Part shown: one piece after another, positions 1 through 64,000 of the stretch | Numbering within the stretch: position 1 is the first letter of the stretch | Layout of the letters: each line of letters opens with the position of its first letter | Sequence record: PZ445527.1 | DNA: 64,000 nucleotides | Reading direction: 5' to 3' (one strand) | From: a phage | The notes under the pieces: generated by a model | Databases searched by the model: none | The model's input: the letters and a program-made list of their open reading frames with translations, nothing else | What the model was told of the DNA's origin: nothing | Position numbers and translations under genes: made by a program

Positions 1-93
1 GTTGCCGAACAATCTTTCGAACCTTTCAAAAATTTGCCCGCGCCCACCGACCAAAATTAAGAGATCTCGAGTGTTACGCGTGACCTAACGATT

Positions 94-1077
94 GTGACCT
101 CACGTGCGAGCGAAGTTAAGAAACGTTATCAGAAGTTCAAGCAAGAGGCTTCAAATACTGAATGCCCTACTTGCGGTACTCACCTGGATACAACTGCTGC
201 TCAAAAAGCAATGAATATGGCTAGAACAGAATATGATCCTCTGTTCAAAGAAAAGCAATCTCTTGAAGCTAAGCTAGAGCAGCTGAAGAAAGAACAACTT
301 GAGTACGTTGCGTATACTAGAGCAAAGGATGCTTTGGATAAAGCAGTGGTAGCTAGAGACGAGTTCAAAAATTCAATGAGTGATGCTTCTTTTGAAGAAC
401 TCAATGTGCAAATCCTACAGGTGCAAATCCGACAATTAGAACAGGAAATCGCTGATGGCCGCTCTAAGGTTGCAATTGCTAAAGAGCATAATGCAAATGT
501 CGAATTAGCCAATGCAAAATATAAAGCGAAACTAGAACAGATTGAGAAGGCTGAAGCAGAAATGTCTGAGATTACTTCCAAACTTGCTGGAGTATCAGAA
601 GCTGTAGCTGATCTTGATATTCTGATCGCCGCATTAAAAAATCTGGTAGGATATAAACTAGAGCATAGTGTGAAAGTATTTGAAGAACTAATTAATAAAT
701 ACCTTTCCATTATGACTGGCGGTAAATTCGCACTTGGATTTGAACTTGATGAAACGAAGTTACAAGTAGTAATCTTCAATGATGGAAACCGTACCAGTAT
801 GGAGAACTGCTCTACTGGTCAGCAAAGTAGAATTAATCTAGCAACCCTATTAGCTATTCGTATGCTGTTAACATCTATTAGTAAAGTTAATATTAATCTT
901 CTATTCCTTGATGAAGTAATTAGCTTTATTGATACAAAAGGACTTGATACTCTAGTTGAATTATTAAATGAGGAAGAAAGCCTAAATTCTATCATTGTTT
1001 CTCATGGTCATTCGCATCCACTGGCCTATAAGATTACTGTCAAAAAAGATGCAGAAGGATTTTCCTACTTAGAATGA
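94..1077 (+). CDS. SbcC/Rad50-like recombination ATPase, C-terminal portion (D13-like)
   Basis: CPTC zinc-hook-like motif, coiled-coil region, ABC signature-like STGQQS, Walker B/D-loop LLFLDE; stops in all three frames within nt 58-91 so the N-terminal half is not contiguous; GTG start. Confidence 0.55.
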   Translation: MTSRASEVKKRYQKFKQEASNTECPTCGTHLDTTAAQKAMNMARTEYDPLFKEKQSLEAKLEQLKKEQLEYVAYTRAKDALDKAVVARDEFKNSMSDASFEELNVQILQVQIRQLEQEIADGRSKVAIAKEHNANVELANAKYKAKLEQIEKAEAEMSEITSKLAGVSEAVADLDILIAALKNLVGYKLEHSVKVFEELINKYLSIMTGGKFALGFELDETKLQVVIFNDGNRTSMENCSTGQQSRINLATLLAIRMLLTSISKVNINLLFLDEVISFIDTKGLDTLVELLNEEESLNSIIVSHGHSHPLAYKITVKKDAEGFSYLE

Positions 1078-1080
1078 AAT

Positions 1081-1572
1081 ATGGCTGATCCAAGAGTTAC
1101 TGTAGAATACCTTTGGAATAGATATGATTATAGGGATGGACTGCTAATAAATAAGCAGACTAGGGGTAGGATGAAAGCAGGAGTACCTGCAGGTACTCCT
1201 AATAAGGCCGGATATCTAAGGGTTACTTTGTTCCAGAGGCAAGAGTATGTTCATAGACTGATATTTTTTATGTTCAACAATTATTGGCCAAAGGAAATAG
1301 ACCATATAGATAGAGATGTTAGTAATAATAGAATAGAAAATCTAAGAGACTGTTCTAGATCCCAGAACATGGCTAATAGGTCTAGCCCAAATACAGTTAG
1401 AGGAGTCCATTTTAATGGTAGTAGCTATATCGCTAGAATTGGCAATCCTTTCAGCAGAAAAACTGAGTATATTGGTAGCTATCCAACTGAAGAAATTGCG
1501 GCAAAAGCCTATGATATTAAAGCAAAAGAATACTTCGGAGATTTCGCAGTATTAAATTTCCCAGAGGAATAA
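1081..1572 (+). CDS. HNH homing endonuclease with AP2-like DNA-binding domain
   Basis: HNH motif EIDHIDRDVSNNRIENLR; C-terminal AP2-like segment YIGSYPTEEIAAKAYD. Confidence 0.75.
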   Translation: MADPRVTVEYLWNRYDYRDGLLINKQTRGRMKAGVPAGTPNKAGYLRVTLFQRQEYVHRLIFFMFNNYWPKEIDHIDRDVSNNRIENLRDCSRSQNMANRSSPNTVRGVHFNGSSYIARIGNPFSRKTEYIGSYPTEEIAAKAYDIKAKEYFGDFAVLNFPEE

Positions 1573-2054
1573 TGGCTGTAGATAGTAGAGAAAAAGGAAA
1601 AAGAGCTGAGTATCAAGTAAGAGATATTCTTAGAGAGCGAACAAAGCTAGAGTGGGAGAGAGTGCCTGGCTCTGGTGCGTTTGGTCAAAGTCATGGATTA
1701 AAAGGGGACATCTATCTCCCTCCACAAACAGGAAAAATCAGTAAGTACTGTTTTGAAGTAAAACATTATAAAGACGACGCATTATCAAGTAATTTATTTA
1801 ATGTTGGTGAATCCACTCTAGAGAAGTGGTGGCAGCAGTGCTCACGTGAAGGTGAGCAGATGAACTCCAAACCTGCATTAATATTCAAAAAAGACAGAGG
1901 ACAGTGGTTAGTAGCTTTGGACAGCTCAGACCCGATGGTTGACAACTTAATGAGTCGTACCCATATGGTGTTAAATAAGAAAGACATGGAAATCGTAATC
2001 GGTTTATTTGAGCCGTGGCTACATAATGCATCTGTTGAGGACTTAATTAAATAA
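1572..2054 (+). CDS. D14-like protein, possible PD-(D/E)xK nuclease
   Basis: GDIYLP ... EVKHYK resembles a D...E-x-K nuclease core; sits between HNH and flap endonuclease genes. Confidence 0.45.
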   Translation: MAVDSREKGKRAEYQVRDILRERTKLEWERVPGSGAFGQSHGLKGDIYLPPQTGKISKYCFEVKHYKDDALSSNLFNVGESTLEKWWQQCSREGEQMNSKPALIFKKDRGQWLVALDSSDPMVDNLMSRTHMVLNKKDMEIVIGLFEPWLHNASVEDLIK

Positions 2055-2929
2055 TGAGTAAATCCTGGGGAAAATTTATTGAAGAAGAGGAAGCTGAAAT
2101 GGCTTCCCGTCGTAACCTAATGATTGTCGATGGAACTAACTTAGGCTTTCGCTTCAAACATAACAACAGTAAAAAACCATTTGCCTCAAGTTATGTTTCC
2201 ACTATTCAGTCTCTTGCAAAATCTTATTCTGCTAGAACTACAATAGTTTTAGGAGATAAGGGGAAGTCTGTATTCCGCTTAGAACATCTCCCCGAGTATA
2301 AAGGTAATCGTGATGAAAAGTACGCACAACGTACAGAAGAAGAGAAAGCGCTAGATGAGCAGTTCTTCGAGTATTTGAAGGATGCTTTCGAATTGTGTGA
2401 AACTACATTCCCAACTTTTACCATTCGTGGTGTAGAAGCAGACGATATGGCAGCTTATATCGTTAAGCTCATCGGGCATCTTTATGATCATGTTTGGTTA
2501 ATCTCTACAGATGGTGACTGGGATACTTTATTAACAGATAAAGTTTCTCGTTTTTCTTTTACTACACGTCGTGAGTATCATCTTCGTGATATGTATGAAC
2601 ATCATAATGTTGACGATGTAGAGCAGTTTATCTCTCTAAAAGCAATTATGGGTGATTTAGGGGATAATATTCGTGGTGTTGAAGGGATCGGAGCAAAACG
2701 CGGATATAATATTATTCGTGAGTTTGGTAACGTACTGGATATTATTGATCAGCTTCCACTGCCTGGAAAGCAGAAATATATACAGAACCTGAATGCATCG
2801 GAAGAACTGCTTTTTCGAAACTTGATTCTGGTTGATTTACCTACCTACTGTGTGGATGCTATTGCTGCTGTAGGTCAAGACGTATTAGATAAGTTTACAA
2901 AAGATATTTTGGAGATTGCAGAACAATGA
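2054..2929 (+). CDS. D15: flap endonuclease / 5'-3' exonuclease (T5 D15-type)
   Basis: 291 aa; N-terminus MSKSWGKFIEEEEAEMASRRNLMIVDGTNLGFRF matches the T5 D15 exonuclease as I recall it; FEN motifs. Confidence 0.93.
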   Translation: MSKSWGKFIEEEEAEMASRRNLMIVDGTNLGFRFKHNNSKKPFASSYVSTIQSLAKSYSARTTIVLGDKGKSVFRLEHLPEYKGNRDEKYAQRTEEEKALDEQFFEYLKDAFELCETTFPTFTIRGVEADDMAAYIVKLIGHLYDHVWLISTDGDWDTLLTDKVSRFSFTTRREYHLRDMYEHHNVDDVEQFISLKAIMGDLGDNIRGVEGIGAKRGYNIIREFGNVLDIIDQLPLPGKQKYIQNLNASEELLFRNLILVDLPTYCVDAIAAVGQDVLDKFTKDILEIAEQ

Positions 2930-3372
2930 TTAAAATTAAGTTAACTCATCCAGATTGTATGCCTAAGATTGGCTCTGAAGATGCCGCAGGTATGGATCTG
3001 CGAGCATTCTTTGGTACTAACCCTGCCGCAGATTTACGTGCTATTGCACCAGGCAAATCCTTAATGATTGACACCGGTGTCGCGGTGGAAATTCCGCGAG
3101 GTTGGTTCGGTTTGGTGGTTCCGCGTAGTTCTTTAGGAAAGCGCCATTTGATGATCGCAAACACCGTAGGAGTAATCGACTCAGACTATCGTGGCACTAT
3201 TAAGATGAACCTCTATAATTATGGTTCTGAGATGCAAACTCTGGAGAATTTCGAAAGACTTTGTCAGTTAGTAGTAGTACCACACTACTCAACTCATAAT
3301 TTTGAAATTGTTGACGAACTAGGGGAGACTAATCGTGGGGAAGGCGGATTTGGAAGTTCAGGAAGTAAATAA
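2926..3372 (+). CDS. dut: dUTPase
   Basis: dUTPase motifs AGMDL, RSS, IDSDYRG, GGFGSSG; start overlaps D15 stop. Confidence 0.9.
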   Translation: MIKIKLTHPDCMPKIGSEDAAGMDLRAFFGTNPAADLRAIAPGKSLMIDTGVAVEIPRGWFGLVVPRSSLGKRHLMIANTVGVIDSDYRGTIKMNLYNYGSEMQTLENFERLCQLVVVPHYSTHNFEIVDELGETNRGEGGFGSSGSK

Positions 3373-3612
3373 TTTTACTGATCCTAATATGGTAAGGTCC
3401 TTTGAACATTCTTCTGCTATAACAAGCATAATGATATGTAAAAGAACCATACGTAAACAATGTAGTTCTTAAATAGGTCGTGAAGGCAATGTAATCTATT
3501 GGAATGAAGGGGGCTTTTGTTGAATTGTGTGGCAATTCGGAAGATCATATACTTAGAGCTATGTTAGCCGTATTTAAGTTAGGTATTATTGCTGGTAGTA
3601 GATAATAATAAA

Positions 3613-3644
3613 CCCCGGTGGACAATCCACCGGGGTTTTCTTTT
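3613..3644. terminator. bidirectional rho-independent terminator between convergent dut and tail-fibre genes
   Basis: hairpin CCCCGGTGG-acaat-CCACCGGGG followed by T-run on + and A-run upstream (T-run on -). Confidence 0.7.
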
Positions 3645-5826
3645 ATTTAGCAAGAAGTTGTTTTACTAGTTCCTTGAGTTCGTCAATTTGCTTCTGTTGT
3701 GCTTGAATACAACCTAAAAGATCCATTACAATTGGGTTAATATCTACACTAGGTCTATCTTGATATTCCTCCCCGATCTTGTTTCCTTCGTCATCAAAAA
3801 CCTCGGTTCCTGGTATTGGGAATTGGTTGTGTTTTATATATTGAGGCGCTATTTTTTCCGCATCCTCAGCAATTATCCCAAATCTAACACGTTGTTTTTC
3901 ATCATCCTTATAAACGAAGTTAACCATTTCAAGGTTTGTAACTCTTGATAGAGCCTCATTGCTATCTGCGGTTGAAATATCCTTTTTATACTCCCTTCCT
4001 GAAGTACCTTGAACTGCAAGAACACCACCTGTACTTGGAAGGGTGTTAATAAATTGATTAGTGTTATCATATATATTTCTTTGTACAAAATAAGGAGGAT
4101 TTCCAGCTAGCGAAGGTATCTCAAAAGATACTCTTGCTCCAATATCTGTTGAGCCACTTCTACCAGTAGCAGCTATCTCAACTCTAGGGTAAGAATTTTG
4201 TTTCAAAAAAACACAAGTTCCATTAATACTAGCATTAGAGTATAACTCAGCGAAAATGTTAACTGTTGCGTCTTCACCTATTTGAAGAATCTTTTTCCTA
4301 TAAGACCCGTCTGCTTTATATGAGTGGGCCGAAAGACTTCCGTCTGTTTCATGACCTAACCTAATAGCAGCTGTCCCATCTTCTCTATAAAAAGCAATCC
4401 ATTGATTAACTGACGCACTAGGACGCAACATAACAATAGCTTCCGAATTTAGGAATTTTTGCGTTTCCTCCCATTGTCTACCAATCTTTTGCCTTGCTTC
4501 TGAGGCTGTTATTGCTCCAGTTCCACCTCGCTCAATAGCAAGAGGTTTTGACTCTCCAGTAGTTGACTGAACGCCCCACTTGCCGTTATTGGCAATAAAC
4601 ATGCTAAGATTGCCATCAGGTGATGTAATCTGATTGAACTTGCCAGCATCTGTACCTGTAGTACAAAAAACTCCTTGCACCCCAAGATTTACCTTTGCGT
4701 CTGTTACATTCCTTGCGCCAGTACCTCCTTTGGCAACTGCCAAAGGTATAAACTGTTTACTGGTATTATCATAAGCACCCCATCCCTGTAGGTCATTAAT
4801 ATATAAATGGTAATTACCATTACCACTTTTTATTTGAGTCTCTCCACTAGGTAATTGAAAGTATCTATTAATTTGATTATCAAGAACTCCCTTCCACCAA
4901 ATAGCTCCAACATTTTTTGTCCAGCGATAGCTATATAGTGTCCCAGTATAATCACCAACAAATACCCCAGTGTAACCATGGACGCCGTCCATAGCAGAGA
5001 TAAAACCAGCTAATACGTTTTCTGAAGAAGCAATACTTGGATATCCAGTAGTTGTACTCTTAACAATACGTATAAAGCCTAGAAATTCAGATGGTTCAAC
5101 AGTAATATCAGAAACGTGTCTTGGAGAATCCCCAAGACCTATAGAAGCTTTCATACCAGAAGCTACATTTTCAGCTTTAGTAGCAGATGCCGCCGCATTA
5201 GTTTCTGAGGTCTTAGCATTGGTTTCTGATGCTTTAGCAGCATTAGCACTGTTAGCAGCAGCAGTTTTACTATTATTAGCATTAGTTTCTGAAGTTTTAG
5301 CAGCAGAAGCAGATGCAGCAGCATTAGTTTCTGAGGTTTTTGCTGCTGAAGCAGATGCAGCCGCAGCAGTTTTGCTACTATTAGCATTGGTTTCTGAGGT
5401 TTTTGCAGCCGTCTCACTAGCTTTTGCATTGGTTTCTGAAGTTTTTGCAGCCGTCTCACTAGCTTTTGCGTTAGTCTCAGAAGTTTTTGCGTTAGCCTCA
5501 GAAGTTTTGGCGGCTCCAGCACTGTTAGCGGACGCAGTAGCAGAAGAAGCAGACTGAGTTGCAGACTGCTGAGAAGATGCCGCAGAAATTTCTGCTTCAT
5601 TTTCAGAATCTTTAGCATTTAGCTCCGACTGTTTTGCATTAATTTCAGATTGCTTAGCTGCTGCAGCAGATGCTTTAGAAGACTCTATAGCAGAGACTAG
5701 CTCTCCTGCTGTAATAGAGCTGATTGTACTTCCCAGAACTATAGTATATTTAGGATATTTACTTGCAGTTATACTATTCTGGTCCATAGTGACCATTTGC
5801 TGTAAAATTATTTTAGTTATAGCCAT
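3643..5826 (-). CDS. L-shaped tail fibre protein (pb1-like) with C-terminal intramolecular chaperone (peptidase S74-like) domain
   Basis: N-terminal Ala/Ser/Thr-rich repeats (AKTSETNAKASETAAK...); C-terminal auto-chaperone-like domain; first gene of the late operon. Confidence 0.75.
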   Translation of the reverse strand: MAITKIILQQMVTMDQNSITASKYPKYTIVLGSTISSITAGELVSAIESSKASAAAAKQSEINAKQSELNAKDSENEAEISAASSQQSATQSASSATASANSAGAAKTSEANAKTSETNAKASETAAKTSETNAKASETAAKTSETNANSSKTAAAASASAAKTSETNAAASASAAKTSETNANNSKTAAANSANAAKASETNAKTSETNAAASATKAENVASGMKASIGLGDSPRHVSDITVEPSEFLGFIRIVKSTTTGYPSIASSENVLAGFISAMDGVHGYTGVFVGDYTGTLYSYRWTKNVGAIWWKGVLDNQINRYFQLPSGETQIKSGNGNYHLYINDLQGWGAYDNTSKQFIPLAVAKGGTGARNVTDAKVNLGVQGVFCTTGTDAGKFNQITSPDGNLSMFIANNGKWGVQSTTGESKPLAIERGGTGAITASEARQKIGRQWEETQKFLNSEAIVMLRPSASVNQWIAFYREDGTAAIRLGHETDGSLSAHSYKADGSYRKKILQIGEDATVNIFAELYSNASINGTCVFLKQNSYPRVEIAATGRSGSTDIGARVSFEIPSLAGNPPYFVQRNIYDNTNQFINTLPSTGGVLAVQGTSGREYKKDISTADSNEALSRVTNLEMVNFVYKDDEKQRVRFGIIAEDAEKIAPQYIKHNQFPIPGTEVFDDEGNKIGEEYQDRPSVDINPIVMDLLGCIQAQQKQIDELKELVKQLLAK

Positions 5827-6248
5827 TATTGAGTTACCCCATCACTAATATAAACTTTGCCTTCCATAATACGGAAAGAACTAGCAGCACTACCAACAGC
5901 TGTTCTAGTAATAATTACATCATAGTATCCAGCTAATCTCTGTCTAGGATTATATCTATCTCTTTCTTTGGATGCTTTGGAAGCAATAGTAGTTACAGCA
6001 CTAACGGGTAGACTTATAGATGCTACTCCTTGCTTCGCATCAACAATAGATGTAGTAAAAGATGCTAAAGTTTCAGCCCCATCTTCTAGATTGCTTTTAA
6101 TAGTACCTCTTAAAGAGAAACCAGTAAGGTCTACCGGTTTAGATGTAGAGGGATAAACACTATCATCCACATCCATAAATTGCATAAGTAAACCATAAGG
6201 TACGTTCTCGTCTACTACTAAATCAATAACTCTATTTTCTGTACTCAT
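5826..6248 (-). CDS. collar/baseplate-associated protein (T5 p132-like)
   Basis: 140 aa; position between tail-fibre and pb4-like genes matches T5 order. Confidence 0.55.
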
Positions 6249-6252
6249 TATT

Positions 6253-8355
6253 TTACCTTATATGGATATACCCGTTTTGCAGGTCTATCTTCATTTTGTA
6301 GGATCCCTCTGGGTTAGAGGATAGTGCTGCTGCACGATCATATATAATATTTACACCAATTTGTGATAAGAAAGCATTGTTAGCAACAATTTTACTAGCA
6401 GTTACCGTGCCATTAACTATCATATCCCCGTGTAAAACCATTGCAGGACTAGCCCATGCCGAACCATTCCACTGCCTAGTAAACGCTGTTCCTGGTGCTC
6501 CACTTTTATACTCGGTTAATACATCATATTTAACAGGGCCAGTACCAAAGTTAGATGTAAAGAATGAATTAGCTTGTGAATCATTCCATGCTGTTAAATT
6601 AGCGATAGCAAGAGAATACATTCCTGGACCACGTTGTCCTGTATCTCCTGGCCTACCATCAGCACCAGGTTTACCATCAGCCCCCGGTCTACCATCAACA
6701 CCTTCTGTACCACTCCATTGAACTACGTCTGACCAGCTAGTTCCAGATACTAATTGATTAGTAACAGGATCTAAAGTACCTGTAGAACAGTAAATATTTT
6801 GAGTATTAGATGTTCTATTAGGTGGAGTTTTTGACCAACCTGAAGGTGGATATGCAGGGCTTGTAGGTTTAGCAGGTAGTGAGGTTCCTAGAGTATAGAT
6901 AAATACTGTTTGCTTACCTTGTATACCTGTTGCTATATCGATGTCACCGTTAGGTGTACCAATTACAACCCCACTAGAGATTCTTAATGTATCACCGTCG
7001 TAACGAATGTACTGGGTAGCATTGCCAATATCCAGTTTTGGTTTAGCAGTAGCATTATCCATACCCATCCAGATACCAGATCTTGTATCACCCCAAGTTT
7101 TGCCTTGAGTATAAATTGCTGGATTATCTTGACCAGTTAGATTGGTCATAACAAAATTCGCAGCATTTATAGTTTTAGTGATTACACTACCATCAACGTT
7201 AACTATCTTTTTAATAGGGTCAAAAGATATTGGTGCTTTTCCTTCTGCATCTAGAAGACCTATATTAATAGCACCAGTAGCAGCATCTATCAGGAAAGTT
7301 TGTTTCCAAGTAGAACCATCTTTGATCTTGCCCTTAATATATGCGTAGTTTACCTCAATACCGGTTTCGTTTACAAAACTGTTATCTAGTGGAGTATCTT
7401 CCTTTAGTATAAAAGTTTGTACAGCAGAGTCGGTAGTATCCTGCTTACTTGGTCCCCAGGCAATAGACGACACTTTAAATTTATGCTCTACTTTCCACGG
7501 GAATGATATAATTGTTGCTGATTGGGCAGCACCCACATTAATTTTTTGTGCTTTAGTCCATCCAGTTCTTGCAAACTCTGCTGAATCTATATAGGATAGA
7601 ACAAACTCACGAACATTAGCCCCTGCACCTCTATTCCAATCCCACTGAACACGCAAATCATAGCGTTCTTTACCATCTGCAATGCGCGCTGCTTTAAACT
7701 CAATATTAGTGGGTGCGGTAGGAGGAACAAAATTATAGTTAACTTCAAAGACAGTAGGATACTCATAGTATCCAGATGAATCAATAGTAACACCGTCTGG
7801 TAGGCTTATTTGACCAGAAATTCTTACTTTATAGAATCCGATTGGTACGCCACCAAACATAATAGTTGGCATCAGTGCACCAACGTAATATTTAACCCAC
7901 GGGTTATTGGCATTAGAATTATTCTTTAATTCTATAGTACAATAATCGGCCTCCCCTGTAGTATCTATATAAACTATGGGGGCCCCAACCCCAACATCTA
8001 CTGGTTCTGACTCGCATCGAGCACCTGTGATTCTAGGTGCTGATTTCATTTTAAAAGTTTGCTTATCAGATAGATTAATTCCTATCTGTGCATTAAGAAG
8101 TTCAGAGTCTATTATGGAATCATAAAATGCACCCTGAACTTCATAAGTTGTTGTAGGTTTTAGATTATTAATAGTTACAGAGAAAGTATCAACACCCGTG
8201 AAGTCTCTACGAGTAATATTACTACCTTCTTTTAGCCAAAAAGATCTGCCTATAACGTCATAATCTGAGTAAATAGAATGCTGGATATACGCCAACGTAT
8301 ATCCAGTTAAGACGCTATTTAGAACCATTTTAGCTGGTGCATTATTTGAGATCAT
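6253..8355 (-). CDS. baseplate central fibre protein (pb4-like) with collagen-like repeat
   Basis: 700 aa; Gly-X-Y run [24 protein letters not shown]; synteny. Confidence 0.65.
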
Positions 8356-11205
8356 TTAAATAGTAGCCCAACTAACAGATTGTTCCCCACTTTCCCCTTC
8401 AGCTCGTATCCTAAATCGTAACTTACGATTGATACCTAGAGCACCTGAGTTCAGCAAAGCAAAATCCGCCTTATTATATGTTAATAGATAGTCATAAGTA
8501 TAGGCATCCTCTATCCTAATACTACGAAGCATTCTATCCTGAGAATCATGTATTTCTAGAGTGTAATAGATTTCTGGAATTATTTCTTCCTCAGGTATCT
8601 TATCCCAGGCAAGTTTCACATCTGGACCAACAAATTCAGTCACATCTCCAGAAGCTGTATTAGTTACTCTGAAGTTACTAACTACACTCAAGTTTCTAGC
8701 AGAGTTAAGATCCACGGAAAGAGTAACAGGAGAACTACGTCTACCGTTAATATCAACAGCACGTAGTTCAAAAATAGCTAAACCAGCAGGCTCACCTATA
8801 ATCTCCTGAATCATCCTTTCATTAGGATTATTCTCTAATTGCTGAATTATGTAAGGATCTACATGACCTGAATGAGCTATAGAGTAGTATACTACGTTAT
8901 TAGTAAGACTAGGTAGCCAAGATAGTTCCCCATTTTTACCTATAGCACCTATCATACCACCAGGAGTAGGAGTGTATTTAAAGTCTCTAGGAGGTAGAAC
9001 GTTATTACTAATATCAGGAATATCATTACCACTATTATCTACCTGTTCGGAATTAATAAATACATCTTCCCCGTACTCTTGGAGGACTAGATTAATTTTA
9101 CCATCACGAGTATTTTCTACTTCGTCAACCAGGAAGAACTTGTCTTTCCACCCATAACGCTCATAAGTAAACGCAATCGGATCATTTGGCTCTATACCAA
9201 TGAACTTATAAGGTACTGAGAAGCTAAGCGTACGTGAGTATCTAGATTTTTTAAGCTCTCTATCTGCGTAACTACGAGCAGTGTAGTAGTTAGTAATATT
9301 TGCAAAAGATAGCTGAAGTTTTTTATCCAAACCCTTATCTTGTTCTTTAAACTTAGAGTTATAGAATGTAATAGAGTTTGTTTTCCAACTTAGCGCAGGG
9401 TCTACTAAGGATGCTTGTACTGAGTTAAATTTATTTCTACCAGTAGTATCAGATAAGTCTAAGTCCCCATAAGTATCCAGAAAACTTATCTTCAGAGGAG
9501 TTGTAGAATGCTTCTCTACAGTTATTCTATACTCACCAGATAAGTTATTTATAGCTCCGCCAAAAGAATCCAGTACTCCTTGAACATTTTTAAATACTGA
9601 TTCGGAAGTATCTAATATAGTGTTTAACTGAACTACTTGGCGATGTTCAGAAATAGAATCACTCCAACCAACATATCTCCAATATGGTTGCCAGCTAACC
9701 TGATAAGATTCATCAATTATATCTAGAATTTTTGCTTCTGATATAATCTTTTGTAGGGGGAACTGATCTAGAGTTATATTAGCCCCATAACGTTCAGAGG
9801 TTAGATAGTCCATAAGCTGCCAGATACCGTTAAGGCTAGTTTTATCAGCTTTAACAGACCCATCAGAACTATATACTTTGACTTTCTTACCTTGTACTTC
9901 AGCACTAATTTCTGGAATTTCAGTTCTGTTCTCATTAATAGTAAATCTAACTACAGCGTAGGCTGTGTCTAAGAGCTTATAACGAGAATCCCAGTATTCT
10001 GGTCCATTGCCGTTTTGATTCTGTAAATAGAAACCTTTTCTTTTAGCAATATCCACTAATACTTGAGCTGCTGTCTGGTCTGGTTTGCCATGAAAGGTCC
10101 ATATTCTTATGTCACCATTACCATCATTATACTTATACTCTTGCCCATGAACAGAAGGTTGAGAAGTACTTGTACCAGCAGCTAGTCTATGCATTGTATC
10201 ACCCACTAGTTTCTTACGACCGAAACAGGTTCTAGCATTGGAATCCGTTTCATCGAAACAGATCATTGGGCTGTCCCCAATATAGAAATCTAGGAATCCG
10301 TCAATTTCTCCTTCCGAAAAAGCATAAACTACATACACTATATTAGGGTTATTTAGCTCAGTATCTGCAAAAATAGGGATACCAGGAATTTTCTGAACCC
10401 CATATACAACAGGTATAAATTTAGCAGCTAAGTTAAAGTCTAAATCAACTTCTTTAGTTACAGTCTCATAATACTTTTTAAGACTGTAACTTCTTGATAG
10501 ACCAAAGAGTTTCTTCTTGGACTGAAGTTTATAGCGTTCTTCTTTAACTTGGTATTTAGCTAAGATAGTGGTACTTTTATTAGAGTGGAAGAATCCATAG
10601 TCTTCTTGATATTCAGGACGTTTAGCACCATTAGAAGGCTGTAATTGTCCATTAACAACTTCAAGTCCTCGGTGAGAAGCATCATCGGTATAACGACCAT
10701 TCACCCTATCAAAGTCGTAGAACTGGTTGGAACAGTTCCATGTGATAACAGAGGTTCCTATTCCTGAAGTAGTAACATTATCTTTTATTCCGCCTCCGGT
10801 AATTCTACCACGGAAGAATAATAAAGGGCCGTCTGTACTAGGATCTACTGGAAGAATATTTCCTTCTTCATCAATTATTGCTTGATGTATAGTAATAGTT
10901 CTATCTAAGAAAGATACCCCATTTTGAACTAGTTTTAATACTTCATCTTCTGCTGTACCAGTTATAGTGAAAGATAAACTACCAATAGATAATTGGCGGT
11001 TCTGCTTATGGGAGCTTATACTTTTTACTTTACCTGATCTATATAAGATCCCGTTATAAGTAACATCTCTAAAGTAGTCAGTTAAATAAATATAAGTAGC
11101 AGCAGAGCCAGATGAACTAGGAAGCTCTAAAGCTATAAGACAAGCTGTTTTTAGCTTGTCATGAGTATTAAGATATGTTTTAGCACTATCGAGTATCTGC
11201 TTCAT
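8356..11205 (-). CDS. baseplate hub protein (pb3-like)
   Basis: 949 aa; located between distal tail protein and pb4-like genes. Confidence 0.7.
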   Translation of the reverse strand: MKQILDSAKTYLNTHDKLKTACLIALELPSSSGSAATYIYLTDYFRDVTYNGILYRSGKVKSISSHKQNRQLSIGSLSFTITGTAEDEVLKLVQNGVSFLDRTITIHQAIIDEEGNILPVDPSTDGPLLFFRGRITGGGIKDNVTTSGIGTSVITWNCSNQFYDFDRVNGRYTDDASHRGLEVVNGQLQPSNGAKRPEYQEDYGFFHSNKSTTILAKYQVKEERYKLQSKKKLFGLSRSYSLKKYYETVTKEVDLDFNLAAKFIPVVYGVQKIPGIPIFADTELNNPNIVYVVYAFSEGEIDGFLDFYIGDSPMICFDETDSNARTCFGRKKLVGDTMHRLAAGTSTSQPSVHGQEYKYNDGNGDIRIWTFHGKPDQTAAQVLVDIAKRKGFYLQNQNGNGPEYWDSRYKLLDTAYAVVRFTINENRTEIPEISAEVQGKKVKVYSSDGSVKADKTSLNGIWQLMDYLTSERYGANITLDQFPLQKIISEAKILDIIDESYQVSWQPYWRYVGWSDSISEHRQVVQLNTILDTSESVFKNVQGVLDSFGGAINNLSGEYRITVEKHSTTPLKISFLDTYGDLDLSDTTGRNKFNSVQASLVDPALSWKTNSITFYNSKFKEQDKGLDKKLQLSFANITNYYTARSYADRELKKSRYSRTLSFSVPYKFIGIEPNDPIAFTYERYGWKDKFFLVDEVENTRDGKINLVLQEYGEDVFINSEQVDNSGNDIPDISNNVLPPRDFKYTPTPGGMIGAIGKNGELSWLPSLTNNVVYYSIAHSGHVDPYIIQQLENNPNERMIQEIIGEPAGLAIFELRAVDINGRRSSPVTLSVDLNSARNLSVVSNFRVTNTASGDVTEFVGPDVKLAWDKIPEEEIIPEIYYTLEIHDSQDRMLRSIRIEDAYTYDYLLTYNKADFALLNSGALGINRKLRFRIRAEGESGEQSVSWATI

Positions 11206-11816
11206 AGACTTTCCCTCAAGGAAAGTGAAATACCAGAATAAGTACCATTGTTATTTAGGGTAGAACCGAAGGAATCTCCGTTCATTAGCTTAGTTCTAAA
11301 TAAGATACCATTAAAAACTGGTTTTTCACTACCCGTAGTAGTAATAAATAGATCAGGATATAGGGAAATATTCCATACGTTTCCTGAGCTACTAAAATTT
11401 GTTATTTTATAAACTTTAGGATGATTAGATAACTTAAATAGGTCTCCAGCTTTTGGCTGTCCAGTTAAGGTTCCATTAGTATTTAGTATAATTTGAGAAC
11501 CTTTTTGACCAGCAGGTATGGTAACACTCTTAGTATCACCACGTACTCTAAATGCTTCATACTGAGGCAGGAGTACATCTAAATAATCTCCAGTTCTTTT
11601 ATATTCTAAAAGCTTAGAGTCTAGAAATGCATATTCATCCGGGAAAAGTTCCGGGTATGAGATATTAATTCCCCAGTATTGAGCAGATATTTTAACCTCT
11701 TTGACTTTACCATTAGGTAATTCATCACGAATCATAGGGTCGTTATCTACTAAATTGACGCTTTCAAAACCTAACCCTGGGTACTCTGGGTTCGTGTATG
11801 GATCTGGTAGTCTCAT
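11202..11816 (-). CDS. distal tail protein (Dit, pb9-like)
   Basis: 204 aa; immediately downstream of tape measure gene. Confidence 0.65.
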   Translation of the reverse strand: MRLPDPYTNPEYPGLGFESVNLVDNDPMIRDELPNGKVKEVKISAQYWGINISYPELFPDEYAFLDSKLLEYKRTGDYLDVLLPQYEAFRVRGDTKSVTIPAGQKGSQIILNTNGTLTGQPKAGDLFKLSNHPKVYKITNFSSSGNVWNISLYPDLFITTTGSEKPVFNGILFRTKLMNGDSFGSTLNNNGTYSGISLSLRESL

Positions 11817-11925
11817 AGTTAATTTCTCCTCTTTAATAACAATATTATAATAGTATTGGAAAATTTTATCAAGAAATTTTTATTTTTCCATAAAGAAAAG
11901 GAGGACATAAAGTCCTCCTCCAATA

Positions 11926-14900
11926 TTAAGAATTACCAAGAGATTTCAGGGTGGTTCCATTCTCATTAAGAGCCAGTTCCACGGCATCTCTGAAAGCAGT
12001 ACTATTATTCGATGCAAAATCTCTGAAGCTTGCTGCATCCATAGTGCTGATATTCAGGATAATAGGTCTACCAGAAGAGGACCTTGATCCTTCGGAAAGC
12101 TGATCATTAGGCGTAGCTTTCATAGGAACCATAGGAGTAATTACCTCGGTACCATGCTCACCCATTTGATAGCTTACTCCAGGGTACATCATACCACCCT
12201 CAGCACGCGGAACAAAGGAGTTAGCATTACCAATACCTTTATCACCACGTAGGTAGGATAGTTCTCCTGAACTAGCTTGCATAGATACATCAACATTTTT
12301 CTGTCGTTCACCTAGAGTTAAGTACTTAGTAGTATTTGCTCCAGAATCCACAGAGGGTATAGAGGATGCACTAGAAGCAGAGGCTAAGGATAGTGCGCCT
12401 GCAGCAGCCGCAGTGGCCATCATCGTTAACCCTAATGGTAAGAACGGACGGGTAGCTGCAGCGTTCATCATAGCTACGGCTGTAGATATGATTATTTGCT
12501 TTTTAGCTTCTCGCTGCTGTATCTTAGTCTTTTCTGCCTCCAACTTCTTGATTTTAGCTTTAGATTCCTCAGACTTACCATCACGCTTCTGTTCTGCTGC
12601 AATAGCCTGGTCTATTGCACTTATTTGCTGGTTAGCAGAATATGCCATCATCTGTCCCACCATCTGCATACCTGCAGATATGGTTGTTATACTATCCAAG
12701 CTATTTTGTGCATTAGCCACCACTGCTAAGGAGAAATTACCTATGCTGTTAGCCAATGCTGTAGAAGCAGAATCCACTTCTGACATCTTAGCTATAGCCT
12801 GATCATACATAGACATTCTATTCTCAAAATCAGCAAACTCTTTATCATCACCAGATAATCCATTGGTAGGAGTGAATGTACCCCCTAGTGAGGATATGAC
12901 TGATTTGTACTTTTGATTCTCTCTTTGCTTTTTAAGCTGTTCTAGGGCCGCTGAAGTTTTATAAATCTCATTACGATATTTTATTTCTTCCTCAGTATTA
13001 GCCTTAGACAGTTCTAGCTGTTGCTGCAGAATGGATAATCTTTCCACAAGAATTTGAGATTGACCAGTAACATTTCTTTGTGTTTGGCTAACCTCTAATG
13101 CATCCATGAGGGCTGACACATGTGAGGCAGTTGCCTGATTTTCTGCTTCCCATATTTCTCTACTTATTTGTGCTTGAGCACGCCTTGACTGTTCTACTTT
13201 AGCTTGACCATCCGCTTGTTTAGAGTATAACTTCGCTTTTTCCTGCTCTAACTGCAGCTCTAGTCTTAACTGCGCTAAACGATACTGAGTACTCGTCATA
13301 GTGCGGTCATTCAGAAGAGCTATTTCTCTGTCAACACCAAGAATTTTATCTGTTTGATCCTTAACCTTTTTAGCGGTTTCAAATCCTTGAGCTTTAGTAT
13401 TAAGAATTTCTGTCTCTATCTTAGCTACTTGTTTTAATGCTTCGGGATCATTAGGGTTAATAGCTAGCAACGCTTTTGCTGCCGTAAGTTGTTCCTGCTG
13501 TTGACGCAATAATACTTCTCTAGCTGCTGCCTCTGCCTTAGCCTTGTCCTTAGTCTGGTTGTAAACCTCATCTTTGCGCTTAGCTACTTCCAGTGCATTT
13601 TGCTCACTCTTATCCATAGCAGTTACATATTCTGCTAGGCCTTTCTGAGCATTCTTAATTTGATCTAGGCTTGTGAAACCTAGATTTAGATCCTTAACTA
13701 GAGTATCTGCACTTTGCCCAGTTATTTTAGAAGTATCTTCTATTGCCTTTACAACACTGTTTAGGTCACTAGAGGCTTTCTTAGCGTTAGTAATACTACT
13801 TGCCGCCATTTTTATGTTATTTGCAGTATCACTAGAACTTTTCTTCAGGAAGTCAAAGTTCTTCTGTATCTCTGCTGCAGCTTTGAGGTTCTTAGGATCA
13901 ATTTCGAATACTCCTTTTTCTCCCGGGACAGCAGTGGCAGCATACTTCATTTTAGCTCCTAACTGCTCAGCCAGATTGCCATTACGTAACAGAGCTTCCC
14001 CGGTATCCTGTACCGCTTGTCTTAGAACCTTCTCAGTTTTGGCTCGTTCTTCTATTTCTTTGTTTTGACGAGCCAACTCATTAGTAAGTTGTACTACTAA
14101 CAGATTACTCTCATCTCTAGGAAGACCACCAAAAGCAGTCAATGCATTGACAAAAGGAGCAGTAAATGATTGTTTTGCTCTAATATCATCCAACTGCTGT
14201 TTAATCTCTTGAGCTTTCTTAATACGTTCTTCACTTTCTTTAAGATATGTATCCAGATCTTCTTGAGCCCCTACAGCATTCCCTATTAAAGCTGTAACGT
14301 TTTCAGATGGAGTAATTTTAGCGGATGCACTACGTGCCATTGCAGAAACTCTTGATTGAGAAGCCTTAGTTTGGTACAAGAAAGTATTAAGGGTATCCAT
14401 AACAGGATTTAAGTATGTAGCAGCACTTTGTTGTAAACTTCTTAGAGCTGAGTTAGCATTGGCAGCAAATTGTTCCCAAGAGGTTGCCTTAAGAGCATCA
14501 TCAAGGTATCCAAATCTACGAGTAGACTCTGCAATAACCTCATTTGCATATGCTTGTTGTTTCTGGTAGGTAGTCAGGCTATCTACAGTATATTTAATGC
14601 CTGTACTGGTAGCATTTAACTGTTTAACATAATTTGCATACGCATCGTTAAGACGAATAGTAACACCAAGTTCGTCCAGAAGTTCGATTTCTTGTTTTGA
14701 TACACCCTTAATTACACGGTTAAGTGCATCAGTCATATCAACACCAAGAACAGCAGCAGCACGACGTGCTACTAAACCAAACTGCTCCAATTGTTCACTG
14801 TCAAATCCATAAGCGGAGGCAGTAGATGCTTGACGCATAGCTTCTTCAAAGGATATAGCACCATTAGTAGCGTTTTGTAGGGATAAAGCTAATGTCTGTA

Positions 14901-15588
14901 CCGGTGTGCCTGTTATGGTGCCAACAATAGTACCGAACTGTTCTAGCCTATTTAGCTGGTCACCTACTTTTAGGCTCTCAAAAGCAGTCTGCAGGACGAA
15001 TACGTTAGAAGCAAGAGCTGCATACATAATAGGTAAACTACCACCAATTTTAGCCATTGCTGCAAAATCACGAGTAGCGCCACGAGCGGAACCAGAAGTA
15101 TTACCTATAGCTCTAGAAGCCCTGCTAGCAGCACCTGTAGTATTATTAAATCCTTTAGCTGTACCTCCTAAAGCCCTATTGGTGTCATACAATCTATCTT
15201 GAACCTTCTCTGTTGCAGCTGCAACATCATTACCCATTGCTTTAACAGACCTAGATACTCCATCAAATCCAGCCTCTAGTTTGTCTGCTACTTCAATCAT
15301 TGCAATAGCTAGATCATCCAGCTTAGCACCTATACTATCAATAGATTTAGTGATACTAAGCATGCCCCTACTAGCTTGCATATTTGTAAGACTTTTTGCT
15401 GCCCTATCCGCTGCCCTCTCAATGGAGTAAAGGGTTTTGGGCATTTTACCTAACTGCTCATTTGTCAGTTCGGAAGCAGCAGCAGCGTTTTCTAACGCAT
15501 CAGATACGTTTTCAATAGACTTTGCAGTACGGGTTGCCCCTTTCTGTTTAACGTCTATTAGTAATTCTCGTATTAGCTTATCAGTCAT
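11926..15588 (-). CDS. tail tape measure protein (pb2-like)
   Basis: 1220 aa, extended coiled-coil, hydrophobic segment, C-terminal region; size matches T5 pb2. Confidence 0.88.
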   Translation of the reverse strand: MTDKLIRELLIDVKQKGATRTAKSIENVSDALENAAAASELTNEQLGKMPKTLYSIERAADRAAKSLTNMQASRGMLSITKSIDSIGAKLDDLAIAMIEVADKLEAGFDGVSRSVKAMGNDVAAATEKVQDRLYDTNRALGGTAKGFNNTTGAASRASRAIGNTSGSARGATRDFAAMAKIGGSLPIMYAALASNVFVLQTAFESLKVGDQLNRLEQFGTIVGTITGTPVQTLALSLQNATNGAISFEEAMRQASTASAYGFDSEQLEQFGLVARRAAAVLGVDMTDALNRVIKGVSKQEIELLDELGVTIRLNDAYANYVKQLNATSTGIKYTVDSLTTYQKQQAYANEVIAESTRRFGYLDDALKATSWEQFAANANSALRSLQQSAATYLNPVMDTLNTFLYQTKASQSRVSAMARSASAKITPSENVTALIGNAVGAQEDLDTYLKESEERIKKAQEIKQQLDDIRAKQSFTAPFVNALTAFGGLPRDESNLLVVQLTNELARQNKEIEERAKTEKVLRQAVQDTGEALLRNGNLAEQLGAKMKYAATAVPGEKGVFEIDPKNLKAAAEIQKNFDFLKKSSSDTANNIKMAASSITNAKKASSDLNSVVKAIEDTSKITGQSADTLVKDLNLGFTSLDQIKNAQKGLAEYVTAMDKSEQNALEVAKRKDEVYNQTKDKAKAEAAAREVLLRQQQEQLTAAKALLAINPNDPEALKQVAKIETEILNTKAQGFETAKKVKDQTDKILGVDREIALLNDRTMTSTQYRLAQLRLELQLEQEKAKLYSKQADGQAKVEQSRRAQAQISREIWEAENQATASHVSALMDALEVSQTQRNVTGQSQILVERLSILQQQLELSKANTEEEIKYRNEIYKTSAALEQLKKQRENQKYKSVISSLGGTFTPTNGLSGDDKEFADFENRMSMYDQAIAKMSEVDSASTALANSIGNFSLAVVANAQNSLDSITTISAGMQMVGQMMAYSANQQISAIDQAIAAEQKRDGKSEESKAKIKKLEAEKTKIQQREAKKQIIISTAVAMMNAAATRPFLPLGLTMMATAAAAGALSLASASSASSIPSVDSGANTTKYLTLGERQKNVDVSMQASSGELSYLRGDKGIGNANSFVPRAEGGMMYPGVSYQMGEHGTEVITPMVPMKATPNDQLSEGSRSSSGRPIILNISTMDAASFRDFASNNSTAFRDAVELALNENGTTLKSLGNS

Positions 15589-15600
15589 AATTTATTTTTC

Positions 15601-15636
15601 CCAATAAAAAAGGCTCTGGGCAAATCACCCAGAGCC
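15601..15636 (-). terminator. intra-operon rho-independent terminator upstream of tape measure gene
   Basis: hairpin GGCTCTGGG-caaatcac-CCAGAGCC followed on - strand by TTTTTTATTGGGAAAAATAAAT; same motif as the terminator after the capsid gene. Confidence 0.6.
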
Positions 15637-15671
15637 AAGCCTCATCGTGGAACGCCCATTGGAGGAAACTT

Positions 15672-16040
15672 TTACCGTGCTCGAGATTTAGCATGTGGCT
15701 TAACGTTAGGTATTCTACCGTTTTGCGGCTTATGCTTCTCAGCACGTTTACGTGCAGCGTCTACAGCTTTAGCATCAAATATATTGATAATGTGTAGAAC
15801 AAATTCTTTCTCTATAGGATCGGTAATCCCATAAATATCGAATAAAACACCTAAAGCAGCCCTGTCTTTACCTATAAAGATAGGGAAGTCACCAGGTATG
15901 AAACAGTCAACTAGACTATTATAAATATTCATACTAATAGCTACAATAGGTGGAAAGTCTTCAAGTTCAACAGGCATAGCCTTAGGATCAGGCTCTATAC
16001 CCATTGATTCACAAAGTATTAAATATTGTTGTTTAGTCAT
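15672..16040 (-). CDS. putative tail assembly chaperone (downstream frame)
   Basis: 122 aa between tail tube and tape measure genes; its frame is open upstream to nt 16127 and overlaps the 3' end of the preceding ORF in the +1 frame. Confidence 0.4.
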   Translation of the reverse strand: MTKQQYLILCESMGIEPDPKAMPVELEDFPPIVAISMNIYNSLVDCFIPGDFPIFIGKDRAALGVLFDIYGITDPIEKEFVLHIINIFDAKAVDAARKRAEKHKPQNGRIPNVKPHAKSRAR

Positions 16041-16101
16041 TTTAGATGCTGAGCTTTTAATACACTTATCTGCAAAATCAGCAACAGCATCTAGTAATTC
16101 T

Positions 16102-16506
16102 TTACGCTTTTGAGCTACGAAAAGTGTCTAAGTGGAACACTGTCTGGTTGATCCAAGAATCAAACGCAGCAGAGTTCTGCATAAGCATTACAGCATTATC
16201 ACGACTAAAGGGAACTTCAGTAGTAGGATCAGCATCTGTTTCAATCAGCATCAGCTTCTCAACGTCACCTACAGTCAAACCAGTCCAACCTTTAATTGCA
16301 GCATCAACGAAAGCTTCAATAAACTTATCGTCATCCTGTACTTGAACTAGAGTACCATTAACCCACTCATCGCGTTTGGCGGAAGAGATAACACGCTTCG
16401 AGGTAGCACGAGACATATAGTTAAGCTCTAACTTAAAGTTAGGCATACCTGGGTATGAAAGAGTAATAGTACGGGTATCGAGAGTAATATCTTTTAAGTT
16501 AATCAT
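16102..16506 (-). CDS. putative tail assembly chaperone
   Basis: 134 aa, acidic; canonical position between tail tube and tape measure genes. Confidence 0.45.
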   Translation of the reverse strand: MINLKDITLDTRTITLSYPGMPNFKLELNYMSRATSKRVISSAKRDEWVNGTLVQVQDDDKFIEAFVDAAIKGWTGLTVGDVEKLMLIETDADPTTEVPFSRDNAVMLMQNSAAFDSWINQTVFHLDTFRSSKA

Positions 16507-17402
16507 TATTTTCTTTCTCCAAAGAAGTTTATTTCTACAGGATCTGAATCAGCAGTAGGAATTACATCATACTCTACCTGATACAAATCTGAGAATTTTA
16601 GGCGTTTTGAAATACGTGCTAAAGGAAATGTTACAGAAACATATTTATTTTTAATAATTAGTGGAGTTCTTGTTTCAGGATCTAGATTCAAGAACTTATC
16701 TCCTACCAATCTCTTAACGTAATAGAAAGCTAGCGTTGCGGAAGCATTCATTTCATTGACATAAGCTCGTTTATTAGTATAAACTTTATTTATATCAAAT
16801 ATACTTCTATCTTCTCTCCAAGAACATTGTTGTTGGAAGGACATAGATGCTGAAATTAATGCCGGCAGCGGAGCGCTATTAGTATACACAGCTGGAGGAC
16901 TATACGGAAGTACTTCACCTTGTGTAATTGTATATCCATCACGGAAAGTAGATACTTCAGAGAATTTTCCAGACTCAATACCAACATTTAGAATTGGTAC
17001 ACTCTTATCTAGAGAAAAATCAACTGTTGATACATAACAGTTTTCGAAATAAATACAGCTATTATTATAATTAATAATATACATATTGAACATAATAGGT
17101 TCAATATTGGGAGTATTTCTTGGCAAAAATAATGAATTTCCCTCACGCGTGAATCCCATCCAATCAAAGAAATTAGACTCAATAAGCGTAGTACTGAAAT
17201 TTATTGCCAATGAAATAGATGAAGGATCTTGAGCATTAATAATAGAGTCTGCATAGTTTGTACGATTATGAATAGTACGTCTAAGAGTTTTAAACTCTTG
17301 AAAAGACGTACTAGCGTCATAGTTAGAGAGGGCATCAAAATGATACCCTCTACCATCATACTCAATAACTATTTTAGACTCTCGCATGAGAGAATAAAAC
17401 AT
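16506..17402 (-). CDS. tail protein (T5 p140-like)
   Basis: 298 aa; synteny downstream of major tail tube gene. Confidence 0.5.
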   Translation of the reverse strand: MFYSLMRESKIVIEYDGRGYHFDALSNYDASTSFQEFKTLRRTIHNRTNYADSIINAQDPSSISLAINFSTTLIESNFFDWMGFTREGNSLFLPRNTPNIEPIMFNMYIINYNNSCIYFENCYVSTVDFSLDKSVPILNVGIESGKFSEVSTFRDGYTITQGEVLPYSPPAVYTNSAPLPALISASMSFQQQCSWREDRSIFDINKVYTNKRAYVNEMNASATLAFYYVKRLVGDKFLNLDPETRTPLIIKNKYVSVTFPLARISKRLKFSDLYQVEYDVIPTADSDPVEINFFGERK

Positions 17403-17406
17403 TTAA

Positions 17407-18798
17407 TTAACCACCTGTTACAGTAATCTGTTTAGTACCTTTAACTCCAGAACCATCTTTAGCAGTAGCTTCTACAGTTACTGCACCAGTTTTACCAGCA
17501 TTTGCTGTTAGTAACCCTGTTGCACTGATAGTAGCTGCATCACCGGCAGTGATAGCCCAAGTAACTTCCTTATTCTTTGCGGAAGAAGGAGTAACTTCAA
17601 CACTCATCTGAAGAGTAGCTGATCTATTTAATGTAGTAGCATTTCCAGCAGACTTAACAGTAATTGCGGTTACAGCTTCAGAAGCACCGTCACCGTTAAC
17701 AATTAGATTATTAATAGTTGTTTTGGTATATTTACTAGAGAAGCCCAAGTAACCCTCATCACCAGCATCCAGATCTGACGGAATAGCTTTAAATTCTACT
17801 GAAGTACCAAGTACATCATCAGTCTCAATAGTAGGAATATTAACGTGTGCCTGTTTAGCTACCAGAATAGCGGCAGGACGTTCATCATCGTATTCACCAC
17901 CAAGTACCAGAGCGATTTCGAAGCGGTTAACTACTTTCAGAGCTTTGATAAGATCTTTATACAGTTCCATAGAACCAAGAGATTTATCATTCAGGTAAGC
18001 AGTTAATGAACCAGTTAATTCAAAAGCACCAGTAAATGAGCCGATAGGAATAGTAACACGAGACATTACGTTAGGTGTCAGATAAGTAATGTTGTTGTTA
18101 ATAGTAAAAGTACCACCGGTAATTGGTATATCATAAGACTTATTGGTATCCATGTCCTTGATCTTCAAGACAGTTAATTTGTTCTTAATGTAAGAACCCT
18201 GGATAGTCATATAAGTTTCATCATCAATACCTATTTTATCTGGATCAAATGGTTGCGCGTCCAGTGGGATTAGCTGGTTACCATTACCAGACCAAGTTAC
18301 ACGACCAATATCTTCAATATCAACGTTAACTTCTGCCTGATTAATCTGACAGGAATCGATATAACTCCATGTTTTATCAGTCAGAATGTAAATATGTAAC
18401 ATTGCTAACTCATGATAGGAGTTATCTTTAAAGTTAACCATGAAGTTAGTAGCATTATTATGTGCTCCAGTAGTTCCTTCAAGATTAATAGCTCTACCAC
18501 TAGAAAGTGCATGCCATAACATATAGTCAGGAACAATTTGTTTGCTAGTAGTTTTATCCTTGTAGGGCAGGATATAGGTAGAGAAGCTCCACTCAGCCGC
18601 ATTCAAGGAATCGTTAAAACGTTTAGAACCACGAGTTGGACGCGGACCAGCTTCATTAACAGTAATATCTGTTGAGTTACTGTCCTGACCCCAAGAAATA
18701 TCATCCTGAACTAGAATCTCTTGCGTGTTGGTCTTATTGTGACCAGTCTTAACCGTAGACACGAAGATTCGAGTATTACGTAATAGTTGTAAAGACAT
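17407..18798 (-). CDS. major tail tube protein (pb6-like) with C-terminal Ig-like domain
   Basis: 463 aa; C-terminal Thr/Ala-rich Ig-like segment; size and position match T5 pb6. Confidence 0.82.
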   Translation of the reverse strand: MSLQLLRNTRIFVSTVKTGHNKTNTQEILVQDDISWGQDSNSTDITVNEAGPRPTRGSKRFNDSLNAAEWSFSTYILPYKDKTTSKQIVPDYMLWHALSSGRAINLEGTTGAHNNATNFMVNFKDNSYHELAMLHIYILTDKTWSYIDSCQINQAEVNVDIEDIGRVTWSGNGNQLIPLDAQPFDPDKIGIDDETYMTIQGSYIKNKLTVLKIKDMDTNKSYDIPITGGTFTINNNITYLTPNVMSRVTIPIGSFTGAFELTGSLTAYLNDKSLGSMELYKDLIKALKVVNRFEIALVLGGEYDDERPAAILVAKQAHVNIPTIETDDVLGTSVEFKAIPSDLDAGDEGYLGFSSKYTKTTINNLIVNGDGASEAVTAITVKSAGNATTLNRSATLQMSVEVTPSSAKNKEVTWAITAGDAATISATGLLTANAGKTGAVTVEATAKDGSGVKGTKQITVTGG

Positions 18799-18824
18799 TT
18801 AATTATTTTCTCCTAATCTGTAAC

Positions 18825-19310
18825 TTATCTGCGAAGTGACCTACGTGGAGGCTGATACCTCACTGTTACATTTATTTCTGCTAAACCATATGGGGCCAGT
18901 AGACCCTCATCTGTACTAACTGATGTAATGATCATATCAGTTGCCTCACATGGGAAGGTCGATCCATTAGGTTTACTAACAGTATATTCTAAATTTCCAC
19001 CTGTGTCAATAACGGTTTTTATATCCGCTACGAGTTTTTCAAGTTGCTCTTGAATGTCTGTTTTCTCTTTATCGTACACCAGGATTGGAAGTTCTAAAAA
19101 CATCCACTGTTGGCCTGAAGGAAGATACTGCCCAGTTTCAGTTCCGATATGAACTGCTACATAAGGAAACTCTCGTATTTCCTCAAATTTATAAGTTTGA
19201 CGAGAAACGTTTCCATATAGGTTATTAAAATATTCGTCAGGTTGAGAACCATCCATTTGTTTAGAGATTCGGTCAACCATAGCTTGTGCAATACTTGTTC
19301 TATGGTCCAT
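18825..19310 (-). CDS. tail terminator protein (p142-like)
   Basis: 161 aa; immediately upstream of tail tube gene. Confidence 0.5.
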   Translation of the reverse strand: MDHRTSIAQAMVDRISKQMDGSQPDEYFNNLYGNVSRQTYKFEEIREFPYVAVHIGTETGQYLPSGQQWMFLELPILVYDKEKTDIQEQLEKLVADIKTVIDTGGNLEYTVSKPNGSTFPCEATDMIITSVSTDEGLLAPYGLAEINVTVRYQPPRRSLRR

Positions 19311-19313
19311 TTA

Positions 19314-20081
19314 CTAGGTTCCTTGATTAACCTTAATTTTATATCTGGAGTGAATTAGGTCTCTTGCAGCTTTTGCTATAGCCTCACCAATAAGTTTTTG
19401 TGGGTTTCTAGCGCCAGGATAAGGTCGTAGGGATAATCTTCTATATGTAGATACTGCTGGGTTGAATACAGAATATGGACGAGTCATATAATTATATGTT
19501 ACGTTTAATTCAGGAGAGCCTTTACTGGTTTCAGAATCACGAAGCATAACATCTTTAATTTTTAAAGAGTTTGCAAAGCGACCAGTTCTAAACTTTAATG
19601 GTGCTCCAGCTTTTTTCATATCCTTTATTAAGTATTCTTTAGCAACTATCTCTAGTATAGTCTTCATATTGCTGTTAGACACGAAACGTCCAGAAGCACC
19701 TGTTACTGCACCAGAATATCCATCTTCTACGTCTCTAGGATCACCAAAGTTTACCTGCACTCTACCAGTAGAACGTTTTTTACCTACTGAGGATTTTTTA
19801 CCAGCGGTTGCTTGTATTAGATTCTCCAAAGCACCTAAGTCTCCTGTTAGATCTAAGCTAGAAGAAACTGCTTTTAGTATAGAGGCTGTTCTAACGTTAA
19901 GGAGATCTTGTGATACAGGTTTTGAAAACTTGAAAGATACTTGAGCAACAGTACCATCTCTGGTAGGATCTTTTAATCCTGTTTCAACAGAGTATACAAC
20001 AGTATTCTTATTGTTCTCAGATCGGCTTGCAGTATCTAGCTGCTCCTTAATAATTTGTGTAGCTAAATCAGAAAGAGACAT
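19314..20081 (-). CDS. head-tail joining / tail completion protein (putative)
   Basis: 255 aa; between head completion and tail terminator genes. Confidence 0.4.
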   Translation of the reverse strand: MSLSDLATQIIKEQLDTASRSENNKNTVVYSVETGLKDPTRDGTVAQVSFKFSKPVSQDLLNVRTASILKAVSSSLDLTGDLGALENLIQATAGKKSSVGKKRSTGRVQVNFGDPRDVEDGYSGAVTGASGRFVSNSNMKTILEIVAKEYLIKDMKKAGAPLKFRTGRFANSLKIKDVMLRDSETSKGSPELNVTYNYMTRPYSVFNPAVSTYRRLSLRPYPGARNPQKLIGEAIAKAARDLIHSRYKIKVNQGT

Positions 20082-20593
20082 TATACTCTCCTGTAAACTT
20101 CAATAATAGTACGAATATGCTCTGGAATGCCAGACTTAGTATTATTAAAAGTAACTGTTTCTCCGCCAATTGTTTTAGCTTGACGGTAATCCTGTTTATG
20201 CCAATGGTCTACTAGCATACATGCTGCAAGTTTGAGATCCTCAGGCATTGGATTAAATCCCCCTTGTGTGTACTCTACATCCATATAACCTTCTGGAGGA
20301 CTAAATTTAAGAAGTATAACCCCATCAGAGTACAACTTATACTGTTCGGGATCTATCTCCTTATCATTAATAGTCATTTTGATTATTGAAGTAGCTGAGG
20401 GAGAGCTTAAAAAGTATTTTTTACGAGTAGGTTTTGTATTGATTAACTGGTCTACCGCATCAGCATCATCCATACCTAAAAGGCTAGTAATCAGCGCATT
20501 GGCAGCAGTAATCATCACCTCTACTCCAGATTCTAGTTCCGGTCGTTTTAACCCGCCATATAATCTATAGTCTTCAGCTGTGATTATTTGCAT
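20081..20593 (-). CDS. head completion / connector protein (putative)
   Basis: 170 aa; first gene after major capsid terminator. Confidence 0.4.
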   Translation of the reverse strand: MQIITAEDYRLYGGLKRPELESGVEVMITAANALITSLLGMDDADAVDQLINTKPTRKKYFLSSPSATSIIKMTINDKEIDPEQYKLYSDGVILLKFSPPEGYMDVEYTQGGFNPMPEDLKLAACMLVDHWHKQDYRQAKTIGGETVTFNNTKSGIPEHIRTIIEVYRRV

Positions 20594-20599
20594 TTATTT

Positions 20600-20631
20600 T
20601 TCCCAATAAAAAAGGAGAGCCGAAGCTCTCC
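20600..20631 (-). terminator. rho-independent terminator after major capsid protein gene
   Basis: hairpin GGAGAGC-cgaa-GCTCTCC followed on - strand by TTTTTTTATTGGGAAAAATAAATG, which runs into the next start codon. Confidence 0.7.
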
Positions 20632-20652
20632 TTATCGGCTGAAAAGCCTGTA

Positions 20653-22029
20653 TTAAGATGCAGCGTAAGCACCGGATACAACGCCATTATTAAAGTAACG
20701 TTGCAGGTTAACACGCTGAGTAACGTAGTATGCATCACGCTGTTTACCAGCTTGGCGCTCACGTTCAACAGTAACAGCACGCTGACGCGGCATTACGAAG
20801 TTATCTTTATAAACAATAACTGCGAATTCTGCTGAGTTAGCTTTAGTCGGGAAATACTCGGAAACTACAACCGGCAGACCATAAATACGACCAACCTGAC
20901 CCTGCAGTTTAACAGCATCGTTACCAACTTGGGAAACATCCTGCCATTCTTCATCTTCCAGCAGATCGTAGTAAGCATCCATAGATACGATCAGTACCAG
21001 CTTGCTCAGTTTCAGACCATGGCGGCCCAGTTTACGACGCAGTTTAGAGATAGTCTTAGCAGTTACCTTCACGGAACCGTCAGCTTTAGCTTCTGTGACA
21101 ACCTTAGCACTATCTTCACTAGCAAGGGTCAACAGACCTTTCGGCTTACCAGAACCATCACCAGTCATAAACGCTTCTTCGATAGAAACAGCGTGTGCTT
21201 CAATCAGACGTTTACGCAGCAGCGGTAACAGAGAGAAGATTGCATCTTCTTCAGTTTCATCAGTAATGAAGGACTTAGCAGCCAGTTTGTAGGTTTTAAA
21301 ACTAATTTCAGTTAATGCACCTTTAACTTCGTTACCAGTAGTATTGTCAGTACCATAAGCGGAAGCATCTACCCAAGTAGCTTTACCAGCTTCTGGTTCA
21401 ACCAGCATAGTAAGAATCTTACTAGACATCGGCAGTTCTTCGAACAGTGCACCAACTACCAGCTCTTTCTGCAGATCACGAATGATACGCTGGGAGAAAA
21501 TAGTTTCATAGTTTTCACTGGAAACCTGAACTGAAGAAGAGGTGTTTACAGCTTTAAGGTGATTCTGACCATGTTCAGTTTCGAATACGCCTTTTTCCAT
21601 TACATAAGATAACAGAACCAGTTTTTCAACTTCATCTTCAAAGGCTTCCTGAGTACCGTACAGTGCTTTAGCAACACTATCCCCTACGAAGGAACGACCT
21701 TCACGAGCTGTCAACAGGGATTTGATTTCATCCTGAAGACCAACAATAGTTTCCTGTTGTTTTTCTACAGTTTGTGCAAACAGTTCTGCACTCTTCTTAG
21801 ATTTCTCATCCAGGGACTTAACCAGTTCCAGAGCTTCTTCCAGACGCTTACGGTCTTCGCCAACTGCCTTAGAAACCAGGTCATTCATACGAGCCAGTTC
21901 TTTTTCTTCCTGCTCTTTACGCATACGTTCAGCTTCCTGAGCTTTCTGAGCAGCGGTCAGACCTTCCAGAGATTTAGCCAGATCACCCAGACCAAGTTCT
22001 TCTTTCAGCTTATTAATATCAATAGTCAT
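20653..22029 (-). CDS. major capsid protein precursor (pb8-like, HK97 fold with N-terminal scaffold domain)
   Basis: 458 aa; N-terminal coiled-coil scaffold-like region; follows prohead protease gene. Confidence 0.88.
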   Translation of the reverse strand: MTIDINKLKEELGLGDLAKSLEGLTAAQKAQEAERMRKEQEEKELARMNDLVSKAVGEDRKRLEEALELVKSLDEKSKKSAELFAQTVEKQQETIVGLQDEIKSLLTAREGRSFVGDSVAKALYGTQEAFEDEVEKLVLLSYVMEKGVFETEHGQNHLKAVNTSSSVQVSSENYETIFSQRIIRDLQKELVVGALFEELPMSSKILTMLVEPEAGKATWVDASAYGTDNTTGNEVKGALTEISFKTYKLAAKSFITDETEEDAIFSLLPLLRKRLIEAHAVSIEEAFMTGDGSGKPKGLLTLASEDSAKVVTEAKADGSVKVTAKTISKLRRKLGRHGLKLSKLVLIVSMDAYYDLLEDEEWQDVSQVGNDAVKLQGQVGRIYGLPVVVSEYFPTKANSAEFAVIVYKDNFVMPRQRAVTVERERQAGKQRDAYYVTQRVNLQRYFNNGVVSGAYAAS

Positions 22030-22046
22030 TTTTAAATAATTCTCCG

Positions 22047-22679
22047 TTATTCTTTAACGTAGCCTAAAGCTATCGCAAGTTTTTCTAGTTCAGAAAGATT
22101 ACGTTCTTGAGCTGGGACAGCTTTAGAACTTATTGCAGTAAAAGATTTACGCCATTCAGTATAATCATGACCATTCATGCTCTTAGCGAGATTGAACGTT
22201 GAGTCTTGATTACAAGGTACAGAAACTACCGAAACTTCGTATAGTTCTAAATCTTTAATAATAAATATATCAGTAGCTTCATCCCACTCTGCATCTAGGC
22301 AGCGGAATCCGATACTAAAAGTTTTCAGTACACCGTTTTTAATTAGTGAAAAGATAGCCGGATCGGAACTTTCATAGATCTCACATTCGATTTCGAGACC
22401 CATTTCAGTAGGGTTAAGATCAATACACTTACCGATTGGACGACGATGATCGTGTCCGAAAAGAATAATCGGGTTTTTCATGTAGTTAGTAAGTGCATTA
22501 GACGTTTTCCACGCAGAAGCAGGAATTATATCACCAGCGCGATCTTTACTAATTGTATTAGCGAATCCACGGATTTTTACAACGCCCTCTTTGGATTCGC
22601 TATCAATAGATTTAATATAAGCATCTAAATGAACCGGTGCTGATTTCAACTTATTATAGTCAATAGCAGCTTGTGTCAT
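22047..22679 (-). CDS. prohead maturation protease (pb11-like)
   Basis: 210 aa; GHDH and ELYEVSVVS motifs typical of HK97-type prohead protease. Confidence 0.8.
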   Translation of the reverse strand: MTQAAIDYNKLKSAPVHLDAYIKSIDSESKEGVVKIRGFANTISKDRAGDIIPASAWKTSNALTNYMKNPIILFGHDHRRPIGKCIDLNPTEMGLEIECEIYESSDPAIFSLIKNGVLKTFSIGFRCLDAEWDEATDIFIIKDLELYEVSVVSVPCNQDSTFNLAKSMNGHDYTEWRKSFTAISSKAVPAQERNLSELEKLAIALGYVKE

Positions 22680-22682
22680 TTA

Positions 22683-23174
22683 TTAGCCTCCAACACCAGG
22701 GTTAACTGTCACAGTACACGCAGTAGAATCCTTACTTACTCGCTTACTATCTGTTACAGTTACTTTATAAGAGCCGGCATCCTCAGCTGCTGCTGCAGGC
22801 TTAGTATAGGTAGCCCCTGAAGCACCAGGAATAGGAGAACCATCTTTAGTCCATGCATAAGTATATGGACCAGTACCACCAGTTGCAGTAACAGAGAGTG
22901 TTAATGCTGCTCCCTCTTCAACTGACATGCTCGCAGTTAAATCTTTAGAAAGAGTTAATGGTGGAGCCGGTGGAGCAGGAGGAACTGCTTTACCATAAGC
23001 CTCTACAAATTTCTTCCATACTTTACGGTTAGTATGCGCAGATGAAAGCCCTAGTTCTCTACGCAGAAAAGCATAGCTAGGAACATATTTATGCGCAGCA
23101 ACCGTAGCAAAGAAGATATGAGATTCTGGCAGTTTTTCACCAAAAATGGTCTTTAGACCATTATAATCAATCAT
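22683..23174 (-). CDS. capsid decoration protein (pb10-like) with C-terminal Ig-like domain
   Basis: 163 aa; Pro-rich linker PPAPPAPP then Ig-like domain. Confidence 0.65.
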   Translation of the reverse strand: MIDYNGLKTIFGEKLPESHIFFATVAAHKYVPSYAFLRRELGLSSAHTNRKVWKKFVEAYGKAVPPAPPAPPLTLSKDLTASMSVEEGAALTLSVTATGGTGPYTYAWTKDGSPIPGASGATYTKPAAAAEDAGSYKVTVTDSKRVSKDSTACTVTVNPGVGG

Positions 23175-24388
23175 TCTTTATCTCCCTCGGTGGAACCTTG
23201 AGGTCTACCACCTTCTTGACCAGATACACCTGTTGCAGAACCAGCAACGTTAGCAGGAATACGAATCCTATCCATCTGCTCATCATCTAAAGGTTCAAGG
23301 TTCAGCTCTAAACGAGCTTCGTTACCAGTCATAATACCATTATTAACCAATGAGGTTAAATGTTTAGCCTCAGCTTCTTTATCTGGTGTTAATGCAGCTA
23401 CCTCCTTAGTATTAGGGGTAATCTTATAACCAAAAAAGAAAGTAAGAGAACTAGTCAGTTTGTTCAGCATAGGAATGATAGTCATATAATAGAACAATTC
23501 GATGTTTGGTCGAATATTCGCATTATTACCACCATCAAGCAGTACTTGCGGAACTCCAAAGGCTAGACAAATAGATTTATTGAATCCTTCGATGTCTTCC
23601 TTAAAGTCTAGATCTTTAAAAGAGGATATTTGGGAGTACGGTTTAGCTTTCATGCCACCATCTAGAATCAGGACAGAAGACTGACCAGTACTAGGATTAT
23701 AATCGAGTTGTAATTCTTCTTGTTTACGCTCACGCAATTTCTTGTTCAGGATTTCATCCGTTTCAAGAATAAGACCAATCACGGTTCCGTTATCTAGGAA
23801 TTTCTCTTTAAAGTTAAGCATCTTAGAACGCTTCTCAAGAGAATCAATAACAGTAGCAACACGAGATTGTCCAGAAATTTGAGAGTTTGTGCCACACACG
23901 TAACTGTTATCCTTTATAAAGATAATCTCATCTACGCGATAGTTTATCTGATTATTAAATATAAATTTTTTGATAAACTTATTGGCATCTGCCTCGACCT
24001 GCATAAGAGCAGCCGGGACATGGTAAAGCGATGTGCCATCCCAATAGATGTATGCACAACCTTCAAAAAGTAGGTCAGTGACTACAAGTCTACGGAATGT
24101 GCTTATATCCATGAATGGATTAGGTCGTACATTTAAGAGAGTGTCTAGAGTCTTTGTCTTGATGCCATTGGCATACGTGACAATATTATATTTATCTCCG
24201 ACAGTATAAGAACACTCCGCCGCACTATCTATAACCATATTAGCAGTTCTATTGAGAATCTCAATTTTACTGTAGGCTTGTCCAGTGGTAAAAGGCTTAC
24301 GGTTAGTGCGATGACTAACTGGTTCCATGTCTCTTATAATACGTTGACCCGGATTTAGCTTTTCAGTAATCCAGCTTTTAAAACCCAT
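23171..24388 (-). CDS. portal protein (pb7-like)
   Basis: 405 aa; between terminase and protease genes. Confidence 0.82.
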   Translation of the reverse strand: MGFKSWITEKLNPGQRIIRDMEPVSHRTNRKPFTTGQAYSKIEILNRTANMVIDSAAECSYTVGDKYNIVTYANGIKTKTLDTLLNVRPNPFMDISTFRRLVVTDLLFEGCAYIYWDGTSLYHVPAALMQVEADANKFIKKFIFNNQINYRVDEIIFIKDNSYVCGTNSQISGQSRVATVIDSLEKRSKMLNFKEKFLDNGTVIGLILETDEILNKKLRERKQEELQLDYNPSTGQSSVLILDGGMKAKPYSQISSFKDLDFKEDIEGFNKSICLAFGVPQVLLDGGNNANIRPNIELFYYMTIIPMLNKLTSSLTFFFGYKITPNTKEVAALTPDKEAEAKHLTSLVNNGIMTGNEARLELNLEPLDDEQMDRIRIPANVAGSATGVSGQEGGRPQGSTEGDKE

Positions 24389-24840
24389 TATAAGAACCTT
24401 GCGAATCCTGATTTTGTTTCAGTCTTGACTTGTGTCTTTTCTTGAGGATTCTGTATTTTGTCTTTCTGCTTTTGAACCCACGCTTTTTGCTTATTAGCAG
24501 AAAATAAGGGAGGTTCTTTCGTGTAAACCTTATGTAATAGTTGGTGATGGTGCTGGCACAATGTTACCACGTCCCTAACTAACTCATGCTCATATTTCTT
24601 GTAGAATGCTTCCCTATTTGAAAGGACGATATTCTCATCAGTGAAATCCAGCTGGAGTTCTTTAGCAAATTTTTTTATTAGCTGAGATATAGTATGATAA
24701 TGATGAAGTTCTAGGTCTTCACTACTACCACATATAGCACAGCAACCATCCTTACTATACCTAGATTTTATACCATCCCTCATTATGGAAATGGCATCAC
24801 GTTTGTACTTAGTATTAGTGGCCATACTCCTCCAATCCAA
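24388..24840 (-). CDS. HNH endonuclease (packaging-associated or homing)
   Basis: zinc-finger CAIC ... HHYH ... CQHHH HNH motifs; start overlaps portal gene. Confidence 0.75.
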   Translation of the reverse strand: MDWRSMATNTKYKRDAISIMRDGIKSRYSKDGCCAICGSSEDLELHHYHTISQLIKKFAKELQLDFTDENIVLSNREAFYKKYEHELVRDVVTLCQHHHQLLHKVYTKEPPLFSANKQKAWVQKQKDKIQNPQEKTQVKTETKSGFARFL

Positions 24841-25342
24841 AGCTACTTAGAAAGATTACTATATCCTCTAGGGCAACATTGAGATTCCATCTAATGTGGT
24901 ATAGCATATATGACCCTTATTGTGTTATAGATGTAGTTTTTATTAGTATAGTTATTTAATGGCACATACCCTATTCTGAGTATTTTGGCTTTAATAGCTA
25001 CATCTAGTGATATAGTGTAAAGGTGCAATGTGGTGTTGCTTCCCAAACGTGTGCTCTCTGGCATCTAAATACTGTTTTTGTACGTTGGTTTACATATTCA
25101 CCTACAATTTGGATTCCACGATCAGCTAATCTAATATTTATATCTTTTATTGTTAGCTTTTGTCGACCTATAGAATCTCCTACACCCCATGTAGAGCATT
25201 AATTTTTCTTGTTTACGTTCTATTATGGGAGAAGTTCTCCCGATCAATGAATATAGTATACATAATCGTATCGAATTTGTAAAGGAGATTTTAAAATACA
25301 GGAATGGGGTACCAACTGAGTAGTATCCCATCCTATACTTAT

Positions 25343-26659
25343 TTATTTACCACGGGAAATAGAGTAAATTCCATAGCGCAGCGCATCACAAAGGTGAGAG
25401 TTAGCATCATGACGTGGTTTTTCACGTGATAATTTCTCTTCACCTTCTTGGAAATCCCACTTATAGTTCTGCAATGCATGGATTAATGAGGAACATGAAG
25501 CATCTACAATAATCTTACCCTGTTGGAACAGTGCTTGCAGGCATGCTAGACCATCTAAGACAGATTTTTTAGCTGGAGCCGATGCAATTTCATGCTCATA
25601 AGCTAAGTCCTGGCGGAACTGAGCTGCTGCAGAGTCAACAAAAATACGATCAACTTTATAACGATCTATACAGTGCTGAATATAAGCAGCATGCTGAGCT
25701 GTAGTTTTCTCCGCCTGCTGGTATTCTTCTAACACATAGTAGGTATCTGTATCGTAATGATATTTAATAGTAAGAACTGCTGTAGGATCACGATAACCAA
25801 CGTCAATACCAAGCAACGTTTCGAATGCTTCATCATCTTTAAAGAAGTGACGCATACCTTTGAGGTCTTTAACATGATCGATAGCATTAAAGGTATCAAA
25901 GATCTGGCCTTCGAATACAGAGAAGTCAGCCTCGTATTCCTGGCGGAAGTAGTTTTTACTAACTGTACGACGTGCTTCCTCAATGTCATTCAGATCAGCA
26001 CGAGGATTATCACGATATGTACCATGAATAGATACCCAGTTAGGTAACGTATCATCGAATCCGTAGGCGTAAAACTCTTTAAACCAGTTACCCCCACGAG
26101 GGGTGGAAATAAATAGAGCCTTAGAATTAGGTTTATCTAGAGTAGGACGCAGCTGAACCCTGAAGGCATCACCACCCACGTCGGAAATTGCCGCCTCGTC
26201 AAAGATGATAAAATCATATGAACGCCCAACTGCGGAGTCAGCCTGAGCCGCGGAAGCTAGTTTAAATAGAGAACCATTAGCTAACTCAATCTCTTTATCT
26301 TTAGCGTTTTCACGTTCGGTTTGTAGGCCATACTTCTTAATAAGACCACGAATCTGAGACCATCCGATATTAGCCAGTGAATAGTTAGGGGCAACTACTA
26401 GTACCTTCACATTAGGTTCCAGCAATTTTAGGAACCCAAGTGTATACGCTATAAAAGACTTGCCTACACGGCGTGATACACACGCCGTTACAAAACGATG
26501 TCTAGGGTCTTCTAGGGCATTGATAATTGCTATTTGAGGGCCATTAGGTGTAATACCCTCTTGTGCTAGTATTCCAGAAACAGGTAGACGGAAGAAACGT
26601 TTGTCTATTCCGAAATCAATAACGTCTACTGTATTAACATAGGGTCTTGATACTTCCAT
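25343..26659 (-). CDS. terminase large subunit
   Basis: 438 aa; Walker A-like VSRRVGKSF; C-terminal nuclease-like region. Confidence 0.88.
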   Translation of the reverse strand: MEVSRPYVNTVDVIDFGIDKRFFRLPVSGILAQEGITPNGPQIAIINALEDPRHRFVTACVSRRVGKSFIAYTLGFLKLLEPNVKVLVVAPNYSLANIGWSQIRGLIKKYGLQTERENAKDKEIELANGSLFKLASAAQADSAVGRSYDFIIFDEAAISDVGGDAFRVQLRPTLDKPNSKALFISTPRGGNWFKEFYAYGFDDTLPNWVSIHGTYRDNPRADLNDIEEARRTVSKNYFRQEYEADFSVFEGQIFDTFNAIDHVKDLKGMRHFFKDDEAFETLLGIDVGYRDPTAVLTIKYHYDTDTYYVLEEYQQAEKTTAQHAAYIQHCIDRYKVDRIFVDSAAAQFRQDLAYEHEIASAPAKKSVLDGLACLQALFQQGKIIVDASCSSLIHALQNYKWDFQEGEEKLSREKPRHDANSHLCDALRYGIYSISRGK

Positions 26660-27141
26660 TACTTTTTACCTCCAGTAGCTAGGGAAGTAATTAGGTCCAT
26701 GTAGTTTTGATCCCCGGCTCCAGCAATAATGTTATTCTGGATATTGGTCTGATTAGCAGGAGCTCGAACGGCAGCTTTAGCTTTTTCTAACTCTACCATC
26801 ATCTTCATTTCTTCCATCTTCATCTTATGTGCTTTCCAGAGAATATCCATAATATCCTGGTCAGAACCCATGCCAGTTTCTTCTAACTCTTCTAGCTTGC
26901 GCTTAATAACTTCGTCTAGAACACCAAATAAACGATCTCTATTACGGAATCCGCTTTCCATAAAAATATCGTTTAAGTAGTTCTTAACTTCACTACGATT
27001 CATAATATCTCGGAAAGCTATTTCTGACATTCCAAGACTACGTGCGGCAAAAGGCACATCACTGCCGCACTGTAAATAAGCTTCAATCACATCCATCCCT
27101 TCAGGGGACATAAGATCTGGTACTAATACATCATTTGCCAT
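26659..27141 (-). CDS. putative terminase small subunit / DNA-binding protein
   Basis: 160 aa with N-terminal HTH-like segment; directly upstream of and overlapping terminase large gene. Confidence 0.45.
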
Positions 27142-27151
27142 ATTTCCTCCT

Positions 27152-28939
27152 TTAGGTAAGGCGTTGAATTGTTACTCTTAATCTAGGTAAGAAGACGGCG
27201 GCGGATTCATTTGCATGTATAACTACACCCAACTCAGCGTTACCGTTACCCAAATTTTTAATAGTATAAATAAACCCACTTCTAGTAAATGTTAAGTCAT
27301 CTGGTCGACTAGCCCACTGTTGTGTATAACTATAGGAAGCTGTAGTATGAAATGGCACCAAATGATTAGGAGGTAGAGTTAATATTTGATGAAATATCCC
27401 ATCACCTCCTGTATAACTTTGCTGCCTTCTCCCCTGCACCTGCCATGCAGTGCCACCATATGTTCGTATAGGACCCCCTGCTGTATTAAGGTTTCCAGCA
27501 ACCACCTCAGTAGTTAGGATTACTGTAGAGTTTGCATTTGGTAGCCCAAGACTTACTGTGGATAAGGCTACATACTTATTACCTGTACCTGGGTAAGAAG
27601 GGTTTATGTCATCACCTATGTAAGTACTAGCTACGTTATTCGGTAGTAATCGTAAAGGTACTGAAGAAGGCCCCCAAACGACCCCGTGCTCATTACCTAT
27701 AGTATTATTGTTGGAATTAACATACCATTGTTTACCGGCAGAGAATTTGTAAATACTTATCTGAGACTTAGAACCCCCATAATTTACGGGAGACCATAGA
27801 GAGCCATTATTAGACCCCACAATTTCGCATCTTGCTGTAGTATCTCCAAATACTCCAGTATAAGCAACGTTATTTCCAATATATTCCATATCAGGTCTAG
27901 ATGATAAGTTACCAAAGGCATTCTGATTAATGAATTTGTAACTAGTATTTGGAAGACTAACACCTTTTATAGTAAAGTTAGAGGGGCTTATAAGAATATC
28001 GGATCCAGTAAATGGGTTACTAGCAACGCTCATACCACCATTAGAATATCTAAGGTTCAGCACATACCAGATAACTTTGGTTGGAGTAATATTATAACTA
28101 TCTTGCACATACTGCTTCTTTGCTGCTTGTGATGCTAAGTTAGACGTTGAGCCTCTACATACATAAACCTTATCTGGATAGGTTGAAGAATTATATAGTA
28201 CACTAACATTACTTGGCGTAGTACCCTTTTTACCAGCGTATCCACGTATATTGGAGTTACAAACATAAAACCAAGTATGCCCCCTTTTCCCCGCCCCTAT
28301 AGGAGCCTGCCAGTTAGGGTGCCAGAAGTCAACATTACCACTATTTATCGATACTTTAGATGCTCCGGCTGGAAATCCTGCTAGAGTCCACGCTCTGCCC
28401 ATAGCTTCGGCGGCGTACGCCCCTCCTGGTCTGTATAAGTTAAACCCAGAAGCCTGTGATATAGTACCGCCAGTACCTTGTCTAGCTATTGATTCTTCAT
28501 GCCCTAGACTAGAGTTATAAGTATAAGTACCATGTGCTAAACTATTACCAGATGCAAAAGCTGATGTAAGACCTACTTCAGCACCAGCCCTACCAATAGG
28601 AGGGTCTTCAAAAAATGCAAGAAATTGTCCAACCTGGGATTGAGTACCGTTCAAAAAACCACGATGAGTACCATTAATTTCAACAGCGGTTAGTATAACT
28701 CTACCAGGATCGTTGCTCTTTAGATTAGCTATTACAGAAGGCATTTGGCACACAAAGAACCCATTACCCGCGTTACTTAATGCACTCTCATACGTACTCT
28801 CGACTAGAACAAATGGCATATCAGAATGAAATATAGTATTGGCGTTAGGAGTTTTGTGAGCATTAATATCCCCACCATTCACCTTGTTTAGTGATAATAC
28901 AGTTTTACCATCACTATATTTTCCAGCGAAAAAACCCAT
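27152..28939 (-). CDS. receptor-binding tail protein (pb5-like)
   Basis: 595 aa Gly/Ser/Thr/Asn-rich; divergently paired with lipoprotein gene as in T5 oad-llp. Confidence 0.65.
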
Positions 28940-28964
28940 ATAATCTCCTATTATAAAAATGTAT

Positions 28965-28993
28965 TTGCTTTCATCCCTCTATTTTGCTATAAT
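28965..28993 (+). promoter_or_regulatory. sigma70-like promoter for llp-like gene
   Basis: extended -10 TGcTATAAT (28985-28993), -35-like TTTGCT 17 nt upstream, RBS GGAGAG before ATG 29025. Confidence 0.5.
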
Positions 28994-29024
28994 ATATTCA
29001 TAAATTAGAAATGGAGAGATAAAT

Positions 29025-29291
29025 ATGAAAAAGTTTGTGACTGCACTAGTTGCCGCAGTTATGTTATCTGGTTGTGCACCTGCCCCCAAACCATTTTGTA
29101 CGGGATTTGTAAAATCTTTTGGTGGTGCGGGAGAGGAACATTACGGCCTCAAGGTTCAAAAAGTTCGTATTAAGGGAGATCGCTTTCCAGTAGTACAGCT
29201 CCGTACTAAATTTGGGTGGTGGGATCTCAGTCAGTTTGACCTTAAATATGGTGATTGTAAATTTAAACTAGAGCAATCTAATTACCTGTAA
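29025..29291 (+). CDS. llp: Llp-like lipoprotein (candidate receptor-blocking superinfection exclusion)
   Basis: 88 aa; signal peptide with lipobox LSGC; divergent from receptor-binding protein gene. Confidence 0.65.
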   Translation: MKKFVTALVAAVMLSGCAPAPKPFCTGFVKSFGGAGEEHYGLKVQKVRIKGDRFPVVQLRTKFGWWDLSQFDLKYGDCKFKLEQSNYL

Positions 29292-29467
29292 TTAGTATAA
29301 AGCAAAAAGACATCTAAGTAAACTAAATTTTTTATTTCTTGGATGGTGTACTGGCAGAAACCACTATATGAGAAAAGTTGAAGTCCTTCTAGGAGTTCAC
29401 AGGCACGGTTGGTTGCGCACAAATTGTAGAATATTTTAAATACCACACTTATAGGAGCATAAAAGAT

Positions 29468-29596
29468 ATGTCAAACAAGAGAAAGAGCAGACGTGGAGAA
29501 GTGTATGATAGTTGGATTAATAGCTTTGGATTCGGAACTATCCTATTCTTTATTTTCGTAGGTTTTTGGTTGGCAGCTATGGCGGGGTGGATTTAA
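29468..29596 (+). CDS. small membrane protein (42 aa)
   Basis: RBS AGGAG 7 nt upstream of ATG; one TM helix; stop overlaps next start (TAATG). Confidence 0.45.
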   Translation: MSNKRKSRRGEVYDSWINSFGFGTILFFIFVGFWLAAMAGWI

Positions 29597-29703
29597 TGGA
29601 ATGGGTAATTATTGCACTACTAGGGGTTGTGATTATTGGGCAATGTATTTTAGATAATCACTTAGCTAGAATTGAAACTTTATTAACGGAGAAACGTAAA
29701 TGA
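29596..29703 (+). CDS. small membrane protein (35 aa)
   Basis: translationally coupled (ATGA overlap with next ORF); one TM helix. Confidence 0.4.
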   Translation: MEWVIIALLGVVIIGQCILDNHLARIETLLTEKRK

Positions 29704-29894
29704 TAGAAGTAGTAGCTACACTAATAGTAATACTAGTCTGGGCAACTTTCATTGTTTCTTATAACGCATATGTTCGCCTAAAAACTCTAGAGGCTCAGGT
29801 AAAGCAGCAACAATTTGCTATAGAAAAATTATTAGAACTGCAACGTTGTGATAGTATCCGTATTCTGCAAGTTGAGAGGGAATTAGATGTTTAG
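29700..29894 (+). CDS. small membrane protein (64 aa)
   Basis: N-terminal TM helix then coiled-coil-like segment. Confidence 0.5.
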   Translation: MIEVVATLIVILVWATFIVSYNAYVRLKTLEAQVKQQQFAIEKLLELQRCDSIRILQVERELDV

Positions 29895-30132
29895 TATTAT
29901 AGTTGCTTTTATTATCGGGATAATCGCGGGAGTTTTCGGAATGACTGCGGCTATTAACAAGCATCGCAAATATATTGCGGAAGTATCGCGGGAGATTGCG
30001 GAAAGGGAGCGGAGGTTTGATGAGAAGCGTGCGGAGTTTGAGCGGGAGTGGAATGATGGTTCTCGGGCGTCGCGGAAGAGATTCCGTGAGTTCAGACCAG
30101 AACACAGGTTTGATGACCCTTCTATGCGCTAA
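29887..30132 (+). CDS. small membrane protein (81 aa) with Arg/Glu-rich cytoplasmic tail
   Basis: N-terminal TM helix; overlaps preceding ORF. Confidence 0.5.
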   Translation: MFSIIVAFIIGIIAGVFGMTAAINKHRKYIAEVSREIAERERRFDEKRAEFEREWNDGSRASRKRFREFRPEHRFDDPSMR

Positions 30133-30243
30133 TTGACTTTTGCCAAATTCTTTGGATTACGTACGCGTGGGTGTGCTCACTACCTCCGGCGAAAATACTT
30201 AGTCTCCTAACCGCCACCCCCGTTACTATTATCATGCTAACTG

Positions 30244-30280
30244 TTTCACCCTGCAACCATTTTAATTGCAAGGTGAAACA
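30244..30280. terminator. long hairpin between convergent genes (candidate bidirectional terminator)
   Basis: GTTTCACCCTGCAA-ccattttaa-TTGCAAGGTGAAAC, 14-bp stem with one mismatch. Confidence 0.5.
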
Positions 30281-30296
30281 ATTTCAACTTTAATTA

Positions 30297-31031
30297 TTAT
30301 GCGACTTTTAGTTTCTCAATATATTGTTGCGGGCTGCAACTATATTCTGCGCGTTCTTCCTCGGTCATACTTTCCCAACATAATTGCAAACGGTCGGCTA
30401 GGAACTGATAATCATTATCATCGTCGAGAGATTCATCGATAAAGGTTTCACCTATCAATGTAACGCCGATTGATAGAATATCGTTAACGGCTTGCGCGTC
30501 CAGCGTTTTAAATCCGTATGATGCCGCCGCCGCCAATACTCCTTTATGGTCGTCGATCATCGTGAAATCAGCGTTCGGATATAGCTGCTTAAATAACTCA
30601 AAATAATGGCTTTTATATATAGCGTCTTTACTGTGGTATATTTCGCTAACTTTATCAGCTTCAAAATATTTATGTAGTGTATCGCGGGAAAATACACGGA
30701 TATTACTATCCCCACGCCCTCGCAGTCCTTGCTTGCGTAGGTAATAATAATCTGATTTGCTCATTAGTCGAGCGGTGCAAATAATGTTTAACGTGTTGGC
30801 GTCATTCATGCATTGGCGCATATATGTAACAAGCGGCAATAGTGTGTCTTGCATTATTAAATCATGTTTACACGCTTCATTCTTATACTTATTTAGATCT
30901 AGATTGCCCTCACTATCAAAGCAAGGCGCTACGCGATGGAATGAATTAACGACCGTGCCGTCAAGATCCCAAATCATGACGCGGGAAATATGCGGGAAAT
31001 TACGGGTAATATTCGTTTTAACTTGATTCAT
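30297..31031 (-). CDS. dmp: 5'-deoxyribonucleotidase (HAD family), T5 Dmp-like
   Basis: 244 aa; HAD motif I WDLDGTVV; size matches T5 Dmp. Confidence 0.8.
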   Translation of the reverse strand: MNQVKTNITRNFPHISRVMIWDLDGTVVNSFHRVAPCFDSEGNLDLNKYKNEACKHDLIMQDTLLPLVTYMRQCMNDANTLNIICTARLMSKSDYYYLRKQGLRGRGDSNIRVFSRDTLHKYFEADKVSEIYHSKDAIYKSHYFELFKQLYPNADFTMIDDHKGVLAAAASYGFKTLDAQAVNDILSIGVTLIGETFIDESLDDDNDYQFLADRLQLCWESMTEEERAEYSCSPQQYIEKLKVA

Positions 31032-31105
31032 TTTGTTACGTTCTCCATTAAAGGGATTAAATTAAATTAATTCAGCCCACTGGATGGGCTGGACTATTCC
31101 AGCTA

Positions 31106-31501
31106 TTAAAGGCCAGACGCTAACGCATCAGCGATGACGGTAATATCTTCGCCCGATACGCTGGAACGAATCCCCGCACAAGTATATACTTTTGCGCTCG
31201 CTAGCTGGTCATCAAGGCAAGCGGGGCAAGGCGTGACAACTGCAAAGGCTAACCCTGATTTCACCGCGTCAATAATGGTCGTTTCCTGCTTCATCGTGTC
31301 AATGTAAACGCCTTTCGCCTTGATGCGGCTGGATAGTTTGCCCGTGGTATAGGCGAAAGTAGTGATCTGTAGCGCCTCATTAAACTCGATTAAATCATCG
31401 ACAACGTGACCGGCCTCAACGTGATACCGCTCACCATTAGAATAAACCAGAACGATAGAAGACTGAGCGCGATCGAATGGAATACGGTTAGAAATAGCCA
31501 T
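31106..31501 (-). CDS. hypothetical pre-early protein
   Basis: 131 aa ORF between dmp and A1. Confidence 0.5.
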   Translation of the reverse strand: MAISNRIPFDRAQSSIVLVYSNGERYHVEAGHVVDDLIEFNEALQITTFAYTTGKLSSRIKAKGVYIDTMKQETTIIDAVKSGLAFAVVTPCPACLDDQLASAKVYTCAGIRSSVSGEDITVIADALASGL

Positions 31502-31570
31502 TTTTATAACTCCAATTAATTTAATAAACTTTTATAGGGGCGGTATATTTCAACCGCCAACCTGATTTAT

Positions 31571-33235
31571 TTACGCAAAAAATTTACCGTTCTTAAAGTC
31601 GATCAAAGTGCGCTGACCGTTTGCATAGGTAATTAAATGCGTTTGCGTCCAGCTTGACGCGCCAACGTTGTAACCCATGTCCAGACTACCAGCCACGCCG
31701 GCGGTATATACCCCGCCGTAAATGCTGGCGGTATGAGTGTGCCCCGTGTTTAATTTGCCCAATTTCTTAAATTGCTTCGGATTGCCGCGGCTCCCGTTTA
31801 TGCCATTGTGACCGTGTACGCCGCACTCAATGCCTGCAATCTTGAAAGATTGGTCAGTCGTTAGAAAAATGGCGTTAAATTCACAACCTGCAACCTTGCG
31901 CAACGCATAATCAAGCACGTTGAAAGTATCGTCTTTTTCTGCAATAGCTCCGTAAATTGCAGCATTAAGGCGGTGATATAGTTCCGCGTTCGCTGGGTCG
32001 TCTTTAATGTTAGCATTACGATCATCAAGCCAACGGGATAGCGCCAAATCGTGATTCGATTCAACAATGATTGTTTGAGAAAAATCGCGCTCCATCGATT
32101 CCAGCACGCGACCGGTATCGATAAGATCATCCAGAATTTTATCACGTCCAGCGGCGTACTGTTTTGCTAGGAATACACCGCTGGCGCGATTGTGATGGTT
32201 GCGTGATGTAAAATCATGCACGTCATGCACGAATTGATATTTTGGTTTAAGAATATCAAGCAAGCTATTTTCGCCAGCCCATGACGCTGCGGCGCAATCG
32301 TCATCTAATTTTTCGGCGTGTATGTCACCATATTGCAAGCCTAAAACATGCCCCGACGTTTCATAGCATCCGGCGGGAGTGGCGCAAATATTCAAATCGT
32401 AAAACACGCCGCTTTCATCCATCGTTTCAAGCTGGCGAACAAAAAATTCTCCGTCTTCGTCGAACTCGACAACAAGCGCGCCAAAGTTATGCAGCGCCTC
32501 CGCTTTCTGTCCTGCTTTCTGCTGGATGTAATTTTTTAGCGTTGCCGTTCCGGTTGAATACATACGGCGCACTACTTCACCTTTTAAAGCTGGAACGCTT
32601 TCGGCGGTGATTTTAGCCGCTCCAATTGCCAGACCTTCAAGATTAAGCGCGGTTGCAGTTTCAGCGAATCCAGAAAGCGGATAGTCTGCGGTAGGTAAAA
32701 CGTTAATTTCAGCCATGAAAGCAAAGCGGCGGTTATTTAAAAATACATTCTTATTGCAGATATATTTGTCAAAAGCGGAATCATATTTGATTCCGTTGGC
32801 GCCCTCGCCATTTTGAAAACCGTTTTTGTTATAAATAAACTTGCTAACCAGCAAATCAGCGCCGATAAATTGGGCATATTGCTCCAGTGAGGCCAAAAAG
32901 TTTTTATGCGGGAACGTATTATTCTGAATCGATGTAATAATAAAGCGTTTTCCCTGCTTTACTTCCCATTGCTCGATCGTGCTAGAAATAACTCCAGCGG
33001 CTTCAGGGCGGTCATCGTTTTTTATGGCTTTTGCTACTTTCGCCGCTTTTGGTTTCGCTGGTTTATTTGCTTCCAGCCAGTCACAAATCGCAGTGGAATG
33101 TTTTGCAGTATCGTAAACCGCTTTTGATATATCGTCGCATACTTCCAGCTTAGTAGCGCGCAGACGTTTACCGTAGAAATTGAAATCAGCGGCAAGGTTG
33201 AGGATCTGGGTTTGTTTTTCTGCGGAAATAACCAT
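31571..33235 (-). CDS. A1: A1-like pre-early protein (calcineurin-like metallophosphoesterase / nuclease)
   Basis: 554 aa; metallophosphatase motifs GDIHAE, HDVHDF, ESNHD, GHTH. Confidence 0.8.
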   Translation of the reverse strand: MVISAEKQTQILNLAADFNFYGKRLRATKLEVCDDISKAVYDTAKHSTAICDWLEANKPAKPKAAKVAKAIKNDDRPEAAGVISSTIEQWEVKQGKRFIITSIQNNTFPHKNFLASLEQYAQFIGADLLVSKFIYNKNGFQNGEGANGIKYDSAFDKYICNKNVFLNNRRFAFMAEINVLPTADYPLSGFAETATALNLEGLAIGAAKITAESVPALKGEVVRRMYSTGTATLKNYIQQKAGQKAEALHNFGALVVEFDEDGEFFVRQLETMDESGVFYDLNICATPAGCYETSGHVLGLQYGDIHAEKLDDDCAAASWAGENSLLDILKPKYQFVHDVHDFTSRNHHNRASGVFLAKQYAAGRDKILDDLIDTGRVLESMERDFSQTIIVESNHDLALSRWLDDRNANIKDDPANAELYHRLNAAIYGAIAEKDDTFNVLDYALRKVAGCEFNAIFLTTDQSFKIAGIECGVHGHNGINGSRGNPKQFKKLGKLNTGHTHTASIYGGVYTAGVAGSLDMGYNVGASSWTQTHLITYANGQRTLIDFKNGKFFA

Positions 33236-33332
33236 AATAATAAAACTCCATTAAAGGGATTAAAAACGTTTGTTATTGGCAAATATTGCCAGATATAACG
33301 CCTCAAATAATAGGCGTTATAATTTGCAATAT

Positions 33333-33548
33333 TTAACTAATTGGCATTAGGCTAGAACTAACCCCACAAGCAATGGCGGCTATTAAACAAAGTAAGCCCA
33401 ACCGCTTTGCTAATTTAGCTTTACGCTTAAAATAATACGAATCCAGATCATTTTGGAAGTATGCAAATAATAATGAGGCCGCCATAATAAATAAGCCTAG
33501 AATGAGGGATTCAGTAGGGTAAAAGACCATTTTAATAACTCCAGTCAA
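33333..33548 (-). CDS. small membrane protein
   Basis: 71 aa, two predicted TM helices. Confidence 0.4.
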   Translation of the reverse strand: MTGVIKMVFYPTESLILGLFIMAASLLFAYFQNDLDSYYFKRKAKLAKRLGLLCLIAAIACGVSSSLMPIS

Positions 33549-33586
33549 AGGAAATTATAGCGGGGAATATTCCCCGCTAATTAAAT

Positions 33587-33994
33587 TTATTCGCCTGCGG
33601 CTTGTTTTACTTCATCGGCAACGCCTAACAGCTGCGCCACGGCGTCCAGCGTTTCTAATTTTGCGCTTTCCAGGGATGCCAGATCGTCAACGTCTTTGAT
33701 AATGCCGGAATCAATGGCATGTTTTGCAATAACGCGCACGTAATGCGCTTTGCGGATAGAACTACCGCCGCCAACTTTGCGCGGCTTATCGCTTTTCTGA
33801 TACGCTTTCGCGCTGGTCAATTTTGAGCGAACGGACACGGGAGAAGTCGCGCCAACTGCTTTTGCAATTTCTCTCAGGCCGTCGCTGTTGGCGAACTCCA
33901 AGCCGTTCTCATTGATTAGCTGTTGATACATGGTAACAGCCTGCTGGGTGTTTTCTTCATTCCAAGAGAATTTTGCGGTTTTAACGTTAGTCAT
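33587..33994 (-). CDS. A2: A2-like pre-early DNA-binding protein
   Basis: 135 aa; position upstream of A1 as in T5. Confidence 0.65.
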   Translation of the reverse strand: MTNVKTAKFSWNEENTQQAVTMYQQLINENGLEFANSDGLREIAKAVGATSPVSVRSKLTSAKAYQKSDKPRKVGGGSSIRKAHYVRVIAKHAIDSGIIKDVDDLASLESAKLETLDAVAQLLGVADEVKQAAGE

Positions 33995-34090
33995 GATATA
34001 AACTCCAATTAATTTAATTTAAGGGATAAGATTAACACAATGTTAATCGTTATATACCCCGAACTGCTGGGGTATATAAAGTTAACACTA

Positions 34091-34342
34091 TTACGCTACA
34101 GCTTCCCATTTTTCGTTACGTTGAACAACCTTTACAACGTCGCCGGATTTAACGCGAACGTTATAAATAGTTTTCCCGTTGTTACTCCGTTCCGTTTCAG
34201 CGTAAACCGCATCAATTACATCAAACGGCATAAGCGACGCGCCTTTAATGCGTTCGGCTTTTCCGGTTAGTTCATCCGTTTTAGTAACGAAAGGAATGAA
34301 GACGGATTGACCAATTTTCGGCGCATTAGTAACGTTTTTCAT
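34091..34342 (-). CDS. hypothetical pre-early protein
   Basis: 83 aa ORF upstream of A2. Confidence 0.45.
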   Translation of the reverse strand: MKNVTNAPKIGQSVFIPFVTKTDELTGKAERIKGASLMPFDVIDAVYAETERSNNGKTIYNVRVKSGDVVKVVQRNEKWEAVA

Positions 34343-34569
34343 AGTATAAACTCCAGTTTATTTCGTGGATTGTTCCGCATTACCTGCTAAAAAGTAACAG
34401 GTAATAAGAAAAAATCCGCTCGCCAATATAATCAATTTAAAGAACTCCACTCAGGCCGCTATATCCCGTTAGGGGGCGGGGCACATTTTGGCAAGTACCG
34501 GCCGTCAAATTGTATCAAGTTATCGCTCTTATCGAACTGGGTACATCTTAAAGCCTATCGGCTAGGGTG

Positions 34570-34773
34570 TCAAACTATTTTTTGCAGTTTTTTATGATTT
34601 TCCTTCAGGTCGATCATAATATTTCGCCAGATCATTTCTAGACCTTGCTGGCGGCCTTTCTTGTACTGCTTAAATCGATATTTTACCGATCTTTGCGCTA
34701 TTGTCAATAGCTTTCTAGTATTGCCATCCAGTTTTTTGGCTGGTTTACCAGTGACTAATAAAGTTTGTTTCAT
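34570..34773 (-). CDS. hypothetical basic protein
   Basis: 67 aa Lys/Arg-rich ORF. Confidence 0.3.
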   Translation of the reverse strand: MKQTLLVTGKPAKKLDGNTRKLLTIAQRSVKYRFKQYKKGRQQGLEMIWRNIMIDLKENHKKLQKIV

Positions 34774-35446
34774 ATCTGCGATCCCTTATAATGTAATAAG
34801 TTTGCCGCCGATAGACTTTAAGATATACCCAATTTTTAAAGAGCGCGGCGGTAAACTTCCCGCCGTGTAGTTCGTCATTGCCGCCCTACGAGATAAATAA
34901 TAACAAATGCCAAAAATGGCGCAACCTTATTTTTGTAAAGAAACGTAAAGAAAGCAAATACTCGCACCGCGTCCGGCGATTGCCCAAGTTTAAAGGAAAC
35001 GGGCGCGCGGATACCATAAAATCCAGCAGATAGGCAAGTAATTTTTTCATTTATATTTGCCTTGCCCTACTTGATTTTTCTAGAATCCATCAGGTGACGA
35101 TAAACGGGCTATCCCTTTATGATGGGATACCTGAAAAATTTACCTCGTTGTAGGACGTTTTAGGCCGCTTATTTTCGAGTTAACAAATATTTAACAAAAG
35201 CAAAATTGAAAAATAGTTGTAAAAGGTATTGACTTTTAAAAATCAAGATTAAACGAGTTATTTTATAAAATTAATTAATTGACTTTTATTTGTTGTTGTG
35301 TACTAGAAAGATAGCAGACTAATAATTACTAGAATGATAATCATGCTGGTGGATTGTAACAGCCTGAACCATTAGCAGACTACTAATTCCGGAAAATCTC
35401 ATTAGCCAACTAACTATTTCCTGAGTTATAATATAAACATAAATTA

Positions 35447-35600
35447 ATGAGAAATAATAACTATAAAAATAATCACCATTATAATAATAACTATAAAAAT
35501 AATAACTATAAAAATAATCGCCATTATAATAATAATTATAAAAATAATCGCCATTATAATAATAACTATAAAAATAATCACCATTATAATAATAACTATA
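35447..35600. repeat. tandem direct repeats, about 26-27 bp unit, about 5.5 copies
   Basis: unit ATAATAA(C/T)TATAAAAATAATC(A/G)CCATT repeated head to tail. Confidence 0.85.
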
Positions 35601-35639
35601 AGAAACTATCGGTCTAAGTGAGAATCACTATCATTTAAG

Positions 35640-35721
35640 TTATTCACAAAGTTATCCACAGCACAAAATGATTTGACACGATAGGCGGCGATATAAGGGC
35701 TTATCCACAGACTTATCCACA
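35640..35721 (+). promoter_or_regulatory. cluster of DnaA boxes
   Basis: TTATTCACA (35640), TTATCCACA at 35652, 35701 and 35713 (three perfect consensus boxes), all same orientation. Confidence 0.75.
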
Positions 35722-36041
35722 GGTTTTCCTACTGTATAAATATACAGGGTAAAAAGGTAGTGTTAACGACTGCAATCAATTTTAAGCGGCCTAAATCGCT
35801 TTCTAACGAGCTAAATGATGCGGGGTAATATTAAAGTAAAGCCTCCACCCGTTGCCCTGGGTGAAGGGTATTGATATTTCTACTTTTACCGTTAACAACG
35901 AAAACGAGTAATAATTAACCTAATGTAAAGTTTTGTAAAGGTCGCCATAATCGGTGGCTTTTTTGTTATAATGCCCCTACACCGTTTGAGGACGGTTGAA
36001 AATTTTCCCAAAAAAATTTTGGAGGCTTAAAATGGTTGCGT

Positions 36042-36262
36042 ATTCTTCTTCTGACGCTCTTTTCACTGGAAAAGGCTGGGTATCAAATCGCTGGATCATT
36101 CAAGAAATGGTGCGGGAGTTCGGCATTGCTAAAACTTACACTACCATTCAGGCGCTTTATGATAATGATCAAATCGATCAGCAAACGGCGGGCTTTTTGC
36201 TGGATACCCTGAAGGCGGAACATTGTACTAAAAAACAAGCCGCCAAAATTGCTTTAATGTAA
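36042..36262 (+). CDS. hypothetical protein (73 aa)
   Basis: RBS GGAGG 6 nt upstream of ATG 36042; first gene of + strand cassette between inverted DnaA-box arms. Confidence 0.5.
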
Positions 36263-36304
36263 CTAATAACGGGGCGTTATTTTCGCCCCACTAACTAGGG
36301 GGGA

Positions 36305-36457
36305 ATGAAAATGGTTATTTTTCGATCAATTCTGGCGGGTATCTTGGGCGCTGTTTTATCACTTTTTGCCATAGCTTTCGGCGTTCACGCGGTTATTGTT
36401 GGCGCGGGTATCGCCGTTTTTTCTTATTTGCTGGGCTGCATGAGTAAAGGGGAATAA
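36305..36457 (+). CDS. small membrane protein (50 aa)
   Basis: two hydrophobic helices; G-rich RBS. Confidence 0.4.
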   Translation: MKMVIFRSILAGILGAVLSLFAIAFGVHAVIVGAGIAVFSYLLGCMSKGE

Positions 36458-36459
36458 AA

Positions 36460-36672
36460 ATGATCCGCAACGTTTCTCTTGCTCGTTCGAAAGGCTTTAA
36501 GCTGGTGGACGTTAACACGTTCGAGCGGGAAGATTGTAAAATTGAATATATAGCACGGAATAAAAACGCCTTCCGTGTTACTGAAAAGAAATTCGATAAG
36601 CGCGGCAACGTGATCGCTGAAACGGTTAGACACTTTGCCACCTTTTACGCGGCCTTTCGTGGGGTACTATGA
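36460..36672 (+). CDS. hypothetical protein (70 aa)
   Basis: ORF tightly packed after previous gene. Confidence 0.5.
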   Translation: MIRNVSLARSKGFKLVDVNTFEREDCKIEYIARNKNAFRVTEKKFDKRGNVIAETVRHFATFYAAFRGVL

Positions 36673-36794
36673 AAAGCGTTGTTATTGTTATCCTTGCAAT
36701 GGTTGGCGGTTTTACCGCCACCTTATTTAAGAATGATCCCCTTTCATTGGGGATTTTTATGCTTTTATCTGGTTACCTGATTGGGAGGTTATAA
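36669..36794 (+). CDS. small membrane protein (41 aa)
   Basis: ATGA start/stop overlap with previous ORF; TM helix. Confidence 0.4.
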   Translation: MKSVVIVILAMVGGFTATLFKNDPLSLGIFMLLSGYLIGRL

Positions 36795-36795
36795 A

Positions 36796-37140
36796 ATGGT
36801 AATTTATGAAGGCAATCGCTTTGTTACTAATTGCCGCCCGGCATTGTTAGCAAACTACTTAAACCAGCTTTCTCCTGAATATAAGGGCGTTGTTAATATT
36901 TACGAGGGAAAAGCGCATTATAAGATTAATGCGGTCGTTGCCCGTGAACTAGCGTTTCAATTTTTGACCTTTGCATCTTGTGATATTCAGGTCATGGGGG
37001 AGGCGTTAATCGCAGAAAATGAAAATGATTTTATTAATATTTTTCGCAAAGTATGCACCGAGCGCCTGATAATGAAAGGCGCATATATTCAATCCACTGC
37101 GGATAGTATTGAAACAGCGTTTCGAAAGGTGGCACAATGA
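36796..37140 (+). CDS. hypothetical protein (114 aa)
   Basis: RBS GGGAGG then ATG 36796. Confidence 0.5.
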   Translation: MVIYEGNRFVTNCRPALLANYLNQLSPEYKGVVNIYEGKAHYKINAVVARELAFQFLTFASCDIQVMGEALIAENENDFINIFRKVCTERLIMKGAYIQSTADSIETAFRKVAQ

Positions 37141-37155
37141 AATTATATATTTTCG

Positions 37156-37434
37156 TTGGTAATAGTAAGGCAGCTAATGATTCCGCTGGGGGCGATAACG
37201 TTCGCCACTATTGGCAAAAATATATTTACTAGGGTTATTATGAGCAATAAAATTATTATAACTAAAACTACCACAATGGTAGACGTTTTTTACGTGCCCG
37301 ATACGCCGGAAAACCGGCAAGCGGTCGAGCGGGGTGATTATGGTAGCGTTATTTATGATGCCGATGGCTATTATCGGCATTTGGTCGATTCCTATGGGGA
37401 AGAGGAGAAGATCACGCATCGACTACCAGACTAA
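37156..37434 (+). CDS. hypothetical protein
   Basis: 92 aa ORF, start uncertain. Confidence 0.35.
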   Translation: MVIVRQLMIPLGAITFATIGKNIFTRVIMSNKIIITKTTTMVDVFYVPDTPENRQAVERGDYGSVIYDADGYYRHLVDSYGEEEKITHRLPD

Positions 37435-37469
37435 TAATAACGGGGCGCAACTATCAGGGAGTGCCCCCA

Positions 37470-37507
37470 ATTCTCAAATGAGAATCATTCTCAAATGAGA
37501 ATGATTC
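37470..37507. repeat. overlapping near-perfect palindromes TCAAATGAGAAT(C/G)ATTCTCATTTGA
   Basis: dyad symmetry read directly; flanked by GGGGCGC...GTGCCCC inverted repeat. Confidence 0.8.
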
Positions 37508-37747
37508 TCATTTGACCGCGCCCGCGATGGTTAGCCTGCTAATGATTAGGGTGTTACGTGTCGCCTTGTGTGATCGTTAGCTCGCTAACTAATTTTCAAG
37601 CCTCCTCCAATTTTGCCCTTGTTTTAGTATCCCCGCCAAAATTAAACGCGTTAGAATGCGATTCAGGACGTTTTAGCGGTATATTAGAATTATTCACTGC
37701 ATAGGAATACTGTATAAATATACAGTAGAATAACCTGGGGATAAGTC

Positions 37748-37816
37748 TGTGGATAACGCTTCAAAATGGCTAGGATTCTGTCAAGTCAAATCGTGCTGTT
37801 GATAAGTCTGTGGATA
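37748..37816 (-). promoter_or_regulatory. DnaA boxes in inverted orientation
   Basis: TGTGGATAA at 37748-37756 and 37808-37816 (reverse complement of TTATCCACA), preceded by palindrome TACTGTATAAATATACAGTA (37708-37727). Confidence 0.75.
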
Positions 37817-37839
37817 ACTTAAATAACAGTGTTTCTCAC

Positions 37840-38047
37840 TTCCGTTTTTAAATGCGAATCATTATCATTCGTATTCCACTATCTAACCGATAATCATTCC
37901 ACTTTTTAAATGAGAATCGTTTCACTTCTTGAATAGTTCTCATTCCCTTTCTTAAATGCGAATAATTATCATTCGCATTTCACTTTTTAAATGAGATTGA
38001 TTCTCATTATCATTCGCATTCAGGCGAGCAGGGCAATTGCCCTGCGC
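37840..38047. repeat. array of AATG(C/A)GAAT...ATTCGCATT palindromic motifs ending in perfect 18-bp palindrome GCAGGGCAATTGCCCTGC
   Basis: repeated TTTTTAAATG(A/C)GAAT units and dyad-symmetric AATGCGAATAATTATCATTCGCATT. Confidence 0.75.
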
Positions 38048-38050
38048 TTT

Positions 38051-38276
38051 TGTGCAAATCCGACATCTGCTCCAAGGGTTACGTGCTGGCGTGTATGTGC
38101 AAATCCGACAATTTTTGGTAGTGTGCAAATCCGACCCGAAAAATTTTTATAGTGTGCAAATCCGACGACGAATCTGTCTCCCAAAAACTCCAGCAATCAC
38201 GAACTGCGTTCGAATCCTGTGGGATATGTGCAAATCCGACATGGTTTTTCTAGGATTAAGATGTGCGAATCCGACA
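38051..38276 (+). repeat. six direct 14-mer iterons GTGCAAATCCGACA (one variant GTGCGAATCCGACA)
   Basis: copies at 38051, 38097, 38123, 38154, 38228, 38263; irregular 25-75 bp spacing; same orientation. Confidence 0.85.
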
Positions 38277-38605
38277 AGATTTTTGTGACTTCGATTGAAG
38301 GGTGTGTGATTGTGTGGGTTTGAGGAGAAGATGAGAGAGCGAGAGAAATTTTGGGACTAGAAGGATGTGGGCGCAGGATTGGTGCGGAGCACCTGATTTG
38401 CGGGGATTTTGGGGAAGATGTGGGATAATTTGGGAAGATTTGAGATAGGTGCAGAAAAAGTGAAATTTTATTAGCAAAATGGGGCAAAATAGCTTGACAA
38501 GTGAAAATTTCTGTGGCTCTAAAAACTCAGGCAATCATGGGCCTTCGGCCCGAAATAATGCTGCTATTTTCAGGAGAGTAGGAGTTCCTAAAAACTTAGG
38601 CGTTT

Positions 38606-38654
38606 GTGCAAATCCTACCATAAATTTCTAGAATATCAATGTGCAAATCCGACA
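38606..38654 (+). repeat. two further copies of the 14-mer iteron
   Basis: GTGCAAATCCTAC (38606) and GTGCAAATCCGACA (38641). Confidence 0.8.
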
Positions 38655-38694
38655 GTAATTTCTGGAAATGTGTTTTCGAAAAATGTCTCCTAGA

Positions 38695-38770
38695 AATAAC
38701 CGCCCTCCCTATAACCGCCCTATATTAACCGCCTATTGCTAGAGTTTCTAGGAACAATGAAAACCGCCTG
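38695..38770 (+). repeat. four direct AACCGCC heptamer repeats
   Basis: ATAACCGCCCTCC, ATAACCGCCCTAT, TTAACCGCCTATT, AAAACCGCCTGAG. Confidence 0.6.
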
Positions 38771-39189
38771 AGTTGACTAAAGTTTTCATAAAAACTTAGG
38801 AGTCTAGAAGAAAGTGTTGTGCCATCCTAGCAGATGAGCGGCAACAGGTGTATCATCTTGAATGTAAATTATATGGTCAAAAGTTTTACTTTTATTTTAA
38901 ATATAAGATCCCCCAGGGTTCTCATATAGAGCTTTGCCCCCGCCAGAAGGTCTCGTGATGTTTCTAGCAATTTATATTAAATTACTTATTAACTTGTCCT
39001 GTCGCTCCGTATCCTCCGCTACAAGTTAGTAATTTTAAATTACTGAACCACCACACCTTCTGTGTGGCAACTCTAAATGGTTAATTCTATTAACTCATAG
39101 AGTTATGATAACATACATTTAGCTATCTGTCAACGAAAGTTTGTATTTGAGTCTCGGTACAGGTATTGTGCACCGAGACATGCAGAGTA

Positions 39190-40074
39190 TTATAATAATT
39201 CTTGGTATGCTTTTTGATACGCCTCAGTATCTGTAGGTGTATCTTTTGCTAACGCAATTAGTTCATCTGTTATCTGAACATTCGTACTATAACGTTGGTG
39301 GAACTCTTCTGGGATTTCTAGGTATCTATTTATGAACGCTGCAGCAAGCGGTGTAACTAACCCAATTTCTAGGGATAACTTAACTTGTTTCTCATAAATT
39401 AAATATTGAGAGTCAGATGGGGTTGGTGGGGTTACATCAACTTTTTCTGGTTCTTTTTCTGGAAGCAATGGATTGTTATACAATGCTTCATCTGGAAGCA
39501 CAGATTTACGCTCTTTAAATATATAAGTTTCTAGATCCGATGCTTTAGATCCTGAGTAAACAGCGAAGATGCTAGCTTTACCTTGAGATGCCCTAACTGG
39601 TAAGTAACTAGTAGGATAGCTCCTTAATGCATCGTGGAATGGACTTCCTGAGTATTTGTACGTATCCCCATAGAGATCATCAATATTCATTCGTTCATCT
39701 TCAAAGATATGGAAAGAGCTAAATGATGGAATGGTGAAGTATTCCATCTGTAACCCATAAACTAAGAAACGATGTGCATATGCGCTAATCTTTAAGACTG
39801 TAAATGCTTTCTCACCTTCTTTATAAGAATTGCCCTTTGAAGTAACTTGATAACGCTTACAAAACATCTCTACTAGACGTTTCTCATTAATATTGAGTGA
39901 GGAATATAAACGTCCATTTAGCCCTAGAAGGGCATCAAACATAAATGCTAACTTATCTTTTTCTTCTTGGGACAGTTCTGGAAATGGTAATACTTTCGCA
40001 TTAGGAACATTATTGTTCTCTTTAGGTTTTGTTTTACCAGCATTTTGTCTTAGCTTATCTTTAAAGTTATACAT
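39190..40074 (-). CDS. hypothetical early protein
   Basis: 294 aa ORF, first early gene next to repeat region. Confidence 0.55.
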   Translation of the reverse strand: MYNFKDKLRQNAGKTKPKENNNVPNAKVLPFPELSQEEKDKLAFMFDALLGLNGRLYSSLNINEKRLVEMFCKRYQVTSKGNSYKEGEKAFTVLKISAYAHRFLVYGLQMEYFTIPSFSSFHIFEDERMNIDDLYGDTYKYSGSPFHDALRSYPTSYLPVRASQGKASIFAVYSGSKASDLETYIFKERKSVLPDEALYNNPLLPEKEPEKVDVTPPTPSDSQYLIYEKQVKLSLEIGLVTPLAAAFINRYLEIPEEFHQRYSTNVQITDELIALAKDTPTDTEAYQKAYQELL

Positions 40075-40153
40075 TATTATCTCCCGTTTTTAAGGTCTGG
40101 ATGACCTTCTTTTTATTTTAGAGCCTCCATAGAGGCTCGTGTATTAGGAATTA

Positions 40154-40765
40154 TTAATCCTTTTTACTTTCGTTAATAACAGCCCCTAATGCTTCCATAA
40201 TTGCATCTTCTAAACTTCCATGTTTATCAGGATTGCTTAAGTGAATAGTATAAACAGAATTCCTAGAAACTCCAGAGTCCGCTGGTGCTACGCTTTTCAT
40301 GTCAGATTCAAAAGCTTCTTGAGTATGTTTCAATTGTACAGAAGGTCCATAATCTTCACCAACTCGGTAGGACTGATTAGACGACAGTGTACCACCACAT
40401 GGAACATTGTGCAAATCCGACGTTATTTTAGGGCTGTTCCACATTGTAATTGGCCCTGACTGCCACGGATCTCGAATAGTCACAGGAGTACTAGGACGGT
40501 TAACCTCAGTCTTCACAAGTTTATAGCCAGCATCGATTAGTGTATTAATTAGATTATCAGCTGGGATGCGAGCTTTGCCAAAGATCTTACGAGCGTTGTT
40601 GAGCCTACCTTCAAAATCTTTACATGCTTTAATATTAGTGTGCGCAAAGGTTAGCTTCATAGATTTGAACTGTACAGTGGCAGTTAAATCTTTAAAAGCA
40701 TAATCCCACGTATTCAGTTCATGATCTGGTACTACTTGAATAGATTGCTGTGCATATAAAGTCAT
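40154..40765 (-). CDS. hypothetical early protein
   Basis: 203 aa ORF; contains an in-frame copy of the GTGCAAATCCGAC iteron at 40429-40441. Confidence 0.55.
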   Translation of the reverse strand: MTLYAQQSIQVVPDHELNTWDYAFKDLTATVQFKSMKLTFAHTNIKACKDFEGRLNNARKIFGKARIPADNLINTLIDAGYKLVKTEVNRPSTPVTIRDPWQSGPITMWNSPKITSDLHNVPCGGTLSSNQSYRVGEDYGPSVQLKHTQEAFESDMKSVAPADSGVSRNSVYTIHLSNPDKHGSLEDAIMEALGAVINESKKD

Positions 40766-40950
40766 TATTTATTCTCCAGTTTGTCTAACATCTTATGAGC
40801 TGCTAGGTTATATTGTTTAAGTTCACGATTAAGGATTTGGTTCTCACACTTTAGTTCTAGGTTCTCCTTGTTAAGGAGATTGCAGATTAGTAGAAGTGCT
40901 AGTATAACTAGCAGAGAACCTACGAGCATTAAAAGAAAAAGAGTTTCCAT
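40765..40950 (-). CDS. small membrane protein
   Basis: 61 aa, N-terminal TM helix. Confidence 0.45.
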   Translation of the reverse strand: METLFLLMLVGSLLVILALLLICNLLNKENLELKCENQILNRELKQYNLAAHKMLDKLENK

Positions 40951-41183
40951 TATTTAATTCCCATGTAACGTTTGAGATACATGATGAAGTCTTCTGTTGT
41001 ATGTTCTACGCTACCCTGAACCACAAACAACTTTAAAGCCTCACGCTGTAATTTAAGAGCAGCTAACTCACCGCGTAATTTTGTTATATCTTCCGCTAGT
41101 TCTCTAGCTCTGCGCATAATAGCAAATGATACAGATGTTACAATAAATAACATAACTGCTAAAATAATTACTATGAACTCCAT
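40950..41183 (-). CDS. small membrane protein
   Basis: 77 aa, N-terminal TM helix and coiled-coil. Confidence 0.45.
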   Translation of the reverse strand: MEFIVIILAVMLFIVTSVSFAIMRRARELAEDITKLRGELAALKLQREALKLFVVQGSVEHTTEDFIMYLKRYMGIK

Positions 41184-41461
41184 ATTAACATCCAGCTCTT
41201 ATCGTATATTTGGGCATGTTCTACTAATTCATTTATTGATATAGAATTATCGTAGATACTCTCTAGTAAACATTTTCTGTCAAATTTATCTACCAAATAC
41301 TCCGCGCCATTTATCACTACCCTATATAGCTCTGGAACTAAGGGGTGTTTGTTTGGTATTGGGCGACTGCCTAAGTCTATTTCATTATATCCCCACGTTG
41401 TTTTAAATAGTTTGTTACTAAGTGCTGCTAGTGGGTTTGACCATACAATATAGCTACTCAC
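41171..41461 (-). CDS. hypothetical protein
   Basis: 96 aa ORF. Confidence 0.45.
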   Translation of the reverse strand: MSSYIVWSNPLAALSNKLFKTTWGYNEIDLGSRPIPNKHPLVPELYRVVINGAEYLVDKFDRKCLLESIYDNSISINELVEHAQIYDKSWMLIWSS

Positions 41462-42002
41462 TATTTATCTCCATTCTTAACTTTGAAAACTTATTATACC
41501 AAACTATGTAATTATCGTCAATTACAAATTTATGATAACATGCTGGTACGGTATAAGTTCCATAATCCGTGACACGCTGCACAACCTTGTGTGCGCACAG
41601 TCGACATCCATGCCCTTCTAAATGAGATCTAGCAGTTTGCCAGTAATAACCATCATGGTCTGGACAATAGATCTCGACTTGCTGTTGCATTGTCTTATAA
41701 TTTACACGCTCATACCCGAAGAAAGCCCCGTGAGCTGCAATAGCTTTCTTGATAAATATAAGGTTTAGCGCTTCTTGCTGGAAGTCGGGATGTAGCTGCT
41801 TAATTTTAGTTCTATTAATAGACCCATCCGATTTGATGAACCTATTTATTGGAAAGTTGTTAGCTTCCTCGATTAATAATTCATTTACTTTCTCTCTCAT
41901 ATTAGATACTCTCACAACTAAGGTGGAAACATTCGTAAGCATCCCCAGTAAACTCTTTATCTTGTAATAAACACTTAGCCTGGTCTTCCGGTACTCCAGC
42001 AT
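41454..42002 (-). CDS. Cys/His-rich putative zinc-binding protein
   Basis: CPDHDGYYW...HLEGHGCRLCAH; start likely at an internal Met. Confidence 0.45.
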   Translation of the reverse strand: MLEYRKTRLSVYYKIKSLLGMLTNVSTLVVRVSNMREKVNELLIEEANNFPINRFIKSDGSINRTKIKQLHPDFQQEALNLIFIKKAIAAHGAFFGYERVNYKTMQQQVEIYCPDHDGYYWQTARSHLEGHGCRLCAHKVVQRVTDYGTYTVPACYHKFVIDDNYIVWYNKFSKLRMEINSE

Positions 42003-42105
42003 CTAATAATTGTTGTTTACTTGGCTTTTCAGCAAATACCTTTACAAAATACTCGCCATCCTGATTATACTCATTTATATCTCTAGTAAGGACATATACT
42101 TGCAT
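41902..42105 (-). CDS. hypothetical protein
   Basis: 67 aa ORF. Confidence 0.35.
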   Translation of the reverse strand: MQVYVLTRDINEYNQDGEYFVKVFAEKPSKQQLLDAGVPEDQAKCLLQDKEFTGDAYECFHLSCESI

Positions 42106-42161
42106 TTAAAGTTCCTTGAAAACATAAAAGGCCAGAACAATTAAGTCCTGGCCTCCTAAAA

Positions 42162-42599
42162 TTAATGAAGTTGTTTACCACTTCTTAACATAGTGGCCGT
42201 TTCCATAAGACCTAGCGTAGCATCACGCTTATTGATCTGTTTACCAAGTTCATCAGTACGTTTACTGATGTAAGCATTAATAGCCATATTCATAGCTGTA
42301 GCGAGATCTTCTTTGGTTATCTCTTCATCGTCTAAAGCTAATTTAGCCAAAGAATCAAATGTGCTAGAGAGTCCTATAAGATCTGAGGTTTCTCCAGCCA
42401 AAATAGGATTAATATTATCTACTGTTACTTCTAGCATGGAGTTGACAATATCTTCACCGTCTATTAGACCAGTTTCAATATTACTCTCCCACTCCTTCAT
42501 CTGCTCCAATAATGGATTTTTCTTTTCTGTCATGGTAGAGGTTTCCTGTGTCAGTCGGTAAGAAGGATGATTGCGTTTTAGGTGGATGTTGCTTAGCAA
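42162..42599 (-). CDS. hypothetical acidic protein
   Basis: ORF; true start probably internal (MTEKKN). Confidence 0.45.
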   Translation of the reverse strand: MLSNIHLKRNHPSYRLTQETSTMTEKKNPLLEQMKEWESNIETGLIDGEDIVNSMLEVTVDNINPILAGETSDLIGLSSTFDSLAKLALDDEEITKEDLATAMNMAINAYISKRTDELGKQINKRDATLGLMETATMLRSGKQLH

Positions 42600-42942
42600 T
42601 CCAGTTAAGAATCAGCACGCGACTAGGAACAATATCGGTGTTATACCAAAAATCGTGAACCCATTGACGAGCGTCTTCAAACTTACCAAATTTATATGCT
42701 TTCTTAAACAATTCAAATCCAAAACAATCTGGTGTAAAGTCTACTTCGCGATATTGAATTACTTTAGAACCAGTTAGGTCTTGGATCGCTGCATTAATTT
42801 CTGTATGTGAGAATTTTGTTTCATGAAACTTATTAAAGAATCGGTAGTTGAAGCGTCCGTTCGTTTCGACAAACAACTGGATGAAAAGATCGTTAAATTG
42901 GTTATCAAACCAGTAATTCTGTAGTTGTTGTAGTGCTGTCAT
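42481..42942 (-). CDS. hypothetical protein
   Basis: 153 aa ORF. Confidence 0.45.
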   Translation of the reverse strand: MTALQQLQNYWFDNQFNDLFIQLFVETNGRFNYRFFNKFHETKFSHTEINAAIQDLTGSKVIQYREVDFTPDCFGFELFKKAYKFGKFEDARQWVHDFWYNTDIVPSRVLILNWIAKQHPPKTQSSFLPTDTGNLYHDRKEKSIIGADEGVGE

Positions 42943-43139
42943 TTACGAACCCCGTTAATCGCCATAATGATGCCTTCGTACATAAAAGGAAGTAGCCCAG
43001 AAGTATAGAATATACTTTCCGTTATTCCTAGATGTCGAAAAAGTACATTAAATAACGCTGTTAGAAATACAATCTGAGGCAATAATACAAAATACTCAGT
43101 TACAATCTTTGGTGCCTGATAAACAAGACGTTTTATCAT
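42939..43139 (-). CDS. small membrane protein
   Basis: 66 aa, two hydrophobic segments. Confidence 0.4.
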   Translation of the reverse strand: MIKRLVYQAPKIVTEYFVLLPQIVFLTALFNVLFRHLGITESIFYTSGLLPFMYEGIIMAINGVRK

Positions 43140-43238
43140 TGTTTTTAAGTCTCCTTATTACTTTGGCCTGCTCCACAATAATGAAAACTGCGAGCACTAA
43201 TAGTGCTATTAGCCCCGCAGTAATTGGTACTAAATCAA

Positions 43239-43583
43239 TCATGGGAGACGCCATACGTAATTAGCTGTCTGTAGGACCATAGGAGTACCATTATGGTGCA
43301 TTACTACAGACGTTGGAGAGTAACTATTCGCCAGTTCTGTACGAACCATCTCACGTTCTTCTCCAGTTTCAATATTTTTAACAACCACCTTCATTTTGAG
43401 AGGTGTCAGTTCAGAGAGCGGTTTCCAAGAGTCCTCAATTTCAATTCCTACCTTTTTCTCAATTAACATGAGAACTTCTAGTGTATCATCTGGAATACTA
43501 ATATTATTATTTACAAACTGTAACAGCTCATGCAAAGTATTTAATTCGTTGAAATTAAGTTTCATCTTTAAGAATATCCTCAA
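43239..43583 (-). CDS. hypothetical protein
   Basis: 114 aa ORF. Confidence 0.45.
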   Translation of the reverse strand: MRIFLKMKLNFNELNTLHELLQFVNNNISIPDDTLEVLMLIEKKVGIEIEDSWKPLSELTPLKMKVVVKNIETGEEREMVRTELANSYSPTSVVMHHNGTPMVLQTANYVWRLP

Positions 43584-43800
43584 TCATATCACAGGACTGT
43601 TGCAATTCGTCAGCAATGCGCTTAACATCGGTCTTCGTCACTTTACCGATTAACATCACTAGTAGCATAGAAAATATAACAAGGGGAACTGGAATAACAA
43701 ATAATGCTACCTTAACTACATTCTTTGGTGCCCATGTATGGTATTTAGTAACTAGAACTCCCACCACGATTAGATAAAATGCTAGAATAAACATCATCAT
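43555..43800 (-). CDS. small membrane protein
   Basis: 81 aa, two TM helices. Confidence 0.45.
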   Translation of the reverse strand: MMMFILAFYLIVVGVLVTKYHTWAPKNVVKVALFVIPVPLVIFSMLLVMLIGKVTKTDVKRIADELQQSCDMIEDILKDET

Positions 43801-44078
43801 TTTTTAATCTCCGTAATTATCTGTGCACGCATTACTTTATTAGGTAATTTTGTATTCCCAGCTATTGCTTCAATATTATTTAGTTTTTCTTTAAGAATAT
43901 CTGAGCGTCTTTGTGCTAATTCAATATCTTGCTCTTGCTCTAGTAACCGGTGGTGTAGCCCATCATTAGTAATGAGCATACTTTCCATGTTTTTTCGTGC
44001 GTTTACAATCCCAATAACTCCACCAATCGCTACTAGCGTAGTAAGAACCAGTAACCCAATAAGAATTTCAATCAACAT
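43797..44078 (-). CDS. small membrane protein with coiled-coil
   Basis: 93 aa, N-terminal TM. Confidence 0.45.
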   Translation of the reverse strand: MLIEILIGLLVLTTLVAIGGVIGIVNARKNMESMLITNDGLHHRLLEQEQDIELAQRRSDILKEKLNNIEAIAGNTKLPNKVMRAQIITEIKK

Positions 44079-44241
44079 TAAATGTCCTTACATTTTTCAT
44101 TGTTTGGAACTAGTTTACACATCTCCACATTTAACTCGTGGATAGAATTGTCTAGTTCTTCTAAACGTGTGTGAAGAAAAACTATACTATATATTAACAC
44201 TCCTAAAAGGAGTGACAGCATAAAAATGGATAGTCTTTCCA

Positions 44242-44538
44242 TTATTTCTTACCTTTCAGTTGTTTAACTTCACGCTCAAAGCTAGCTGCACGGCGTTCTG
44301 CCACTGCTTGATGCTCCTTAGCAAAGCGTGCCTCTTGTTTTGCTAAGTTAAAGGCCATAGCGTTCTTGTTAAGAGAATCATACATCTTCTTCATCGCCGG
44401 AATAGACATTTTCATCAGTTGCCCCTCAAATCCTTGCATGTCGAGGAGAATTGCTAATACATTGGCCATTTCAGTCTTGGTAAGGTTAGAGGCGTCGAAG
44501 TCTTTAGTCATGTTTTCCATTAGAATTTCCTCTCTCAT
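44242..44538 (-). CDS. hypothetical protein
   Basis: 98 aa ORF with own promoter-like element upstream. Confidence 0.5.
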   Translation of the reverse strand: MREEILMENMTKDFDASNLTKTEMANVLAILLDMQGFEGQLMKMSIPAMKKMYDSLNKNAMAFNLAKQEARFAKEHQAVAERRAASFEREVKQLKGKK

Positions 44539-44544
44539 TAATTT

Positions 44545-44590
44545 ATGAACTTATTATACAGAATTTTGAGGTTTAAAGCAACTGAATTTT
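44545..44590 (-). promoter_or_regulatory. early sigma70-like promoter
   Basis: on - strand TGTATAAT (reverse complement of 44553-44560), A/T-rich upstream, then AATTAATGAGAGAGG RBS region. Confidence 0.45.
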
Positions 44591-44598
44591 TTAATTAC

Positions 44599-45030
44599 TT
44601 ACCAATCGTTAACAACACCAGAGAACTCAGAAGCAAAAACTTTCTCAAATTTTTCTGCAATTTCAGGATGATCCTTACAGATCAACTCAATACATGCTTC
44701 TGGAGTCATTCCTTCGTCTTCAGGATCACCATAATACTTGTCCCAAAGATCGTCAGGGATGATGTGCTCTGCCAAATCTTGGAAAGAGATTAGCTGATAA
44801 CGTTCTGCTTCCTCAGGGATAAGGATTTCACAAAGATCTTTATCTATATCACTACGGTAATCAGCAATTAGCAGGGCATTGCAAGCATGACACTCCCAAA
44901 CCATCAAGCGTTCAGAAATAGAATTAGACTTATCCTGAATGTAGGACTGAAACAGGGTTCGAAAAGTAGCTTTAACTTGTTCAAACTTATCTGCTGCTGC
45001 AAAAACTAGAGCTTTATCAACTTTGTTCAT
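44599..45030 (-). CDS. hypothetical protein
   Basis: 143 aa ORF. Confidence 0.5.
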   Translation of the reverse strand: MNKVDKALVFAAADKFEQVKATFRTLFQSYIQDKSNSISERLMVWECHACNALLIADYRSDIDKDLCEILIPEEAERYQLISFQDLAEHIIPDDLWDKYYGDPEDEGMTPEACIELICKDHPEIAEKFEKVFASEFSGVVNDW

Positions 45031-45057
45031 TTTGTTTCCTTCTCATCAATTTATAAA

Positions 45058-45100
45058 GTAATTATACAGAAACTTAGGCATTTTAGCAAATAAAACTTTT
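45058..45100 (-). promoter_or_regulatory. early sigma70-like promoter
   Basis: - strand TTTGCT-18nt-TGTATAAT (reverse complement of 45061-45068); downstream TTTATAAATTGATGAGAAGGAAACAAAATG. Confidence 0.45.
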
Positions 45101-45197
45101 AATTAAAATGCCTAATCCTGTACTAATAGCAATACAAATGATTATAAGTATTGCTACTGCTTGTATGACTCGTTTAATGATAACCTCAGCTATATAC

Positions 45198-45719
45198 TTA
45201 GACATTTAACATCCAGCTAGTTTTATCATGGGAAGTATACTTACCACTCATGATGTCTTCCAGGCGTACTGGTGATTTTGCATACTCTACACAAACGTTA
45301 ATATAACGAGGGTCTCCCATTAACTCAAAGTGAGTATGCCCATGTAAGTTCTTTTTACCCCTCAGCTCCTCTGGATGTACTGGAGCATGGGAAAGCCAAA
45401 AGTTTTTATACTTAACTAGGGATTGTACATTATCTACTACTCCTACTAAGTCTTTGAAAGATAACCCTTCTCGTTCTAAGTCGTGGTTCCCCAAAACTAA
45501 TATAGTTCTAACATTGCTAAAGAGTTTTTCGAACTTTTCCAAACCATTTCTAGATACAAATGCATCTCCTAAAATATAAAATACTGTACGCTTATCTTTC
45601 ATGGATGTAATAGTATCCATAATAAATTCATCATGCTCTTCCATAGTAGAGAAGATTGGTCTGAATTTAGTAATATTTGCATGTCCTAAATGGAGATCAC
45701 TCCAAAAGCAAACTTTCAT
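45198..45719 (-). CDS. metallophosphoesterase (calcineurin-like)
   Basis: DLHLGH, GDAF, GNHD, GHTH motifs. Confidence 0.7.
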   Translation of the reverse strand: MKVCFWSDLHLGHANITKFRPIFSTMEEHDEFIMDTITSMKDKRTVFYILGDAFVSRNGLEKFEKLFSNVRTILVLGNHDLEREGLSFKDLVGVVDNVQSLVKYKNFWLSHAPVHPEELRGKKNLHGHTHFELMGDPRYINVCVEYAKSPVRLEDIMSGKYTSHDKTSWMLNV

Positions 45720-46594
45720 TAAAGGATCCTCTGTACACCACAGCTATTATTTTTGTCAGTGGTAAATGCTGTGATTTTGCCAGTTTCATCATTAACCTGC
45801 GCAACCGTCAACTGCCCGTTGAAAACACCGCCAGTATCAAGATAAACACGGTTTTTATAAAGAAGTGGGTAAGGTACTCCAGTATGCCCGTGAAACACGA
45901 AATCTATCCCTTTAACTTCTGGCACTTCCACCATATATTCTTCTTTAAATCCTGCATAACGCTGGAAATAGGGGTGTTCCTCAACATTTTTAGACAAGTG
46001 GAAGCCTATTTCTTGGATTACATCTCGATCCCATAAATATGGTTCAACATGGTATCCAGGAGGGTCATGTGGGTCTTCCTTAGCTGCTTCTACTTGTGCA
46101 ATAAGGTTATCCCATACTGGGGTTTCAACTTCGTTACCACATTCTTTGTACATAAAAGGTACACCACCATGAACAACACCATATTTCTTGCCACGATGTT
46201 TAACAGTTAGGAATACTGGCATTTTTTCAGCCATGTCTTCGGCAATATTTTTAATGGTATCTGCATCTAGTTCATTCATAGCCCACATACCACCGTTATA
46301 CATCCAGTTAGCCCAATCTCCTACAATCATAAACTGGTCATGATTTCCACGAACGCTACAGAAACGTGGATTATACAGGAATTTGGCTAAAACTTGTAGG
46401 TTCTGCGTGCCTCGATCAATTAAATCTCCCACGCATACAACGCAATCTTTCTTGCCGTTATAGCCAGCTAATTGTAGTGCATCTTCTAGCAAATCGTTGC
46501 ATCCATGAATATCACCAACAAAGAATAAGTTAACATCATCAGGTACTACTAGTGTTTTATGTACATTAAATTCTTTTTTCATAATTATTCCCAA
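45719..46594 (-). CDS. Ser/Thr protein phosphatase (PPP family)
   Basis: GDIHG, GDLIDRG, GNHD motifs. Confidence 0.75.
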   Translation of the reverse strand: MGIIMKKEFNVHKTLVVPDDVNLFFVGDIHGCNDLLEDALQLAGYNGKKDCVVCVGDLIDRGTQNLQVLAKFLYNPRFCSVRGNHDQFMIVGDWANWMYNGGMWAMNELDADTIKNIAEDMAEKMPVFLTVKHRGKKYGVVHGGVPFMYKECGNEVETPVWDNLIAQVEAAKEDPHDPPGYHVEPYLWDRDVIQEIGFHLSKNVEEHPYFQRYAGFKEEYMVEVPEVKGIDFVFHGHTGVPYPLLYKNRVYLDTGGVFNGQLTVAQVNDETGKITAFTTDKNNSCGVQRIL

Positions 46595-46830
46595 ATAACA
46601 TTTAAAATAGTTGTACCATAGTTATTCGATAGTTTGAGAGTATAACCCTCTTTATTGAGGGCTTTTATAGCCTCATAACTAATTTCGTCACGATTAAGCT
46701 GTACAAAGGAACCTCCAATCTCGACAGAAGATACTATCCTCCGCTTAACCCATCTATACGTTTTCTTTCGGCTCTTAAGGAGTGCAGCTCTATTAACCCT
46801 AGCTAAATGTTTTGCTTGCTCTGCTAACAT
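46585..46830 (-). CDS. hypothetical protein
   Basis: 81 aa ORF; extended -10 (TGGTATAAT on - strand, 46858-46866) upstream. Confidence 0.45.
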   Translation of the reverse strand: MLAEQAKHLARVNRAALLKSRKKTYRWVKRRIVSSVEIGGSFVQLNRDEISYEAIKALNKEGYTLKLSNNYGTTILNVIWE

Positions 46831-46927
46831 TTAATCCTCCTATCAATCTATATAAATATTATACCAAAATTTTTAGCAAAAAGCAAGTAAAATAAAAGCC
46901 TGATCCGCTAAGATCAGGCTTGGTTTA

Positions 46928-47224
46928 TTAATCCTCTGGATTATCATCCAGGAAATTTTTAATAGCTTCGTGCATAGTTTCCTTACGAAGCTGACGTCCA
47001 ATCAAAATATGGTTAGCTTCTACTCGACCATTAGGTAAGCGATCTGCCAGAACTACTACAGGTACTTGACGTACACCAAATTTCTGCATTAATTCTGTAT
47101 TATCAGTCTCTTTATGGACTTCCAAGTTATAGTCATTGACTACTTTATCAAATACTGGCTCGAAAAGAGCACAAGGACGACACGTGGAACCTTTTAATAA
47201 ATAAATAATTTTGCTCATATACAC
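46928..47224 (-). CDS. thioredoxin/glutaredoxin-like protein
   Basis: CRPC redox motif, about 98 aa. Confidence 0.55.
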   Translation of the reverse strand: MYMSKIIYLLKGSTCRPCALFEPVFDKVVNDYNLEVHKETDNTELMQKFGVRQVPVVVLADRLPNGRVEANHILIGRQLRKETMHEAIKNFLDDNPED

Positions 47225-47231
47225 TCCTATT

Positions 47232-47771
47232 TTACTTGTTAAGCTCTTCTAAATCTGGTATATATCCAAGAAACTCCTCAATTAAAGCGTACTCCCCAGC
47301 AATCTCCTGTCTAGACTTATTCGCTAAGTCTACTGCCAGAGCTAAGTCTTCATAATTGAAGGTTCCTTTCATACGTTTTCGGCCTGTTTCATCCGTAATT
47401 TGAACTCTCCATTTCTGCCTATCTTTAGCCCACATAACATTTGCATATCCAGATTTGGACTTTCTATGCTTCTTATTACGACAATTTTGTGGTTTAGATG
47501 CAGAACGTAAGTTTTTCCATCGGTTATTTTGTGGATTTCTATCTATGTGATCCACAAATTCAGGTATATATCCTTCCATATATAGGAAGGCCCATCTATG
47601 GGCTCCCTGCCTCTCCCCTTCCACCATTATCATTATGTAATCATTGTTATATAGAGTTCCAGCTTCCATTCCCCTCTTTACATACTGATTATTACCATCT
47701 ATCTTCCAGGTAAATATCCCGGTTTCTGGATTATATTCTAGTAATTCTTTTAGTCTTTCTTGAGTGATCAC
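47232..47771 (-). CDS. HNH homing endonuclease
   Basis: HNH motif EFVDHIDRNPQNNRWKNLR; AP2-like C-terminal region. Confidence 0.75.
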   Translation of the reverse strand: MITQERLKELLEYNPETGIFTWKIDGNNQYVKRGMEAGTLYNNDYIMIMVEGERQGAHRWAFLYMEGYIPEFVDHIDRNPQNNRWKNLRSASKPQNCRNKKHRKSKSGYANVMWAKDRQKWRVQITDETGRKRMKGTFNYEDLALAVDLANKSRQEIAGEYALIEEFLGYIPDLEELNK

Positions 47772-48172
47772 AATTTATTAATGGCCTCTAAGAAGTTTTT
47801 CATGCACTTAACAGTTGCGGTGCTGAGGTCTAGAGTAGTTCCTAAACATTCTGTTAATGCTGCCTGGTAAGGCGCTTTTAAACGCCCTTCAGGGACTTCT
47901 ACCTTTTTGTAGGTTTTATTCTTTACTTTATCTAGCATAGCTTCAAGAACATTGAGAGGCAACTTCGCACCCTCAATATTCACACCAAGCATTTCGGTCA
48001 GCATGTTATTAAGATCAATACGAGTAAGTTTCTTGCCTTTAGACATAGTAGTTCCTGCCTTCTTCTCAAGTTTTTTACGCTCTGGTGAATCGAGGTCACG
48101 TAATGCGATGTTCAACTCATATGGAGCCATGTTATAATGTTCCGCCATTTGAGTGTAGAAACGATCAGACAT
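47768..48172 (-). CDS. hypothetical protein
   Basis: 134 aa ORF. Confidence 0.5.
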   Translation of the reverse strand: MSDRFYTQMAEHYNMAPYELNIALRDLDSPERKKLEKKAGTTMSKGKKLTRIDLNNMLTEMLGVNIEGAKLPLNVLEAMLDKVKNKTYKKVEVPEGRLKAPYQAALTECLGTTLDLSTATVKCMKNFLEAINKL

Positions 48173-48247
48173 AGTATATACCTCTCTTAACTAATTTATG
48201 TATATATTATATAATAACTAGGGCTAAAAGTCAACTACTTTTTTATC

Positions 48248-48664
48248 TTAATCTACTGCATGTATAAATCTTTTCCTAACTAGATACATAGTTATTGGGT
48301 AAATTGAGTACATAAGTATAGGGGAGAAAAGGGTGAAATACGCTGTAACTCCCCCAGCTAACATCAAAGGTATTAATGCTAGAGTAAGGGCCATAAGAAT
48401 CATACCGAATGAAACAGCCAAAGCTATGGATATAGGATTCTCTAGTTCCATCCATAACCAACAATATTTCGTATCTCTGTGGCAATTGCATTTACAAACG
48501 CCGAATAAACCCATAATTATATACTCTAGTCCGTGAATAACCTTTATTAATAAGCTATTTCGGGTAGTTAATGCAATGATAGTAAAGACTATCATTAAAA
48601 CGAATACTACTAGACTTATTTTCCAAATACCTAGCAGCATCATAGTGAATAGTTCTGCAAACAT
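48248..48664 (-). CDS. integral membrane protein
   Basis: 138 aa, about 4 TM helices. Confidence 0.5.
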   Translation of the reverse strand: MFAELFTMMLLGIWKISLVVFVLMIVFTIIALTTRNSLLIKVIHGLEYIIMGLFGVCKCNCHRDTKYCWLWMELENPISIALAVSFGMILMALTLALIPLMLAGGVTAYFTLFSPILMYSIYPITMYLVRKRFIHAVD

Positions 48665-48703
48665 GGCTTTCTCCTATCTTCAAAAGTTATTAAAGCCCCC
48701 TTT

Positions 48704-48730
48704 GCCTAAAAAGGCGGGAGTATTCCCGCC
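48704..48730 (-). terminator. rho-independent terminator after endolysin gene
   Basis: hairpin GGCGGGA-gtat-TCCCGCC followed on - strand by TTTTTAGG. Confidence 0.55.
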
Positions 48731-48739
48731 GTATCTTAC

Positions 48740-49153
48740 TTAAATCAATTCTATATGTGGGCCATCAAAAGTACCACGTTGGATTTCATCCTTATAACTT
48801 CCGTTCTGGTTCCAATCACCACCCCATCTAATCTTTACCCCTAGCTCTTCTGCTGCCTTAAAGAAGGCATCTGCCACTAATTTGAATGATTCTAAATCAT
48901 TCCAATCAATCTTCCCATTTTTAAGAGGAGCAAAGTCAACGGCCAGCCCTTGTACGTGTTTTGACTTGCTCGGGTCTTTTAAAAACGAGGTTCCATTCTT
49001 AATATTTTGGGCGCTTTGTTCTAAGGAACGTAATCCTTCTGTAATTGTAAAATCATATGGGCTTAATTCTAAAGCTCTATGAGTTACTCTTACTAAATCT
49101 GGATGAACACCCTTTAATCTATCTAAACTTCTTTTACTAAATTTAAAACTCAT
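48740..49153 (-). CDS. endolysin, L-alanyl-D-glutamate peptidase (T5 endolysin-like)
   Basis: 137 aa; H...D...H zinc-peptidase signature (HVQGLAVDF ... GDWNQ...HIE); adjacent to holin. Confidence 0.8.
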   Translation of the reverse strand: MSFKFSKRSLDRLKGVHPDLVRVTHRALELSPYDFTITEGLRSLEQSAQNIKNGTSFLKDPSKSKHVQGLAVDFAPLKNGKIDWNDLESFKLVADAFFKAAEELGVKIRWGGDWNQNGSYKDEIQRGTFDGPHIELI

Positions 49154-49860
49154 ATTGACCTACCTAAAGACCTCTGTTGTGGGGAACAGAGCTTTGCTAA
49201 ATATTCCTTGAACTGTTCAGAATCAGCTGTATCTACCGGATTATCTTTCCAAGCAATACCAATGTACCCAGCATAGATATTTTTTAGATTGAAGTATGGA
49301 CAAGTGTATATGTAATTAAAAGTAATGTTTTTAAACGCAGGTATATTTAACCCCATATATTTATTTACTCTTACACTTAAATCCGATGCGTAGTTAAAGC
49401 CCTCTAAATGACGTCTGTATAATTCAGACGTTTTATTTACCGCTTTATCGGCCAAGTCAGCCCTATCTAATTGCGCATTACTTTCCCATGCAATAATATT
49501 GGAATAATCATTGATAGCATCTGGTTTATACTTGACTACAAAAACAGCATCTGCACCCGTCTGAGAGAAGAGAACCATGCTCTTTTCCCTCGCCACATTA
49601 GGGAAGTTATCTATCCTCTGGGTTTGTAAATCCTGTAAAACTGCAGACGTGGAAAAAGTCTTTAAGAATGACATCACTTCACTAGTATTACTAACGAATA
49701 AGAAAATAATGACAGCAACTAAGATAGTTAGCAGACGTTTAAGAAGCGATGCTGGGTCTTTCGCTTCTTGGAGCAGTACTGTTAATAATTGTAAGAACTT
49801 TTCCAATTTGTAACCTCCTCTAACCAGTACCATTATACTAATTTTGGAGGAAAATTTCAA
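49150..49860 (-). CDS. holin (T5-type)
   Basis: 236 aa with single TM helix (LLTILVAVIIFLFV); immediately upstream of endolysin with overlapping stop/start. Confidence 0.65.
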   Translation of the reverse strand: MKFSSKISIMVLVRGGYKLEKFLQLLTVLLQEAKDPASLLKRLLTILVAVIIFLFVSNTSEVMSFLKTFSTSAVLQDLQTQRIDNFPNVAREKSMVLFSQTGADAVFVVKYKPDAINDYSNIIAWESNAQLDRADLADKAVNKTSELYRRHLEGFNYASDLSVRVNKYMGLNIPAFKNITFNYIYTCPYFNLKNIYAGYIGIAWKDNPVDTADSEQFKEYLAKLCSPQQRSLGRSI

Positions 49861-49962
49861 TGGGTTTTTAAATGTTATACTTGGAGCACAAAATTATGTC
49901 GTTGTCAAGAAGAATTTTAGATAAAAGAAAAGCCAGGGTACTTAACCCTGGCTTAAAATTAC

Positions 49963-50562
49963 TTACTCTTCGTTGCGCTCCTCGGATTGAGGTAACTGCG
50001 CTTTATTATATTGCTCAGATCGATATTTTGCCAAGATTTCAATACGTTTATGGATTTCCTTGCTATCTAGATAGATATTTTTGTTGTCTTTTACCATCTC
50101 GTCGATTTCATCTATTGAGAAGAACGGATAGTAGACATCTAGCATCATATCTTCTACGAACTTGTTGTAAGATTCATAGGCTTTCTTGATTTCTTGACCT
50201 TTCTCACAGAACCCGCCAGAGAACGTGTGTCCCATTAGCGTAGCATGTGGATGTACTACCCATCCATGACAAGATAGGAAAATTGTGCAGTAAGCAGAAG
50301 CACTAGGACCAATCAGGTGTCCTATAACTGTTCCACGGCAATTAGCAATTAAGTTAGATAACTGTGCAGCGGTATCAACATAGCCACCAGGGCCATTAAT
50401 CATCAGATTAATTTCATCGTCCTCATTTGCCTGCATAAGTACCATTGATAAATCACGGTATTCATCCGGCGGACCAAGTTCTTCATCAAAGAAAAAGGTA
50501 TACTCGTTAGATTGGCGAATAGAGTGGAACAGGTTAGTCTTTTCTTCTTTTTTATTAGTCAT
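49963..50562 (-). CDS. ClpP-like serine peptidase
   Basis: INGPGGYV and GPSASA motifs resembling the ClpP family. Confidence 0.5.
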   Translation of the reverse strand: MTNKKEEKTNLFHSIRQSNEYTFFFDEELGPPDEYRDLSMVLMQANEDDEINLMINGPGGYVDTAAQLSNLIANCRGTVIGHLIGPSASAYCTIFLSCHGWVVHPHATLMGHTFSGGFCEKGQEIKKAYESYNKFVEDMMLDVYYPFFSIDEIDEMVKDNKNIYLDSKEIHKRIEILAKYRSEQYNKAQLPQSEERNEE

Positions 50563-50574
50563 AGCGATCCTTGA

Positions 50575-51327
50575 TTATCCAACTAGTGGTTCTAGCTCTA
50601 AGTCACAGAAGTTATACACTTCTAGTTTAAGGTTATTGATACCATCGAATTTATTAACTAATTCATGAGTAATATATTTTGCAGGAATACCACTTTCAGA
50701 TGGATGATCTGATTTAATAGTGAACTTCTGCTCAGCGGGCACTACATTTACTAGTAAAGAATCCATATCTAAATGGTTTGTTTCTCTGAGTAACTCTCCT
50801 TCATTGGGGAATCTCACATCTGTTATTACGGCGACATCTGGGTCGTCTTTAGCGATGGATTGCTCCAGAATTATGAGCCAAATGCGTTCATGTACTAGCT
50901 GCCTTCCTAGCTCTGTTCCTACGAGCTGTAACATTTTTCTCGGAGAAATAAATAAACTATAAAGTCCATCTTCTTTATTCTCTGAGATAAGTTGTTGAGG
51001 ATTAAGATATTTTTCCTCAAAAATAGGCCAAACGTACGAGAAGTCCTCAAACTTATCGATACCATATTTAAACCATACGTCTCTAGCTCGCTCCAATTGA
51101 TATTGTGTGACCGTAAACCATTGGTCAATCTCTTTCCCCCTGCGCTCTCCTAGAAACTCTGGAGTTACCCCGAGGATTACGGATGCAAGCTCATAAACTG
51201 GTTTAGCAAAACTGTAACGACGTGGTAAACACGTTGGATACGTGTCATTACACCAATCGATAATTAATTTTGCAACGGTATCTTTTCCTGCACCTGCCTC
51301 GCCATGTAAACCTACTAATACTGACAT
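50575..51327 (-). CDS. dnk: deoxynucleoside monophosphate kinase
   Basis: P-loop GLHGEAGAGKDT similar to T4-type dNMP kinase; 250 aa. Confidence 0.65.
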   Translation of the reverse strand: MSVLVGLHGEAGAGKDTVAKLIIDWCNDTYPTCLPRRYSFAKPVYELASVILGVTPEFLGERRGKEIDQWFTVTQYQLERARDVWFKYGIDKFEDFSYVWPIFEEKYLNPQQLISENKEDGLYSLFISPRKMLQLVGTELGRQLVHERIWLIILEQSIAKDDPDVAVITDVRFPNEGELLRETNHLDMDSLLVNVVPAEQKFTIKSDHPSESGIPAKYITHELVNKFDGINNLKLEVYNFCDLELEPLVG

Positions 51328-51680
51328 TAATCTTTCCTATTGTTAATGGGTGGATAGTAAATTAAGCAACGTTTTTCTTGTAAATCTTGGCGATAGAAGC
51401 AAACCATACTAGTCAATCGTGAGATATATGAATATTCTGCCTCCCGACATTTTGCTAACATATTCCAATCTTTATATGGTACAACAACTACTACACCATC
51501 TTCGCCATTTGTAGCTAATTTCTTTTCGAATTTGAAATCAAAGCTACAAGGCTGAAGTCCTTTAGGCCAATCTACATGAGCTGTTGGTAGCTCATGTGTA
51601 GGTTCTGGCTTTACTTCTTGTGCACAGCCTGTGATTGTGATTGCGGCTGTGAGCAGTATTCCACACTTCCAGTTAAACAT
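51327..51680 (-). CDS. candidate o-spanin (outer-membrane lipoprotein)
   Basis: signal peptide with lipobox ITGC; overlaps 3' end of upstream i-spanin-like gene in a different frame. Confidence 0.5.
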   Translation of the reverse strand: MFNWKCGILLTAAITITGCAQEVKPEPTHELPTAHVDWPKGLQPCSFDFKFEKKLATNGEDGVVVVVPYKDWNMLAKCREAEYSYISRLTSMVCFYRQDLQEKRCLIYYPPINNRKD

Positions 51681-52054
51681 GCTAATCTTTCCTCGAACTC
51701 CTTACTCTGCTTTTTAGCAATTAATGTAACCAATCCAGGCTTTGCAGCTATAATATCTTGACGACTAAGTGCTTTATCAAGCTGGGAGATCTTCTTATCA
51801 AGATCTTGTTGGGAAATATTATGGAAAGTGAAATATTGATTCATACGTGTTTCACGTTGTTCACTTTCAACTTTAATCTTGTTTAAGGAAGTTTCTAGAG
51901 TAGAGATCTTTTTAGTAGCTACTGCAAGATCACCTGATAGAGTCTCAACCTTATTAACTAAGTGATAAGCACCGAATCCGATGCCTATCGCTAGACCTGC
52001 TCCCAGGATATACCATTTACCTTGCCATAGAGAACTAATAAAGTTTTTTATCAT
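51611..52054 (-). CDS. candidate i-spanin (Rz-like)
   Basis: N-terminal TM helix then coiled-coil; 147 aa. Confidence 0.5.
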   Translation of the reverse strand: MIKNFISSLWQGKWYILGAGLAIGIGFGAYHLVNKVETLSGDLAVATKKISTLETSLNKIKVESEQRETRMNQYFTFHNISQQDLDKKISQLDKALSRQDIIAAKPGLVTLIAKKQSKEFEERLACLTGSVEYCSQPQSQSQAVHKK

Positions 52055-52731
52055 CTTTTCATATTCCTGAATGACGTAACCGTATCAAATCCATGTGCTG
52101 CTAGGCGGTCTTTATCAGAAGTGGTAATAATATCTGGTTCTCCTGTTCCAAGTACACCCCAAATATACTGCTCGATTCTTTGGTGCAGCCGATATAGGTT
52201 AGGTTCCACACTCTGCCACGGAATACCTGATAGGTGTAGACGCGGATTAGTTATAACCTTGAAGTATTTATTGTTATCTTTATCATTTGGAACTAATGAA
52301 TCTAGAACTGCTAACGGTACTCTTAACTCAGTTAAGGCTTCTTCAGCTTTGGGGGTAACTTCTTCTTGCCATGCTAAGATAGACTCTTTTGGCTTCCCCC
52401 TATTTATGTCTAGCAAAGAAAACCCTGTTGACCATCCCTTCTCCTCCAAAATTTCTAACGCCTCGTCCAAACTGAAGGTTTTTACTTGGGTATCCAGTAC
52501 ATCAATGTGGTATAACCAGTAAATCTCCCCAGCTAGGAAGAAAGGCAAAATTTTAAAGTAGCCAATCTTTCCCTCAATACGAGCAATCCTACGTTCTTGC
52601 ATGATCATATAGTTGTCATCATCTGGGGCTTTTATTGTTAGCTCTTCAGTTTTACGTTCCCAAACGCGATCGGGGTCGAACAAACTGTTCTGCAAATCAT
52701 ACACATCTACGAATTTAGAGATGATTCTCAT
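52051..52731 (-). CDS. hypothetical protein
   Basis: 226 aa ORF. Confidence 0.5.
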   Translation of the reverse strand: MRIISKFVDVYDLQNSLFDPDRVWERKTEELTIKAPDDDNYMIMQERRIARIEGKIGYFKILPFFLAGEIYWLYHIDVLDTQVKTFSLDEALEILEEKGWSTGFSLLDINRGKPKESILAWQEEVTPKAEEALTELRVPLAVLDSLVPNDKDNNKYFKVITNPRLHLSGIPWQSVEPNLYRLHQRIEQYIWGVLGTGEPDIITTSDKDRLAAHGFDTVTSFRNMKR

Positions 52732-52885
52732 ATTTAATCCTCTTGCCTCAATCTATGAATATATTATACAAAAGTTTGGGCATCTATGCAACTAAAATTT
52801 TATTACAAAAATAGCCCAGTCGCAAAAGTGCAGGCTGGGCTTTGTCATTATTTGCTTTTGCTAGTAAGTTGACTTAGTGTCAATC

Positions 52886-53266
52886 TTATGTAATATTAGT
52901 TTCTCTAGCTTTGCGTAGTACCCCTGCATTTCTCCATAACTTAATATCGTCTACTGTTTCTTTATAAGGAGCTATGGTAAAACCTAGTGGGCCAGCACTA
53001 AATAATCCTAAGAATCCTATTGCACGCATATAGAATAAACATTCTTCGCCTGTCATTTCTTCAACTGCTTTTCTTTGTTTTTCGTTTTCAAACTCGTGAT
53101 CCTTGTTGTCTATACGAAGGTGTTTAATGAACCATTCAGCAGAATATTCATCTAAGTGTCTAAGTATGGCTACTGCATACCCAGCACCAATTAAAAACCA
53201 AGTGGTAACAAGAATTAATACTATAGTCATATCATCTCCAGTTAAGGTCAGCGACCAACTCACCAC
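52886..53266 (-). CDS. membrane protein
   Basis: 126 aa, N-terminal TM helices. Confidence 0.45.
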   Translation of the reverse strand: MVSWSLTLTGDDMTIVLILVTTWFLIGAGYAVAILRHLDEYSAEWFIKHLRIDNKDHEFENEKQRKAVEEMTGEECLFYMRAIGFLGLFSAGPLGFTIAPYKETVDDIKLWRNAGVLRKARETNIT

Positions 53267-53340
53267 TTACCGCACTAAGGGGCACGACTCCCTTATCCGT
53301 AACAGTTGCAGGTGACGCAACTCGGTCCTACGCGAGTTCT

Positions 53341-53625
53341 TTAAGTATTCTGCATTTCTGCTTTAAATTTTCTCATATTACGGGTTTTTCGGTAATAGAA
53401 AAATACAGATGTTGGGCCTAAAAGAATGTCTATAATAAATATTGCAGATCTAGCACACCTGAGCAACGTTTTATCATCAAGAGGTGCTAGGTCTGATGGA
53501 CGTGTTTTATGTACAACATATAAGATCACATCTTTATTCTTGGAGATGAATAAATCATCTATTAGACTATAAATAGCAACCACAGAGCCGATGACGAACC
53601 AAAGAGCAAATGGAGAAACAATCAT
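53341..53625 (-). CDS. membrane protein
   Basis: 94 aa, two TM helices. Confidence 0.45.
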   Translation of the reverse strand: MIVSPFALWFVIGSVVAIYSLIDDLFISKNKDVILYVVHKTRPSDLAPLDDKTLLRCARSAIFIIDILLGPTSVFFYYRKTRNMRKFKAEMQNT

Positions 53626-53918
53626 TTCAGATCCTTTTCATTAATTAAAATATTTGTAAATAATGGAGTATTTCCTAAACTCATAGTAGGTCCAAATGTT
53701 TTCATAGCTACCCATAACTGCATAGTAATCATGCCATCTTTAATTTCTGGATCTTTATACTCCTCGATACGTTTTTTAGCAAAGGCAACTACATCTGGAG
53801 TGCTGCCATTCTTTATAACATGATCATGCCAAAATTGTGCATCCTCACTACGCAGGAATGTTAAGATGTCCTTAGTTGCTGGAATCTGCACTGTGCTATT
53901 GATGTTTAGCTTTTTCAC
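53622..53918 (-). CDS. hypothetical protein
   Basis: 98 aa ORF. Confidence 0.45.
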   Translation of the reverse strand: MKKLNINSTVQIPATKDILTFLRSEDAQFWHDHVIKNGSTPDVVAFAKKRIEEYKDPEIKDGMITMQLWVAMKTFGPTMSLGNTPLFTNILINEKDLK

Positions 53919-54315
53919 GTTCTTCTCTCCGACGTTTGCATTCTTTCATCATATGAGCTGCTACTACTTCATGGTAGTAGTCATTAATGTTATCTTCTGG
54001 CAAGAAATGCTTAATAGTCTCTAGCTGACAAATAACTCGATGAAGATGATTATTTGGTAGACACAATTTCATACCTGCAACAAATCCAGAGAAGCCTGGA
54101 ACACTGAACATGGGTTGGGCTTCTACTCTACCTTCAGAGTTGATATTAAGCTCAATTGAGATACCCATTTTCATGCTATAAAGCTGGCAGTATTCCCCAT
54201 TACCAGATCTTGACCAAATAGTGAAGTCTTCATCAATTTGATCTTGGATTTCTGTAATTGCAAATTTAATTCTAGGATCTAAATTATTCATCTTCACCTT
54301 CAAAGTCGCAATCAT
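53896..54315 (-). CDS. hypothetical protein
   Basis: 139 aa ORF. Confidence 0.45.
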   Translation of the reverse strand: MIATLKVKMNNLDPRIKFAITEIQDQIDEDFTIWSRSGNGEYCQLYSMKMGISIELNINSEGRVEAQPMFSVPGFSGFVAGMKLCLPNNHLHRVICQLETIKHFLPEDNINDYYHEVVAAHMMKECKRRREEREKAKHQ

Positions 54316-54694
54316 AACGACAAGTAAAAGAACTAGAGCTATTAGTACGTTGAGTAGTTATCTCACCGCGTTTGCTAATGGTAATAGCTGGTGTAGAGAA
54401 ATTTTTGTTAGTGTATACCTCTACTTTACCATTACGTTCCCTAACATCACGAACTTTACCATACTCGGTAATAATACCATTCTGTTGTACCCTAACATTC
54501 CCATTTTTCATAAAAACTTTGGTAGATGCTAGAGAACCGAAACTAACTGCTGAAACCATCAGTGCAATAATAAACTTATTCATCATGGTCTTCCTCATTG
54601 CAGTCACGGCATACATCATAATCATTGAAGGAATGTTCGTGGGCTTCACACCACCAAGAACAAGAATCACAGAGGAATATTTCGGTTTTCTCAA
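54284..54694 (-). CDS. putative secreted protein
   Basis: 136 aa with N-terminal signal-like hydrophobic segment. Confidence 0.45.
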   Translation of the reverse strand: MRKPKYSSVILVLGGVKPTNIPSMIMMYAVTAMRKTMMNKFIIALMVSAVSFGSLASTKVFMKNGNVRVQQNGIITEYGKVRDVRERNGKVEVYTNKNFSTPAITISKRGEITTQRTNSSSSFTCRYDCDFEGEDE

Positions 54695-54857
54695 GTGCTT
54701 GGCCTAAAAGATCATCAGCTTCCTCAGCAGTAATCTTCAATCCACATACATCTGCCACACGTTCTTTAATTAAGCGACCTGCCTCATGGTAAGACATACA
54801 GGTTCCAACAACACTATGCTCGACAACGTGAATAGCACAGTCTAGACGAGTTTTCAT
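54576..54857 (-). CDS. Cys-rich small protein
   Basis: 93 aa; CDSCSWWC and CRDC motifs; promoter-like TTGTTATAAT upstream on - strand. Confidence 0.45.
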   Translation of the reverse strand: MKTRLDCAIHVVEHSVVGTCMSYHEAGRLIKERVADVCGLKITAEEADDLLGQALEKTEIFLCDSCSWWCEAHEHSFNDYDVCRDCNEEDHDE

Positions 54858-54933
54858 TTCAAACCTCTCTCATCAATTTATAAATATATTATAACAAGAA
54901 AAGAGAGGTTTAGCAAATGAATTATTTCAGAAA

Positions 54934-55281
54934 TTAGTCGTAGCACCACCATAACCCACGCTTACGCATGTCATGATCGCGATTATAGTCGTAATTTTCT
55001 GGATCTTTCATCACGCGGTGGAGTTCTTGACGATTCCCTTGACGAACCATTTTATTAGAATGCCACTTAACATTCTTACTAATGGAATTCCAGTTATAAC
55101 CATCCTTTTTCTCATTACGAATGGTTGCTTCCTTCATTTCTTTTTTGATGTCGTCCCAGGATTTAGCATAAGTAACACGAATCCAGTAGCCATTTTCTTT
55201 TAGGAAAGAATATTCTTGAGAGAATTGTTCTTTAGACTTCCACCACTGATCACCAGATTGTTTACGATAAGTACGGCTCAT
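54934..55281 (-). CDS. hypothetical basic protein
   Basis: 115 aa ORF. Confidence 0.45.
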   Translation of the reverse strand: MSRTYRKQSGDQWWKSKEQFSQEYSFLKENGYWIRVTYAKSWDDIKKEMKEATIRNEKKDGYNWNSISKNVKWHSNKMVRQGNRQELHRVMKDPENYDYNRDHDMRKRGLWWCYD

Positions 55282-55402
55282 ATTACCTCCATTAAGTCTT
55301 TTAAACTAACCTAATGTGGATGAATTTTGTTATACATATATTATGTACCTTTATACAGAAAAACCCCAGACTACTTATTCAATAGCTGGGGTTTGTTATT
55401 AA

Positions 55403-55714
55403 TCACAGATCGGGGCGCTTATCTTCTAAACAGTCCGAGCTAATATCTTCTCCGAATCCTACGAAGCCATCAAATTCATTTGAAATATCCGTAATCATTG
55501 CTTCCATTTTCCTAATCTCCGAGGTTTTCATCCCTGCTTTACTATTCTTAAAGTGTTTGCGAGGATTCCCGCACATCCAACAAGAACAGATACAAGGAGT
55601 AGTAGTGATAATACCTAACCGTTTAGGGCTTTCTTCATGCGGGAAGACTGTCCAATATTTCTTGCGGTTGTTCTTCACACGTTGCCGGTGATGACGTCTT
55701 AATGCTCGATCCAC
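55403..55714 (-). CDS. putative zinc-binding protein
   Basis: CICSCWMCGNPRKH motif. Confidence 0.45.
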   Translation of the reverse strand: MDRALRRHHRQRVKNNRKKYWTVFPHEESPKRLGIITTTPCICSCWMCGNPRKHFKNSKAGMKTSEIRKMEAMITDISNEFDGFVGFGEDISSDCLEDKRPDL

Positions 55715-55795
55715 ACATTTCTCCTAAAACTTGGGAGATAAATGGAGTTTGCTCGACTACCTTACGTAGTTCGTAGAAACCGTATCCAAGCCCCA

Positions 55796-56164
55796 TTACA
55801 TCGCCTGAGTAAATGTACGACTAATAACGTCGTTCTGCTGTTCACGCGTCAGTGCGTTAAAACGCACAGCATAACCAGAAACACGAATGGTTAGCTGAGG
55901 ATATTTTTCAGGATGTTTCTGAGCATCCAAAAGCTGGTCACGACTTAACACATTGACATTTAGGTGTTGACCCCCTTCAATTTGAGGGGCGACTTCCACC
56001 TTGACTTCACGAAAGGATTCGGGGTCAAAGTGAGGTGTGATACCTTCTAGATCCTCAACTAGAACTTTTTGTTTAAGTTCACCATCTTTAGAGTATAATT
56101 GAATAATCTGATTATTATGAACAATATTAATTACGCCAGATTTAAGATTTTGATATGCTTTCAT
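55796..56164 (-). CDS. grcA: autonomous glycyl radical cofactor (GrcA/YfiD-like)
   Basis: 122 aa; C-terminal glycyl-radical motif [13 protein letters not shown] and GGQHLNVNV...[19 protein letters not shown] closely resemble E. coli GrcA and the pyruvate formate-lyase C-terminus. Confidence 0.8.
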
Positions 56165-56529
56165 TAGATCTCCCTGATGTTAGAATTTGGCTCAGCTTTT
56201 TGTTAACCCAGAAGCAAGATAAAAACTGGAAGGCAGGCTTGCTTTTCTCTTAACCACTAGGCTACTTTTGGGTGCTAGCATTCCGGTGAGATTGATGGTC
56301 TCGGTTAAGAAGAAAAACACGGGACTTCTGTTTTAACGTCGTGCTCCCGGATTGATGCGACTACGTGATTGCTCGCGCTAAGACAATGGCTATCTAAAGT
56401 CTTAGCTTCTACATTTATACTCCTGGATAGCATGGAGTTGCAGTCTACTTCCTGCTGTCACGCCCGGTCATTTATAGAATGTGGACTCTCTTCTCAGCAA
56501 GTTCTGGCACTATGGCCTGATCTTCTGTT

Positions 56530-56604
56530 TGGTAGTTAGTAGTGGAATCGAACCAGGTTCCACGGTTTACAAGACCGTTGCATCGCCAGCAATGCTTTAA
56601 GAGC
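56530..56604 (-). tRNA. tRNA-Thr(UGU)-like element with unpaired acceptor stem
   Basis: CCA end, T-loop TTCGATT, perfect anticodon arm ACGGT-CTTGTAA-ACCGT, D-arm GCAT-TGCTGGCG-ATGC; the 5' seven nucleotides do not pair with the 3' acceptor strand; abuts HNH gene stop. Confidence 0.35.
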
Positions 56605-56996
56605 TATCGTTGTCTTGTTGAAACTCTATTTCTGGCCCTATGCGTAGAGGTCATAGAGTGGCAGTTAGGGCAGAGAATCTTTAGATTTTCTGGAGAACAG
56701 TTAGTTGCATCTCCATCTATATGATCTACCTCAGTTAAAACTGCTCCGTCAATTGGATGTTTCCCATCCCAACCACATACTTCACAAGCAGTACCACGAG
56801 TATCCCACAGCCACTTCCTAACAAAAGGTTTTAATTGTGCAGCTTTACCAGTATAACCAGGTTCTTCACCTGCCAGCCACTTTAATACTTTTTGCTTTGT
56901 CTGGTACTCCTGCTGACAAGCAGGACCACAATACTTACCTGCGGAACCTCTACTTTTAGGTTTTGTGATTCCGCAATTTAAACAAGTAAACTCCAT
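56604..56996 (-). CDS. HNH endonuclease with N-terminal zinc finger
   Basis: CLNC...CGPAC zinc finger and HNH motif EVDHIDGDATNCSPENLKILCPNCHS. Confidence 0.75.
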   Translation of the reverse strand: MEFTCLNCGITKPKSRGSAGKYCGPACQQEYQTKQKVLKWLAGEEPGYTGKAAQLKPFVRKWLWDTRGTACEVCGWDGKHPIDGAVLTEVDHIDGDATNCSPENLKILCPNCHSMTSTHRARNRVSTRQR

Positions 56997-57160
56997 GTTG
57001 CTTCCTATTTCAACGGGATTTCTTTTTCAATAACAAGGGCTTATCAGTCATAACTGTCATTGCCATTTGTTGTAGAAATTCAAAGGTGAAGGCTACACGT
57101 TCTTCACCAATCTCTACTTCTACACGTTTCTTTTGTTTGTCAACCTTTAATTTTAGGCTA

Positions 57161-57382
57161 TCAGCCATCTTCGGATTCTCGTTGCTCGGCTACTGCTAGC
57201 CAGTCTGGTAAAAGAAACTTAGTACGAAACTCTTCATACGTTTCTTCTGGATAAAAGCTAAAACCCCCTTTCTCATCATTCAAGATAACAGAGCCGTCAG
57301 TTTGTTCATATGCTCGATATGTTTCTCCAATAATGATAACTCGCTTATCAGTACTTTTATTACGAAACTCAAAAACGTGCAT
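57161..57382 (-). CDS. hypothetical protein
   Basis: 73 aa ORF. Confidence 0.4.
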   Translation of the reverse strand: MHVFEFRNKSTDKRVIIIGETYRAYEQTDGSVILNDEKGGFSFYPEETYEEFRTKFLLPDWLAVAEQRESEDG

Positions 57383-57398
57383 AACGTTTCCTTAAAGT

Positions 57399-57474
57399 TG
57401 GAGCGGCTAGAGGGAATCGAACCCTACTCAGCGAGGCTTGGAAGGCCTGCGACACAACCCGTGTGCTTAACCGC
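57399..57474 (-). tRNA. tRNA, anticodon tentatively UCC (Gly)
   Basis: encoded CCA, T-arm TAGGG-TTCGATT-CCCTC, 7-bp acceptor stem with one G-U; anticodon loop CTTCCAA; atypical short D-loop. Confidence 0.5.
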
Positions 57475-57482
57475 TTATTGTT

Positions 57483-57557
57483 TGGCAGGGGATATTGGAT
57501 TTGAACCAATGATCTCGACTTCAAAGGCCGTTGTGCTAACCGTTACACTACTCTCCA
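57483..57557 (-). tRNA. tRNA-Gln(UUG)-like
   Basis: perfect T-arm ATTGG-TTCAAAT-CCAAT, D-arm GTGT-AACGGTTA-GCAC, anticodon loop CTTTGAA, CCA encoded; acceptor stem pairs poorly (4 of 7). Confidence 0.4.
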
Positions 57558-57648
57558 ATTGTTTGGCTGGAGTGCCTGATTCAATCCCAGGCACCTTCGG
57601 AGTCAGAGGCCGACGACTTGACAATTGATCTACACCTCAAGAATACTA

Positions 57649-57885
57649 TTAACTAGATGCTGGTTCTGCTGGCTGAGATACAGCAGGCTGTTCTAATGTA
57701 TCTGGTGCTGATACAGAGAAAAGAGCTTGTAATGCTGCAATATCACGCTCGTAAGTTTCAATACGAGTAGTAAGAGTATCTACCATCTGTTTATGATAGG
57801 CTAAGTTATTCTGAGATTCATCTCGAAGGGTTTGCAGTTCTGCAAGACGTGTTAACATAATTTCACTAATTAAAGCATTACTCAT
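57649..57885 (-). CDS. hypothetical protein
   Basis: 78 aa coiled-coil ORF. Confidence 0.45.
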   Translation of the reverse strand: MSNALISEIMLTRLAELQTLRDESQNNLAYHKQMVDTLTTRIETYERDIAALQALFSVSAPDTLEQPAVSQPAEPASS

Positions 57886-58075
57886 TTGTTTCTCCTAAAT
57901 TTTCCGGTTCTTCTAAACGTTTGCCTTCATGATCTACTCGAATAACTCCGCATCCTTCGCAAATCACAACTGCACCATAACCTTCTTTGACTTCAGCTTC
58001 TGTAATCAAACCAGAAAGATCACCAGTATCTCTGCCCCACATATCAATGGAGCATTGTTTGCAGAAATCAGCCAT
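57878..58075 (-). CDS. zinc-ribbon protein
   Basis: CKQC ... CEGC. Confidence 0.45.
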   Translation of the reverse strand: MADFCKQCSIDMWGRDTGDLSGLITEAEVKEGYGAVVICEGCGVIRVDHEGKRLEEPENLGETNE

Positions 58076-58100
58076 ATTTTATTTCCTATTTAAGTTAATT

Positions 58101-58177
58101 TGGGGTGGCTAGTGGAACTCGAATCCACATAGGCCTGATTCACAATCAGGATCATTAACCAATTATGATATAGCCAC
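58101..58177 (-). tRNA. tRNA-His(GUG)
   Basis: hand-folded cloverleaf: acceptor GTGGCTA/TAGCCAC, D-arm TCAT/ATGA, anticodon arm CCTGA-TTGTGAA-TCAGG, T-arm GTGGA-TTCGAGT-TCCAC, discriminator C, CCA encoded. Confidence 0.85.
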
Positions 58178-58406
58178 AATTGAAAACTCGCAGGGTTAGC
58201 GAAACCATCCTCAATTAGCATGTTCTAGAATACTAATCAAGTTATCTCCTATTGCACGCAGCTCAAGACGAGTACGAATTTTCAATTGTGGCGGCTCTCA
58301 GAAACTCTTCTATTCTAGCCTCAGAAGCTTACCCCCGAACGCATGTCGGGAAAGTCTTTCCAAGCGCATCAAATAGCACCGTTACACTTTGAGCCATTGA
58401 TGTATC

Positions 58407-58476
58407 AAGGAATAGAAGGACTTGAACCTTCATGAGTTAGACCATTTAACTCAACCGCTTTTTAGGGTATATTTCT
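58407..58476 (-). ncRNA. aberrant tRNA-like element
   Basis: canonical T-arm GAAGG-TTCAAGT-CCTTC and acceptor-like ends, but only one internal hairpin (TGAGTTA-AATGGTC-TAACTCA); no separate anticodon arm found. Confidence 0.3.
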
Positions 58477-58543
58477 AGGAGTGGATGTTCCTAGTAAACC
58501 TATTCGGCAGTCCCGTCTACCAATTCCGGCATATTCCAAGATT

Positions 58544-58638
58544 TGGAGGTAGGTAAGGGGATCGAACCATTACACCGTATCACTACGGTCAACCGATTTC
58601 AAGTCGGAGTCCATCGCCAGCCGTTGGATTGACCTACC
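58544..58638 (-). tRNA. tRNA-Ser(UGA)
   Basis: acceptor GGTAGGT/ACCTACC, anticodon loop CTTGAAA, long variable arm ACCGTA-gtga-TACGGT, T-loop TTCGATC, CCA encoded. Confidence 0.82.
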
Positions 58639-58650
58639 TTATAAATTGTT

Positions 58651-58735
58651 TGGTGGGTTAGGAGAGACTCGAACTCTCACGCACTTAAGCAAGGGCTTCT
58701 AAGACCCTCGTGGCTACCAATTACACCACTAACCC
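58651..58735 (-). tRNA. tRNA-Leu(UAG)
   Basis: acceptor GGGTTAG/CTAACCC, anticodon arm AGGGT-CTTAGAA-GCCCT, long variable arm, perfect T-arm GAGAG-TTCGAGT-CTCTC, CCA encoded. Confidence 0.8.
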
Positions 58736-58741
58736 CTAATT

Positions 58742-58816
58742 TGGTGGACAGTAGGAGAGTCGAACTCCTCACTCCTGAGTGCAAGTCAGGTATTTTCCCA
58801 GATAAACTAACCGCCC
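58742..58816 (-). tRNA. tRNA-Ala(UGC)
   Basis: acceptor GGGCGGT/ACTGTCC (two G-U pairs), anticodon arm CCTGA-CTTGCAC-TCAGG, T-arm AGGAG-TTCGACT-CTCCT, CCA encoded. Confidence 0.82.
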
Positions 58817-59185
58817 AAATTCTTTAATTTACTAAGGCTATTAGCTCGGCGTAACTACAGCACCTTCGCTTCAAGCGGAAGGAACCGCGTCATCTCGCAA
58901 ACCCAATACACTATTCAGTTGCCGCTGAATCTAGTGGACTAATCTAGAACTTCTCCCGAGTCGTAGGGATCGTGCTTTTTGGCAGCCAGTCCTAGGTCGA
59001 GCTAATACCTTAGTGAATTATGATGAGGATTTCTCCCATATCAATTTATATAAATATTATAACAAGAAATTAATCATCAAGCAATTGAGTTTTTCTTGAA
59101 ATTGGTAGCGGGTTCCAGTACTGCCCTGGACTTACTTAGCTTATGAGACTAAGAAGAACTCTATGCCTTCCACCCGCAATTGTTT

Positions 59186-59309
59186 GGTTATTCTAGACAG
59201 GATTCGAACCTGTTATCACTTGTGCGGACTTACGAGAACCATTCTTTCACTCGAATCGAACGAGCTTCTGCCCTAGCCAAGCTGGTTTCCCCATCAACCA
59301 CGCTAGAAT
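59186..59309 (-). ncRNA. about 121-nt tRNA-like element containing two T-arm-like hairpins
   Basis: perfect 7-bp acceptor-like pairing ATTCTAG/CTAGAAT enclosing D-arm-like TGGT-TGATGGGGAA-ACCA and T-arms GCTCG-TTCGATT-CGAGT and ACAGG-TTCGAAT-CCTGT. Confidence 0.3.
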
Positions 59310-59431
59310 GTTTGATTGTTTTCAGTGCAAGAGTCCGAGTCTTGGACACGACCGTTTCGCAAGTACATAGGCAGCTTATCATGAGTCAGCACTTCCGAAT
59401 TGCTAGCCCCGTGTTCTGCACTGAAATTTTA

Positions 59432-59779
59432 TTAGTTTAACCGTAAAGTATTATCTAATTCACCATTAATTGTTCGGCATTCCTCTGGAATTGCTGGTGT
59501 GGCCTTGTATTCCCACCACTCAGCACCATCATATTCCCCACGTTCTAGCCAAGTTCCGTCGGCAAACCATACATTACCATAAAGTAATTGTCCACCGTAT
59601 CCAGAATCATACTCAAAGTCTAGGTTATCAAGAAAATCCTCAATATCTTCTTCTGTATAGCCTAAAGGTAATACCCAAACTTTTTTATCCCCATAATACC
59701 CGAATTCTATTTTAATACACTTAATTTTAGAATTGGTATTTTTTAAGGCAAGTAACAACTCTTCTTTAGCATTACGCAT
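59432..59779 (-). CDS. hypothetical protein
   Basis: 115 aa ORF. Confidence 0.5.
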   Translation of the reverse strand: MRNAKEELLLALKNTNSKIKCIKIEFGYYGDKKVWVLPLGYTEEDIEDFLDNLDFEYDSGYGGQLLYGNVWFADGTWLERGEYDGAEWWEYKATPAIPEECRTINGELDNTLRLN

Positions 59780-59802
59780 AGTATATTCTCATACTGAATT
59801 AA

Positions 59803-59879
59803 TTTGGCGCGACTGATGGGATTTGAACCCACATTCCCTCCCGTGATAGGGGAGTACCATTACCAAGCCAGCCACGGTC
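59803..59879 (-). tRNA. tRNA with atypical anticodon loop CTATCAC (anticodon uncertain)
   Basis: CCA encoded, T-arm GTGGG-TTCAAAT-CCCAT, acceptor 6 of 7 paired, perfect anticodon stem CTCCC/GGGAG. Confidence 0.45.
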
Positions 59880-59890
59880 GCATAATTTAT

Positions 59891-60076
59891 TTACTCAGCT
59901 TTGAGTTTTTCAATAGCTGCATTAAGTTCTTTAAGAAACTCTTTTCGTACATTAAGACGATTGAGACTTACTAGTATATCATGTTTAAGTTCTTCGATGT
60001 ATTTCTTCTCAACTTCAATATTGTTGATAGTGCTATCACGATGAACTTCTAGCTGCGCAATCACATTCTTGGACAT
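59891..60076 (-). CDS. hypothetical coiled-coil protein
   Basis: 61 aa ORF. Confidence 0.4.
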   Translation of the reverse strand: MSKNVIAQLEVHRDSTINNIEVEKKYIEELKHDILVSLNRLNVRKEFLKELNAAIEKLKAE

Positions 60077-60178
60077 GCTTGTTTCCTCAGTTATTAATGA
60101 AAATGGTATCTGTGGCTGAATTAGATGTCAGCAATGATAGCTGGTTGGCTACCGGTTTACTTAACTCTACACAGAATT

Positions 60179-60261
60179 TGGCGGGCCGTGTAGGATTCGA
60201 ACCTACGTTGTCTTTCGACACGGATTAACAATCCGCCGCCAAACCGCTTGGCTAACGACCC
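60179..60261 (-). tRNA. tRNA-Asn(GUU) with unusually long variable region
   Basis: acceptor GGGTCGT/ACGGCCC, D-arm GCCA-AGCGGTT-TGGC, anticodon arm GCGGA-TTGTTAA-TCCGT, 13-nt variable region GTCGAAAGACAAC, perfect T-arm, discriminator G, CCA encoded. Confidence 0.65.
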
Positions 60262-60416
60262 TAAAAAATTTATATTGCTGACTAGGGTTTTCACCTAGAC
60301 GGAGTTAGCACCGTAGCGTGTAGCGGCATACCTCTCCAAACCGTGCCTCATCTTTCAATTACGGAGACAGTGTTCCTACGCGTGCCTGAATTGATTTAAC
60401 AATTCTTTCAGCAAAT

Positions 60417-60492
60417 TGGACGACCGCATGAGGATTGAACTCACATAAAAAGGATTTGCAATCCTTCGCCTAAGCCATTCAGCCAACGGTCG
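60417..60492 (-). tRNA. tRNA-Cys(GCA)
   Basis: acceptor CGACCGT/GCGGTCG, anticodon arm AAGGA-TTGCAAA-TCCTT, T-loop TTCAATC, CCA encoded. Confidence 0.82.
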
Positions 60493-60670
60493 ATTTATCT
60501 TGTTTTTCGAGATCTTCAAACTCTAAATCATTGAAGTTCCCTAGAGTACGGGTATAGAACCCATCCCCTGCGTCATAGCCTGATTTACCACAATCACACA
60601 TTTTAAATTCGCGCAGGTGTGTGAAAACATGTTCAGAACCACAACACTTAAATCTAACTAATCGTTTCAT
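60479..60670 (-). CDS. zinc-finger protein
   Basis: 63 aa; CCGSEH...CDCG motifs; 3' end overlaps tRNA-Cys by about 14 nt. Confidence 0.4.
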   Translation of the reverse strand: MKRLVRFKCCGSEHVFTHLREFKMCDCGKSGYDAGDGFYTRTLGNFNDLEFEDLEKQDKSTVG

Positions 60671-61009
60671 TAGCTTCTCCAGTTCAATTTATGTAATTAT
60701 TATATAGAACTTTTGGGAACTAAGCAACTACATTTTTTAAGAATTTGATGCCTTTCTTTTTCTTCTTATATTTCCACGTTAATGGATTCTGTCGATTATG
60801 AACGCTTGAGATCTTTGTCTCGTCAAAGTTCTTCAATATCATGTAATCACAAGATAATTGTTCTAGTGGAATGTGATCACCGTCAAAAGCGTATACATAA
60901 GGCTGTTGACTAGCACGATAATGATAGACTTTGTTAATTCTACGTTTCAGCGACTTATCCGCGCAGTAAATAAAGAAGTTTTAAGGGTGCATCAGCATCT
61001 CCTTCAATT

Positions 61010-61093
61010 TGGTGCATCGTGCTGGATTTGAACCACCAACCCCGAAGGGCACGGATTTACAGACCGCTGCAATAGCCATTCTGCCAACGATGC
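61010..61093 (-). tRNA. tRNA-Tyr(GUA)
   Basis: acceptor GCATCGT/ACGATGC, D-arm GCAG/TTGC, anticodon loop CTGTAAA, long variable arm GCCC-ttc-GGGG, discriminator A, CCA encoded. Confidence 0.82.
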
Positions 61094-61143
61094 ACATTTA
61101 AAAGTATTCAAATACTAGTTTAAACACTTTTAAATATGTTTCC

Positions 61144-61160
61144 AAATTAGATAACTATTA
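61144..61160 (-). promoter_or_regulatory. extended -10 promoter element upstream of tRNA-Tyr
   Basis: - strand TGGTATAAT (reverse complement of 61147-61155). Confidence 0.4.
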
Positions 61161-61221
61161 TACCAAGTTTTAAGGCACTGAGCAAGTCAGATTTTGAAGA
61201 ACTTGCTCAGTGCTGTATTAG

Positions 61222-61506
61222 TTAGTCGAACTTAGGAGTGACAGATAAGGAGAACGGAAGTTCAAAAACTTCTTCACCCTCATTACTAACGGTAACTACA
61301 CGACCTTTAAGTTCAGACATTAAAATATCAATATCAGCTTTTGCATCTGGAGCCATGCCAGCTTCAATACATTTAGCTTTAACTTCCGGTAAAAGCTCTA
61401 CGTTATAGAGATAGAGCCACTCAATCTCACCTTCCCAGTCTTCCCAGTCTTCCCAGGATTTGCAGATTGCACTTTCAATACCAGTTGCTACAACACGATT
61501 TTGCAT
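61222..61506 (-). CDS. hypothetical acidic protein
   Basis: 94 aa ORF; repeat WEDWEDWEGEIEW. Confidence 0.5.
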   Translation of the reverse strand: MQNRVVATGIESAICKSWEDWEDWEGEIEWLYLYNVELLPEVKAKCIEAGMAPDAKADIDILMSELKGRVVTVSNEGEEVFELPFSLSVTPKFD

Positions 61507-61539
61507 TCGTTAACTCCTTCATCAATTTATATAACTATT

Positions 61540-61580
61540 ATACCAGAAATTTAAAGCAAAAGGCAAGTACATTTTTAAAA
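61540..61580 (-). promoter_or_regulatory. early sigma70-like promoter
   Basis: - strand TGGTATAAT (reverse complement of 61543-61551) then ATATAAATTGATGAAGGAG RBS region. Confidence 0.45.
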
Positions 61581-61596
61581 ATTCTGTTTGGAGGAG

Positions 61597-61803
61597 CTAA
61601 ACTCCAGATTCTTCTGCCAAGTCTAGACTAATAAGAGTTATAGCCATAATTGCTGCACCGTGTTCTTTTTCTCCGGTGTTTTTAGCAGAGTCTATAATAT
61701 CCTTAATCTGTTCGTAATAACTTTTTACTTCTTGTTCAATGCCTGCCTCGGCTATCATGCCTTTAGTCATGAGTCGTTGCATGGTAATTTCAGTATTAGC
61801 CAT
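61597..61803 (-). CDS. hypothetical protein
   Basis: 68 aa ORF. Confidence 0.45.
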   Translation of the reverse strand: MANTEITMQRLMTKGMIAEAGIEQEVKSYYEQIKDIIDSAKNTGEKEHGAAIMAITLISLDLAEESGV

Positions 61804-61978
61804 GTTGTTTCTCCAGTTTCATTTTTAATAGTTTACAAATGAAATCAACGTCTTCATCCGTGCCTAGATCTCTATCTTCAAGGGTTGCCTTGAAATTTTT
61901 TGTTAGTTCCATAAGAATAACTTCCCTGGAACGACGTGTTGGCGGGGGTGGATGTCTATACATCTTATTTCCTTAATT

Positions 61979-62053
61979 TGGTGGGTCGGAGGAGAATCTA
62001 ACTCCTACTCGTTAGCTTATGAGGCCACCGCTTTAACTTTAAGCTACCGACCC
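61979..62053 (-). tRNA. tRNA-Met or Ile2 (anticodon CAU)
   Basis: acceptor GGGTCGG/CCGACCC perfect, D-arm GCTT/AAGC, anticodon loop CTCATAA, T-arm AGGAG-TTAGATT-CTCCT (atypical T-loop), CCA encoded. Confidence 0.65.
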
Positions 62054-62059
62054 TATGTT

Positions 62060-62148
62060 TGGCGGAAGAAGTGGGAATCGAACCCACAAGGCTATATTTC
62101 AAACCGACAGATTAGCAATCTGCTGCAATACCGTTATGCTATTCTTCC
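62060..62148 (-). tRNA. tRNA-Ser(GCU)
   Basis: acceptor GGAAGAA/TTCTTCC perfect, anticodon arm GCAGA-TTGCTAA-TCTGT, long variable arm, T-arm GTGGG-TTCGATT-CCCAC, CCA encoded. Confidence 0.8.
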
Positions 62149-62168
62149 GAATTTATAAATATATTATA

Positions 62169-62687
62169 TTAGAAATTTAGCTTCATAGCAAGAAAATTTT
62201 TCAAGTTTTCGGTAGACATCTCATCCACATCTACAGGAGAAACAAATCCATTTAATTGTCTAGCAAATTTTTTACCAGCAGGATCATTATCCCCAACAGC
62301 TACCAATTTAAAAGGTAGTAATTTCAATTGCTTTAATAGCGCTTTTCCTGGAGAAGAACCCAACATTGCCAAGGCTGGATAACCAGCGTTATGTAACGCA
62401 ACTGCCTTAAATACAGATTCAGCAATCAATACCACTTTTTCATCTCCATTGAGAGTTTCTAGTCCCCATACACACTGTGTAGTAGAATAAGTAAAATATC
62501 TAGCTTCAAAGGGGCACTTACCATGACCTTTTGGAGCAGAAGGATTATAAGTCTGATAGCCTCTCAACATCCCAGAGAAGTCATACAATGGGACTGTTAG
62601 CCATCCTTCCGGGCTTAACCAGCAATGATATTTATCTGTATCAAACCCTCTAGATAAGAGATGTTCTGTTAGTTCATCAACAGTCAT
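62169..62687 (-). CDS. Toprim-like domain protein
   Basis: 172 aa; LIAESVFKA (conserved Glu) and GDNDPAGKKFA (DxD) resemble a Toprim fold. Confidence 0.4.
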   Translation of the reverse strand: MTVDELTEHLLSRGFDTDKYHCWLSPEGWLTVPLYDFSGMLRGYQTYNPSAPKGHGKCPFEARYFTYSTTQCVWGLETLNGDEKVVLIAESVFKAVALHNAGYPALAMLGSSPGKALLKQLKLLPFKLVAVGDNDPAGKKFARQLNGFVSPVDVDEMSTENLKNFLAMKLNF

Positions 62688-62783
62688 ATTTGATCCCCTA
62701 GTTAGTTGTATAAATACATTATACAGAAAAGCCCTGCGCTCTCCAGTGAACGCAGGGCTTACTTCGAATATTACGTGTGGGTA

Positions 62784-63731
62784 TTACTTGTTACGCATAT
62801 CCATAATCATTTGGCCATCGTAACCAGTGCCAACCACAGTCTGCGGTACACCACCTTGATACTTCTGAGCACGAATCATTTCAACTTCTAGTTGCTTCCA
62901 GCGAATCATCTCAGGAGTAATGGTACGTTGCAGAGCGGCGTTAGCTTCAGCTTCTTTCTTAGCTGCGTACAGTTTAGCATCTGCATCACGTTCGTTTGCA
63001 ATAGCTTGGTTGTTACGAGCTTCACGATCTGCTTCTGCTTGTTTAACCTTCTGCTGTGCTTCTTGTTCAACACGAGCCAACTCAGCTTTCGCAGCATTAA
63101 CTTGTTCTTCACGAACTTTGGTATTCTGTACCTGTTCCATGATTACAGGCGGCAAAGTAATATCCTGAAGGAACACTTGCTTAACTGTGTAACCATAAGG
63201 GCGTGCATACTCTTCAACTTCCTGTTGAATTGCAGTTTGCAATTGAGCCTGAATTTTAGCATCAAACAAATCTTGTGCTTTAGGTACAGACTTACCAAAC
63301 TCACGAATAGTAGACAGTAATTTTTCAGTTACATACTTGTCTAGTGCCTGATCCTGAGTACCTGCATTAATACGGTTAATCGGTGCCTTAGAACCATCAA
63401 ACTGCAACATAACAGTCAGGTCAACAGTGGATTTAAACTTATCCTGACTAGGAACCTGAAGTTTATCTAATTTTACAGCAATATCTTTTGTACTGAAAGT
63501 ATCGAAAGATGCAAACGGGTTTACAATATGGAAACCAGGTAATACTGGATTAGGGTCTACTTTACCAAGAAATGTTTGGGTTTTAACCGTACCATCAGAA
63601 ACAATAGTATATGAATTAAAAGCTAGGATTAAACCTGCTAAACCAACTACAGCACCAATACCCCAACGTTTAATAGTACGGATTACTTTCTGCTCAGAAG
63701 TCAGTTCTTTCATATTTTTAGTAGCAAACAT
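62784..63731 (-). CDS. SPFH/Band-7 (prohibitin/HflK-like) membrane protein
   Basis: N-terminal TM helix, SPFH-like core, long C-terminal Ala/Glu/Gln-rich coiled-coil. Confidence 0.65.
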   Translation of the reverse strand: MFATKNMKELTSEQKVIRTIKRWGIGAVVGLAGLILAFNSYTIVSDGTVKTQTFLGKVDPNPVLPGFHIVNPFASFDTFSTKDIAVKLDKLQVPSQDKFKSTVDLTVMLQFDGSKAPINRINAGTQDQALDKYVTEKLLSTIREFGKSVPKAQDLFDAKIQAQLQTAIQQEVEEYARPYGYTVKQVFLQDITLPPVIMEQVQNTKVREEQVNAAKAELARVEQEAQQKVKQAEADREARNNQAIANERDADAKLYAAKKEAEANAALQRTITPEMIRWKQLEVEMIRAQKYQGGVPQTVVGTGYDGQMIMDMRNK

Positions 63732-63764
63732 ATATTTCCTTTGTTTTAGTTACAGTTAATAAAA

Positions 63765-63839
63765 TTGGCCGAGGTGACAGGATTCGAACCTGCATAAAGG
63801 AATTTAGAAGACTCCTGCCTCTCCCTTAGACTACACCCC
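63765..63839 (-). tRNA. tRNA-Arg(UCU)
   Basis: acceptor CGGGGTG/CACCTCG, D-arm GTCT/AGGC, anticodon arm GGAGT-CTTCTAA-ATTCC, T-loop TTCGAAT, CCA encoded. Confidence 0.82.
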
Positions 63840-64000
63840 GTTTAAGTATTTTTAAGAACTCTCGTAAAAACTCTTAAAAATACAGACGATACCGGGAGAG
63901 TCATAAGTCTCACTCATTAAGTATTTCAAGACAAAATACAGTAACGTCTATTATTTTCCAGTTTAAGTCAGGGTGACTTAGTGGTTATGTCCTGCGGTAT

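Follow-up and report, generated by a model that had tools for sequence, protein, structure and literature searches.

A small minus-strand gene in the phage DNA PZ445527.1 (64,000 nucleotides, the whole of which we call the window) encodes a 122 amino acid protein that, by analogy with its characterized relatives, probably serves as a spare part for repairing host pyruvate formate-lyase (PFL) damaged by oxygen in infected cells. We put the probability of this reading at roughly 0.7. The first-pass annotation had described the product as a phage-encoded spare glycyl-radical protein of the GrcA/YfiD type, and that identification is right, in agreement with the matches to Pfam PF01228, phrog_1209 and the PDB entry 6owr. 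The gene itself is already known. Its product is 100% identical to T5.056 of phage T5 (YP_006884.1; T5p055, AAU05208.1), which has been recognized since the T5 genome was deposited, and the family has been known since 2001-2005. The gene and its parts are as follows.

55796..56164, minus strand: complete coding sequence of the GrcA-like protein, with an ATG start, 122 codons and a TAA stop (13.96 kDa; from the open reading frame listing)
55799..55984, minus strand: C-terminal half (amino acids 61-122), a PFL-type glycyl-radical domain corresponding to PflB 698-759 (PF01228, matches to 6owr and 1h16, Foldseek)
55871..55885, minus strand: RVSGY motif, amino acids 94-98 (sequence reading, alignment register, invariant in 74 homologues)
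55874-55876, minus strand: GGT codon of Gly97, at which the radical is predicted to form (PflB Gly734, GrcA Gly102)
55985..56164, minus strand: N-terminal half (amino acids 1-60), a putative diverged counterpart of the GrcA N-terminal region (hhalign, AlphaFold2, dN/dS)
56170-56174, minus strand: Shine-Dalgarno sequence GGGAG, 5 nt upstream of the ATG (read from the sequence)

The reading frame at 55796..56164 is the longest of its frame and is bounded by stop codons. It agrees exactly with the 122 amino acid frame reported earlier, lies on the minus strand, and contains both peptide strings that had been quoted from it. The protein is stand-alone, with its own ribosome-binding site and no fusion to the barrel of a glycyl-radical enzyme. 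Consensus scans for a promoter or terminator belonging to this gene gave no more sites than shuffled sequence. The sole -10/-35-like site (56206-56177) was rejected as a promoter, since transcription from it would begin within the ribosome-binding site.

The glycyl-radical domain assignment of the C-terminal half is secure by sequence comparison, and the similarity is far beyond chance. The profile search suggested in the first-pass annotation, against Pfam Gly_radical (PF01228), gives an E-value of 3.6e-18 and a score of 66.5 bits (gathering cut-off 22.2). In a phmmer search against all PDB chains, E. coli YfiD/GrcA (6owr) comes first (E-value 1.6e-30), with an alignment covering amino acids 49-121. 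PflB (1h16) is matched with an E-value of 4.8e-27, and residues 61-122 of the query fall on PflB 698-759, so that Gly97 corresponds to the radical residue Gly734. Re-inspection of RVSGY, at which a missing glycine would have counted against the assignment, finds the residue in place, encoded by GGT. Foldseek with the AlphaFold2 (AF2) model matches the YfiD NMR structure and PFL. Over amino acids 61-122, identity is 48/62 to GrcA, 49/62 to PflB and 50/62 to TdcE (77-81%). The motif RVSGYAV is invariant among 74 homologues, along with 35 other positions. The earlier description of the core as nearly identical to GrcA and PFL is fair, as a 20-residue stretch is the same as in GrcA and 48 of the last 62 residues agree.

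The N-terminal half is another matter, and the T5-type version is the most diverged within the family. Profile-profile comparison with hhalign finds no match between the T5-type N-half and that of bacterial GrcA (E-value 0.19), a weak full-length match between the T5-type N-half and that of the T4 and jumbo phages (E-value 7.6e-4), and a clear one between the T4/jumbo-phage N-half and the bacterial one (E-value 3.1e-9). On these profiles, homology of the T5-type to the bacterial N-half appears to be only transitive, via the T4 and jumbo phages. Relative to the GrcA N-terminal region, the T5-type N-half also has an insertion of approximately 7 residues (YSKDGEL). The AF2 model predicts a beta-meander over amino acids 1-40, with beta-strands at pLDDT 83-91. 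We considered whether an ordered N-terminal domain is a novelty specific to T5 and rejected this idea: when an E. coli-type GrcA is used as the target of the same alignment, its N-half is modeled as equally ordered and beta-rich, although the N-terminal region of E. coli YfiD is disordered in solution by NMR (PMC8683613). The prediction thus says little beyond the presence of the same kind of N-half, perhaps one that folds on binding. Foldseek searches of the N-half against the PDB and BFVD gave no significant fold match. In YfiD, the N-terminal half is required for binding to cleaved PFL and for efficient activation (PMC8683613).

How widespread is the gene, and is it maintained? By tblastn, 1584 of 50,697 phage records have a homologue. 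At an identity of at least 80%, there are 437 records, all T5-like; 454 records share the surrounding 2.5-kb region. Approximately 1100 T4-like records carry the homologue as gene vs.6, with approximately 52% identity over the full length, and further homologues occur in jumbo phages of 345-357 kb and in Vibrio and Aeromonas phages. The hosts among the matches listed are facultative anaerobes that contain PFL, e.g., Escherichia, Salmonella, Klebsiella, Shigella, Aeromonas, Vibrio and Yersinia. All nucleotide differences in the gene are synonymous, both against T5 (17/17) and against MET_P1_100_107 (18/18). Over 28 distinct T5-like alleles, dN/dS is 0.11 for amino acids 1-60, 0.017 for amino acids 61-122 and 0.07 overall. 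Purifying selection acts on both halves.

The best E. coli DNA match of the gene is the 3' end of pflB (74%). We rejected recent capture from a host, given that DNA identity to pflB, tdcE and grcA is merely 74-75% or so and is confined to the 3' half. The T4 protein Y06I agrees with GrcA at 60 of 62 positions of the C-half and the T5 type agrees with host proteins at 48-50 of 62, which suggests that the T5 type is an old separate branch and no recent host copy. Among metagenome-derived clusters, six (P0078, P0097, P0099, P0106, P0113 and P0116) consist of 127 amino acid proteins that join the N-terminal part of E. coli GrcA to a PflB C-terminal tail (…FNSLTKEQQQDVITRTFTQSM). They come mostly from assembled contigs of 1-5 kb, and one cluster has 900 members. 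The probable explanation is chimeric assembly over the stretch in which grcA and pflB are almost the same; real gene conversion is conceivable.

Infection by T5 or T4 silences the genes of the host and breaks down its DNA. PflB and host GrcA would not be resynthesized during infection, and the phage would therefore need a copy of its own, for which a 14-kDa spare part would be the cheapest fix. In the mechanism that we propose, the GrcA-like protein would be synthesized early in infection, and its C-terminal 62 residues would mimic the glycyl-radical loop of host PFL together with the flanking strand and helix. The host activase PflA, a radical-SAM enzyme, would abstract a hydrogen from Gly97 of RVSGYAV. 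The radical-bearing domain would then dock into host PflB (possibly also TdcE) whose loop has been cut at Gly734 by oxygen, and the radical would pass to Cys419, restoring the conversion of pyruvate and CoA to acetyl-CoA and formate.

This scheme is modeled on published biochemistry. Oxygen cleaves active PFL at Gly734; PFL activase installs a glycyl radical on YfiD/GrcA and T4 Y06I, which bind cleaved PFL and hand the radical to Cys419, so that catalysis is restored (PMC8683613, PMC12338860). No PFL spare parts other than YfiD and Y06I have been validated (PMC8683613, PMC12338860). The T4 homologue that the first-pass annotation mentioned is Y06I, which was shown to restore oxygen-cleaved PFL (Wagner et al. 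2001, quoted in PMC8683613). For the T5-type protein, we infer the repair function by homology, and the individual biochemical steps, the reliance on host PflA and the argument from host shut-off are likewise our inference. Given the diverged N-half and a C-half with 77-81% identity to host proteins, transfer of function from T4 seems less safe than the names suggest.

Neither the 64-kb window nor kb 24-80 of T5 yielded a radical-SAM activase gene, which suggests that a host activase would be needed. T5 has a second glycyl-radical protein, the class III ribonucleotide reductase NrdD, which carries its own glycyl-radical domain (NC_005859, 53961-55685; 17962-19686 in our locus L005). No NrdG-like activase is annotated in T5 and none is detectable in kb 24-80, and both T5 glycyl-radical proteins apparently rely on host activases. 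A tblastn match of jumbo-phage NrdG in the window, at 59642-59752 (E-value 0.043), lies in a reading frame with neither a Cys motif nor a Pfam match, and we attribute it to chance.

PFL is the formate source of the cell. Formate provides both reducing equivalents for the class III reductases that have been characterized, the T4 enzyme included (PMC4493059). Once the host is shut off, nothing but a spare part encoded by the phage could keep PFL running and formate flowing to the phage reductase. It is tempting to hypothesize that phage GrcA-like genes mainly secure formate for deoxynucleotide synthesis via the class III reductase, rather than serving the general upkeep of fermentation; we offer this tentatively, as a possibility that we consider less likely than not. 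The class III reductase (NrdD) is encoded by T4, T5 and the jumbo phages. In jumbo phages of 345-357 kb (loci L007, L008 and L039), nrdD is followed 10-14 nt later by the grcA-like gene, a DUF4326 gene and nrdG, all on one strand; the arrangement of nrdD and the grcA-like gene is looser in two other jumbo-phage loci (L040 and L041). The jumbo phages with the gene in the reductase operon are Klebsiella-type. Aeromonas phage 65 has the order nrdA-nrdB-nrdD-nrdG-vs.6-nrdC, in which vs.6 begins 17 nt past nrdG, and in a 258-kb Vibrio phage the grcA-like gene directly follows nrdA-nrdB.

When phage sequences are clustered at 75% identity, a reductase gene lies within 500 nt of the homologue in 4 of approximately 16 clusters, and 3 further clusters have one within 10 kb in some or all of their members. 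The more widespread gene is nrdD, with 2921 phage records against 1584 with a grcA-like gene, and in no host genus is it outnumbered by the grcA-like gene. The grcA-like gene and nrdD are not adjacent in T5-like phages or in T4 (in T5, nrdD is approximately 26 kb away), so that for the gene in PZ445527.1 the formate idea is an extension from other lineages. These lineages are few and partly related, and the synteny is only suggestive of formate supply. We found no paper linking phage GrcA-like genes to formate for the reductase in a literature search of incomplete coverage. The synteny nevertheless gives a concrete, testable reason for the presence of the gene in large virulent phages.

The DUF4326 gene between the grcA-like gene and nrdG in these jumbo phages (5368-5715 in L007, and likewise in L008 and L039) has a relative directly after nrdB in RB43-like phages (L043, L055, L057, L060 and L062). 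This makes a second small gene that accompanies the ribonucleotide-reductase genes of phages.

The same neighborhoods bear on an alternative in which the protein works directly with the class III reductase: it would replace the glycyl-radical domain of phage or host NrdD after oxygen damage, or would be a substrate of NrdG. T5 encodes an NrdD with a glycyl-radical domain and has no annotated NrdG, the homologue sits between nrdD and nrdG in the 345-357 kb jumbo phages and directly after nrdG in Aeromonas phage 65, and RVSGY is also found in jumbo-phage NrdD. However, a spare part must copy the piece that it replaces, and this protein copies the C-terminus of PflB and TdcE (49-50 of 62 residues). 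BLASTP against T5 NrdD gives an E-value of 5.1; the adjacent jumbo-phage NrdD aligns over a 25-residue loop alone (E-value 0.059), and NrdD of Aeromonas phage 65 gives no alignment. A Cys-rich zinc ribbon precedes the loop in NrdD C-termini and is missing from the GrcA-like protein. T4 Y06I was activated by PFL activase and rescued PFL (PMC8683613). The anaerobic ribonucleotide reductase, which the first-pass annotation had named beside PFL as a possible direct partner, is unsupported in that role, and we give this reading very little credence. The protein might instead act as a decoy or inhibitor, absorbing host PflA or occupying PflB without radical transfer and thereby shutting down or redirecting host fermentation (pyruvate and acetyl-CoA flux). 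Consistent with this, the half that governs recognition of cleaved PFL in YfiD is strongly diverged in the T5 type, and the C-half, under very strong constraint, has a sequence distinct from all three host paralogues. A blocker, however, would not need the fully conserved radical motif or the 35 invariant positions around it. The T4 homologue restores activity in vitro (PMC8683613), and the position of homologues in other phages beside genes for the reductase, a consumer of formate, favors keeping PFL on, all of which makes a decoy decidedly improbable.

Which host enzyme would be repaired? The preferred client might be the 2-ketobutyrate/pyruvate formate-lyase TdcE, or TdcE together with PflB, instead of PflB alone. 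The T5-type tail after the radical glycine is closest to TdcE, overall identity of the domain is highest to TdcE (50 of 62, against 49 for PflB and 48 for GrcA), and several GenBank records use the name “2-ketobutyrate formate-lyase.” The margin of 1-2 residues in 62 cannot discriminate, however, and the stretch before the glycine is closer to GrcA. Moreover, PflB is an abundant constitutive enzyme, while TdcE is induced under particular conditions only. We think a preference for TdcE unlikely. Finally, the reading frame could have arisen by chance, or could be what is left, without function, of a host gene fragment picked up by the phage: it spans no more than the C-terminal 8% of a PFL, and it is unannotated in the closest genome among the matches listed (OQ383620). 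Against this, the gene has a ribosome-binding site, differs from its relatives by synonymous changes only (dN/dS 0.07 overall), and is kept in 437 T5-like records and approximately 1100 other phage genomes, while the DNA identity of just 74% to host pflB speaks against recent capture. The selection data exclude a dead remnant, and the probability of an inert sequence of either kind is negligible. Repair of host PFL, of PflB and possibly also of TdcE, is the reading that we prefer.

As in T5, the gene has the T5.055 homologue on one side and the tRNA block on the other. The neighboring features in the window are listed here.

55403-55714, minus strand: T5.055 homologue, 103 amino acids, directly downstream of the GrcA-like gene
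56519-56607: fused tRNA-Thr/tRNA-Met remnant, called by neither ARAGORN nor Rfam
56604-56996, minus strand: HNH endonuclease reading frame, 130 amino acids; DNA 98.7% identical to the phage HdH2 copy
57399-57474, minus strand: tRNA-Gly (TCC), the counterpart of T5 tRNA-Gly, found by relaxed ARAGORN only and missed at default settings; the Rfam tRNA-Sec model scores 30.9 bits
59805-59881, minus strand: tRNA-Asp with anticodon ATC (GTC in T5) and a C-A mismatch in the acceptor stem (C-G in T5)

The T5.055 homologue has a CxCxCxxC cluster (TPCICSCWMCGNPRK). This cluster, CICSCWMC, is the only C...C..C motif among window reading frames of at least 80 amino acids; in the T4 neighbors vs.5 and vs.7 no such motif was found. 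The T5.055 homologue stands beside the GrcA-like gene in 29/29 T5-like loci examined and in no other lineage. Searches of Pfam and the PDB gave no match for it; its PHROG family is phrog_4499, of unknown function. We considered it as a mini-activase and rejected it, given its length of 103 amino acids, the lack of a Pfam or PDB match, its membership in phrog_4499 and its restriction to T5-like loci.

On the other side, the region upstream of the gene (56165-57010) is rearranged compared to T5. A 345-bp segment (56174-56518) is missing from T5 and from MET_P1_100_107 and is found in other Salmonella T5-like phages. The T5 block of tRNA-Met, T5.057, tRNA-Ile, T5.058, promoter P11 and tRNA-Thr is mostly lost in PZ445527.1, where the fused tRNA-Thr/tRNA-Met remnant is what is left of it and the 345-bp segment and the HNH gene are present instead. 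As RNA, a 437-nt stretch upstream folds marginally better than shuffled sequences (z = -2.06). The tRNA-Asp may be decaying, or may be an unusual tRNA with A34.

The window is that of a T5-like phage. Phages of the T5 type (Demerecviridae, Tequintavirus and relatives) match the 2.5 kb and the 24.5 kb around the gene in their hundreds, at approximately 88-95% identity, with no identical DNA record for either region among the matches listed. Names given to the gene differ from record to record. In NC_005859, T5.056 is labeled “putative acetyltransferase-related protein” via IPR001150. In AY692264 (T5 st0), the label is “pyruvate formate-lyase related protein,” with the glycine radical motif PF01228 and the acid-induced glycyl radical enzyme COG3445. 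The closest complete genome among the matches listed, OQ383620, leaves the gene (12001-12366 in our locus L001) without annotation. Other GenBank labels are “hypothetical,” “pyruvate formate-lyase,” “2-ketobutyrate formate-lyase,” “formate acetyltransferase,” “acetyltransferase-related” and “ribonucleotide reductase subunit,” the last sometimes attached to a truncated 67 amino acid product (P0033). None of the labels “acetyltransferase-related,” “pyruvate formate-lyase,” “2-ketobutyrate formate-lyase” and “ribonucleotide reductase subunit” is correct for this gene. A literature search found no paper on the T5-type GrcA-like protein. The deletion in T5 st0 does not bear on whether the gene is dispensable; we rejected that argument because the deletion begins at 33.7 kb and the gene lies outside it.

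The main practical value of the analysis is the annotation of the GrcA-like gene. Therapy and biocontrol directed at E. coli and Salmonella in the gut, an environment of low and variable oxygen, make use of T5-like and T4-like phages. A repair part for a central fermentation enzyme, carried by the phage, is among the few clues to the energy and formate supply of a silenced infected cell in such an environment.

Comparison with established families shows where the protein should be filed. It matches phrog_1209 (“unknown function”; 121 positions) over its full length, with amino acids 1-122 on positions 1-121 and an E-value of 5.8e-48. The NCBIfam equivalog model TIGR04365 has a cut-off of 170 bits, a database threshold tuned to bacterial proteins, which the GrcA-like protein misses with 121.5 bits and a match to amino acids 50-122 alone. 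The score of E. coli-type GrcA is 233.3; T4 Y06I scores 153.3, the K64-1-type jumbo version 135.8 and that of Aeromonas phage 65 132.2, so the T5 type is the lowest among the phage versions tested. As the validated T4 Y06I also falls below the cut-off, the miss seems to mark divergence of the phage N-half and not a different function. On these scores, the protein appears best filed with the phage branch phrog_1209. Of the 744 positions of TIGR01255, just 683-744 are matched (86.1 bits; cut-off 994). The NRDD domain PF13597 gives no Pfam match in the GrcA-like protein, which by this comparison is evidently no ribonucleotide reductase subunit.

Besides T5.056, three known systems are the closest points of reference. 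The C-terminal domains of PflB and TdcE are 49/62 and 50/62 identical to that of the phage protein, with the radical glycine in register with Gly734. In contrast, the ten-stranded barrel of approximately 700 residues with the catalytic residues Cys418/Cys419 is missing from the GrcA-like protein, which is therefore no formate-lyase by itself, and the names “pyruvate formate-lyase” and “formate acetyltransferase” are misnomers. T4 Y06I (vs.6) has a likewise two-part layout and a similar length (120 vs. 122 amino acids), begins with MKAYQ as well and is 52% identical from end to end, and both T4 and T5 are virulent coliphages that encode NrdD. The two phage proteins differ in that the C-half of Y06I is 60/62 identical to E. 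coli GrcA, compared to 48/62 for the T5 type, and in that homology to the bacterial N-half is clear for T4 (E-value 3.1e-9), whereas the T5-type N-half is linked to it weakly, through the T4 and jumbo phages (E-value 7.6e-4). Of the two, the T4 protein is the one that has been tested biochemically. E. coli GrcA/YfiD (6OWR; TIGR04365, IPR011140) is likewise small and stand-alone, with a second copy of the PFL radical loop in its C-terminal domain. AF2 predicts a beta-rich N-half for an E. coli-type GrcA as for the T5 type, a prediction that does not discriminate, and there is no detectable sequence similarity between the two N-halves. The E. coli gene is under host anaerobic and acid control, whereas the T5-type gene is carried by the phage and presumably expressed from phage early promoters.

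Follow-up and report, generated by a model that had tools for sequence, protein, structure and literature searches.

The window analysed here is a 64,000-nt stretch of phage DNA (sequence record PZ445527.1). Its source is, judged by its relatives, a T5-like phage (Demerecviridae); the 22-kb flank of the locus has 92-94% identity to T5-like phages. The tRNA cluster and all of the neighbouring genes are on the minus strand. Read along that strand, a DUF7293 gene is followed by an HNH endonuclease ORF, a tRNA-like element, an ORF-free stretch and a grcA-like gene, which in relatives is annotated as a glycyl radical cofactor or a pyruvate formate-lyase (Table 1).

Table 1. Coordinates of the features at the tRNA-Thr locus, in positions of the window
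Feature	Position	Strand	Evidence or remark
grcA-like gene, autonomous glycyl-radical cofactor (GrcA/YfiD-like, 122 aa, motif RVSGYAV)	55796..56164	-	Pfam Gly_radical E = 3.6e-18
Conserved 75-nt region immediately upstream of the grcA-like gene	56165..56239	-	Invariant hairpin 56193-56228 and ribosome-binding site GGGAG
Accessory conserved structured-RNA candidate	56240..56529	-	Starts right after the tRNA-Met CCA in relatives
RNA candidate, long hairpin H11	56240-56319	-	
RNA candidate, pseudoknot	Hairpin X 56338-56361 with H10 56320-56349	-	
RNA candidate, module 2	56376-56440	-	Hairpin A 56419-56438 and hairpin C 56377-56406, complementary loops
RNA candidate, helix H5	56440-56455	-	
RNA candidate, helix H1	56495-56527	-	
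tRNA-Met(CAU)-derived 3' part	56530..56543	-	T-stem 3' strand, acceptor 3' strand ACTAACT, discriminator A, CCA
Crossover zone	56544..56555	-	T-loop 11-mer GGTTCGATTCC (56544-56554), common to tRNA-Thr and GSW6-type tRNA-Met
tRNA-Thr(UGU)-derived 5' part	56556..56604	-	Acceptor 5' strand, D arm, anticodon arm, variable loop, start of T-stem
Free-standing HNH endonuclease gene, 130 aa	56604..56996	-	ORF list; Pfam; PHROG
DUF7293 gene, 52 aa, upstream of the HNH ORF	57010..57168	-	Pfam DUF7293 E = 1e-29

The HNH gene beside tRNA-Thr

The HNH ORF passes the cut-offs of two Pfam models (HNH, 24.5 bits, cut-off 21.4; HNH_3, 24.9 bits, cut-off 24.8), and its product matches 15 PHROG HNH families with a best E value of 6e-18. 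A CxxC...CxxxC segment lies in the N-terminal part of the protein, which also carries the HNH motif DHIDGD...N...CPNCH. At an identity of at least 95% the gene was found in 9 phage records, against several hundred records of T5-like phages. The HNH-free relatives rokbiter and phage 2-3 have a clean empty site, where a 10-nt spacer between the DUF7293 stop codon and tRNA-Thr replaces the 393-nt ORF. An identical HNH-tRNA-Thr arrangement is present in phages HdH2 and PMBT27 and in the fragments LM 4-14-1 and ECO111 5-P. The HNH gene of these four relatives is 98-99% identical where measured, and ARAGORN predicts a normal tRNA-Thr beside it in each of them. By comparison with these genomes, the HNH ORF is a sporadic free-standing insertion into the 10-nt spacer between the DUF7293 gene and tRNA-Thr. 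The HNH-linked tRNA-Thr alleles have a common anticodon stem, ACGGT/ACCGT, as opposed to GTTGC/GCATC in the HNH-free allele. A homologue of the HNH protein with 73% identity, from Klebsiella phage B01, adjoins tRNA-Thr on the opposite (3') side.

The end of the endonuclease ORF coincides with the 5' end of the tRNA, as it does in phage T4 at segB and tRNA-Arg. There, the cut made by tRNA processing falls after the last sense codon and before the stop codon. By analogy, RNase P would cut the HNH message within its stop codon in the relatives with an intact tRNA, and this coupling has probably been lost in the present phage. The gene setting is also similar to that of the T5-family (F-Tfl) endonucleases, with a small endonuclease ORF wedged within the tRNA cluster and distributed sporadically among close relatives. 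It departs from that pattern in that the gene is absent from HdH2-unlike T5 relatives, and in that the Klebsiella-phage homologue lies 3' and not 5' of tRNA-Thr. The T5-family HNH enzymes of the tRNA cluster are site-specific endonucleases (PMC2330249), whereas the present protein is a predicted endonuclease, known from its sequence and likened to the F-Tfl enzymes by gene setting.

Structure and origin of the tRNA-like element

The tRNA-like element (75 nt, 56530-56604, minus strand) directly follows the HNH ORF. The first-pass annotation of this DNA had the HNH ORF stopping exactly at the 5' boundary of the element. The two do adjoin, but they share one nucleotide, 56604, which is both the G of the HNH stop codon TAG and base 1 of the tRNA, and so overlap rather than merely abut. 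The same annotation described perfect D-, anticodon and T-loop features, a CCA end and an acceptor stem that cannot pair. This description largely holds: the D arm and the anticodon arm (UGU) are perfect, the T-loop and CCA end are present, and two of the seven acceptor positions pair (G1-U and U3-A) while five fail. It overlooked the T-stem, in which three of the five pairs form and two do not (48-64 is C-U and 49-63 is C-C). The cloverleaf energy is +1.1 kcal/mol, compared with -22.3 for the intact HdH2 allele, and the folding energy is no better than that of shuffled sequences (z = -0.39). The Rfam tRNA model (RF00005) scores the element at 24.5 bits, below the gathering score of 29. ARAGORN, run on the window, reported no tRNA or tmRNA at 56165-56604.

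The two ends of the element match different tRNA genes. Over the 5' ~49 nt, GCTCTTA included, the window has the same sequence as the HdH2 tRNA-Thr and departs from the PMBT27 tRNA-Thr at a single position; the LM 4-14-1 tRNA-Thr has one acceptor base different from the window and pairs nonetheless. Four relatives have the HNH gene in the same position together with a normal tRNA-Thr whose 5' part agrees with the window completely or but for one position, and the 5' strand in the window is therefore native. The last 14 nt (56530..56543) are identical to the tRNA-Met 3' end of GSW6, HdH2, PMBT27 and LM 4-14-1, and the rokbiter tRNA-Met 3' end differs from them in the CCA end alone. In an intact tRNA-Met the partner of ACTAACT is AGTTAGT, which is deleted in the window. 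GSW6 is the closest relative for the ORF-free stretch (95%), and its tRNA-Met has exactly TGGTTCGATTCCACTACTAACTACCA. The hybrid in the window has the 5' part beginning GCTCTTA joined to the Met-derived ACTAACTACCA, and the sequence across the junction is AACCTGGTTCGATTCCACTAC. The Met-type 3' end runs on into the sequence that is found after tRNA-Met in relatives.

In BLAST comparisons, window positions 56544-57406 matched HdH2 over the HNH gene and tRNA-Thr (94.8%), and positions 55700-56555 matched rokbiter over grcA, the ORF-free stretch and the tRNA-Met 3' end (89.6%). These two segments overlap within 56544-56555 only, and a three-way alignment has the switch from Thr to Met at the T-loop. 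The 11-mer GGTTCGATTCC is present in three copies in the window, with 0.03 expected, and all three are within tRNA-like T-loops. The LM 4-14-1 fragment has the full undeleted order of HNH gene, tRNA-Thr, ORF, tRNA-Ile, tRNA-Met and stretch, including 516 bp that are absent from the window. The uninterrupted junction was found neither among phage records nor among IMG/VR contigs.

On the strength of these alignments the tRNA-like element is a hybrid pseudogene, in which ~49 nt of the native tRNA-Thr(UGU) are joined to the last 14 nt of tRNA-Met(CAU). Its acceptor and T stems cannot pair because each is made of halves from two tRNAs. The deletion has its crossover within the shared T-loop 11-mer and probably arose at short direct repeats, by recombination, single-strand annealing or replication slippage. 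About 0.5 kb was lost, comprising the 3' end of tRNA-Thr, an ORF of ~97 aa, tRNA-Ile(GAU) and tRNA-Met except for its 3' quarter. The hybrid product is most likely neither processed nor charged, and at this locus the phage has lost its Thr, Ile and Met tRNA genes. The same comparisons make the HNH insertion an older event that is independent of the deletion and is not the cause of the broken tRNA. We put the probability of the account as a whole, that is a short-repeat deletion between tRNA-Thr and tRNA-Met, an older independent HNH insertion and an accessory structured RNA, at about 0.85.

One base does not follow directly from this scheme. The T at 56555 is the Met allele and all four HNH-linked tRNA-Thr alleles have G, so that a simple crossover inside the 11-mer fails to explain every base. 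To account for it, one would need a Thr parent that already had T, a subsequent G-to-T change, or repair of a heteroduplex. The exact parent genome was not found, and the two flanks are nearest to different relatives (HdH2-like versus GSW6-like).

It is unlikely, in our assessment, that the HNH endonuclease triggered the deletion by a route other than homing, through a nick or break in or near tRNA-Thr that was repaired by annealing to the tRNA-Met T-loop repeat. The deletion does begin ~50 nt from the HNH gene, the homologue of phage B01 also adjoins tRNA-Thr, and the site specificity of the T5-family tRNA-cluster HNH enzymes (PMC2330249) would fit such a role. The anticodon stem of the HNH-linked alleles hints at a target in tRNA-Thr, but this association could be plain linkage, and the target is putative. 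Moreover, the other four HNH-positive genomes or fragments retain an intact tRNA-Thr, and short-repeat deletions in the T5 tRNA region are described for mutants with no endonuclease link stated (PMC11464382).

Still less probable is an assembly artefact, in which two co-occurring T5-like genomes were mis-joined at the shared T-loop. A mis-join would agree with the absence of the junction from every other record and with the different affinities of the HNH side (95-99% to HdH2 or LM 4-14-1) and the RNA side (95% to GSW6), yet the shared sequence is 11-12 nt, far under the usual assembly k-mers and read lengths, T5-like genomes are mosaic anyway, and the gene order on both flanks is colinear with that of relatives. 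The model of the first-pass annotation, in which insertion of an HNH homing endonuclease displaced or replaced the 5' acceptor strand of tRNA-Thr, had in its favour that the HNH ORF touches the tRNA 5' end and that the acceptor stem is unpaired, but it is practically untenable, given that HdH2 and PMBT27 have the same junction and GCTCTTA beside a fully pairing tRNA-Thr and that the foreign part is the 3' strand, contiguous with tRNA-Met-flanking DNA. By that annotation's own criterion, relatives in which the arrangement is identical and the tRNA folds normally would speak against it, and such relatives exist. The comparison it proposed with HNH-free relatives revealed an empty site in the form of the 10-nt spacer.

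Recombination between tRNA genes can yield tRNA pseudogenes and hybrid tRNA genes. The Thr/Met deletion is like these cases in that T-loops served as the short direct repeats, the product is of mixed origin and the complementarity of the stems is lost; to our knowledge, no recombined hybrid tRNA gene has been described from a T5-like phage. The T5 tRNA region is dispensable, and non-essential deletions there are documented (PMC11464382, citing Glukhov et al. 2018). That paper describes T5Mos, T5-123 and the collection of Glukhov et al. 2018, and as in those the present deletion within the tRNA cluster removed both tRNA genes and small ORFs. The T5 laboratory deletions given there measure 3-8 kb, compared with ~0.5 kb here. 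They are from characterised laboratory mutants, whereas the present deletion is in a sequenced T5-like genome and matches no database record. Its end points are within two tRNA genes, and a recognisable Thr/Met hybrid therefore remains.

The ORF-free stretch upstream of grcA

The first-pass annotation found no ORF in 56165-56529, and this is borne out by our comparisons. The gene strand has ORFs of at most 42 aa, and no conserved reading frame was found among relatives, most of which have stops in all three frames. The part nearest to grcA (56165..56239) is also retained in T5-like phages without the accessory RNA, in which query positions 291-365 match at 97-100%. Its hairpin is invariant, and covariation therefore neither supports nor opposes it. 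The accessory part, 56240-56529, is present at a coverage of at least 80% in 149 phage records, and its indels among relatives are not multiples of three. A longer form of 640-680 nt, with an embedded tRNA-like module, occurs in Klebsiella T5-like phages. There the element follows tRNA-Ile-Met-Val and is succeeded by a T5-type promoter and an unrelated gene, and hence it is not simply a grcA leader.

We examined the folding of the accessory part with a structure based on RNAalifold, which was partly predicted from the same alignment on which it was tested. The proportion of cells paired was 98.5% on the minus strand and 91.9% on the opposite strand, a difference due to G-U counts. Alignment folding energies (-80.7 versus -80.2) do not discriminate between the strands; the minus strand was assigned because the G-U counts and the context favour it. 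Fourteen pairs were changed on both sides, compared with 7.3 +/- 1.6 in shuffles (0/500 as high) and at most 3 in slid controls; the 13-14 sequences come from few lineages, and the covarying pairs thus reflect few independent events. Compensatory changes maintain five helices. In the Klebsiella-phage clade a double compensatory change preserves the GCUAUC/GAUAGC loop-loop pairing of hairpins A and C, a signal that comes from a single lineage split. Two phage genera share the site of an optional GAAA-capped hairpin, whose stems differ by a compensatory change (TGAAG/CTTCA versus TGAGA/TCTCA). A long-range helix proposed by RNAalifold (70-74/208-212) was dropped in favour of hairpin X, which has a compensatory change and is conserved in the Klebsiella phages. 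The single-sequence fold of the stretch (z = -2.4) is suggestive rather than decisive alone.

The compensatory changes in several helices make 56240-56529 a candidate for a new structured RNA of phage tRNA islands, a conserved accessory multi-helix RNA and not debris. The earlier suggestion that the stretch may encode a structured RNA thus gains support, and the Rfam search proposed along with it produced no family: across 4227 families and at E values up to 10, neither the RNA candidate nor the Klebsiella-phage version had a match. This search did not depend on gathering thresholds; it covered 8.5 kb, the 471-nt region by itself and the Klebsiella-phage version, and returned tRNA matches only. 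Pattern scans of IMG/VR and metagenomes gave a handful of T5-like or Klebsiella-type contigs and two chance matches. A literature search on T5 non-coding RNAs and transcriptomes gave no usable report.

tmRNA-like, T-box, group I intron and HEARO-type identities were considered and rejected, with no model match and the required context absent. A group I intron, which has no Rfam match here, would also have no exons to join, because the element lies between the tRNA-Met CCA and a complete grcA ORF.

A decayed protein-coding gene, or a mere 5' leader or promoter region of the grcA-like gene, is an improbable reading of the stretch. The annotations of a few relatives include short hypothetical ORFs here, such as a 96-aa ORF in phage 2-3, but in most relatives the three frames carry stops and the indels are out of phase. 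The stretch is directly upstream of grcA in T5-like phages; many T5-like phages, however, express the same grcA without the 290-nt element, and in the Klebsiella phages a promoter and an unrelated gene come after the element. The stretch does contain two TATAAAT motifs and a single weak promoter-like site, but promoter- and terminator-like sites are no commoner than in shuffles, and the scan found no intrinsic terminator. The five helices kept by compensatory changes also count against decay.

Our best guess for the RNA candidate is a stable, structured RNA that is non-coding and belongs to the phage tRNA island, in a setting comparable to that of GOLLD and ROOL. Processing of tRNA 3' ends would free it from the tRNA transcript. 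GOLLD and ROOL are large ornate RNAs of phages and prophages; one studied GOLLD is downstream of a Met-tRNA, and some GOLLDs bear tRNAs in a linker (PMC12286853). Like them, the RNA candidate is phage-encoded, non-coding and located in tRNA islands, with a predicted multi-helix fold that includes pseudoknot-type contacts. It follows tRNA-Met, and the tRNA-like module embedded in the Klebsiella version may be compared with the GOLLD tRNA linkers. In contrast, it has no match to either Rfam model at E values up to 10. It is also smaller in the T5-like phages (~290 nt, and 640-680 nt in Klebsiella phages, versus >500-800 nt for GOLLD and ROOL), and the hosts of the phages that carry it are Enterobacteria, unlike those of GOLLD and ROOL. 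We advance only tentatively, at somewhat under even odds, that 56240-56529 and its 640-680-nt Klebsiella counterpart constitute a new class of large structured RNA, an analogue of GOLLD and ROOL unrelated in sequence, which could act in tRNA biology or counter-defence.

Implications for phage tRNA clusters

The hybrid tRNA is a clean natural example of how recombination at conserved T-loops remodels phage tRNA clusters. A further lesson is that an aberrant tRNA beside a homing endonuclease gene need not stem from the endonuclease. The tRNAs of T5 phage counter host defences that cut tRNAs (PMC11464382), and which tRNAs a T5-like phage keeps or loses is therefore of practical importance for host range. 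The tRNA clusters of many T5-like phages of Salmonella, Escherichia and Klebsiella contain the RNA candidate, which no RNA family database lists. Should it prove real, these phages together with E. coli or Salmonella would provide a tractable model for the role of large structured RNAs in tRNA islands.

Locus layout and the HNH gene

The flanking 22 kb was 92-94% identical to Salmonella and Escherichia T5-like phages (Demerecviridae), and no record identical to this region was found among the phage records compared. From 55.7 kb to the window end, the minus strand carries all 12 tRNA genes that ARAGORN called, along with the ORFs matching annotated genes of relatives. The grcA-like gene is named inconsistently in those relatives (pyruvate formate-lyase, acetyltransferase-related or ribonucleotide reductase subunit).

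Features surrounding the tRNA-like element, in minus-strand order
Feature	Coordinates	Strand	Remarks
DUF7293 gene	57010-57168	minus	first in order
HNH ORF	56604-56996	minus	after DUF7293 gene
tRNA-like element	56530-56604	minus	after HNH ORF
ORF-free stretch	56165-56529	minus	after tRNA-like element
GrcA-like glycyl-radical cofactor gene	55796-56164	minus	last in order; RVSGYAV motif, GrcA/YfiD-like autonomous cofactor

The HNH endonuclease ORF proved real, scoring above the cut-off of both Pfam HNH models and matching many PHROG HNH families. At ≥95% identity the gene occurs in only 9 records, compared with several hundred T5-like genomes. The 10-nt spacer CGGGTTTATT that runs from the DUF7293 stop codon to tRNA-Thr in HNH-free relatives is replaced in HNH-positive genomes by GAAGCAAC and then the 393-nt ORF. 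Judged by sequence, sporadic presence with spacer replacement is the pattern typical of a mobile, free-standing endonuclease gene, and the putative HNH enzyme would group with the free-standing homing endonucleases found in phage tRNA clusters. Such genes include F-TflI, F-TflII as well as F-TflIV in the T5 tRNA cluster and SegB in that of T4, where processing of tRNA-Arg cleaves the segB mRNA at the stop codon (PMC2330249). The HNH ORF does adjoin the tRNA-like element, although not by the exact abutment first described: the G of its TAG stop codon (56604) doubles as base 1 of the element, a 1-nt overlap. In relatives with an intact tRNA-Thr, tRNA processing is likely to cut the HNH message at the stop codon; in the window phage this coupling is probably gone. 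All four HNH-linked tRNA-Thr alleles have a common anticodon stem, unlike the HNH-free allele, and an HNH homologue (73% identical) in a Klebsiella phage also adjoins a tRNA-Thr. These are hints, not evidence, that the tRNA-Thr gene is the HNH target.

Origin of the Thr/Met hybrid

The tRNA-like element retains a normal D arm and anticodon arm (UGU), a T-loop and a CCA end. Its cloverleaf is mismatched at 5 of 7 positions in the acceptor stem and at 2 of 5 in the T-stem, with an energy of +1.1 kcal/mol compared to -22.3 kcal/mol for the intact HdH2 allele, and its free energy did not improve on shuffled sequence. ARAGORN did not call the element in the window, and the Rfam tRNA model scored 24.5 bits, under the threshold of 29. 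The acceptor stem is thus unable to pair, as the first-pass annotation held; the damage is not limited to it, since the T-stem is broken too.

That annotation blamed an HNH insertion that displaced or replaced the 5' acceptor strand. The fully sequenced HNH-positive relatives examined, HdH2 and PMBT27, refute this: both carry the HNH gene in the same position (the HdH2 protein is 99% identical), with the same HNH-tRNA junction, beside a normal tRNA-Thr(UGU) called by ARAGORN. Furthermore, the window matches the HdH2 allele from base 1 to about base 49, 5' strand GCTCTTA included (PMBT27 differs at one position there), and diverges only at the T-loop. This makes the 5' strand native; the foreign part is the 3' end.

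The 3' end (CCACTACTAACTACCA) and the downstream DNA correspond to the 3' end of tRNA-Met(CAU) and its flank in relatives. Window 55700-56555 aligns unbroken to rokbiter, where it starts in grcA and takes in the last 24 nt of tRNA-Met; 56544-57406 aligns to HdH2, where it runs from tRNA-Thr through the HNH gene and past it. The two alignments overlap only at 56544-56555, the T-loop sequence (T)GGTTCGATTCC, which is carried exactly by tRNA-Met of GSW6, the relative most similar over the downstream flank (95%). In LM 4-14-1, a fragment of an HNH-positive relative, the undeleted order is HNH, tRNA-Thr, ORF, tRNA-Ile, tRNA-Met and ORF-free stretch; 516 bp of it are absent from the window, and the corresponding interval in rokbiter-type genomes is 812 bp. 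These comparisons show both the junction and the missing interval. The junction in one piece was absent from all phage-collection records and IMG/VR contigs.

On the best-supported reading, the element arose by a deletion that joined the T-loop of tRNA-Thr to that of tRNA-Met. The 11-mer GGTTCGATTCC has three copies in the window, each in a tRNA-type T-loop (0.03 expected by chance), and the tRNA cluster therefore supplies ready-made short direct repeats. The deletion may have proceeded by recombination, annealing or slippage on this repeat; the T at 56555, just 5' of the 11-mer, agrees with the Met allele and is not explained by it. A nuclease-triggered version is possible but unsupported; the tRNA is intact in the remaining four HNH-positive genomes or fragments. 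The T-loop deletion leaves a Thr/Met hybrid unable to form acceptor or T stems, presumably neither recognized by RNase P nor charged. It belongs among the deletions at short repeats in T5's dispensable tRNA region; T5 tolerates deletions in that region, according to a passage of PMC11464382 that cites a mutant collection.

The tRNA-Thr slot and other unusual tRNA-like sequences

Three very different tRNA-Thr(UGU) alleles occupy this slot in relatives (loci L002 2607-2681, L003 3159-3233 and L006 ~585-662), which suggests repeated allele replacement at the site. Anticodon stems are ACGGT/ACCGT in HNH-linked alleles and GTTGC/GCATC in HNH-free ones; the GSW6 allele is unrelated in sequence and its variable region is long. 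In Klebsiella phage vB_Kpn_B01 (locus L010, 1406-1893) a different tRNA-Thr is followed 15 nt downstream by the 73% HNH homologue, on the side opposite to that of the window's HNH gene.

A 117-nt tRNA-like module (58415-58531, minus strand) lies inside an ORF-free gap (58178-58543) between tRNA-His and tRNA-Ser. It has a D-loop-like AATTGGTAGAC, the T-arm GAAGGTTCAAGTCCTTC and what may be an acceptor, GGAATA/TATTCC. Several hundred T5-like phage records keep the module at that position, and its identity to a module inside the Klebsiella-phage version of the candidate structured RNA is 74%; Rfam gave only a weak tRNA match (22 bits, 58407-58476) and ARAGORN none. A tRNA-Gly(UCC)-like element (57402-57475, minus strand) has a pairing acceptor stem, a normal T-arm and an odd D arm, and lacks CCA. 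ARAGORN missed it and Rfam found it only tRNA-Sec-like (30.9 bits); a near-identical sequence is labelled tRNA-Gly in PMBT27, and HdH2 has a conventional tRNA-Gly there. The anticodon of tRNA-Asp (59805-59881, minus strand) was called AUC (loop CUAUCAC), with A at position 34; GUC would be expected for tRNA-Asp.

The ORF-free stretch as a candidate structured RNA

The suggestion that the stretch encodes a structured RNA was supported by conservation, lack of coding and covarying pairs above shuffles. It is present at ≥80% coverage in 149 phage records (82-95% identity), and the copy in Yersinia phage phiR2-01 is 73% identical. Phages without it retain only the final 75 nt before grcA, so the accessory part is 56240-56529. 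No coding frame is conserved, most relatives having stops in all three frames, and indel lengths are not multiples of three. Rfam gave no match to the stretch, also when the region was searched alone.

In a consensus structure over an alignment of 13 copies, 98.5% of cells were paired and 14 pairs had changed on both sides (7.3 ± 1.6 in shuffles, as high in 0 of 500; ≤3 when partners were slid 1-3 columns), the sample being of few independent lineages and part of the structure derived from the same alignment. The best-supported helices are the hairpin directly 3' of the tRNA-Met CCA, a small hairpin H5 and a pseudoknot (hairpin X plus H10). Strongest of all is a long hairpin with seven covarying pairs, which exists in three mutually incompatible versions, each complementary within itself. 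The minus strand was chosen on G-U counts (98.5% vs 91.9% paired) and context; alignment folding energy did not decide between the strands. In phage SP76 (locus L020; alignment A4 columns 12-25, window 56505-56518) the first hairpin after tRNA-Met has its inner part, AGGTCATTGTACCA, swapped for the exact reverse complement, TGGTACAATGACCT, an inversion by which the hairpin is preserved.

At the same place, after tRNA-Ile-Met-Val, Klebsiella T5-like phages (Sugarlandvirus) carry an ORF-free region of 640-680 nt. Common to both are a 65-nt core of two hairpins with complementary loops (GCUAUC and GAUAGC), changed jointly to GCCGUC and GACGGU in the Klebsiella clade, and hairpin X followed by GUUAAA. 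An optional GAAA-capped hairpin has the same insertion point in Klebsiella phages and phiR2-01, with a compensatory stem change. The Klebsiella-phage copy is followed by a T5-type promoter and an unrelated gene, so the element is more than a grcA leader. Three window repeats, 54855-54926 (minus), 44532-44597 (minus) and 28955-29007 (plus), are 76-80% identical to this promoter region (AAAAATTCATTTGCTA...TATAAT...) and are probably early promoters.

The setting resembles that of GOLLD and ROOL, RNAs that phages encode close to tRNA islands; one GOLLD is located downstream of a Met-tRNA, and in some the linker holds tRNAs (PMC12286853). The GOLLD and ROOL covariance models matched neither the window element nor the Klebsiella-phage version, so the candidate is not a member of either. 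From its sequence we put the probability that the stretch is a real structured RNA at roughly 0.7; that it represents a new RNA class is a more tentative proposition, somewhat short of even odds. The structured-RNA candidate is the part of the finding worth pursuing.

Follow-up and report, generated by a model that had tools for sequence, protein, structure and literature searches.

The window, a stretch of 64,000 nucleotides of phage DNA (PZ445527.1), contains at 56530-63840 the early tRNA region of a T5-like phage (Demerecviridae), encoded on the minus strand as are all features described below. This region shares 94-96% identity with T5-like phages and is matched by about 541 phage records. 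ARAGORN called 12 tRNAs on the minus strand (Gln-UUG, His, Ser-UGA, Leu-UAG, Ala, Asp, Asn, Cys, Tyr, CAU, Ser-GCU and Arg-UCU), 11 of which scored 44-61 bits in Rfam (threshold 29 bits); the best Rfam match of Ser-UGA was a long-arm tRNA. Canonical genes were found for tRNA-His(GUG) (58101-58177), tRNA-Ser(UGA) (58544-58638), tRNA-Leu(UAG) (58651-58735), tRNA-Ala(UGC) (58742-58816), tRNA-Asn(GUU) (60179-60261), tRNA-Cys(GCA) (60417-60492), tRNA-Tyr(GUA) (61010-61093) and tRNA-Arg(UCU) (63766-63840), together with a CAU tRNA (61979-62053), which, like BF23 tRNAI2, lies immediately upstream of tRNA-Ser(GCU) (62060-62148). All ten cloverleaves that a sequence-only reading had regarded as clean were borne out by ARAGORN and Rfam, and the 3′ CCA that it had reported for nearly all of them is encoded in 12/12 ARAGORN tRNAs. 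The window phage has lost half of its tRNAs in comparison with HdH2 (12 vs 24), and the tRNA content of its relatives ranges from 12 to 24.

The five loci that had been marked as aberrant are real, although boundaries, T-arm or CCA details had to be corrected at some of them. Non-canonical tRNAs, pseudogenes and tRNA-derived RNAs had been offered as explanations, and each fits some of the loci, but the loci do not belong to one class: they comprise two conserved tRNA-like RNAs and three strain-specific damaged or recombinant tRNA genes.

The locus at 56530-56604 is a chimeric tRNA remnant whose parentage could be read directly from identity to the parents. Its first ~55 nt are tRNA-Thr(UGU), identical to HdH2 tRNA-Thr, and its last 26 nt (TGGTTCGATTCC...CCA) are an Epseptimavirus-type tRNA-Met, identical to GSW6 tRNA-Met. 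The junction, which was found in no other phage record, is located at the T arm and abuts an 11-nt identity (GGTTCGATTCC). The acceptor is defective as had been noticed (2/7 pairs, no acceptor helix), but the supposedly perfect T stem forms only 3/5 pairs, and the Rfam score is 24.5 bits vs 47.3 for BF23 Thr. The suggestion of a pseudogene holds for this locus, with recombination as its origin, and its sequence identifies it as a deletion scar, the Thr::Met fusion probably marking where DNA from the T arm of one tRNA gene to that of another was lost. Directly upstream lies a 130-aa HNH endonuclease ORF (56604-56996), with Pfam HNH and HNH_3 both above cut-offs, whose HdH2 orthologue is annotated as an HNH endonuclease and abuts tRNA-Thr.

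Allele comparison indicated that tRNA-Gln(UUG) (57483-57557) is a hybrid, with a BF23-type 5′ half and a T5-type 3′ half: one allele group matches it at 100% over positions 1-39, the other over positions 30-77, placing the crossover within the shared anticodon stem-loop CGGCCTTTGA. This gene was probably assembled from the two divergent alleles by recombination in that stem-loop. The resulting mismatches are A4·C69, G7·A66 and A27·A43, and the Rfam score is 44.6 bits, vs 46.8 (BF23 Q1) and 54.5 for the parental alleles. The locus had been listed as aberrant, but it folds as a cloverleaf, the outcome that the sequence-only reading had named as counting against it, and is called tRNA-Gln(UUG) by both ARAGORN and Rfam; the mismatches are nonetheless real. 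The hybrid scores almost as high as BF23 Q1 and may still work. Adjoining it, a tRNA-Gln(CUG) pseudogene (57565-57639), absent from the sequence-only reading, has a broken D stem, an acceptor with a mismatch, nine private positions and a T arm (CCTGGGATTGAATCAGG) that, apart from 2 substitutions, reads as the BF23-type T arm reverse-complemented. It scored 20.0 bits in Rfam vs 58.5 for BF23 and received no ARAGORN call even at -ps70. Inversion of the T hairpin, along with further changes, probably killed this gene. It has no exact match in IMG/VR and no other record carries the same sequence, and over the full length of the Gln(UUG)-Gln(CUG) stretch no phage record exceeds 82% identity, a result that for the hybrid covers this two-gene stretch only.

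The third gene of this kind, tRNA-Asp (59805-59881), differs from the same allele in relatives by three changes: G8U, G34A, which gives the anticodon AUC, and G67A, which creates a C6·A67 mismatch. The closest of 50,697 phage records matches it at 96.9% over 96 nt (3 mismatches), and none of these records carries the changes. The locus had been placed at 59803-59879 among the aberrant elements; ARAGORN and Rfam call it tRNA-Asp (44.5 bits vs 49.0 for T5/BF23), with the odd anticodon and the mismatch as its true anomalies. The Thr::Met fusion, the hybrid Gln(UUG), the dead Gln(CUG) and the Asp changes are all lesions private to the window phage, and they are probably by-products of the recombination by which tRNA genes are reshuffled and lost in this dispensable region. 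In principle, the changes in tRNA-Asp and tRNA-Gln(CUG) could be assembly or sequencing errors. The loci 57483-57557 and 59805-59881 both continue to score as tRNAs, and the consequence of their private lesions is uncertain.

That tRNA-Asp(AUC) and the hybrid tRNA-Gln(UUG) still function as tRNAs, perhaps even as selected variants that, for example, escape a tRNA-targeting defence, is possible if rather doubtful. Both are called by ARAGORN at Rfam scores (44.6 and 44.5 bits) well above the threshold, and G8U brings back the canonical U8 in tRNA-Asp. Nevertheless, both have gained acceptor-stem mismatches, with an extra 27·43 mismatch in Gln(UUG). A34 takes away a major AspRS identity base from tRNA-Asp and is, to our knowledge, essentially absent from bacterial tRNAs other than tRNA-Arg. 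Neither this tRNA-Asp sequence nor the two-Gln stretch occurs in another phage record, and the adjoining Gln(CUG) is clearly defunct, a sign of relaxed selection in this genome. Anticodon-loop changes, on the other hand, are described as letting phage tRNAs evade nucleases (van den Berg 2023, as summarised in a citing paper).

The two conserved elements map, together with a third, onto RNA1, RNA2 and RNA3 of BF23, which the curated BF23 record (GenBank AJ604530) labels 'tRNA-like RNA with unknown functions', an annotation that the sequence-only reading had missed. RNA1 has its core at 58407-58538 (the BF23 feature maps to 58396-58539) and is derived from a class II tRNA-Leu. It consists of an acceptor (58532-58538 paired with 58408-58414), a retained D arm, a two-helix insert of 48 nt (58459-58506) capping the anticodon-position stem, a long variable arm (58434-58452) and a canonical T arm (58415-58431). 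The element had been delimited as 58407-58476, which is only its 3′ half, since the 5′ acceptor strand lies ~60 nt further upstream; the T arm is perfect as described, but CCA is not encoded. Rfam's tRNA model covers BF23 RNA1 end to end (25.9 bits). RNA1 was found in 493 of the ~541 phage records matching the region. In 27 homologues spanning three genera, pairing holds in 95.5% of cells and 11/37 pairs show double changes, vs <=2 in slid controls, and the insert helices covary too.

RNA2 (about 59185-59310) has an acceptor of 7-8 bp and a D arm of 5 bp, then a long central arm that holds a second T-loop-like hairpin with the loop TTCGATT, and at its 3′ side a canonical T arm. The boundaries given earlier (59186-59309) hold; the acceptor (7 bp) is intact, and an anticodon loop is missing. 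CCA is encoded in the window phage and its relative L010, and is absent in T5 and most other relatives. RNA2 was found in 437 of the ~541 records, and its covariance model also matches ordinary tRNAs (14-27 bits). Among 22 homologues from five lineages, 98.4% pairing was obtained, a value inflated by fitting the alignment to the covariance model; double changes at 23/37 pairs (<=5 in slid controls) still lie far above the controls. Unpaired motifs of RNA2 are kept from Escherichia to Pectobacterium phages.

Both RNAs occur in several phage genera, and in Klebsiella and Serratia homologues the acceptor-stem sequences are entirely different while pairing is preserved. Structure read-out revealed a 7-nt anticodon loop in neither RNA; a structured insert replaces it, indicating that they could not decode. 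Both have been kept despite the loss of half of the tRNAs. The proposal of tRNA-derived structural RNAs is thereby upheld for these two loci, in which the folds are backed by covariation: judged from sequence, RNA1 and RNA2 are conserved, tRNA-shaped orthologues of the T5/BF23 tRNA-like RNAs and are predicted not to decode.

RNA3 (60103-60176) and a CAU tRNA-like RNA, element F (59098-59181), neither listed earlier, probably belong to the same class. RNA3 is closed by a terminal helix of 6 bp, with UA-CCA after it, and contains a central hairpin as well as a T-like hairpin whose loop is 8 nt, but no D arm; it is conserved at 96-99% identity in 24/25 related loci, with one covarying pair only. 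Element F, with CCA encoded, is a homologue of T5/BF23 tRNA-fMet according to its alignment to the tRNA-Met(CAU) of BF23, JLBYU40 and Eps7. In place of the D and T arms of that tRNA it has other sequences that still pair, the D loop lacking GG and the T loop lacking TTC. Three of its pairs covary, 5/25 related loci share 98-100% identity, and it was found only by ARAGORN at -ps80. The region further contains a conserved but non-canonical tRNA-Gly(UCC) of T5/BF23 type (57399-57474), also missing from the earlier list, which matches 13 loci at 100% identity over 78 nt, among them BF23 tRNAG1, itself identical to the T5 counterpart per the BF23 record. Default ARAGORN missed this gene; only ARAGORN at -ps80 and Rfam's tRNA-Sec model (30.9 bits) picked it up.

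From the observed identity, structure and conservation of RNA1 and RNA2, we infer processing and possibly a mimic function. What both RNAs retain, namely acceptor stem, D arm and T arm, makes up the 'top half' and elbow of a tRNA. The RNAs may be cut from polycistronic tRNA/ORF transcripts by tRNA-maturing enzymes, with RNase P recognising the acceptor/T-arm helix and 3′ trimming next, and could then build up as stable RNAs. As tRNA mimics they might engage a protein that recognises the tRNA top half, a candidate partner being a host tRNA-targeting or tRNA-modifying factor, with no decoding role. We favour this reading, and an account with two classes, conserved tRNA-like RNAs with a tRNA-mimic role and private lesions, seems to us probable.

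A processing signal, or a mimic acting through the acceptor/T-arm half, is possible for both RNAs. It is nevertheless unlikely that they are cis-acting processing punctuation only, that is, tRNA-shaped RNase P/RNase E entry sites between tRNAs, stable RNAs and small ORF mRNAs with no role after release. In BF23 the order RNA1-RNAI-RNAIII-tRNA-His has features abutting without gaps, and the acceptor and T-arm halves, which suffice for RNase P, are intact, but punctuation would need neither conserved covarying insert domains nor the second T-loop hairpin and conserved single-stranded motifs of RNA2, and ordinary tRNAs already punctuate the whole cluster. That all five loci are neutral, decaying pseudogenes without function is very unlikely. 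While 56530-56604 and 57565-57639 clearly are pseudogenes and tRNA content varies among relatives, RNA1 and RNA2 persist in 437-493 records from several genera, and neutral remnants would lose pairing, which stands at 95-98% with 11 and 23 compensatory changes; this covariation across genera argues against neutrality, as do the unpaired RNA2 motifs kept from Escherichia to Pectobacterium phages. Laboratory T5 can do without parts of the tRNA region, since its deletion mutants 29191-32442 and 30661-38625 are viable (PMC11464382), and the region counts as dispensable there. Coordinate mapping of L003 indicates that the former removes RNA1 and the latter RNA2 and RNA3, so that RNA1 and RNA2 are dispensable there. 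Laboratory dispensability would also be expected of a neutral remnant.

An intron-containing tRNA-Leu(UAA), spliced to a decoding tRNA, is a very improbable reading of RNA1, and RNA2 could be read likewise. With introns allowed (-i, default stringency), ARAGORN reads 58407-58538 as a tRNA carrying an intron of 41 nt, the JLBYU40 orthologue is annotated as tRNA-Leu(taa) (134 nt), removal of 40 nt from aligned T5/BF23-type RNA1 would yield the canonical loop CUUAAAA, and both the D loop (GAAUUGGUAGA) and the long variable arm resemble those of tRNA-Leu. However, the insert (41-48 nt) is far below the size of a self-splicing group I intron, matches no Rfam intron family and sits at 32/33 or 33/34, no known splice position; Enterobacteria, as far as we know, lack a tRNA splicing endonuclease. 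The restored loop is not conserved, giving AAA in the window phage and neither U33 nor a sensible anticodon in the other Tequintavirus clade, Epseptimavirus and Sugarlandvirus; the insert helices covary as a structural domain would, and the discriminator is U, although LeuRS requires A73. The earlier idea of decoys for host anticodon nucleases is disfavoured and highly improbable for RNA1 and RNA2, since these nucleases recognise and cut the anticodon loop, which neither RNA has. T5 tRNAs are known counter-defences, as tRNA-Lys neutralises PARIS (PMC11464382) and tRNA-Tyr rescues retron Eco7 toxicity (as cited in PMC10644984), but the known T5 counter-measure supplies a functional tRNA that resists cleavage, not a decoy (PMC11464382). 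On the whole, the oddities of the cluster are real, but they are mostly either known already from T5/BF23 annotation or ordinary.

The 56.4-64.0 kb region is 94-96% identical to T5-like Salmonella and Escherichia phages (Demerecviridae, Markadamsvirinae), is matched by 541 phage records and carries its genes on the minus strand throughout. ARAGORN called 12 tRNAs in the window, 11 of which scored 44-61 bits against the Rfam tRNA model (threshold 29), the twelfth, Ser(UGA), fitting best as a long-arm tRNA; CCA was encoded in 12/12, with an A-rich trailer next. These calls, the scores and the encoded CCA bear out the ten clean cloverleaves that the sequence-only reading had folded by hand. The same region of the close relative HdH2 holds 24 tRNAs, by comparison with which the phage of the window has lost about half of its set. 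A genuine T5/BF23 tRNA-Gly(UCC) at 57399-57474, 100% identical in 13 loci, was missed both by default ARAGORN and by the tRNA model, and a CAU tRNA-like element at 59098-59181 is homologous to tRNA-fMet of T5, but its D and T arms have been swapped for different, still paired sequences without the GG/TΨC elbow motifs.

The same reading had set apart five loci with good T arms and CCA ends on defective acceptor or anticodon arms, as possible non-canonical tRNAs, pseudogenes or tRNA-derived RNAs. The observation is real, and its interesting part had been annotated before in T5/BF23. The hand-curated BF23 tRNA-region record from the Ksenzenko laboratory (AJ604530; NC_042564) lists RNA1, RNA2 and RNA3 as "tRNA-like RNA with unknown functions", and BLAST mapping placed their counterparts on the minus strand at 58396-58539, 59186-59310 and about 60103-60176, respectively. 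Two of the five loci are therefore previously annotated elements: 59186-59309 is RNA2, and 58407-58476 proved to be only the 3' half of RNA1. The three RNAs are orthologous to those of BF23/T5, with identities of 94.5% over 146 nt for RNA1 (3237-3381 of the BF23 tRNA region), 97.6% for RNA2 (5702-5826) and 97.5% for RNA3, and they keep strand and order relative to tRNA-His, tRNA-Ser, tRNA-Asp and tRNA-Asn. RNA1 lies, as in BF23 and in transcript order, downstream of tRNA-Ser(UGA) (in BF23 with a small ORF between) and upstream of RNAI-RNAIII-tRNA-His, and RNA2 lies between the homologue of ORF trn 2.10 (59432-59779) and the next tRNA.

In RNA1 (core 58407-58538), the 3' acceptor strand that hand folding had left unpaired pairs with a strand about 120 nt upstream, giving an acceptor helix of seven positions, 6/7 paired, with a terminal U·U. 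This is followed by U8 and G9, a 3-bp D stem with the loop GAAUUGGUAGA, similar to that of the window's tRNA-Leu(UAG), a 6-bp stem at the anticodon position that leads into a 48-nt two-helix insert instead of a 7-nt loop, a long variable arm of 6 bp, and a canonical T arm (GAAGG-UUCAAGU-CCUUC). The fold was recovered by RNAalifold, and in an alignment of 27 distinct homologues, Epseptimavirus and Klebsiella Sugarlandvirus among them, 95.5% of cells were paired with 11 compensatory double-change pairs, against 39-48% paired and at most two compensatory pairs when pairing partners were slid by 1-3 columns. Of the six core acceptor pairs, four were altered on both strands in the Klebsiella phages with pairing kept. 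Relative to BF23/T5, RNA1 of the window differs by a private U-to-C change and by an additional A beside the insert, neither of which affects the fold.

In all, 493 phage records contain RNA1. It is variously left without annotation, called a hypothetical protein or labelled tRNA-Leu(taa), and its 58407-58476 part scored 22.2 bits with the Rfam tRNA model, under the 29-bit gathering threshold. The label tRNA-Leu(taa), given in one RefSeq record (JLBYU40) to a 134-nt feature, would make it a spliced tRNA, and ARAGORN with introns allowed does return a tRNA with a 41-nt intron. The insert of 41-48 nt, however, falls far below the size of a group I intron and matches no Rfam intron family, its location at 32/33-33/34 is no recognised splice position, and its helices themselves covary. 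Removal of the insert would leave the loop CUUAAAA only in T5/BF23-type phages, with AAA in the window and nothing anticodon-like in other clades. The cyanobacterial and plastid tRNA-Leu(UAA) is likewise a tRNA-Leu body broken in the anticodon loop, but by a self-splicing group I intron of about 250 nt between U34 and A35, whereas RNA1 has a short two-helix insert and no conserved restored anticodon. On these grounds of insert size, position, anticodon and covariation, we reject splicing, and RNA1 looks like a descendant of tRNA-Leu that was turned into a non-decoding RNA.

For RNA2 (59185-59310), the close relatives were too alike to inform, with one covarying pair, so a wider set of homologues was taken from Epseptimavirus, Sugarlandvirus, Pectobacterium phage DU_PP_V and Serratia phage Slocum, and 22 sequences from five lineages were realigned with a covariance model built for the purpose. 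In this alignment, which is fitted to the model, 98.4% of cells were paired and 23 of the 37 pairs were compensatory, compared with at most five in the slid controls. The acceptor helix of 7-8 bp (7/7 positions paired) differs wholly in sequence in the Klebsiella and the Serratia phages; the D arm has 5 bp and a loop containing GGGG; the long central arm has conserved unpaired motifs; the stem at the anticodon position runs on into an insert of about 50 nt, without an anticodon loop; and the 3' T arm is canonical. A second T-loop-like hairpin lies internally, with a covarying stem (GCTCG, GCTTG, TACGG, GCTGG) around a constant loop UUCGAUU (TTCGATT). CCA is unencoded in T5 and most relatives; the AACCA of the window, in place of GACA in T5, is located where recombination has joined RNA2 to the next element, and leaves the fold unaffected. 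Neither the Rfam tRNA model nor default ARAGORN recognised 59186-59309, while the RNA2 covariance model weakly matched ordinary tRNAs, a sign of the tRNA-likeness of the scaffold. A 50-aa minus-strand ORF overlapping RNA2 (59230-59382) was set aside, as the substitutions are of RNA type with compensatory pairs. A 14-base RNA2 motif had at least 120 loci in IMG/VR; among the 66 screened with the covariance model, four were kept, all from T5-like genomes of about 110-120 kb, the other 62 being chance matches.

RNA3 (60103-60176) is almost invariant, with weak covariation. Also listed in AJ604530, as stable RNAs of unknown function, are RNAI, RNAIII, RNA 2H, RNAIV and RNAX. Orthologues of RNAIII and RNAI occupy 58179-58395 (minus strand), that of RNAIII being 100% identical in 10 loci, and the orthologue of RNA 2H at 58820-59020 (minus strand) has a fold z of -4.07 and a terminal helix of about 17 bp. 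Between RNA2 and the homologue of ORF trn 2.10, an element of 108 nt at 59317-59424 (minus strand) has a long-range helix of 10 bp (UUCAGUGCA...UGCACUGAA) closing it and a fold z of -3.05; its identity is 96-99% across 23 related loci, and it is unannotated in the BF23 record. The 784-nt RNAX of BF23, which adjoins tRNA-Arg, contains an unannotated Rfam tRNA match of 39.6 bits at 14153-14224 of the BF23 tRNA region; its counterpart runs upstream from window position 63841, and the equivalent of this match lies past 64000.

The remaining three of the five loci represent ordinary recombinational and mutational damage particular to this genome. Up to its T stem, 56530-56604 is the tRNA-Thr(UGU) of HdH2, and its last 26 nt are identical to the Epseptimavirus-type tRNA-Met of phage GSW6, the junction adjoining an 11-nt identity, GGTTCGATTCC, common to both T arms. 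The deletion behind this Thr::Met chimera took the remainder of Met, tRNA-Ile and one ORF. Two of the seven acceptor pairs are left and the Rfam score is 24.5 bits (threshold 29), as against 47.3 for the BF23 tRNA-Thr, with a 7-nt anticodon loop on a 5-bp stem present. Homing endonucleases are known from the T5-like tRNA region, and an HNH endonuclease gene lies directly upstream of the chimera; a causal role for it in the deletion is speculation. The adjacent 56174-56529 includes a 345-nt non-coding stretch between an acetyltransferase-like ORF and the tRNA-Met remnant, which has 90-95% identity to its counterpart in Epseptimavirus genomes such as GSW6 and S124 and is absent from T5, BF23 and HdH2.

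Recombination between alleles accounts for 57483-57557, a tRNA-Gln(UUG) whose nt 1-39 match BF23-type phages and whose nt 30-77 match T5-type phages, both exactly; in this hybrid, as in the Thr::Met chimera, each part is identical to an intact parental gene or allele in relatives. Since its acceptor strands come from different alleles, it bears the mismatches A4·C69 and G7·A66, together with one at 27·43, and four of seven acceptor pairs are Watson-Crick. The locus 59805-59881 is a tRNA-Asp with G8U, G34A (anticodon AUC) and G67A (C6·A67 mismatch), with 6/7 acceptor pairs and no phage record nearer than three mismatches. Both are called by ARAGORN, have 7-nt anticodon loops on 5-bp stems and reach Rfam scores of 44.6 and 44.5 bits (above 29), respectively, and the Gln hybrid may still be functional. 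By comparison with the relatives, the changes in 56530-56604, 57483-57557 and 59805-59881 appear private to this genome.

Beside the hybrid, the tRNA-Gln(CUG) at 57565-57639, which the hand folding had not listed, is dead. Its T arm is the reverse complement of a normal T arm with two substitutions (15/17 positions fit, versus 9/17 in direct orientation), which points to a hairpin inversion; the D stem and acceptor are damaged too, ARAGORN makes no call, and Rfam gives 20.0 bits (57567-57639) versus 58.5 in BF23. The aberrant T arm had no exact match in IMG/VR, and the best full-length match in the phage collection was 82%. Among 5,217 aligned bases, 51 positions were private, nine of them in Gln(CUG), a count that overlooks two of the Asp changes because these bases occur in an unrelated allele; besides Gln(CUG), no clear enrichment of private substitutions was seen in tRNA genes. 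Seven private substitutions also fall within 18 bp at 62700-62717, an intergenic segment upstream of a primase-like ORF (62169-62687).

Several further features of the cluster were observed. An A follows the encoded CCA in 12/12 tRNAs and AA in 10/12 (CCAAACAAU, CCAAAUUAA; e.g., 57476-57482 and 58736-58741), and the A trailer also stands behind RNA2, the Gln(CUG) pseudogene and the Thr::Met chimera; it may be a common 3'-processing signal. The tRNA-Asn (60179-60261, minus strand) has 83 nt with a variable-region insertion of about 10 nt in the Rfam alignment, odd for a class I tRNA, and its BF23 counterpart is annotated as 78 nt. A non-coding spacer of 155 nt (60262-60416) separates tRNA-Asn from tRNA-Cys; 11 related loci have it at 97-99% identity, and its position in BF23 is filled by ORF trn 2.8. 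Compared with HdH2, tRNA-Val, tRNA-Lys and tRNA-Pro are absent (window 58817-59431 versus 4191-5992 of the HdH2 counterpart), and tRNA-Phe, tRNA-Trp and tRNA-Glu are gone beside an intact tRNA-Tyr (61010-61093 versus 7409-7749). Similarity to HdH2 stops where Phe and Tyr have their 3' ends, a pattern suggestive of a further deletion between tRNA genes, with no chimera left.

RNA1 and RNA2 are conserved, structurally constrained RNAs that keep the top half of a tRNA and do not decode. RNase P and the 3'-end enzymes recognise the acceptor/T-arm helix, so the two would probably be cut from the polycistronic transcript as the flanking tRNAs are; the BF23 features adjoin without gaps (AJ604530). 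In T5, RNA1 and RNA2 map to 30501-30645 and 32959-33084. Viable T5 mutants carry deletions of 29191-32442 and 30661-38625 (PMC11464382), the former spanning RNA1 and the latter RNA2 and RNA3, which makes RNA1 and RNA2 accessory in the laboratory. No description of experiments on T5 RNA1-3 or of T5 small-RNA sequencing was found in the literature searched.

Among the roles to be weighed, the sequence-only reading had offered decoys for host anticodon nucleases, which RNA1 and RNA2 are unlikely to be because they have no anticodon loop. A tmRNA, with a tRNA-like domain and a tag reading frame, was found nowhere in the window by ARAGORN in tmRNA mode or by Rfam, where even at E ≤10 nothing appeared but chance matches and weak ones to tRNA or tRNA-Sec. 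Our best guess, weakly held, is that RNA1 and RNA2 could be tRNA mimics working via the top half. The fuller form of this guess, which we consider rather unlikely, is that they are a family-wide non-decoding pair in Demerecviridae whose intact acceptor, T arm and elbow would titrate a host factor acting on the top half, or redirect it; as part of the same doubtful proposal, the targets might be toxins directed at the CCA end or acceptor, enzymes that modify or repair tRNAs, or an immune sensor that responds to tRNA damage. If the mimic reading were true, RNA1 and RNA2 would be RNA-based anti-defence or host-takeover effectors, unlike the 'replacement tRNA' strategy of T5. Given that T5 tRNAs neutralise tRNA-cleaving immune systems, both are reasonable candidates for RNA-based counter-defence.

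Two tRNA-shaped RNAs with covariation-supported folds, although conserved across several genera of a family that serves as a phage model, have been without an assigned function for decades. Automated annotation handles RNA1 and the T5-type tRNA-Gly inconsistently, and with RNA1 variously mislabelled and tRNA-Gly missed by defaults, phage tRNA counts in T5-like genomes are unreliable. The strain-specific chimeras, ordinary in themselves, display how tRNA genes are lost and shuffled, through recombination at conserved tRNA segments and hairpin inversion.

Large deletions in the T5 tRNA region, removing blocks of tRNA genes, are viable (Glukhov et al. 2018, as cited in PMC11464382), and their natural equivalents in the window are the Thr::Met fusion and, beside Tyr, the absence of Phe, Trp and Glu; set against the mutants as cited there, the Thr::Met deletion has its end-points inside two tRNA genes and left a chimeric gene. 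The tRNA-Lys of T5 neutralises PARIS (PMC11464382), and its tRNA-Tyr acts against retron Eco7 (as cited in PMC10644984). These anti-defence tRNAs share with RNA1 and RNA2 the cluster and the accessory status in the laboratory, but they are decoding tRNAs with altered anticodon stem-loops, whereas RNA1 and RNA2 are incapable of decoding. Unlike T5, the phage of the window has no tRNA-Lys gene and is accordingly predicted to be PARIS-sensitive. The species 1 and 2 RNAs of T4 (rnaC, rnaD) also sit inside a phage tRNA cluster, are stable, about 120-140 nt long and beside a homing-endonuclease gene, and rnaC has a canonical T arm adjoining the helix that closes the termini, as in the tRNA-like RNAs of the window. 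They are without a D arm or Leu-like features, they belong to the unrelated family Straboviridae, and homology was rejected, with only T-loop matches of 7-11 nt; by this comparison of architecture, rnaC and rnaD appear to be the closest analogues of RNA1 and RNA2.

Follow-up and report, generated by a model that had tools for sequence, protein, structure and literature searches.

Homologues of the BF23 and DT57C stable RNAs in two ORF-free stretches of a T5-like phage tRNA cluster

The tRNA cluster of the phage in sequence record PZ445527.1 contains two stretches, at positions 58178-58406 and 58817-59185, that are rich in long hairpins and hold no plausible protein-coding gene, which raises the question of what they encode. 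An initial annotation, made from the letters alone, had proposed that they specify additional stable RNAs of the kind reported from T5-type tRNA regions. We followed up this proposal across the window (the whole 64,000-nt stretch of the record analysed here) and find it supported, the feature being already known from the annotation of phages BF23 and DT57C: it is very probable that both stretches encode small stable RNAs of the T5 family, derived from early tRNA-operon transcripts and with tRNA mimicry as their likeliest role. In line with the initial finding of no plausible ORF, none of the ORFs in the two stretches exceeds 46 aa; the small ORFs present (28-46 aa) begin with TTG or GTG, and those lying wholly inside either stretch run on the plus strand, whereas the tRNAs are on the minus strand.

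The phage is T5-like (Tequintavirus), and region 57400-60000 matches 474 phage records, nearly all of them from T5-like Salmonella and Escherichia phages, with 80-99% identity at the best places. All 12 tRNA genes that ARAGORN finds in the window lie on the minus strand, so that co-transcribed elements are read from high to low coordinates, and an Rfam search of the whole window at gathering thresholds returns tRNAs only. As the reference for feature mapping we used the BF23 tRNA-region record AJ604530, with DT57C (KM979354) as a second annotated record. AJ604530 lists RNAIII, RNAI and RNA 2H as misc_RNA features ("stable RNA with unknown functions") and RNA1, RNA2 and RNA3 as "tRNA-like RNA with unknown functions", and also annotates early promoters; KM979354 annotates rnaIII, rnaI, rna2H, rna3 and rnaX. 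The features of the window, from mapping, folding and tRNA prediction, are as follows.

58179-58284, minus strand: RNAIII, 106 nt, 100% identical to BF23 over its full length
58289-58395, minus strand: RNAI, 107 nt, 97.2% identical to BF23 over its full length
58396-58540, minus strand: RNA1, 145 nt (144 nt in the BF23 annotation), 94.5% identical to BF23
58836-59007, minus strand: RNA 2H, 172 nt, 95.3% identical to BF23 over its full length
58825-59020, minus strand: precursor stem of RNA 2H, from inverted repeats and the minimum free energy fold
59029-59103, minus strand: promoter P13b, 87% identical to the BF23 "promoter P13b"
59103-59178, minus strand: X, a non-canonical tRNA(CAU), 76 nt, from relaxed ARAGORN (-ps80)
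59187-59310, minus strand: RNA2, 124 nt (125 nt annotated in BF23), 97.6% identical to BF23
59311-59431, minus strand: Y, an unannotated element, 121 nt, from fold and conservation
60104-60176, minus strand: RNA3, 97% identical to BF23

RNAIII, RNAI, RNA1, RNA 2H, P13b and RNA2 have the same order and strand in BF23 and in the window. Read along the transcribed strand, both give RNA1, RNAI, RNAIII, tRNA-His, and P13b, RNA 2H, tRNA-Ala; DT57C keeps this order of RNAs but lacks RNA1. The BF23 segment comprising tRNA-Val, tRNA-Lys, tRNA-fMet, tRNA-Pro, RNAIV and tRNA-Gly2 is missing from the window, where X directly follows RNA2 instead, and feature mapping finds no counterpart of BF23 RNAIV within the window. 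The additional stable RNAs initially proposed can thus be named, in that RNAIII, RNAI and RNA 2H map to BF23 misc_RNA features at 100, 97 and 95% identity, and the earlier reading can be refined by placing these predicted RNAs on the minus strand.

By its match to BF23, the first stretch (58178-58406) consists of the homologues of RNAIII and RNAI, lying between tRNA-His and RNA1. The 13-bp inverted repeat first noticed here is real and in fact longer, with arms of 18 nt (58173-58190 and 58275-58292) that are 94% complementary. It is the closing stem of RNAIII, whose fold comprises a 12-bp closing stem and three hairpins around a cloverleaf-like four-way junction; the repeat is extended beyond RNAIII by pairing of the RNAI CCA and adjoining spacer with the first bases of tRNA-His. 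The folding energy of 58178-58287 on the minus strand is low relative to shuffled sequences (z = -3.1, with 1 of 200 shuffles as good), and at its 3' end RNAIII directly adjoins tRNA-His, whose 5' end is at 58177. RNAI, which starts where RNA1 ends, closes with a 5-bp terminal helix (GGCUC/GAGCC) and then G/A-CCA; the NCCA of this tRNA-like 3' end is kept in 21 of 21 distinct variants, and the RNA carries a D-arm-like motif, AGUGUAACGGU. Taken alone (58288-58398), RNAI does not fold significantly better than shuffled sequences (z = -1.3).

The second stretch (58817-59185) comprises the homologues of RNA 2H and of the early promoter P13b, together with X, so the stable-RNA reading of this stretch stands for RNA 2H, while the remainder is better described as a putative sigma-70 early promoter and a degenerate tRNA(CAU). 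RNA 2H is multi-branched, and the hairpin CCTTCGC-ttcaa-GCGGAAGG that had drawn attention to the stretch is indeed present, at 58863-58882, where it tips the 3' arm of the RNA. The fold of the surrounding region (58817-59030, minus strand) has z = -4.1, with none of 200 shuffles as good. Across 28 distinct sequences, 99.9% of the cells at the 48 predicted pairs are paired, compared with 34-42% in slid controls; nine pairs are compensatory, seven of them in the arm with the CCTTCGC/GCGGAAGG hairpin. Epseptimaviruses carry an extra hairpin of 23-24 nt in one RNA 2H arm.

RNA 2H is enclosed by long inverted repeats (58839-58853 with 58993-59007, and 58825-58837 with 59008-59020) that form a precursor stem of about 21 bp (58825-58845 with 58998-59020), interrupted by one bulge and one mismatch. 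In the BF23 annotation, the mature ends of RNA 2H are placed within this stem, with a 3' overhang of 2 nt. The flanks of the stem are invariant across genera, and the window has a G:C to A:U double change that preserves the pair. The geometry of the stem and this compensatory change in its extension support its role as a processing stem, and from the RNase III-like geometry at the RNA 2H ends we infer that RNase III may be the enzyme concerned.

Upstream of RNA 2H, the promoter elements of P13b can be read directly on the minus strand: a -35 hexamer TTGCTT (59084-59079), a 17-nt spacer and a -10 hexamer TATAAT (59061-59056), with an A-rich element upstream of the hexamers and transcription expected to start near 59049. 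These hexamers lie inside the stretch homologous to BF23 P13b. A consensus promoter scan missed them, because TTGCTT scores only 3 of 6 against TTGACA, and listed a different, weaker site at 59044-59017. The position of P13b makes RNA 2H the first gene of an early operon, which would run through RNA 2H, tRNA-Ala, tRNA-Leu, tRNA-Ser, RNA1, RNAI, RNAIII and tRNA-His.

RNA1 and RNA2, the neighbours of the two stretches, are tRNA bodies with altered anticodon arms. In RNA1 the body is that of a class-II tRNA: besides an acceptor stem there are a tRNA-Leu-like D arm (presumably differing little from that of tRNA-Leu itself), a long variable arm and, at 58415-58431, a canonical T arm (GAAGG-UUCAAGU-CCUUC). 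Its anticodon loop is replaced by a structured insert of about 48 nt (58459-58506) that continues the anticodon stem and ends in an 8-nt apical loop, ACAUCCAC (58481-58488); three genera share this loop without any change, while the stem below it covaries. RNA1 has 11 compensatory pairs and 99.1% of cells paired (slid controls, 40-47%). Homologues occur in Epseptimavirus and Sugarlandvirus; a motif scan of IMG/VR gave 27 loci, nearly all in phage genomes of about 104-121 kb and several of them T5-like contigs already collected, and a wider distribution of RNA1 is not evident among these 27. RNA2 follows the same plan: acceptor stem, D-like arm and canonical T arm are all present, and the anticodon arm is longer by about 48 nt. 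It has 15 compensatory pairs, and a homologue is present in the fetched Sugarland locus.

For comparative analysis, loci were collected through relatives of a neighbouring 115-aa ORF, of which 23 T5-like loci were used and 57 unrelated phages left out; an exact 29-mer from tRNA-His gave 0 matches in IMG/VR. Phage records with a match number 500 for the RNAIII-RNAI-RNA1 block and 428 for RNA 2H. Both are spread over Tequintavirus and Epseptimavirus, down to about 73-80% identity in the latter, and RNA1 is also found in Klebsiella Sugarlandvirus. Over about 22 Tequintavirus loci, mean pairwise identity is 99.3% for RNAIII (22 copies), 94.0% for RNAI, 90.1% for RNA1, 97.3% for RNA 2H, 97.8% for RNA2 and 97.9% for Y. 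By comparison, tRNA-His and tRNA-Asp score 98-99.8%, and third codon positions in adjacent ORFs 78-87%. Identity near that of true tRNAs and above that of third codon positions indicates purifying selection along the whole length of the RNAs.

Structure is conserved as well as sequence: 98-99.9% of cells are paired across the tested RNAs, as against 30-55% in slid controls. The helices of RNA 2H, RNA1 and RNA2 are kept through compensatory changes, which come mostly from a few deep splits (Tequintavirus versus Epseptimavirus or Sugarland) and so represent few independent events. The comparative covariation analysis suggested at the outset gave an uneven picture, with clear compensation in RNA 2H, a weak signal in RNAI (97.9% paired, with 3 compensatory pairs, mostly G-U transitions) and too little variation in RNAIII for covariation to be assessed.

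The likeliest of the alternatives takes the stretches to be decayed tRNA genes or spacers with no function of their own, whose hairpins either guide the processing of neighbouring tRNAs or are tolerated leftovers. Several of the RNAs do look like tRNA halves with a disrupted anticodon arm, many Epseptimavirus genomes lack RNAIII and RNAI (matches there begin no earlier than query position 105 or 199), BF23 RNAIV is absent from the window, and viability in laboratory hosts survives deletion of the entire tRNA-rich region (PMC11555353). Nevertheless, we regard decay as unlikely, since the RNAs are conserved like working tRNAs, far above neighbouring synonymous sites, and compensatory changes occur inside the inserts too, as in the covarying stem beneath the invariant apical loop of RNA1. 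Such conservation together with covariation of the inserts is a pattern not expected of neutral remnants.

A second alternative is that the elements are cis-acting regulators of the tRNA operons (terminators, attenuators or transcript stabilisers) and not free RNAs, as might be suspected from the position of RNA 2H directly after a promoter, from the location of Y immediately after the stop codon of an ORF, and from two terminator-like sites that a simple scan places inside RNAIII and RNA1. Those two sites, however, turn out to be a T-arm-like hairpin and the T arm of RNA1, with the T-rich strand of a closing stem coming next in each case, and the scan as a whole yielded 4 sites against 2.4 expected by chance. 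The authors of the BF23 and DT57C records describe discrete stable RNA species, and at 106-172 nt, with multi-branch folds, the RNAs are larger than a terminator has to be, leaving a purely cis-acting role very improbable.

Y itself, which lies between the stop codon of ORF trn2.10 and RNA2, folds into an 11-bp closing stem with an internal multi-branch, a four-way junction (z = -3.0). Its 97.9% mean pairwise identity compares with 85% for third codon positions in the adjacent ORF, and it is too invariant for a covariation test. Although 220 records contain it at 90% identity or more, it is annotated as an RNA in none of them; this conserved element is new as far as the examined annotation goes.

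The stretches might also be ordinary tRNA genes that software had missed, and here the individual elements differ. Default ARAGORN makes no call in either stretch. Its intron option (-i) reports RNA1 as a tRNA carrying an "intron" of 41 nt, and RNA2 as well when the threshold is relaxed, but once the covarying helices are respected neither RNA retains a 7-nt anticodon loop, and BF23 annotates full-length species of 144 and 125 nt; we therefore rejected the intron reading. The group I introns described from bacterial tRNA genes are, moreover, far longer than the 41-48-nt inserts of RNA1 and RNA2. Matches of RNA1 and RNA2 to the tRNA model RF00005 are confined to their 3' halves and stay below the gathering score of 29 (22.2 and 20.6 bits). 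RNAIII, RNAI and RNA 2H have no tRNA match in a search of the tRNA region with Rfam 15 even at E values up to 10, and the other Rfam 15 families (6S, tmRNA, Y-RNA-like, sRNAs, riboswitches) give only chance-level snoRNA matches (E 5-9). At gathering thresholds no Rfam 15 model matches RNAIII, RNAI, RNA 2H, RNA1, RNA2 or X. The Rfam check proposed with the initial annotation assigns the two stretches to no family. In favour of conventional tRNAs are the intron-option call of RNA1 and X, which folds into a cloverleaf with a CAU anticodon and an encoded CCA and is found by relaxed ARAGORN; as an account of both stretches, we give missed tRNA genes very little probability.

X thus appears to be a real, if non-canonical, tRNA-like gene and the sole part of the two stretches that tRNA software explains; the prospect that such genes would account for the regions holds for 59103-59178 and nowhere else. 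ARAGORN calls it tRNA-Met(CAT) only with -ps80, and the X region has no match in BF23. X shares with the BF23 gene annotated as tRNA-fMet an acceptor stem with a U1-U72 mismatch and the anticodon loop CUCAUAA. It differs from that gene in its D arm, which has G8G9 and a loop CAUAGAGU without GG, and in its T loop, GGCAGUA instead of UUCGAUU. X keeps a cloverleaf with a 7-nt anticodon loop and covarying stems, its D and T loops are non-canonical, and U8, the D-loop GG and U55 are missing. An alternative central helix proposed by RNAalifold, pairing the D region with the anticodon loop, was set aside, as it involves largely conserved columns without compensatory change whereas the cloverleaf stems covary. 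In other T5-like phages X comes after tRNA-Pro, where BF23 has tRNA-fMet, and a deletion in the window has brought it to lie directly after RNA2.

X is present in 58 T5-like records and annotated as a gene in none of the 58. An unrelated Klebsiella myophage and three other viral contigs likewise have homologues of X in their tRNA clusters. In these homologues the D region and the T-loop pattern KGCRRUA are conserved, and compensatory substitutions alter the acceptor, anticodon and T stems. The occurrence of the family in unrelated phage tRNA clusters is, as far as the examined annotation goes, new. Considered separately, X would represent a phage-borne class of non-canonical tRNA(CAU), marked by G8G9, a D loop CAnAGAGU and a T loop KGCRRUA, and usually overlooked by standard annotation pipelines.

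Hidden small protein-coding genes are the least probable explanation, to the point of being negligible: "hypothetical protein" is annotated over homologous DNA in phages such as Sepoy, phiLLS and GEC_vB_N5, and ORFs of 28-46 aa do exist, but these are short, use TTG or GTG starts and, where they lie wholly inside the stretches, oppose the operon strand, while homologues carry 1-nt indels and the 23-24-nt insertion, which would break any frame, and substitutions are paired and compensatory rather than codon-like.

Returning to small stable RNAs as the preferred reading, we infer the following route for their production. Host sigma-70 RNA polymerase would transcribe the minus strand into polycistronic early tRNA-operon transcripts, from which host processing enzymes (RNase P and RNase III) would cut the RNAs. 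Cleavage by RNase P at tRNA-His would generate the 3' end of RNAIII, and the ends of RNAI, RNA1, RNA2 and X, being tRNA-like, would be treated as those of tRNAs are; RNA 2H, on the other hand, would be excised from its stem of about 21 bp with an RNase III-type 2-nt stagger. The abutment of RNAIII and tRNA-His and the junction between RNAI and RNA1 mean that the enzymes acting on the flanking tRNAs could also generate the mature ends. The RNAs would then owe metabolic stability to their compact, mostly cloverleaf-like folds; stability and mature ends alike are presumed here to be as annotated in BF23 and DT57C.

Most of these RNAs may be tRNA derivatives that have retained the acceptor and T-arm half and lost a normal anticodon loop. 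Their most likely function, which we put forward tentatively, would be tRNA mimicry, that is, engaging host or phage tRNA-binding proteins without decoding; candidate partners include processing or modification enzymes and tRNA-targeting defence nucleases. The T5 tRNA-rich region, deletable in laboratory hosts, is now known as a counter-defence locus that carries counter-defence tRNAs (PMC11555353, PMC12483538). A more specific proposal is that RNAI, RNA1 and RNA2 (perhaps also RNAIII, RNA 2H and X) are anti-defence tRNA mimics, acting as decoys or inhibitors of tRNA-targeting immune nucleases or sensors, or hijacking host tRNA-processing or modification enzymes. We hold this to be a speculative and unlikely extension; if true, the counter-defence role shown for genuine T5 tRNAs would gain a non-decoding arm. 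In phage SP15, when nine cloned fragments of the tRNA-rich region were compared, rescue from retrons Eco7 and Eco2 came only from those with tRNA-Tyr and ORF75, tRNA-Tyr acting against Eco7 and ORF75 against both Eco2 and Eco7 (PMC11555353). As the stable RNAs are not mapped onto these fragments, the result is at most weak evidence against a role for them against Eco7 or Eco2.

The practical value of these assignments lies in better annotation, as most of the approximately 430-500 matching T5-like records leave the loci blank or fill them with a spurious "hypothetical protein"; the X family and Y are small additions that standard pipelines have missed. The precise structures, the invariant loops (e.g. 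ACAUCCAC in RNA1) and the putative processing stem also offer concrete experimental targets.

Among known systems, the stable RNAs of BF23 and DT57C are the closest, with identities of 94.5-100% to the window and the same strand, lengths and order relative to tRNA-His, to tRNA-Ser, tRNA-Leu and tRNA-Ala, and to P13b; the only difference between BF23 and the window is the missing segment from tRNA-Val to tRNA-Gly2, with X after RNA2. T5 itself contains homologous stable-RNA sequences that are unannotated. Phage T4 offers a parallel in rnaC (species 1, 139 nt) and rnaD (species 2, 119 nt), which, like the T5-family RNAs, are small stable RNAs encoded in a tRNA cluster on the tRNA strand with no assigned function. 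T4 rnaC combines a canonical T arm and a long extra arm with a long stem in place of the D and anticodon arms, a plan like that of RNA1 and RNA2, and rnaC and rnaD are likewise absent from Rfam 15. However, blastn-short comparison of rnaC and rnaD with the T5-family RNAs gives only matches of 10-11 nt, one of which is the T loop, and the T4 RNAs are classed as late whereas those of the T5 family lie in early operons; the likeness is best treated as an analogy, homology not being demonstrated. Compared with the canonical tRNA (RF00005), anticodon loops are missing or replaced in the stable RNAs, none of whose RF00005 matches reaches 29 bits, while acceptor and T arms are kept in RNA1, RNA2 and X, and an NCCA end is kept in RNAI. 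RNAI, RNA1, RNA2 and X presumably share the processing of the tRNA operons in which they lie.

X, a non-canonical tRNA(CAU) of 76 nt in the tRNA region, is a member of a gene family whose copies, listed below, also lie among the clustered tRNA genes of unrelated phages.

Window, 59103-59178, minus strand: X family copy
L094, 704-780, minus strand: X family copy
L127, about 6880-6960: X family copy
L128, 688-764: X family copy
L129, about 40-125: X family copy

The family is marked by G8G9, a D loop reading CAnAGAGU, a T loop reading KGCRRUA and a frequent 1-72 mismatch, and covariation is seen in its stems. Among the copies examined, default ARAGORN detects only that of L128. In Pseudoalteromonas phage J2-1 (L095), the 5' half of an X family gene adjoins an endonuclease gene.

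Besides X, we consider four further features of the window, one of which, the 121-nt element that we call Y, fills the gap from the ORF trn2.10 stop codon to RNA2 (a tRNA-like RNA annotated in phage BF23).

59311-59431, minus strand: element Y, 121 nt
59805-59881, minus strand: tRNA-Asp, anticodon ATC (A34)
60104-60176, minus strand: homologue of BF23 RNA3, 97% identity
63841-63976, minus strand, running towards the window end: match to part of DT57C RNAX, 99% identity

Y folds into an 11-bp closing stem with internal branches (z = -3.0). It is shared, with an identity of at least 90%, by 220 phage records, and none of them, the BF23 record included, carries an RNA annotation over it. Its conservation, 97.9%, matches that of RNA2 and compares with 85% at codon position 3 of the neighbouring ORF; Y may be a further stable RNA or a processing element. 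BF23 RNA3 is a 74-nt "tRNA-like RNA" adjoining tRNA-Asn; its homologue here, 99% conserved across Tequintavirus loci, is missed by both default ARAGORN and Rfam. In DT57C, RNAX is a misc_RNA of 636 nt, labelled a stable RNA and placed immediately upstream of tRNA-Arg(TCT); the 99% identity refers to the first 136 nt available.

The ATC anticodon of tRNA-Asp, as against GTC in all 45 homologous copies from the fetched T5-like loci, is a sequencing error or else a variant of the anticodon loop. In some GenBank records, "hypothetical protein" CDSs overlie the loci of RNAIII, RNAI and RNA1, stable RNAs of BF23 (for example L085 4534-4695, Sepoy_076; several further records likewise), and are probably spurious gene calls.

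T5-like phages differ mosaically in the content of their tRNA regions. Homing endonuclease genes are present in this region in some of them. Comparing window 58541-58660 and 59104-59186 with L001 2642-3141 and 3585-4961, we find that the window, relative to BF23, lacks ORF trn2.14 and tRNA-Ser2, as well as a block comprising tRNA-Val, tRNA-Lys, two ORFs, tRNA-fMet, tRNA-Pro, the early promoter P13a, RNAIV and tRNA-Gly2.
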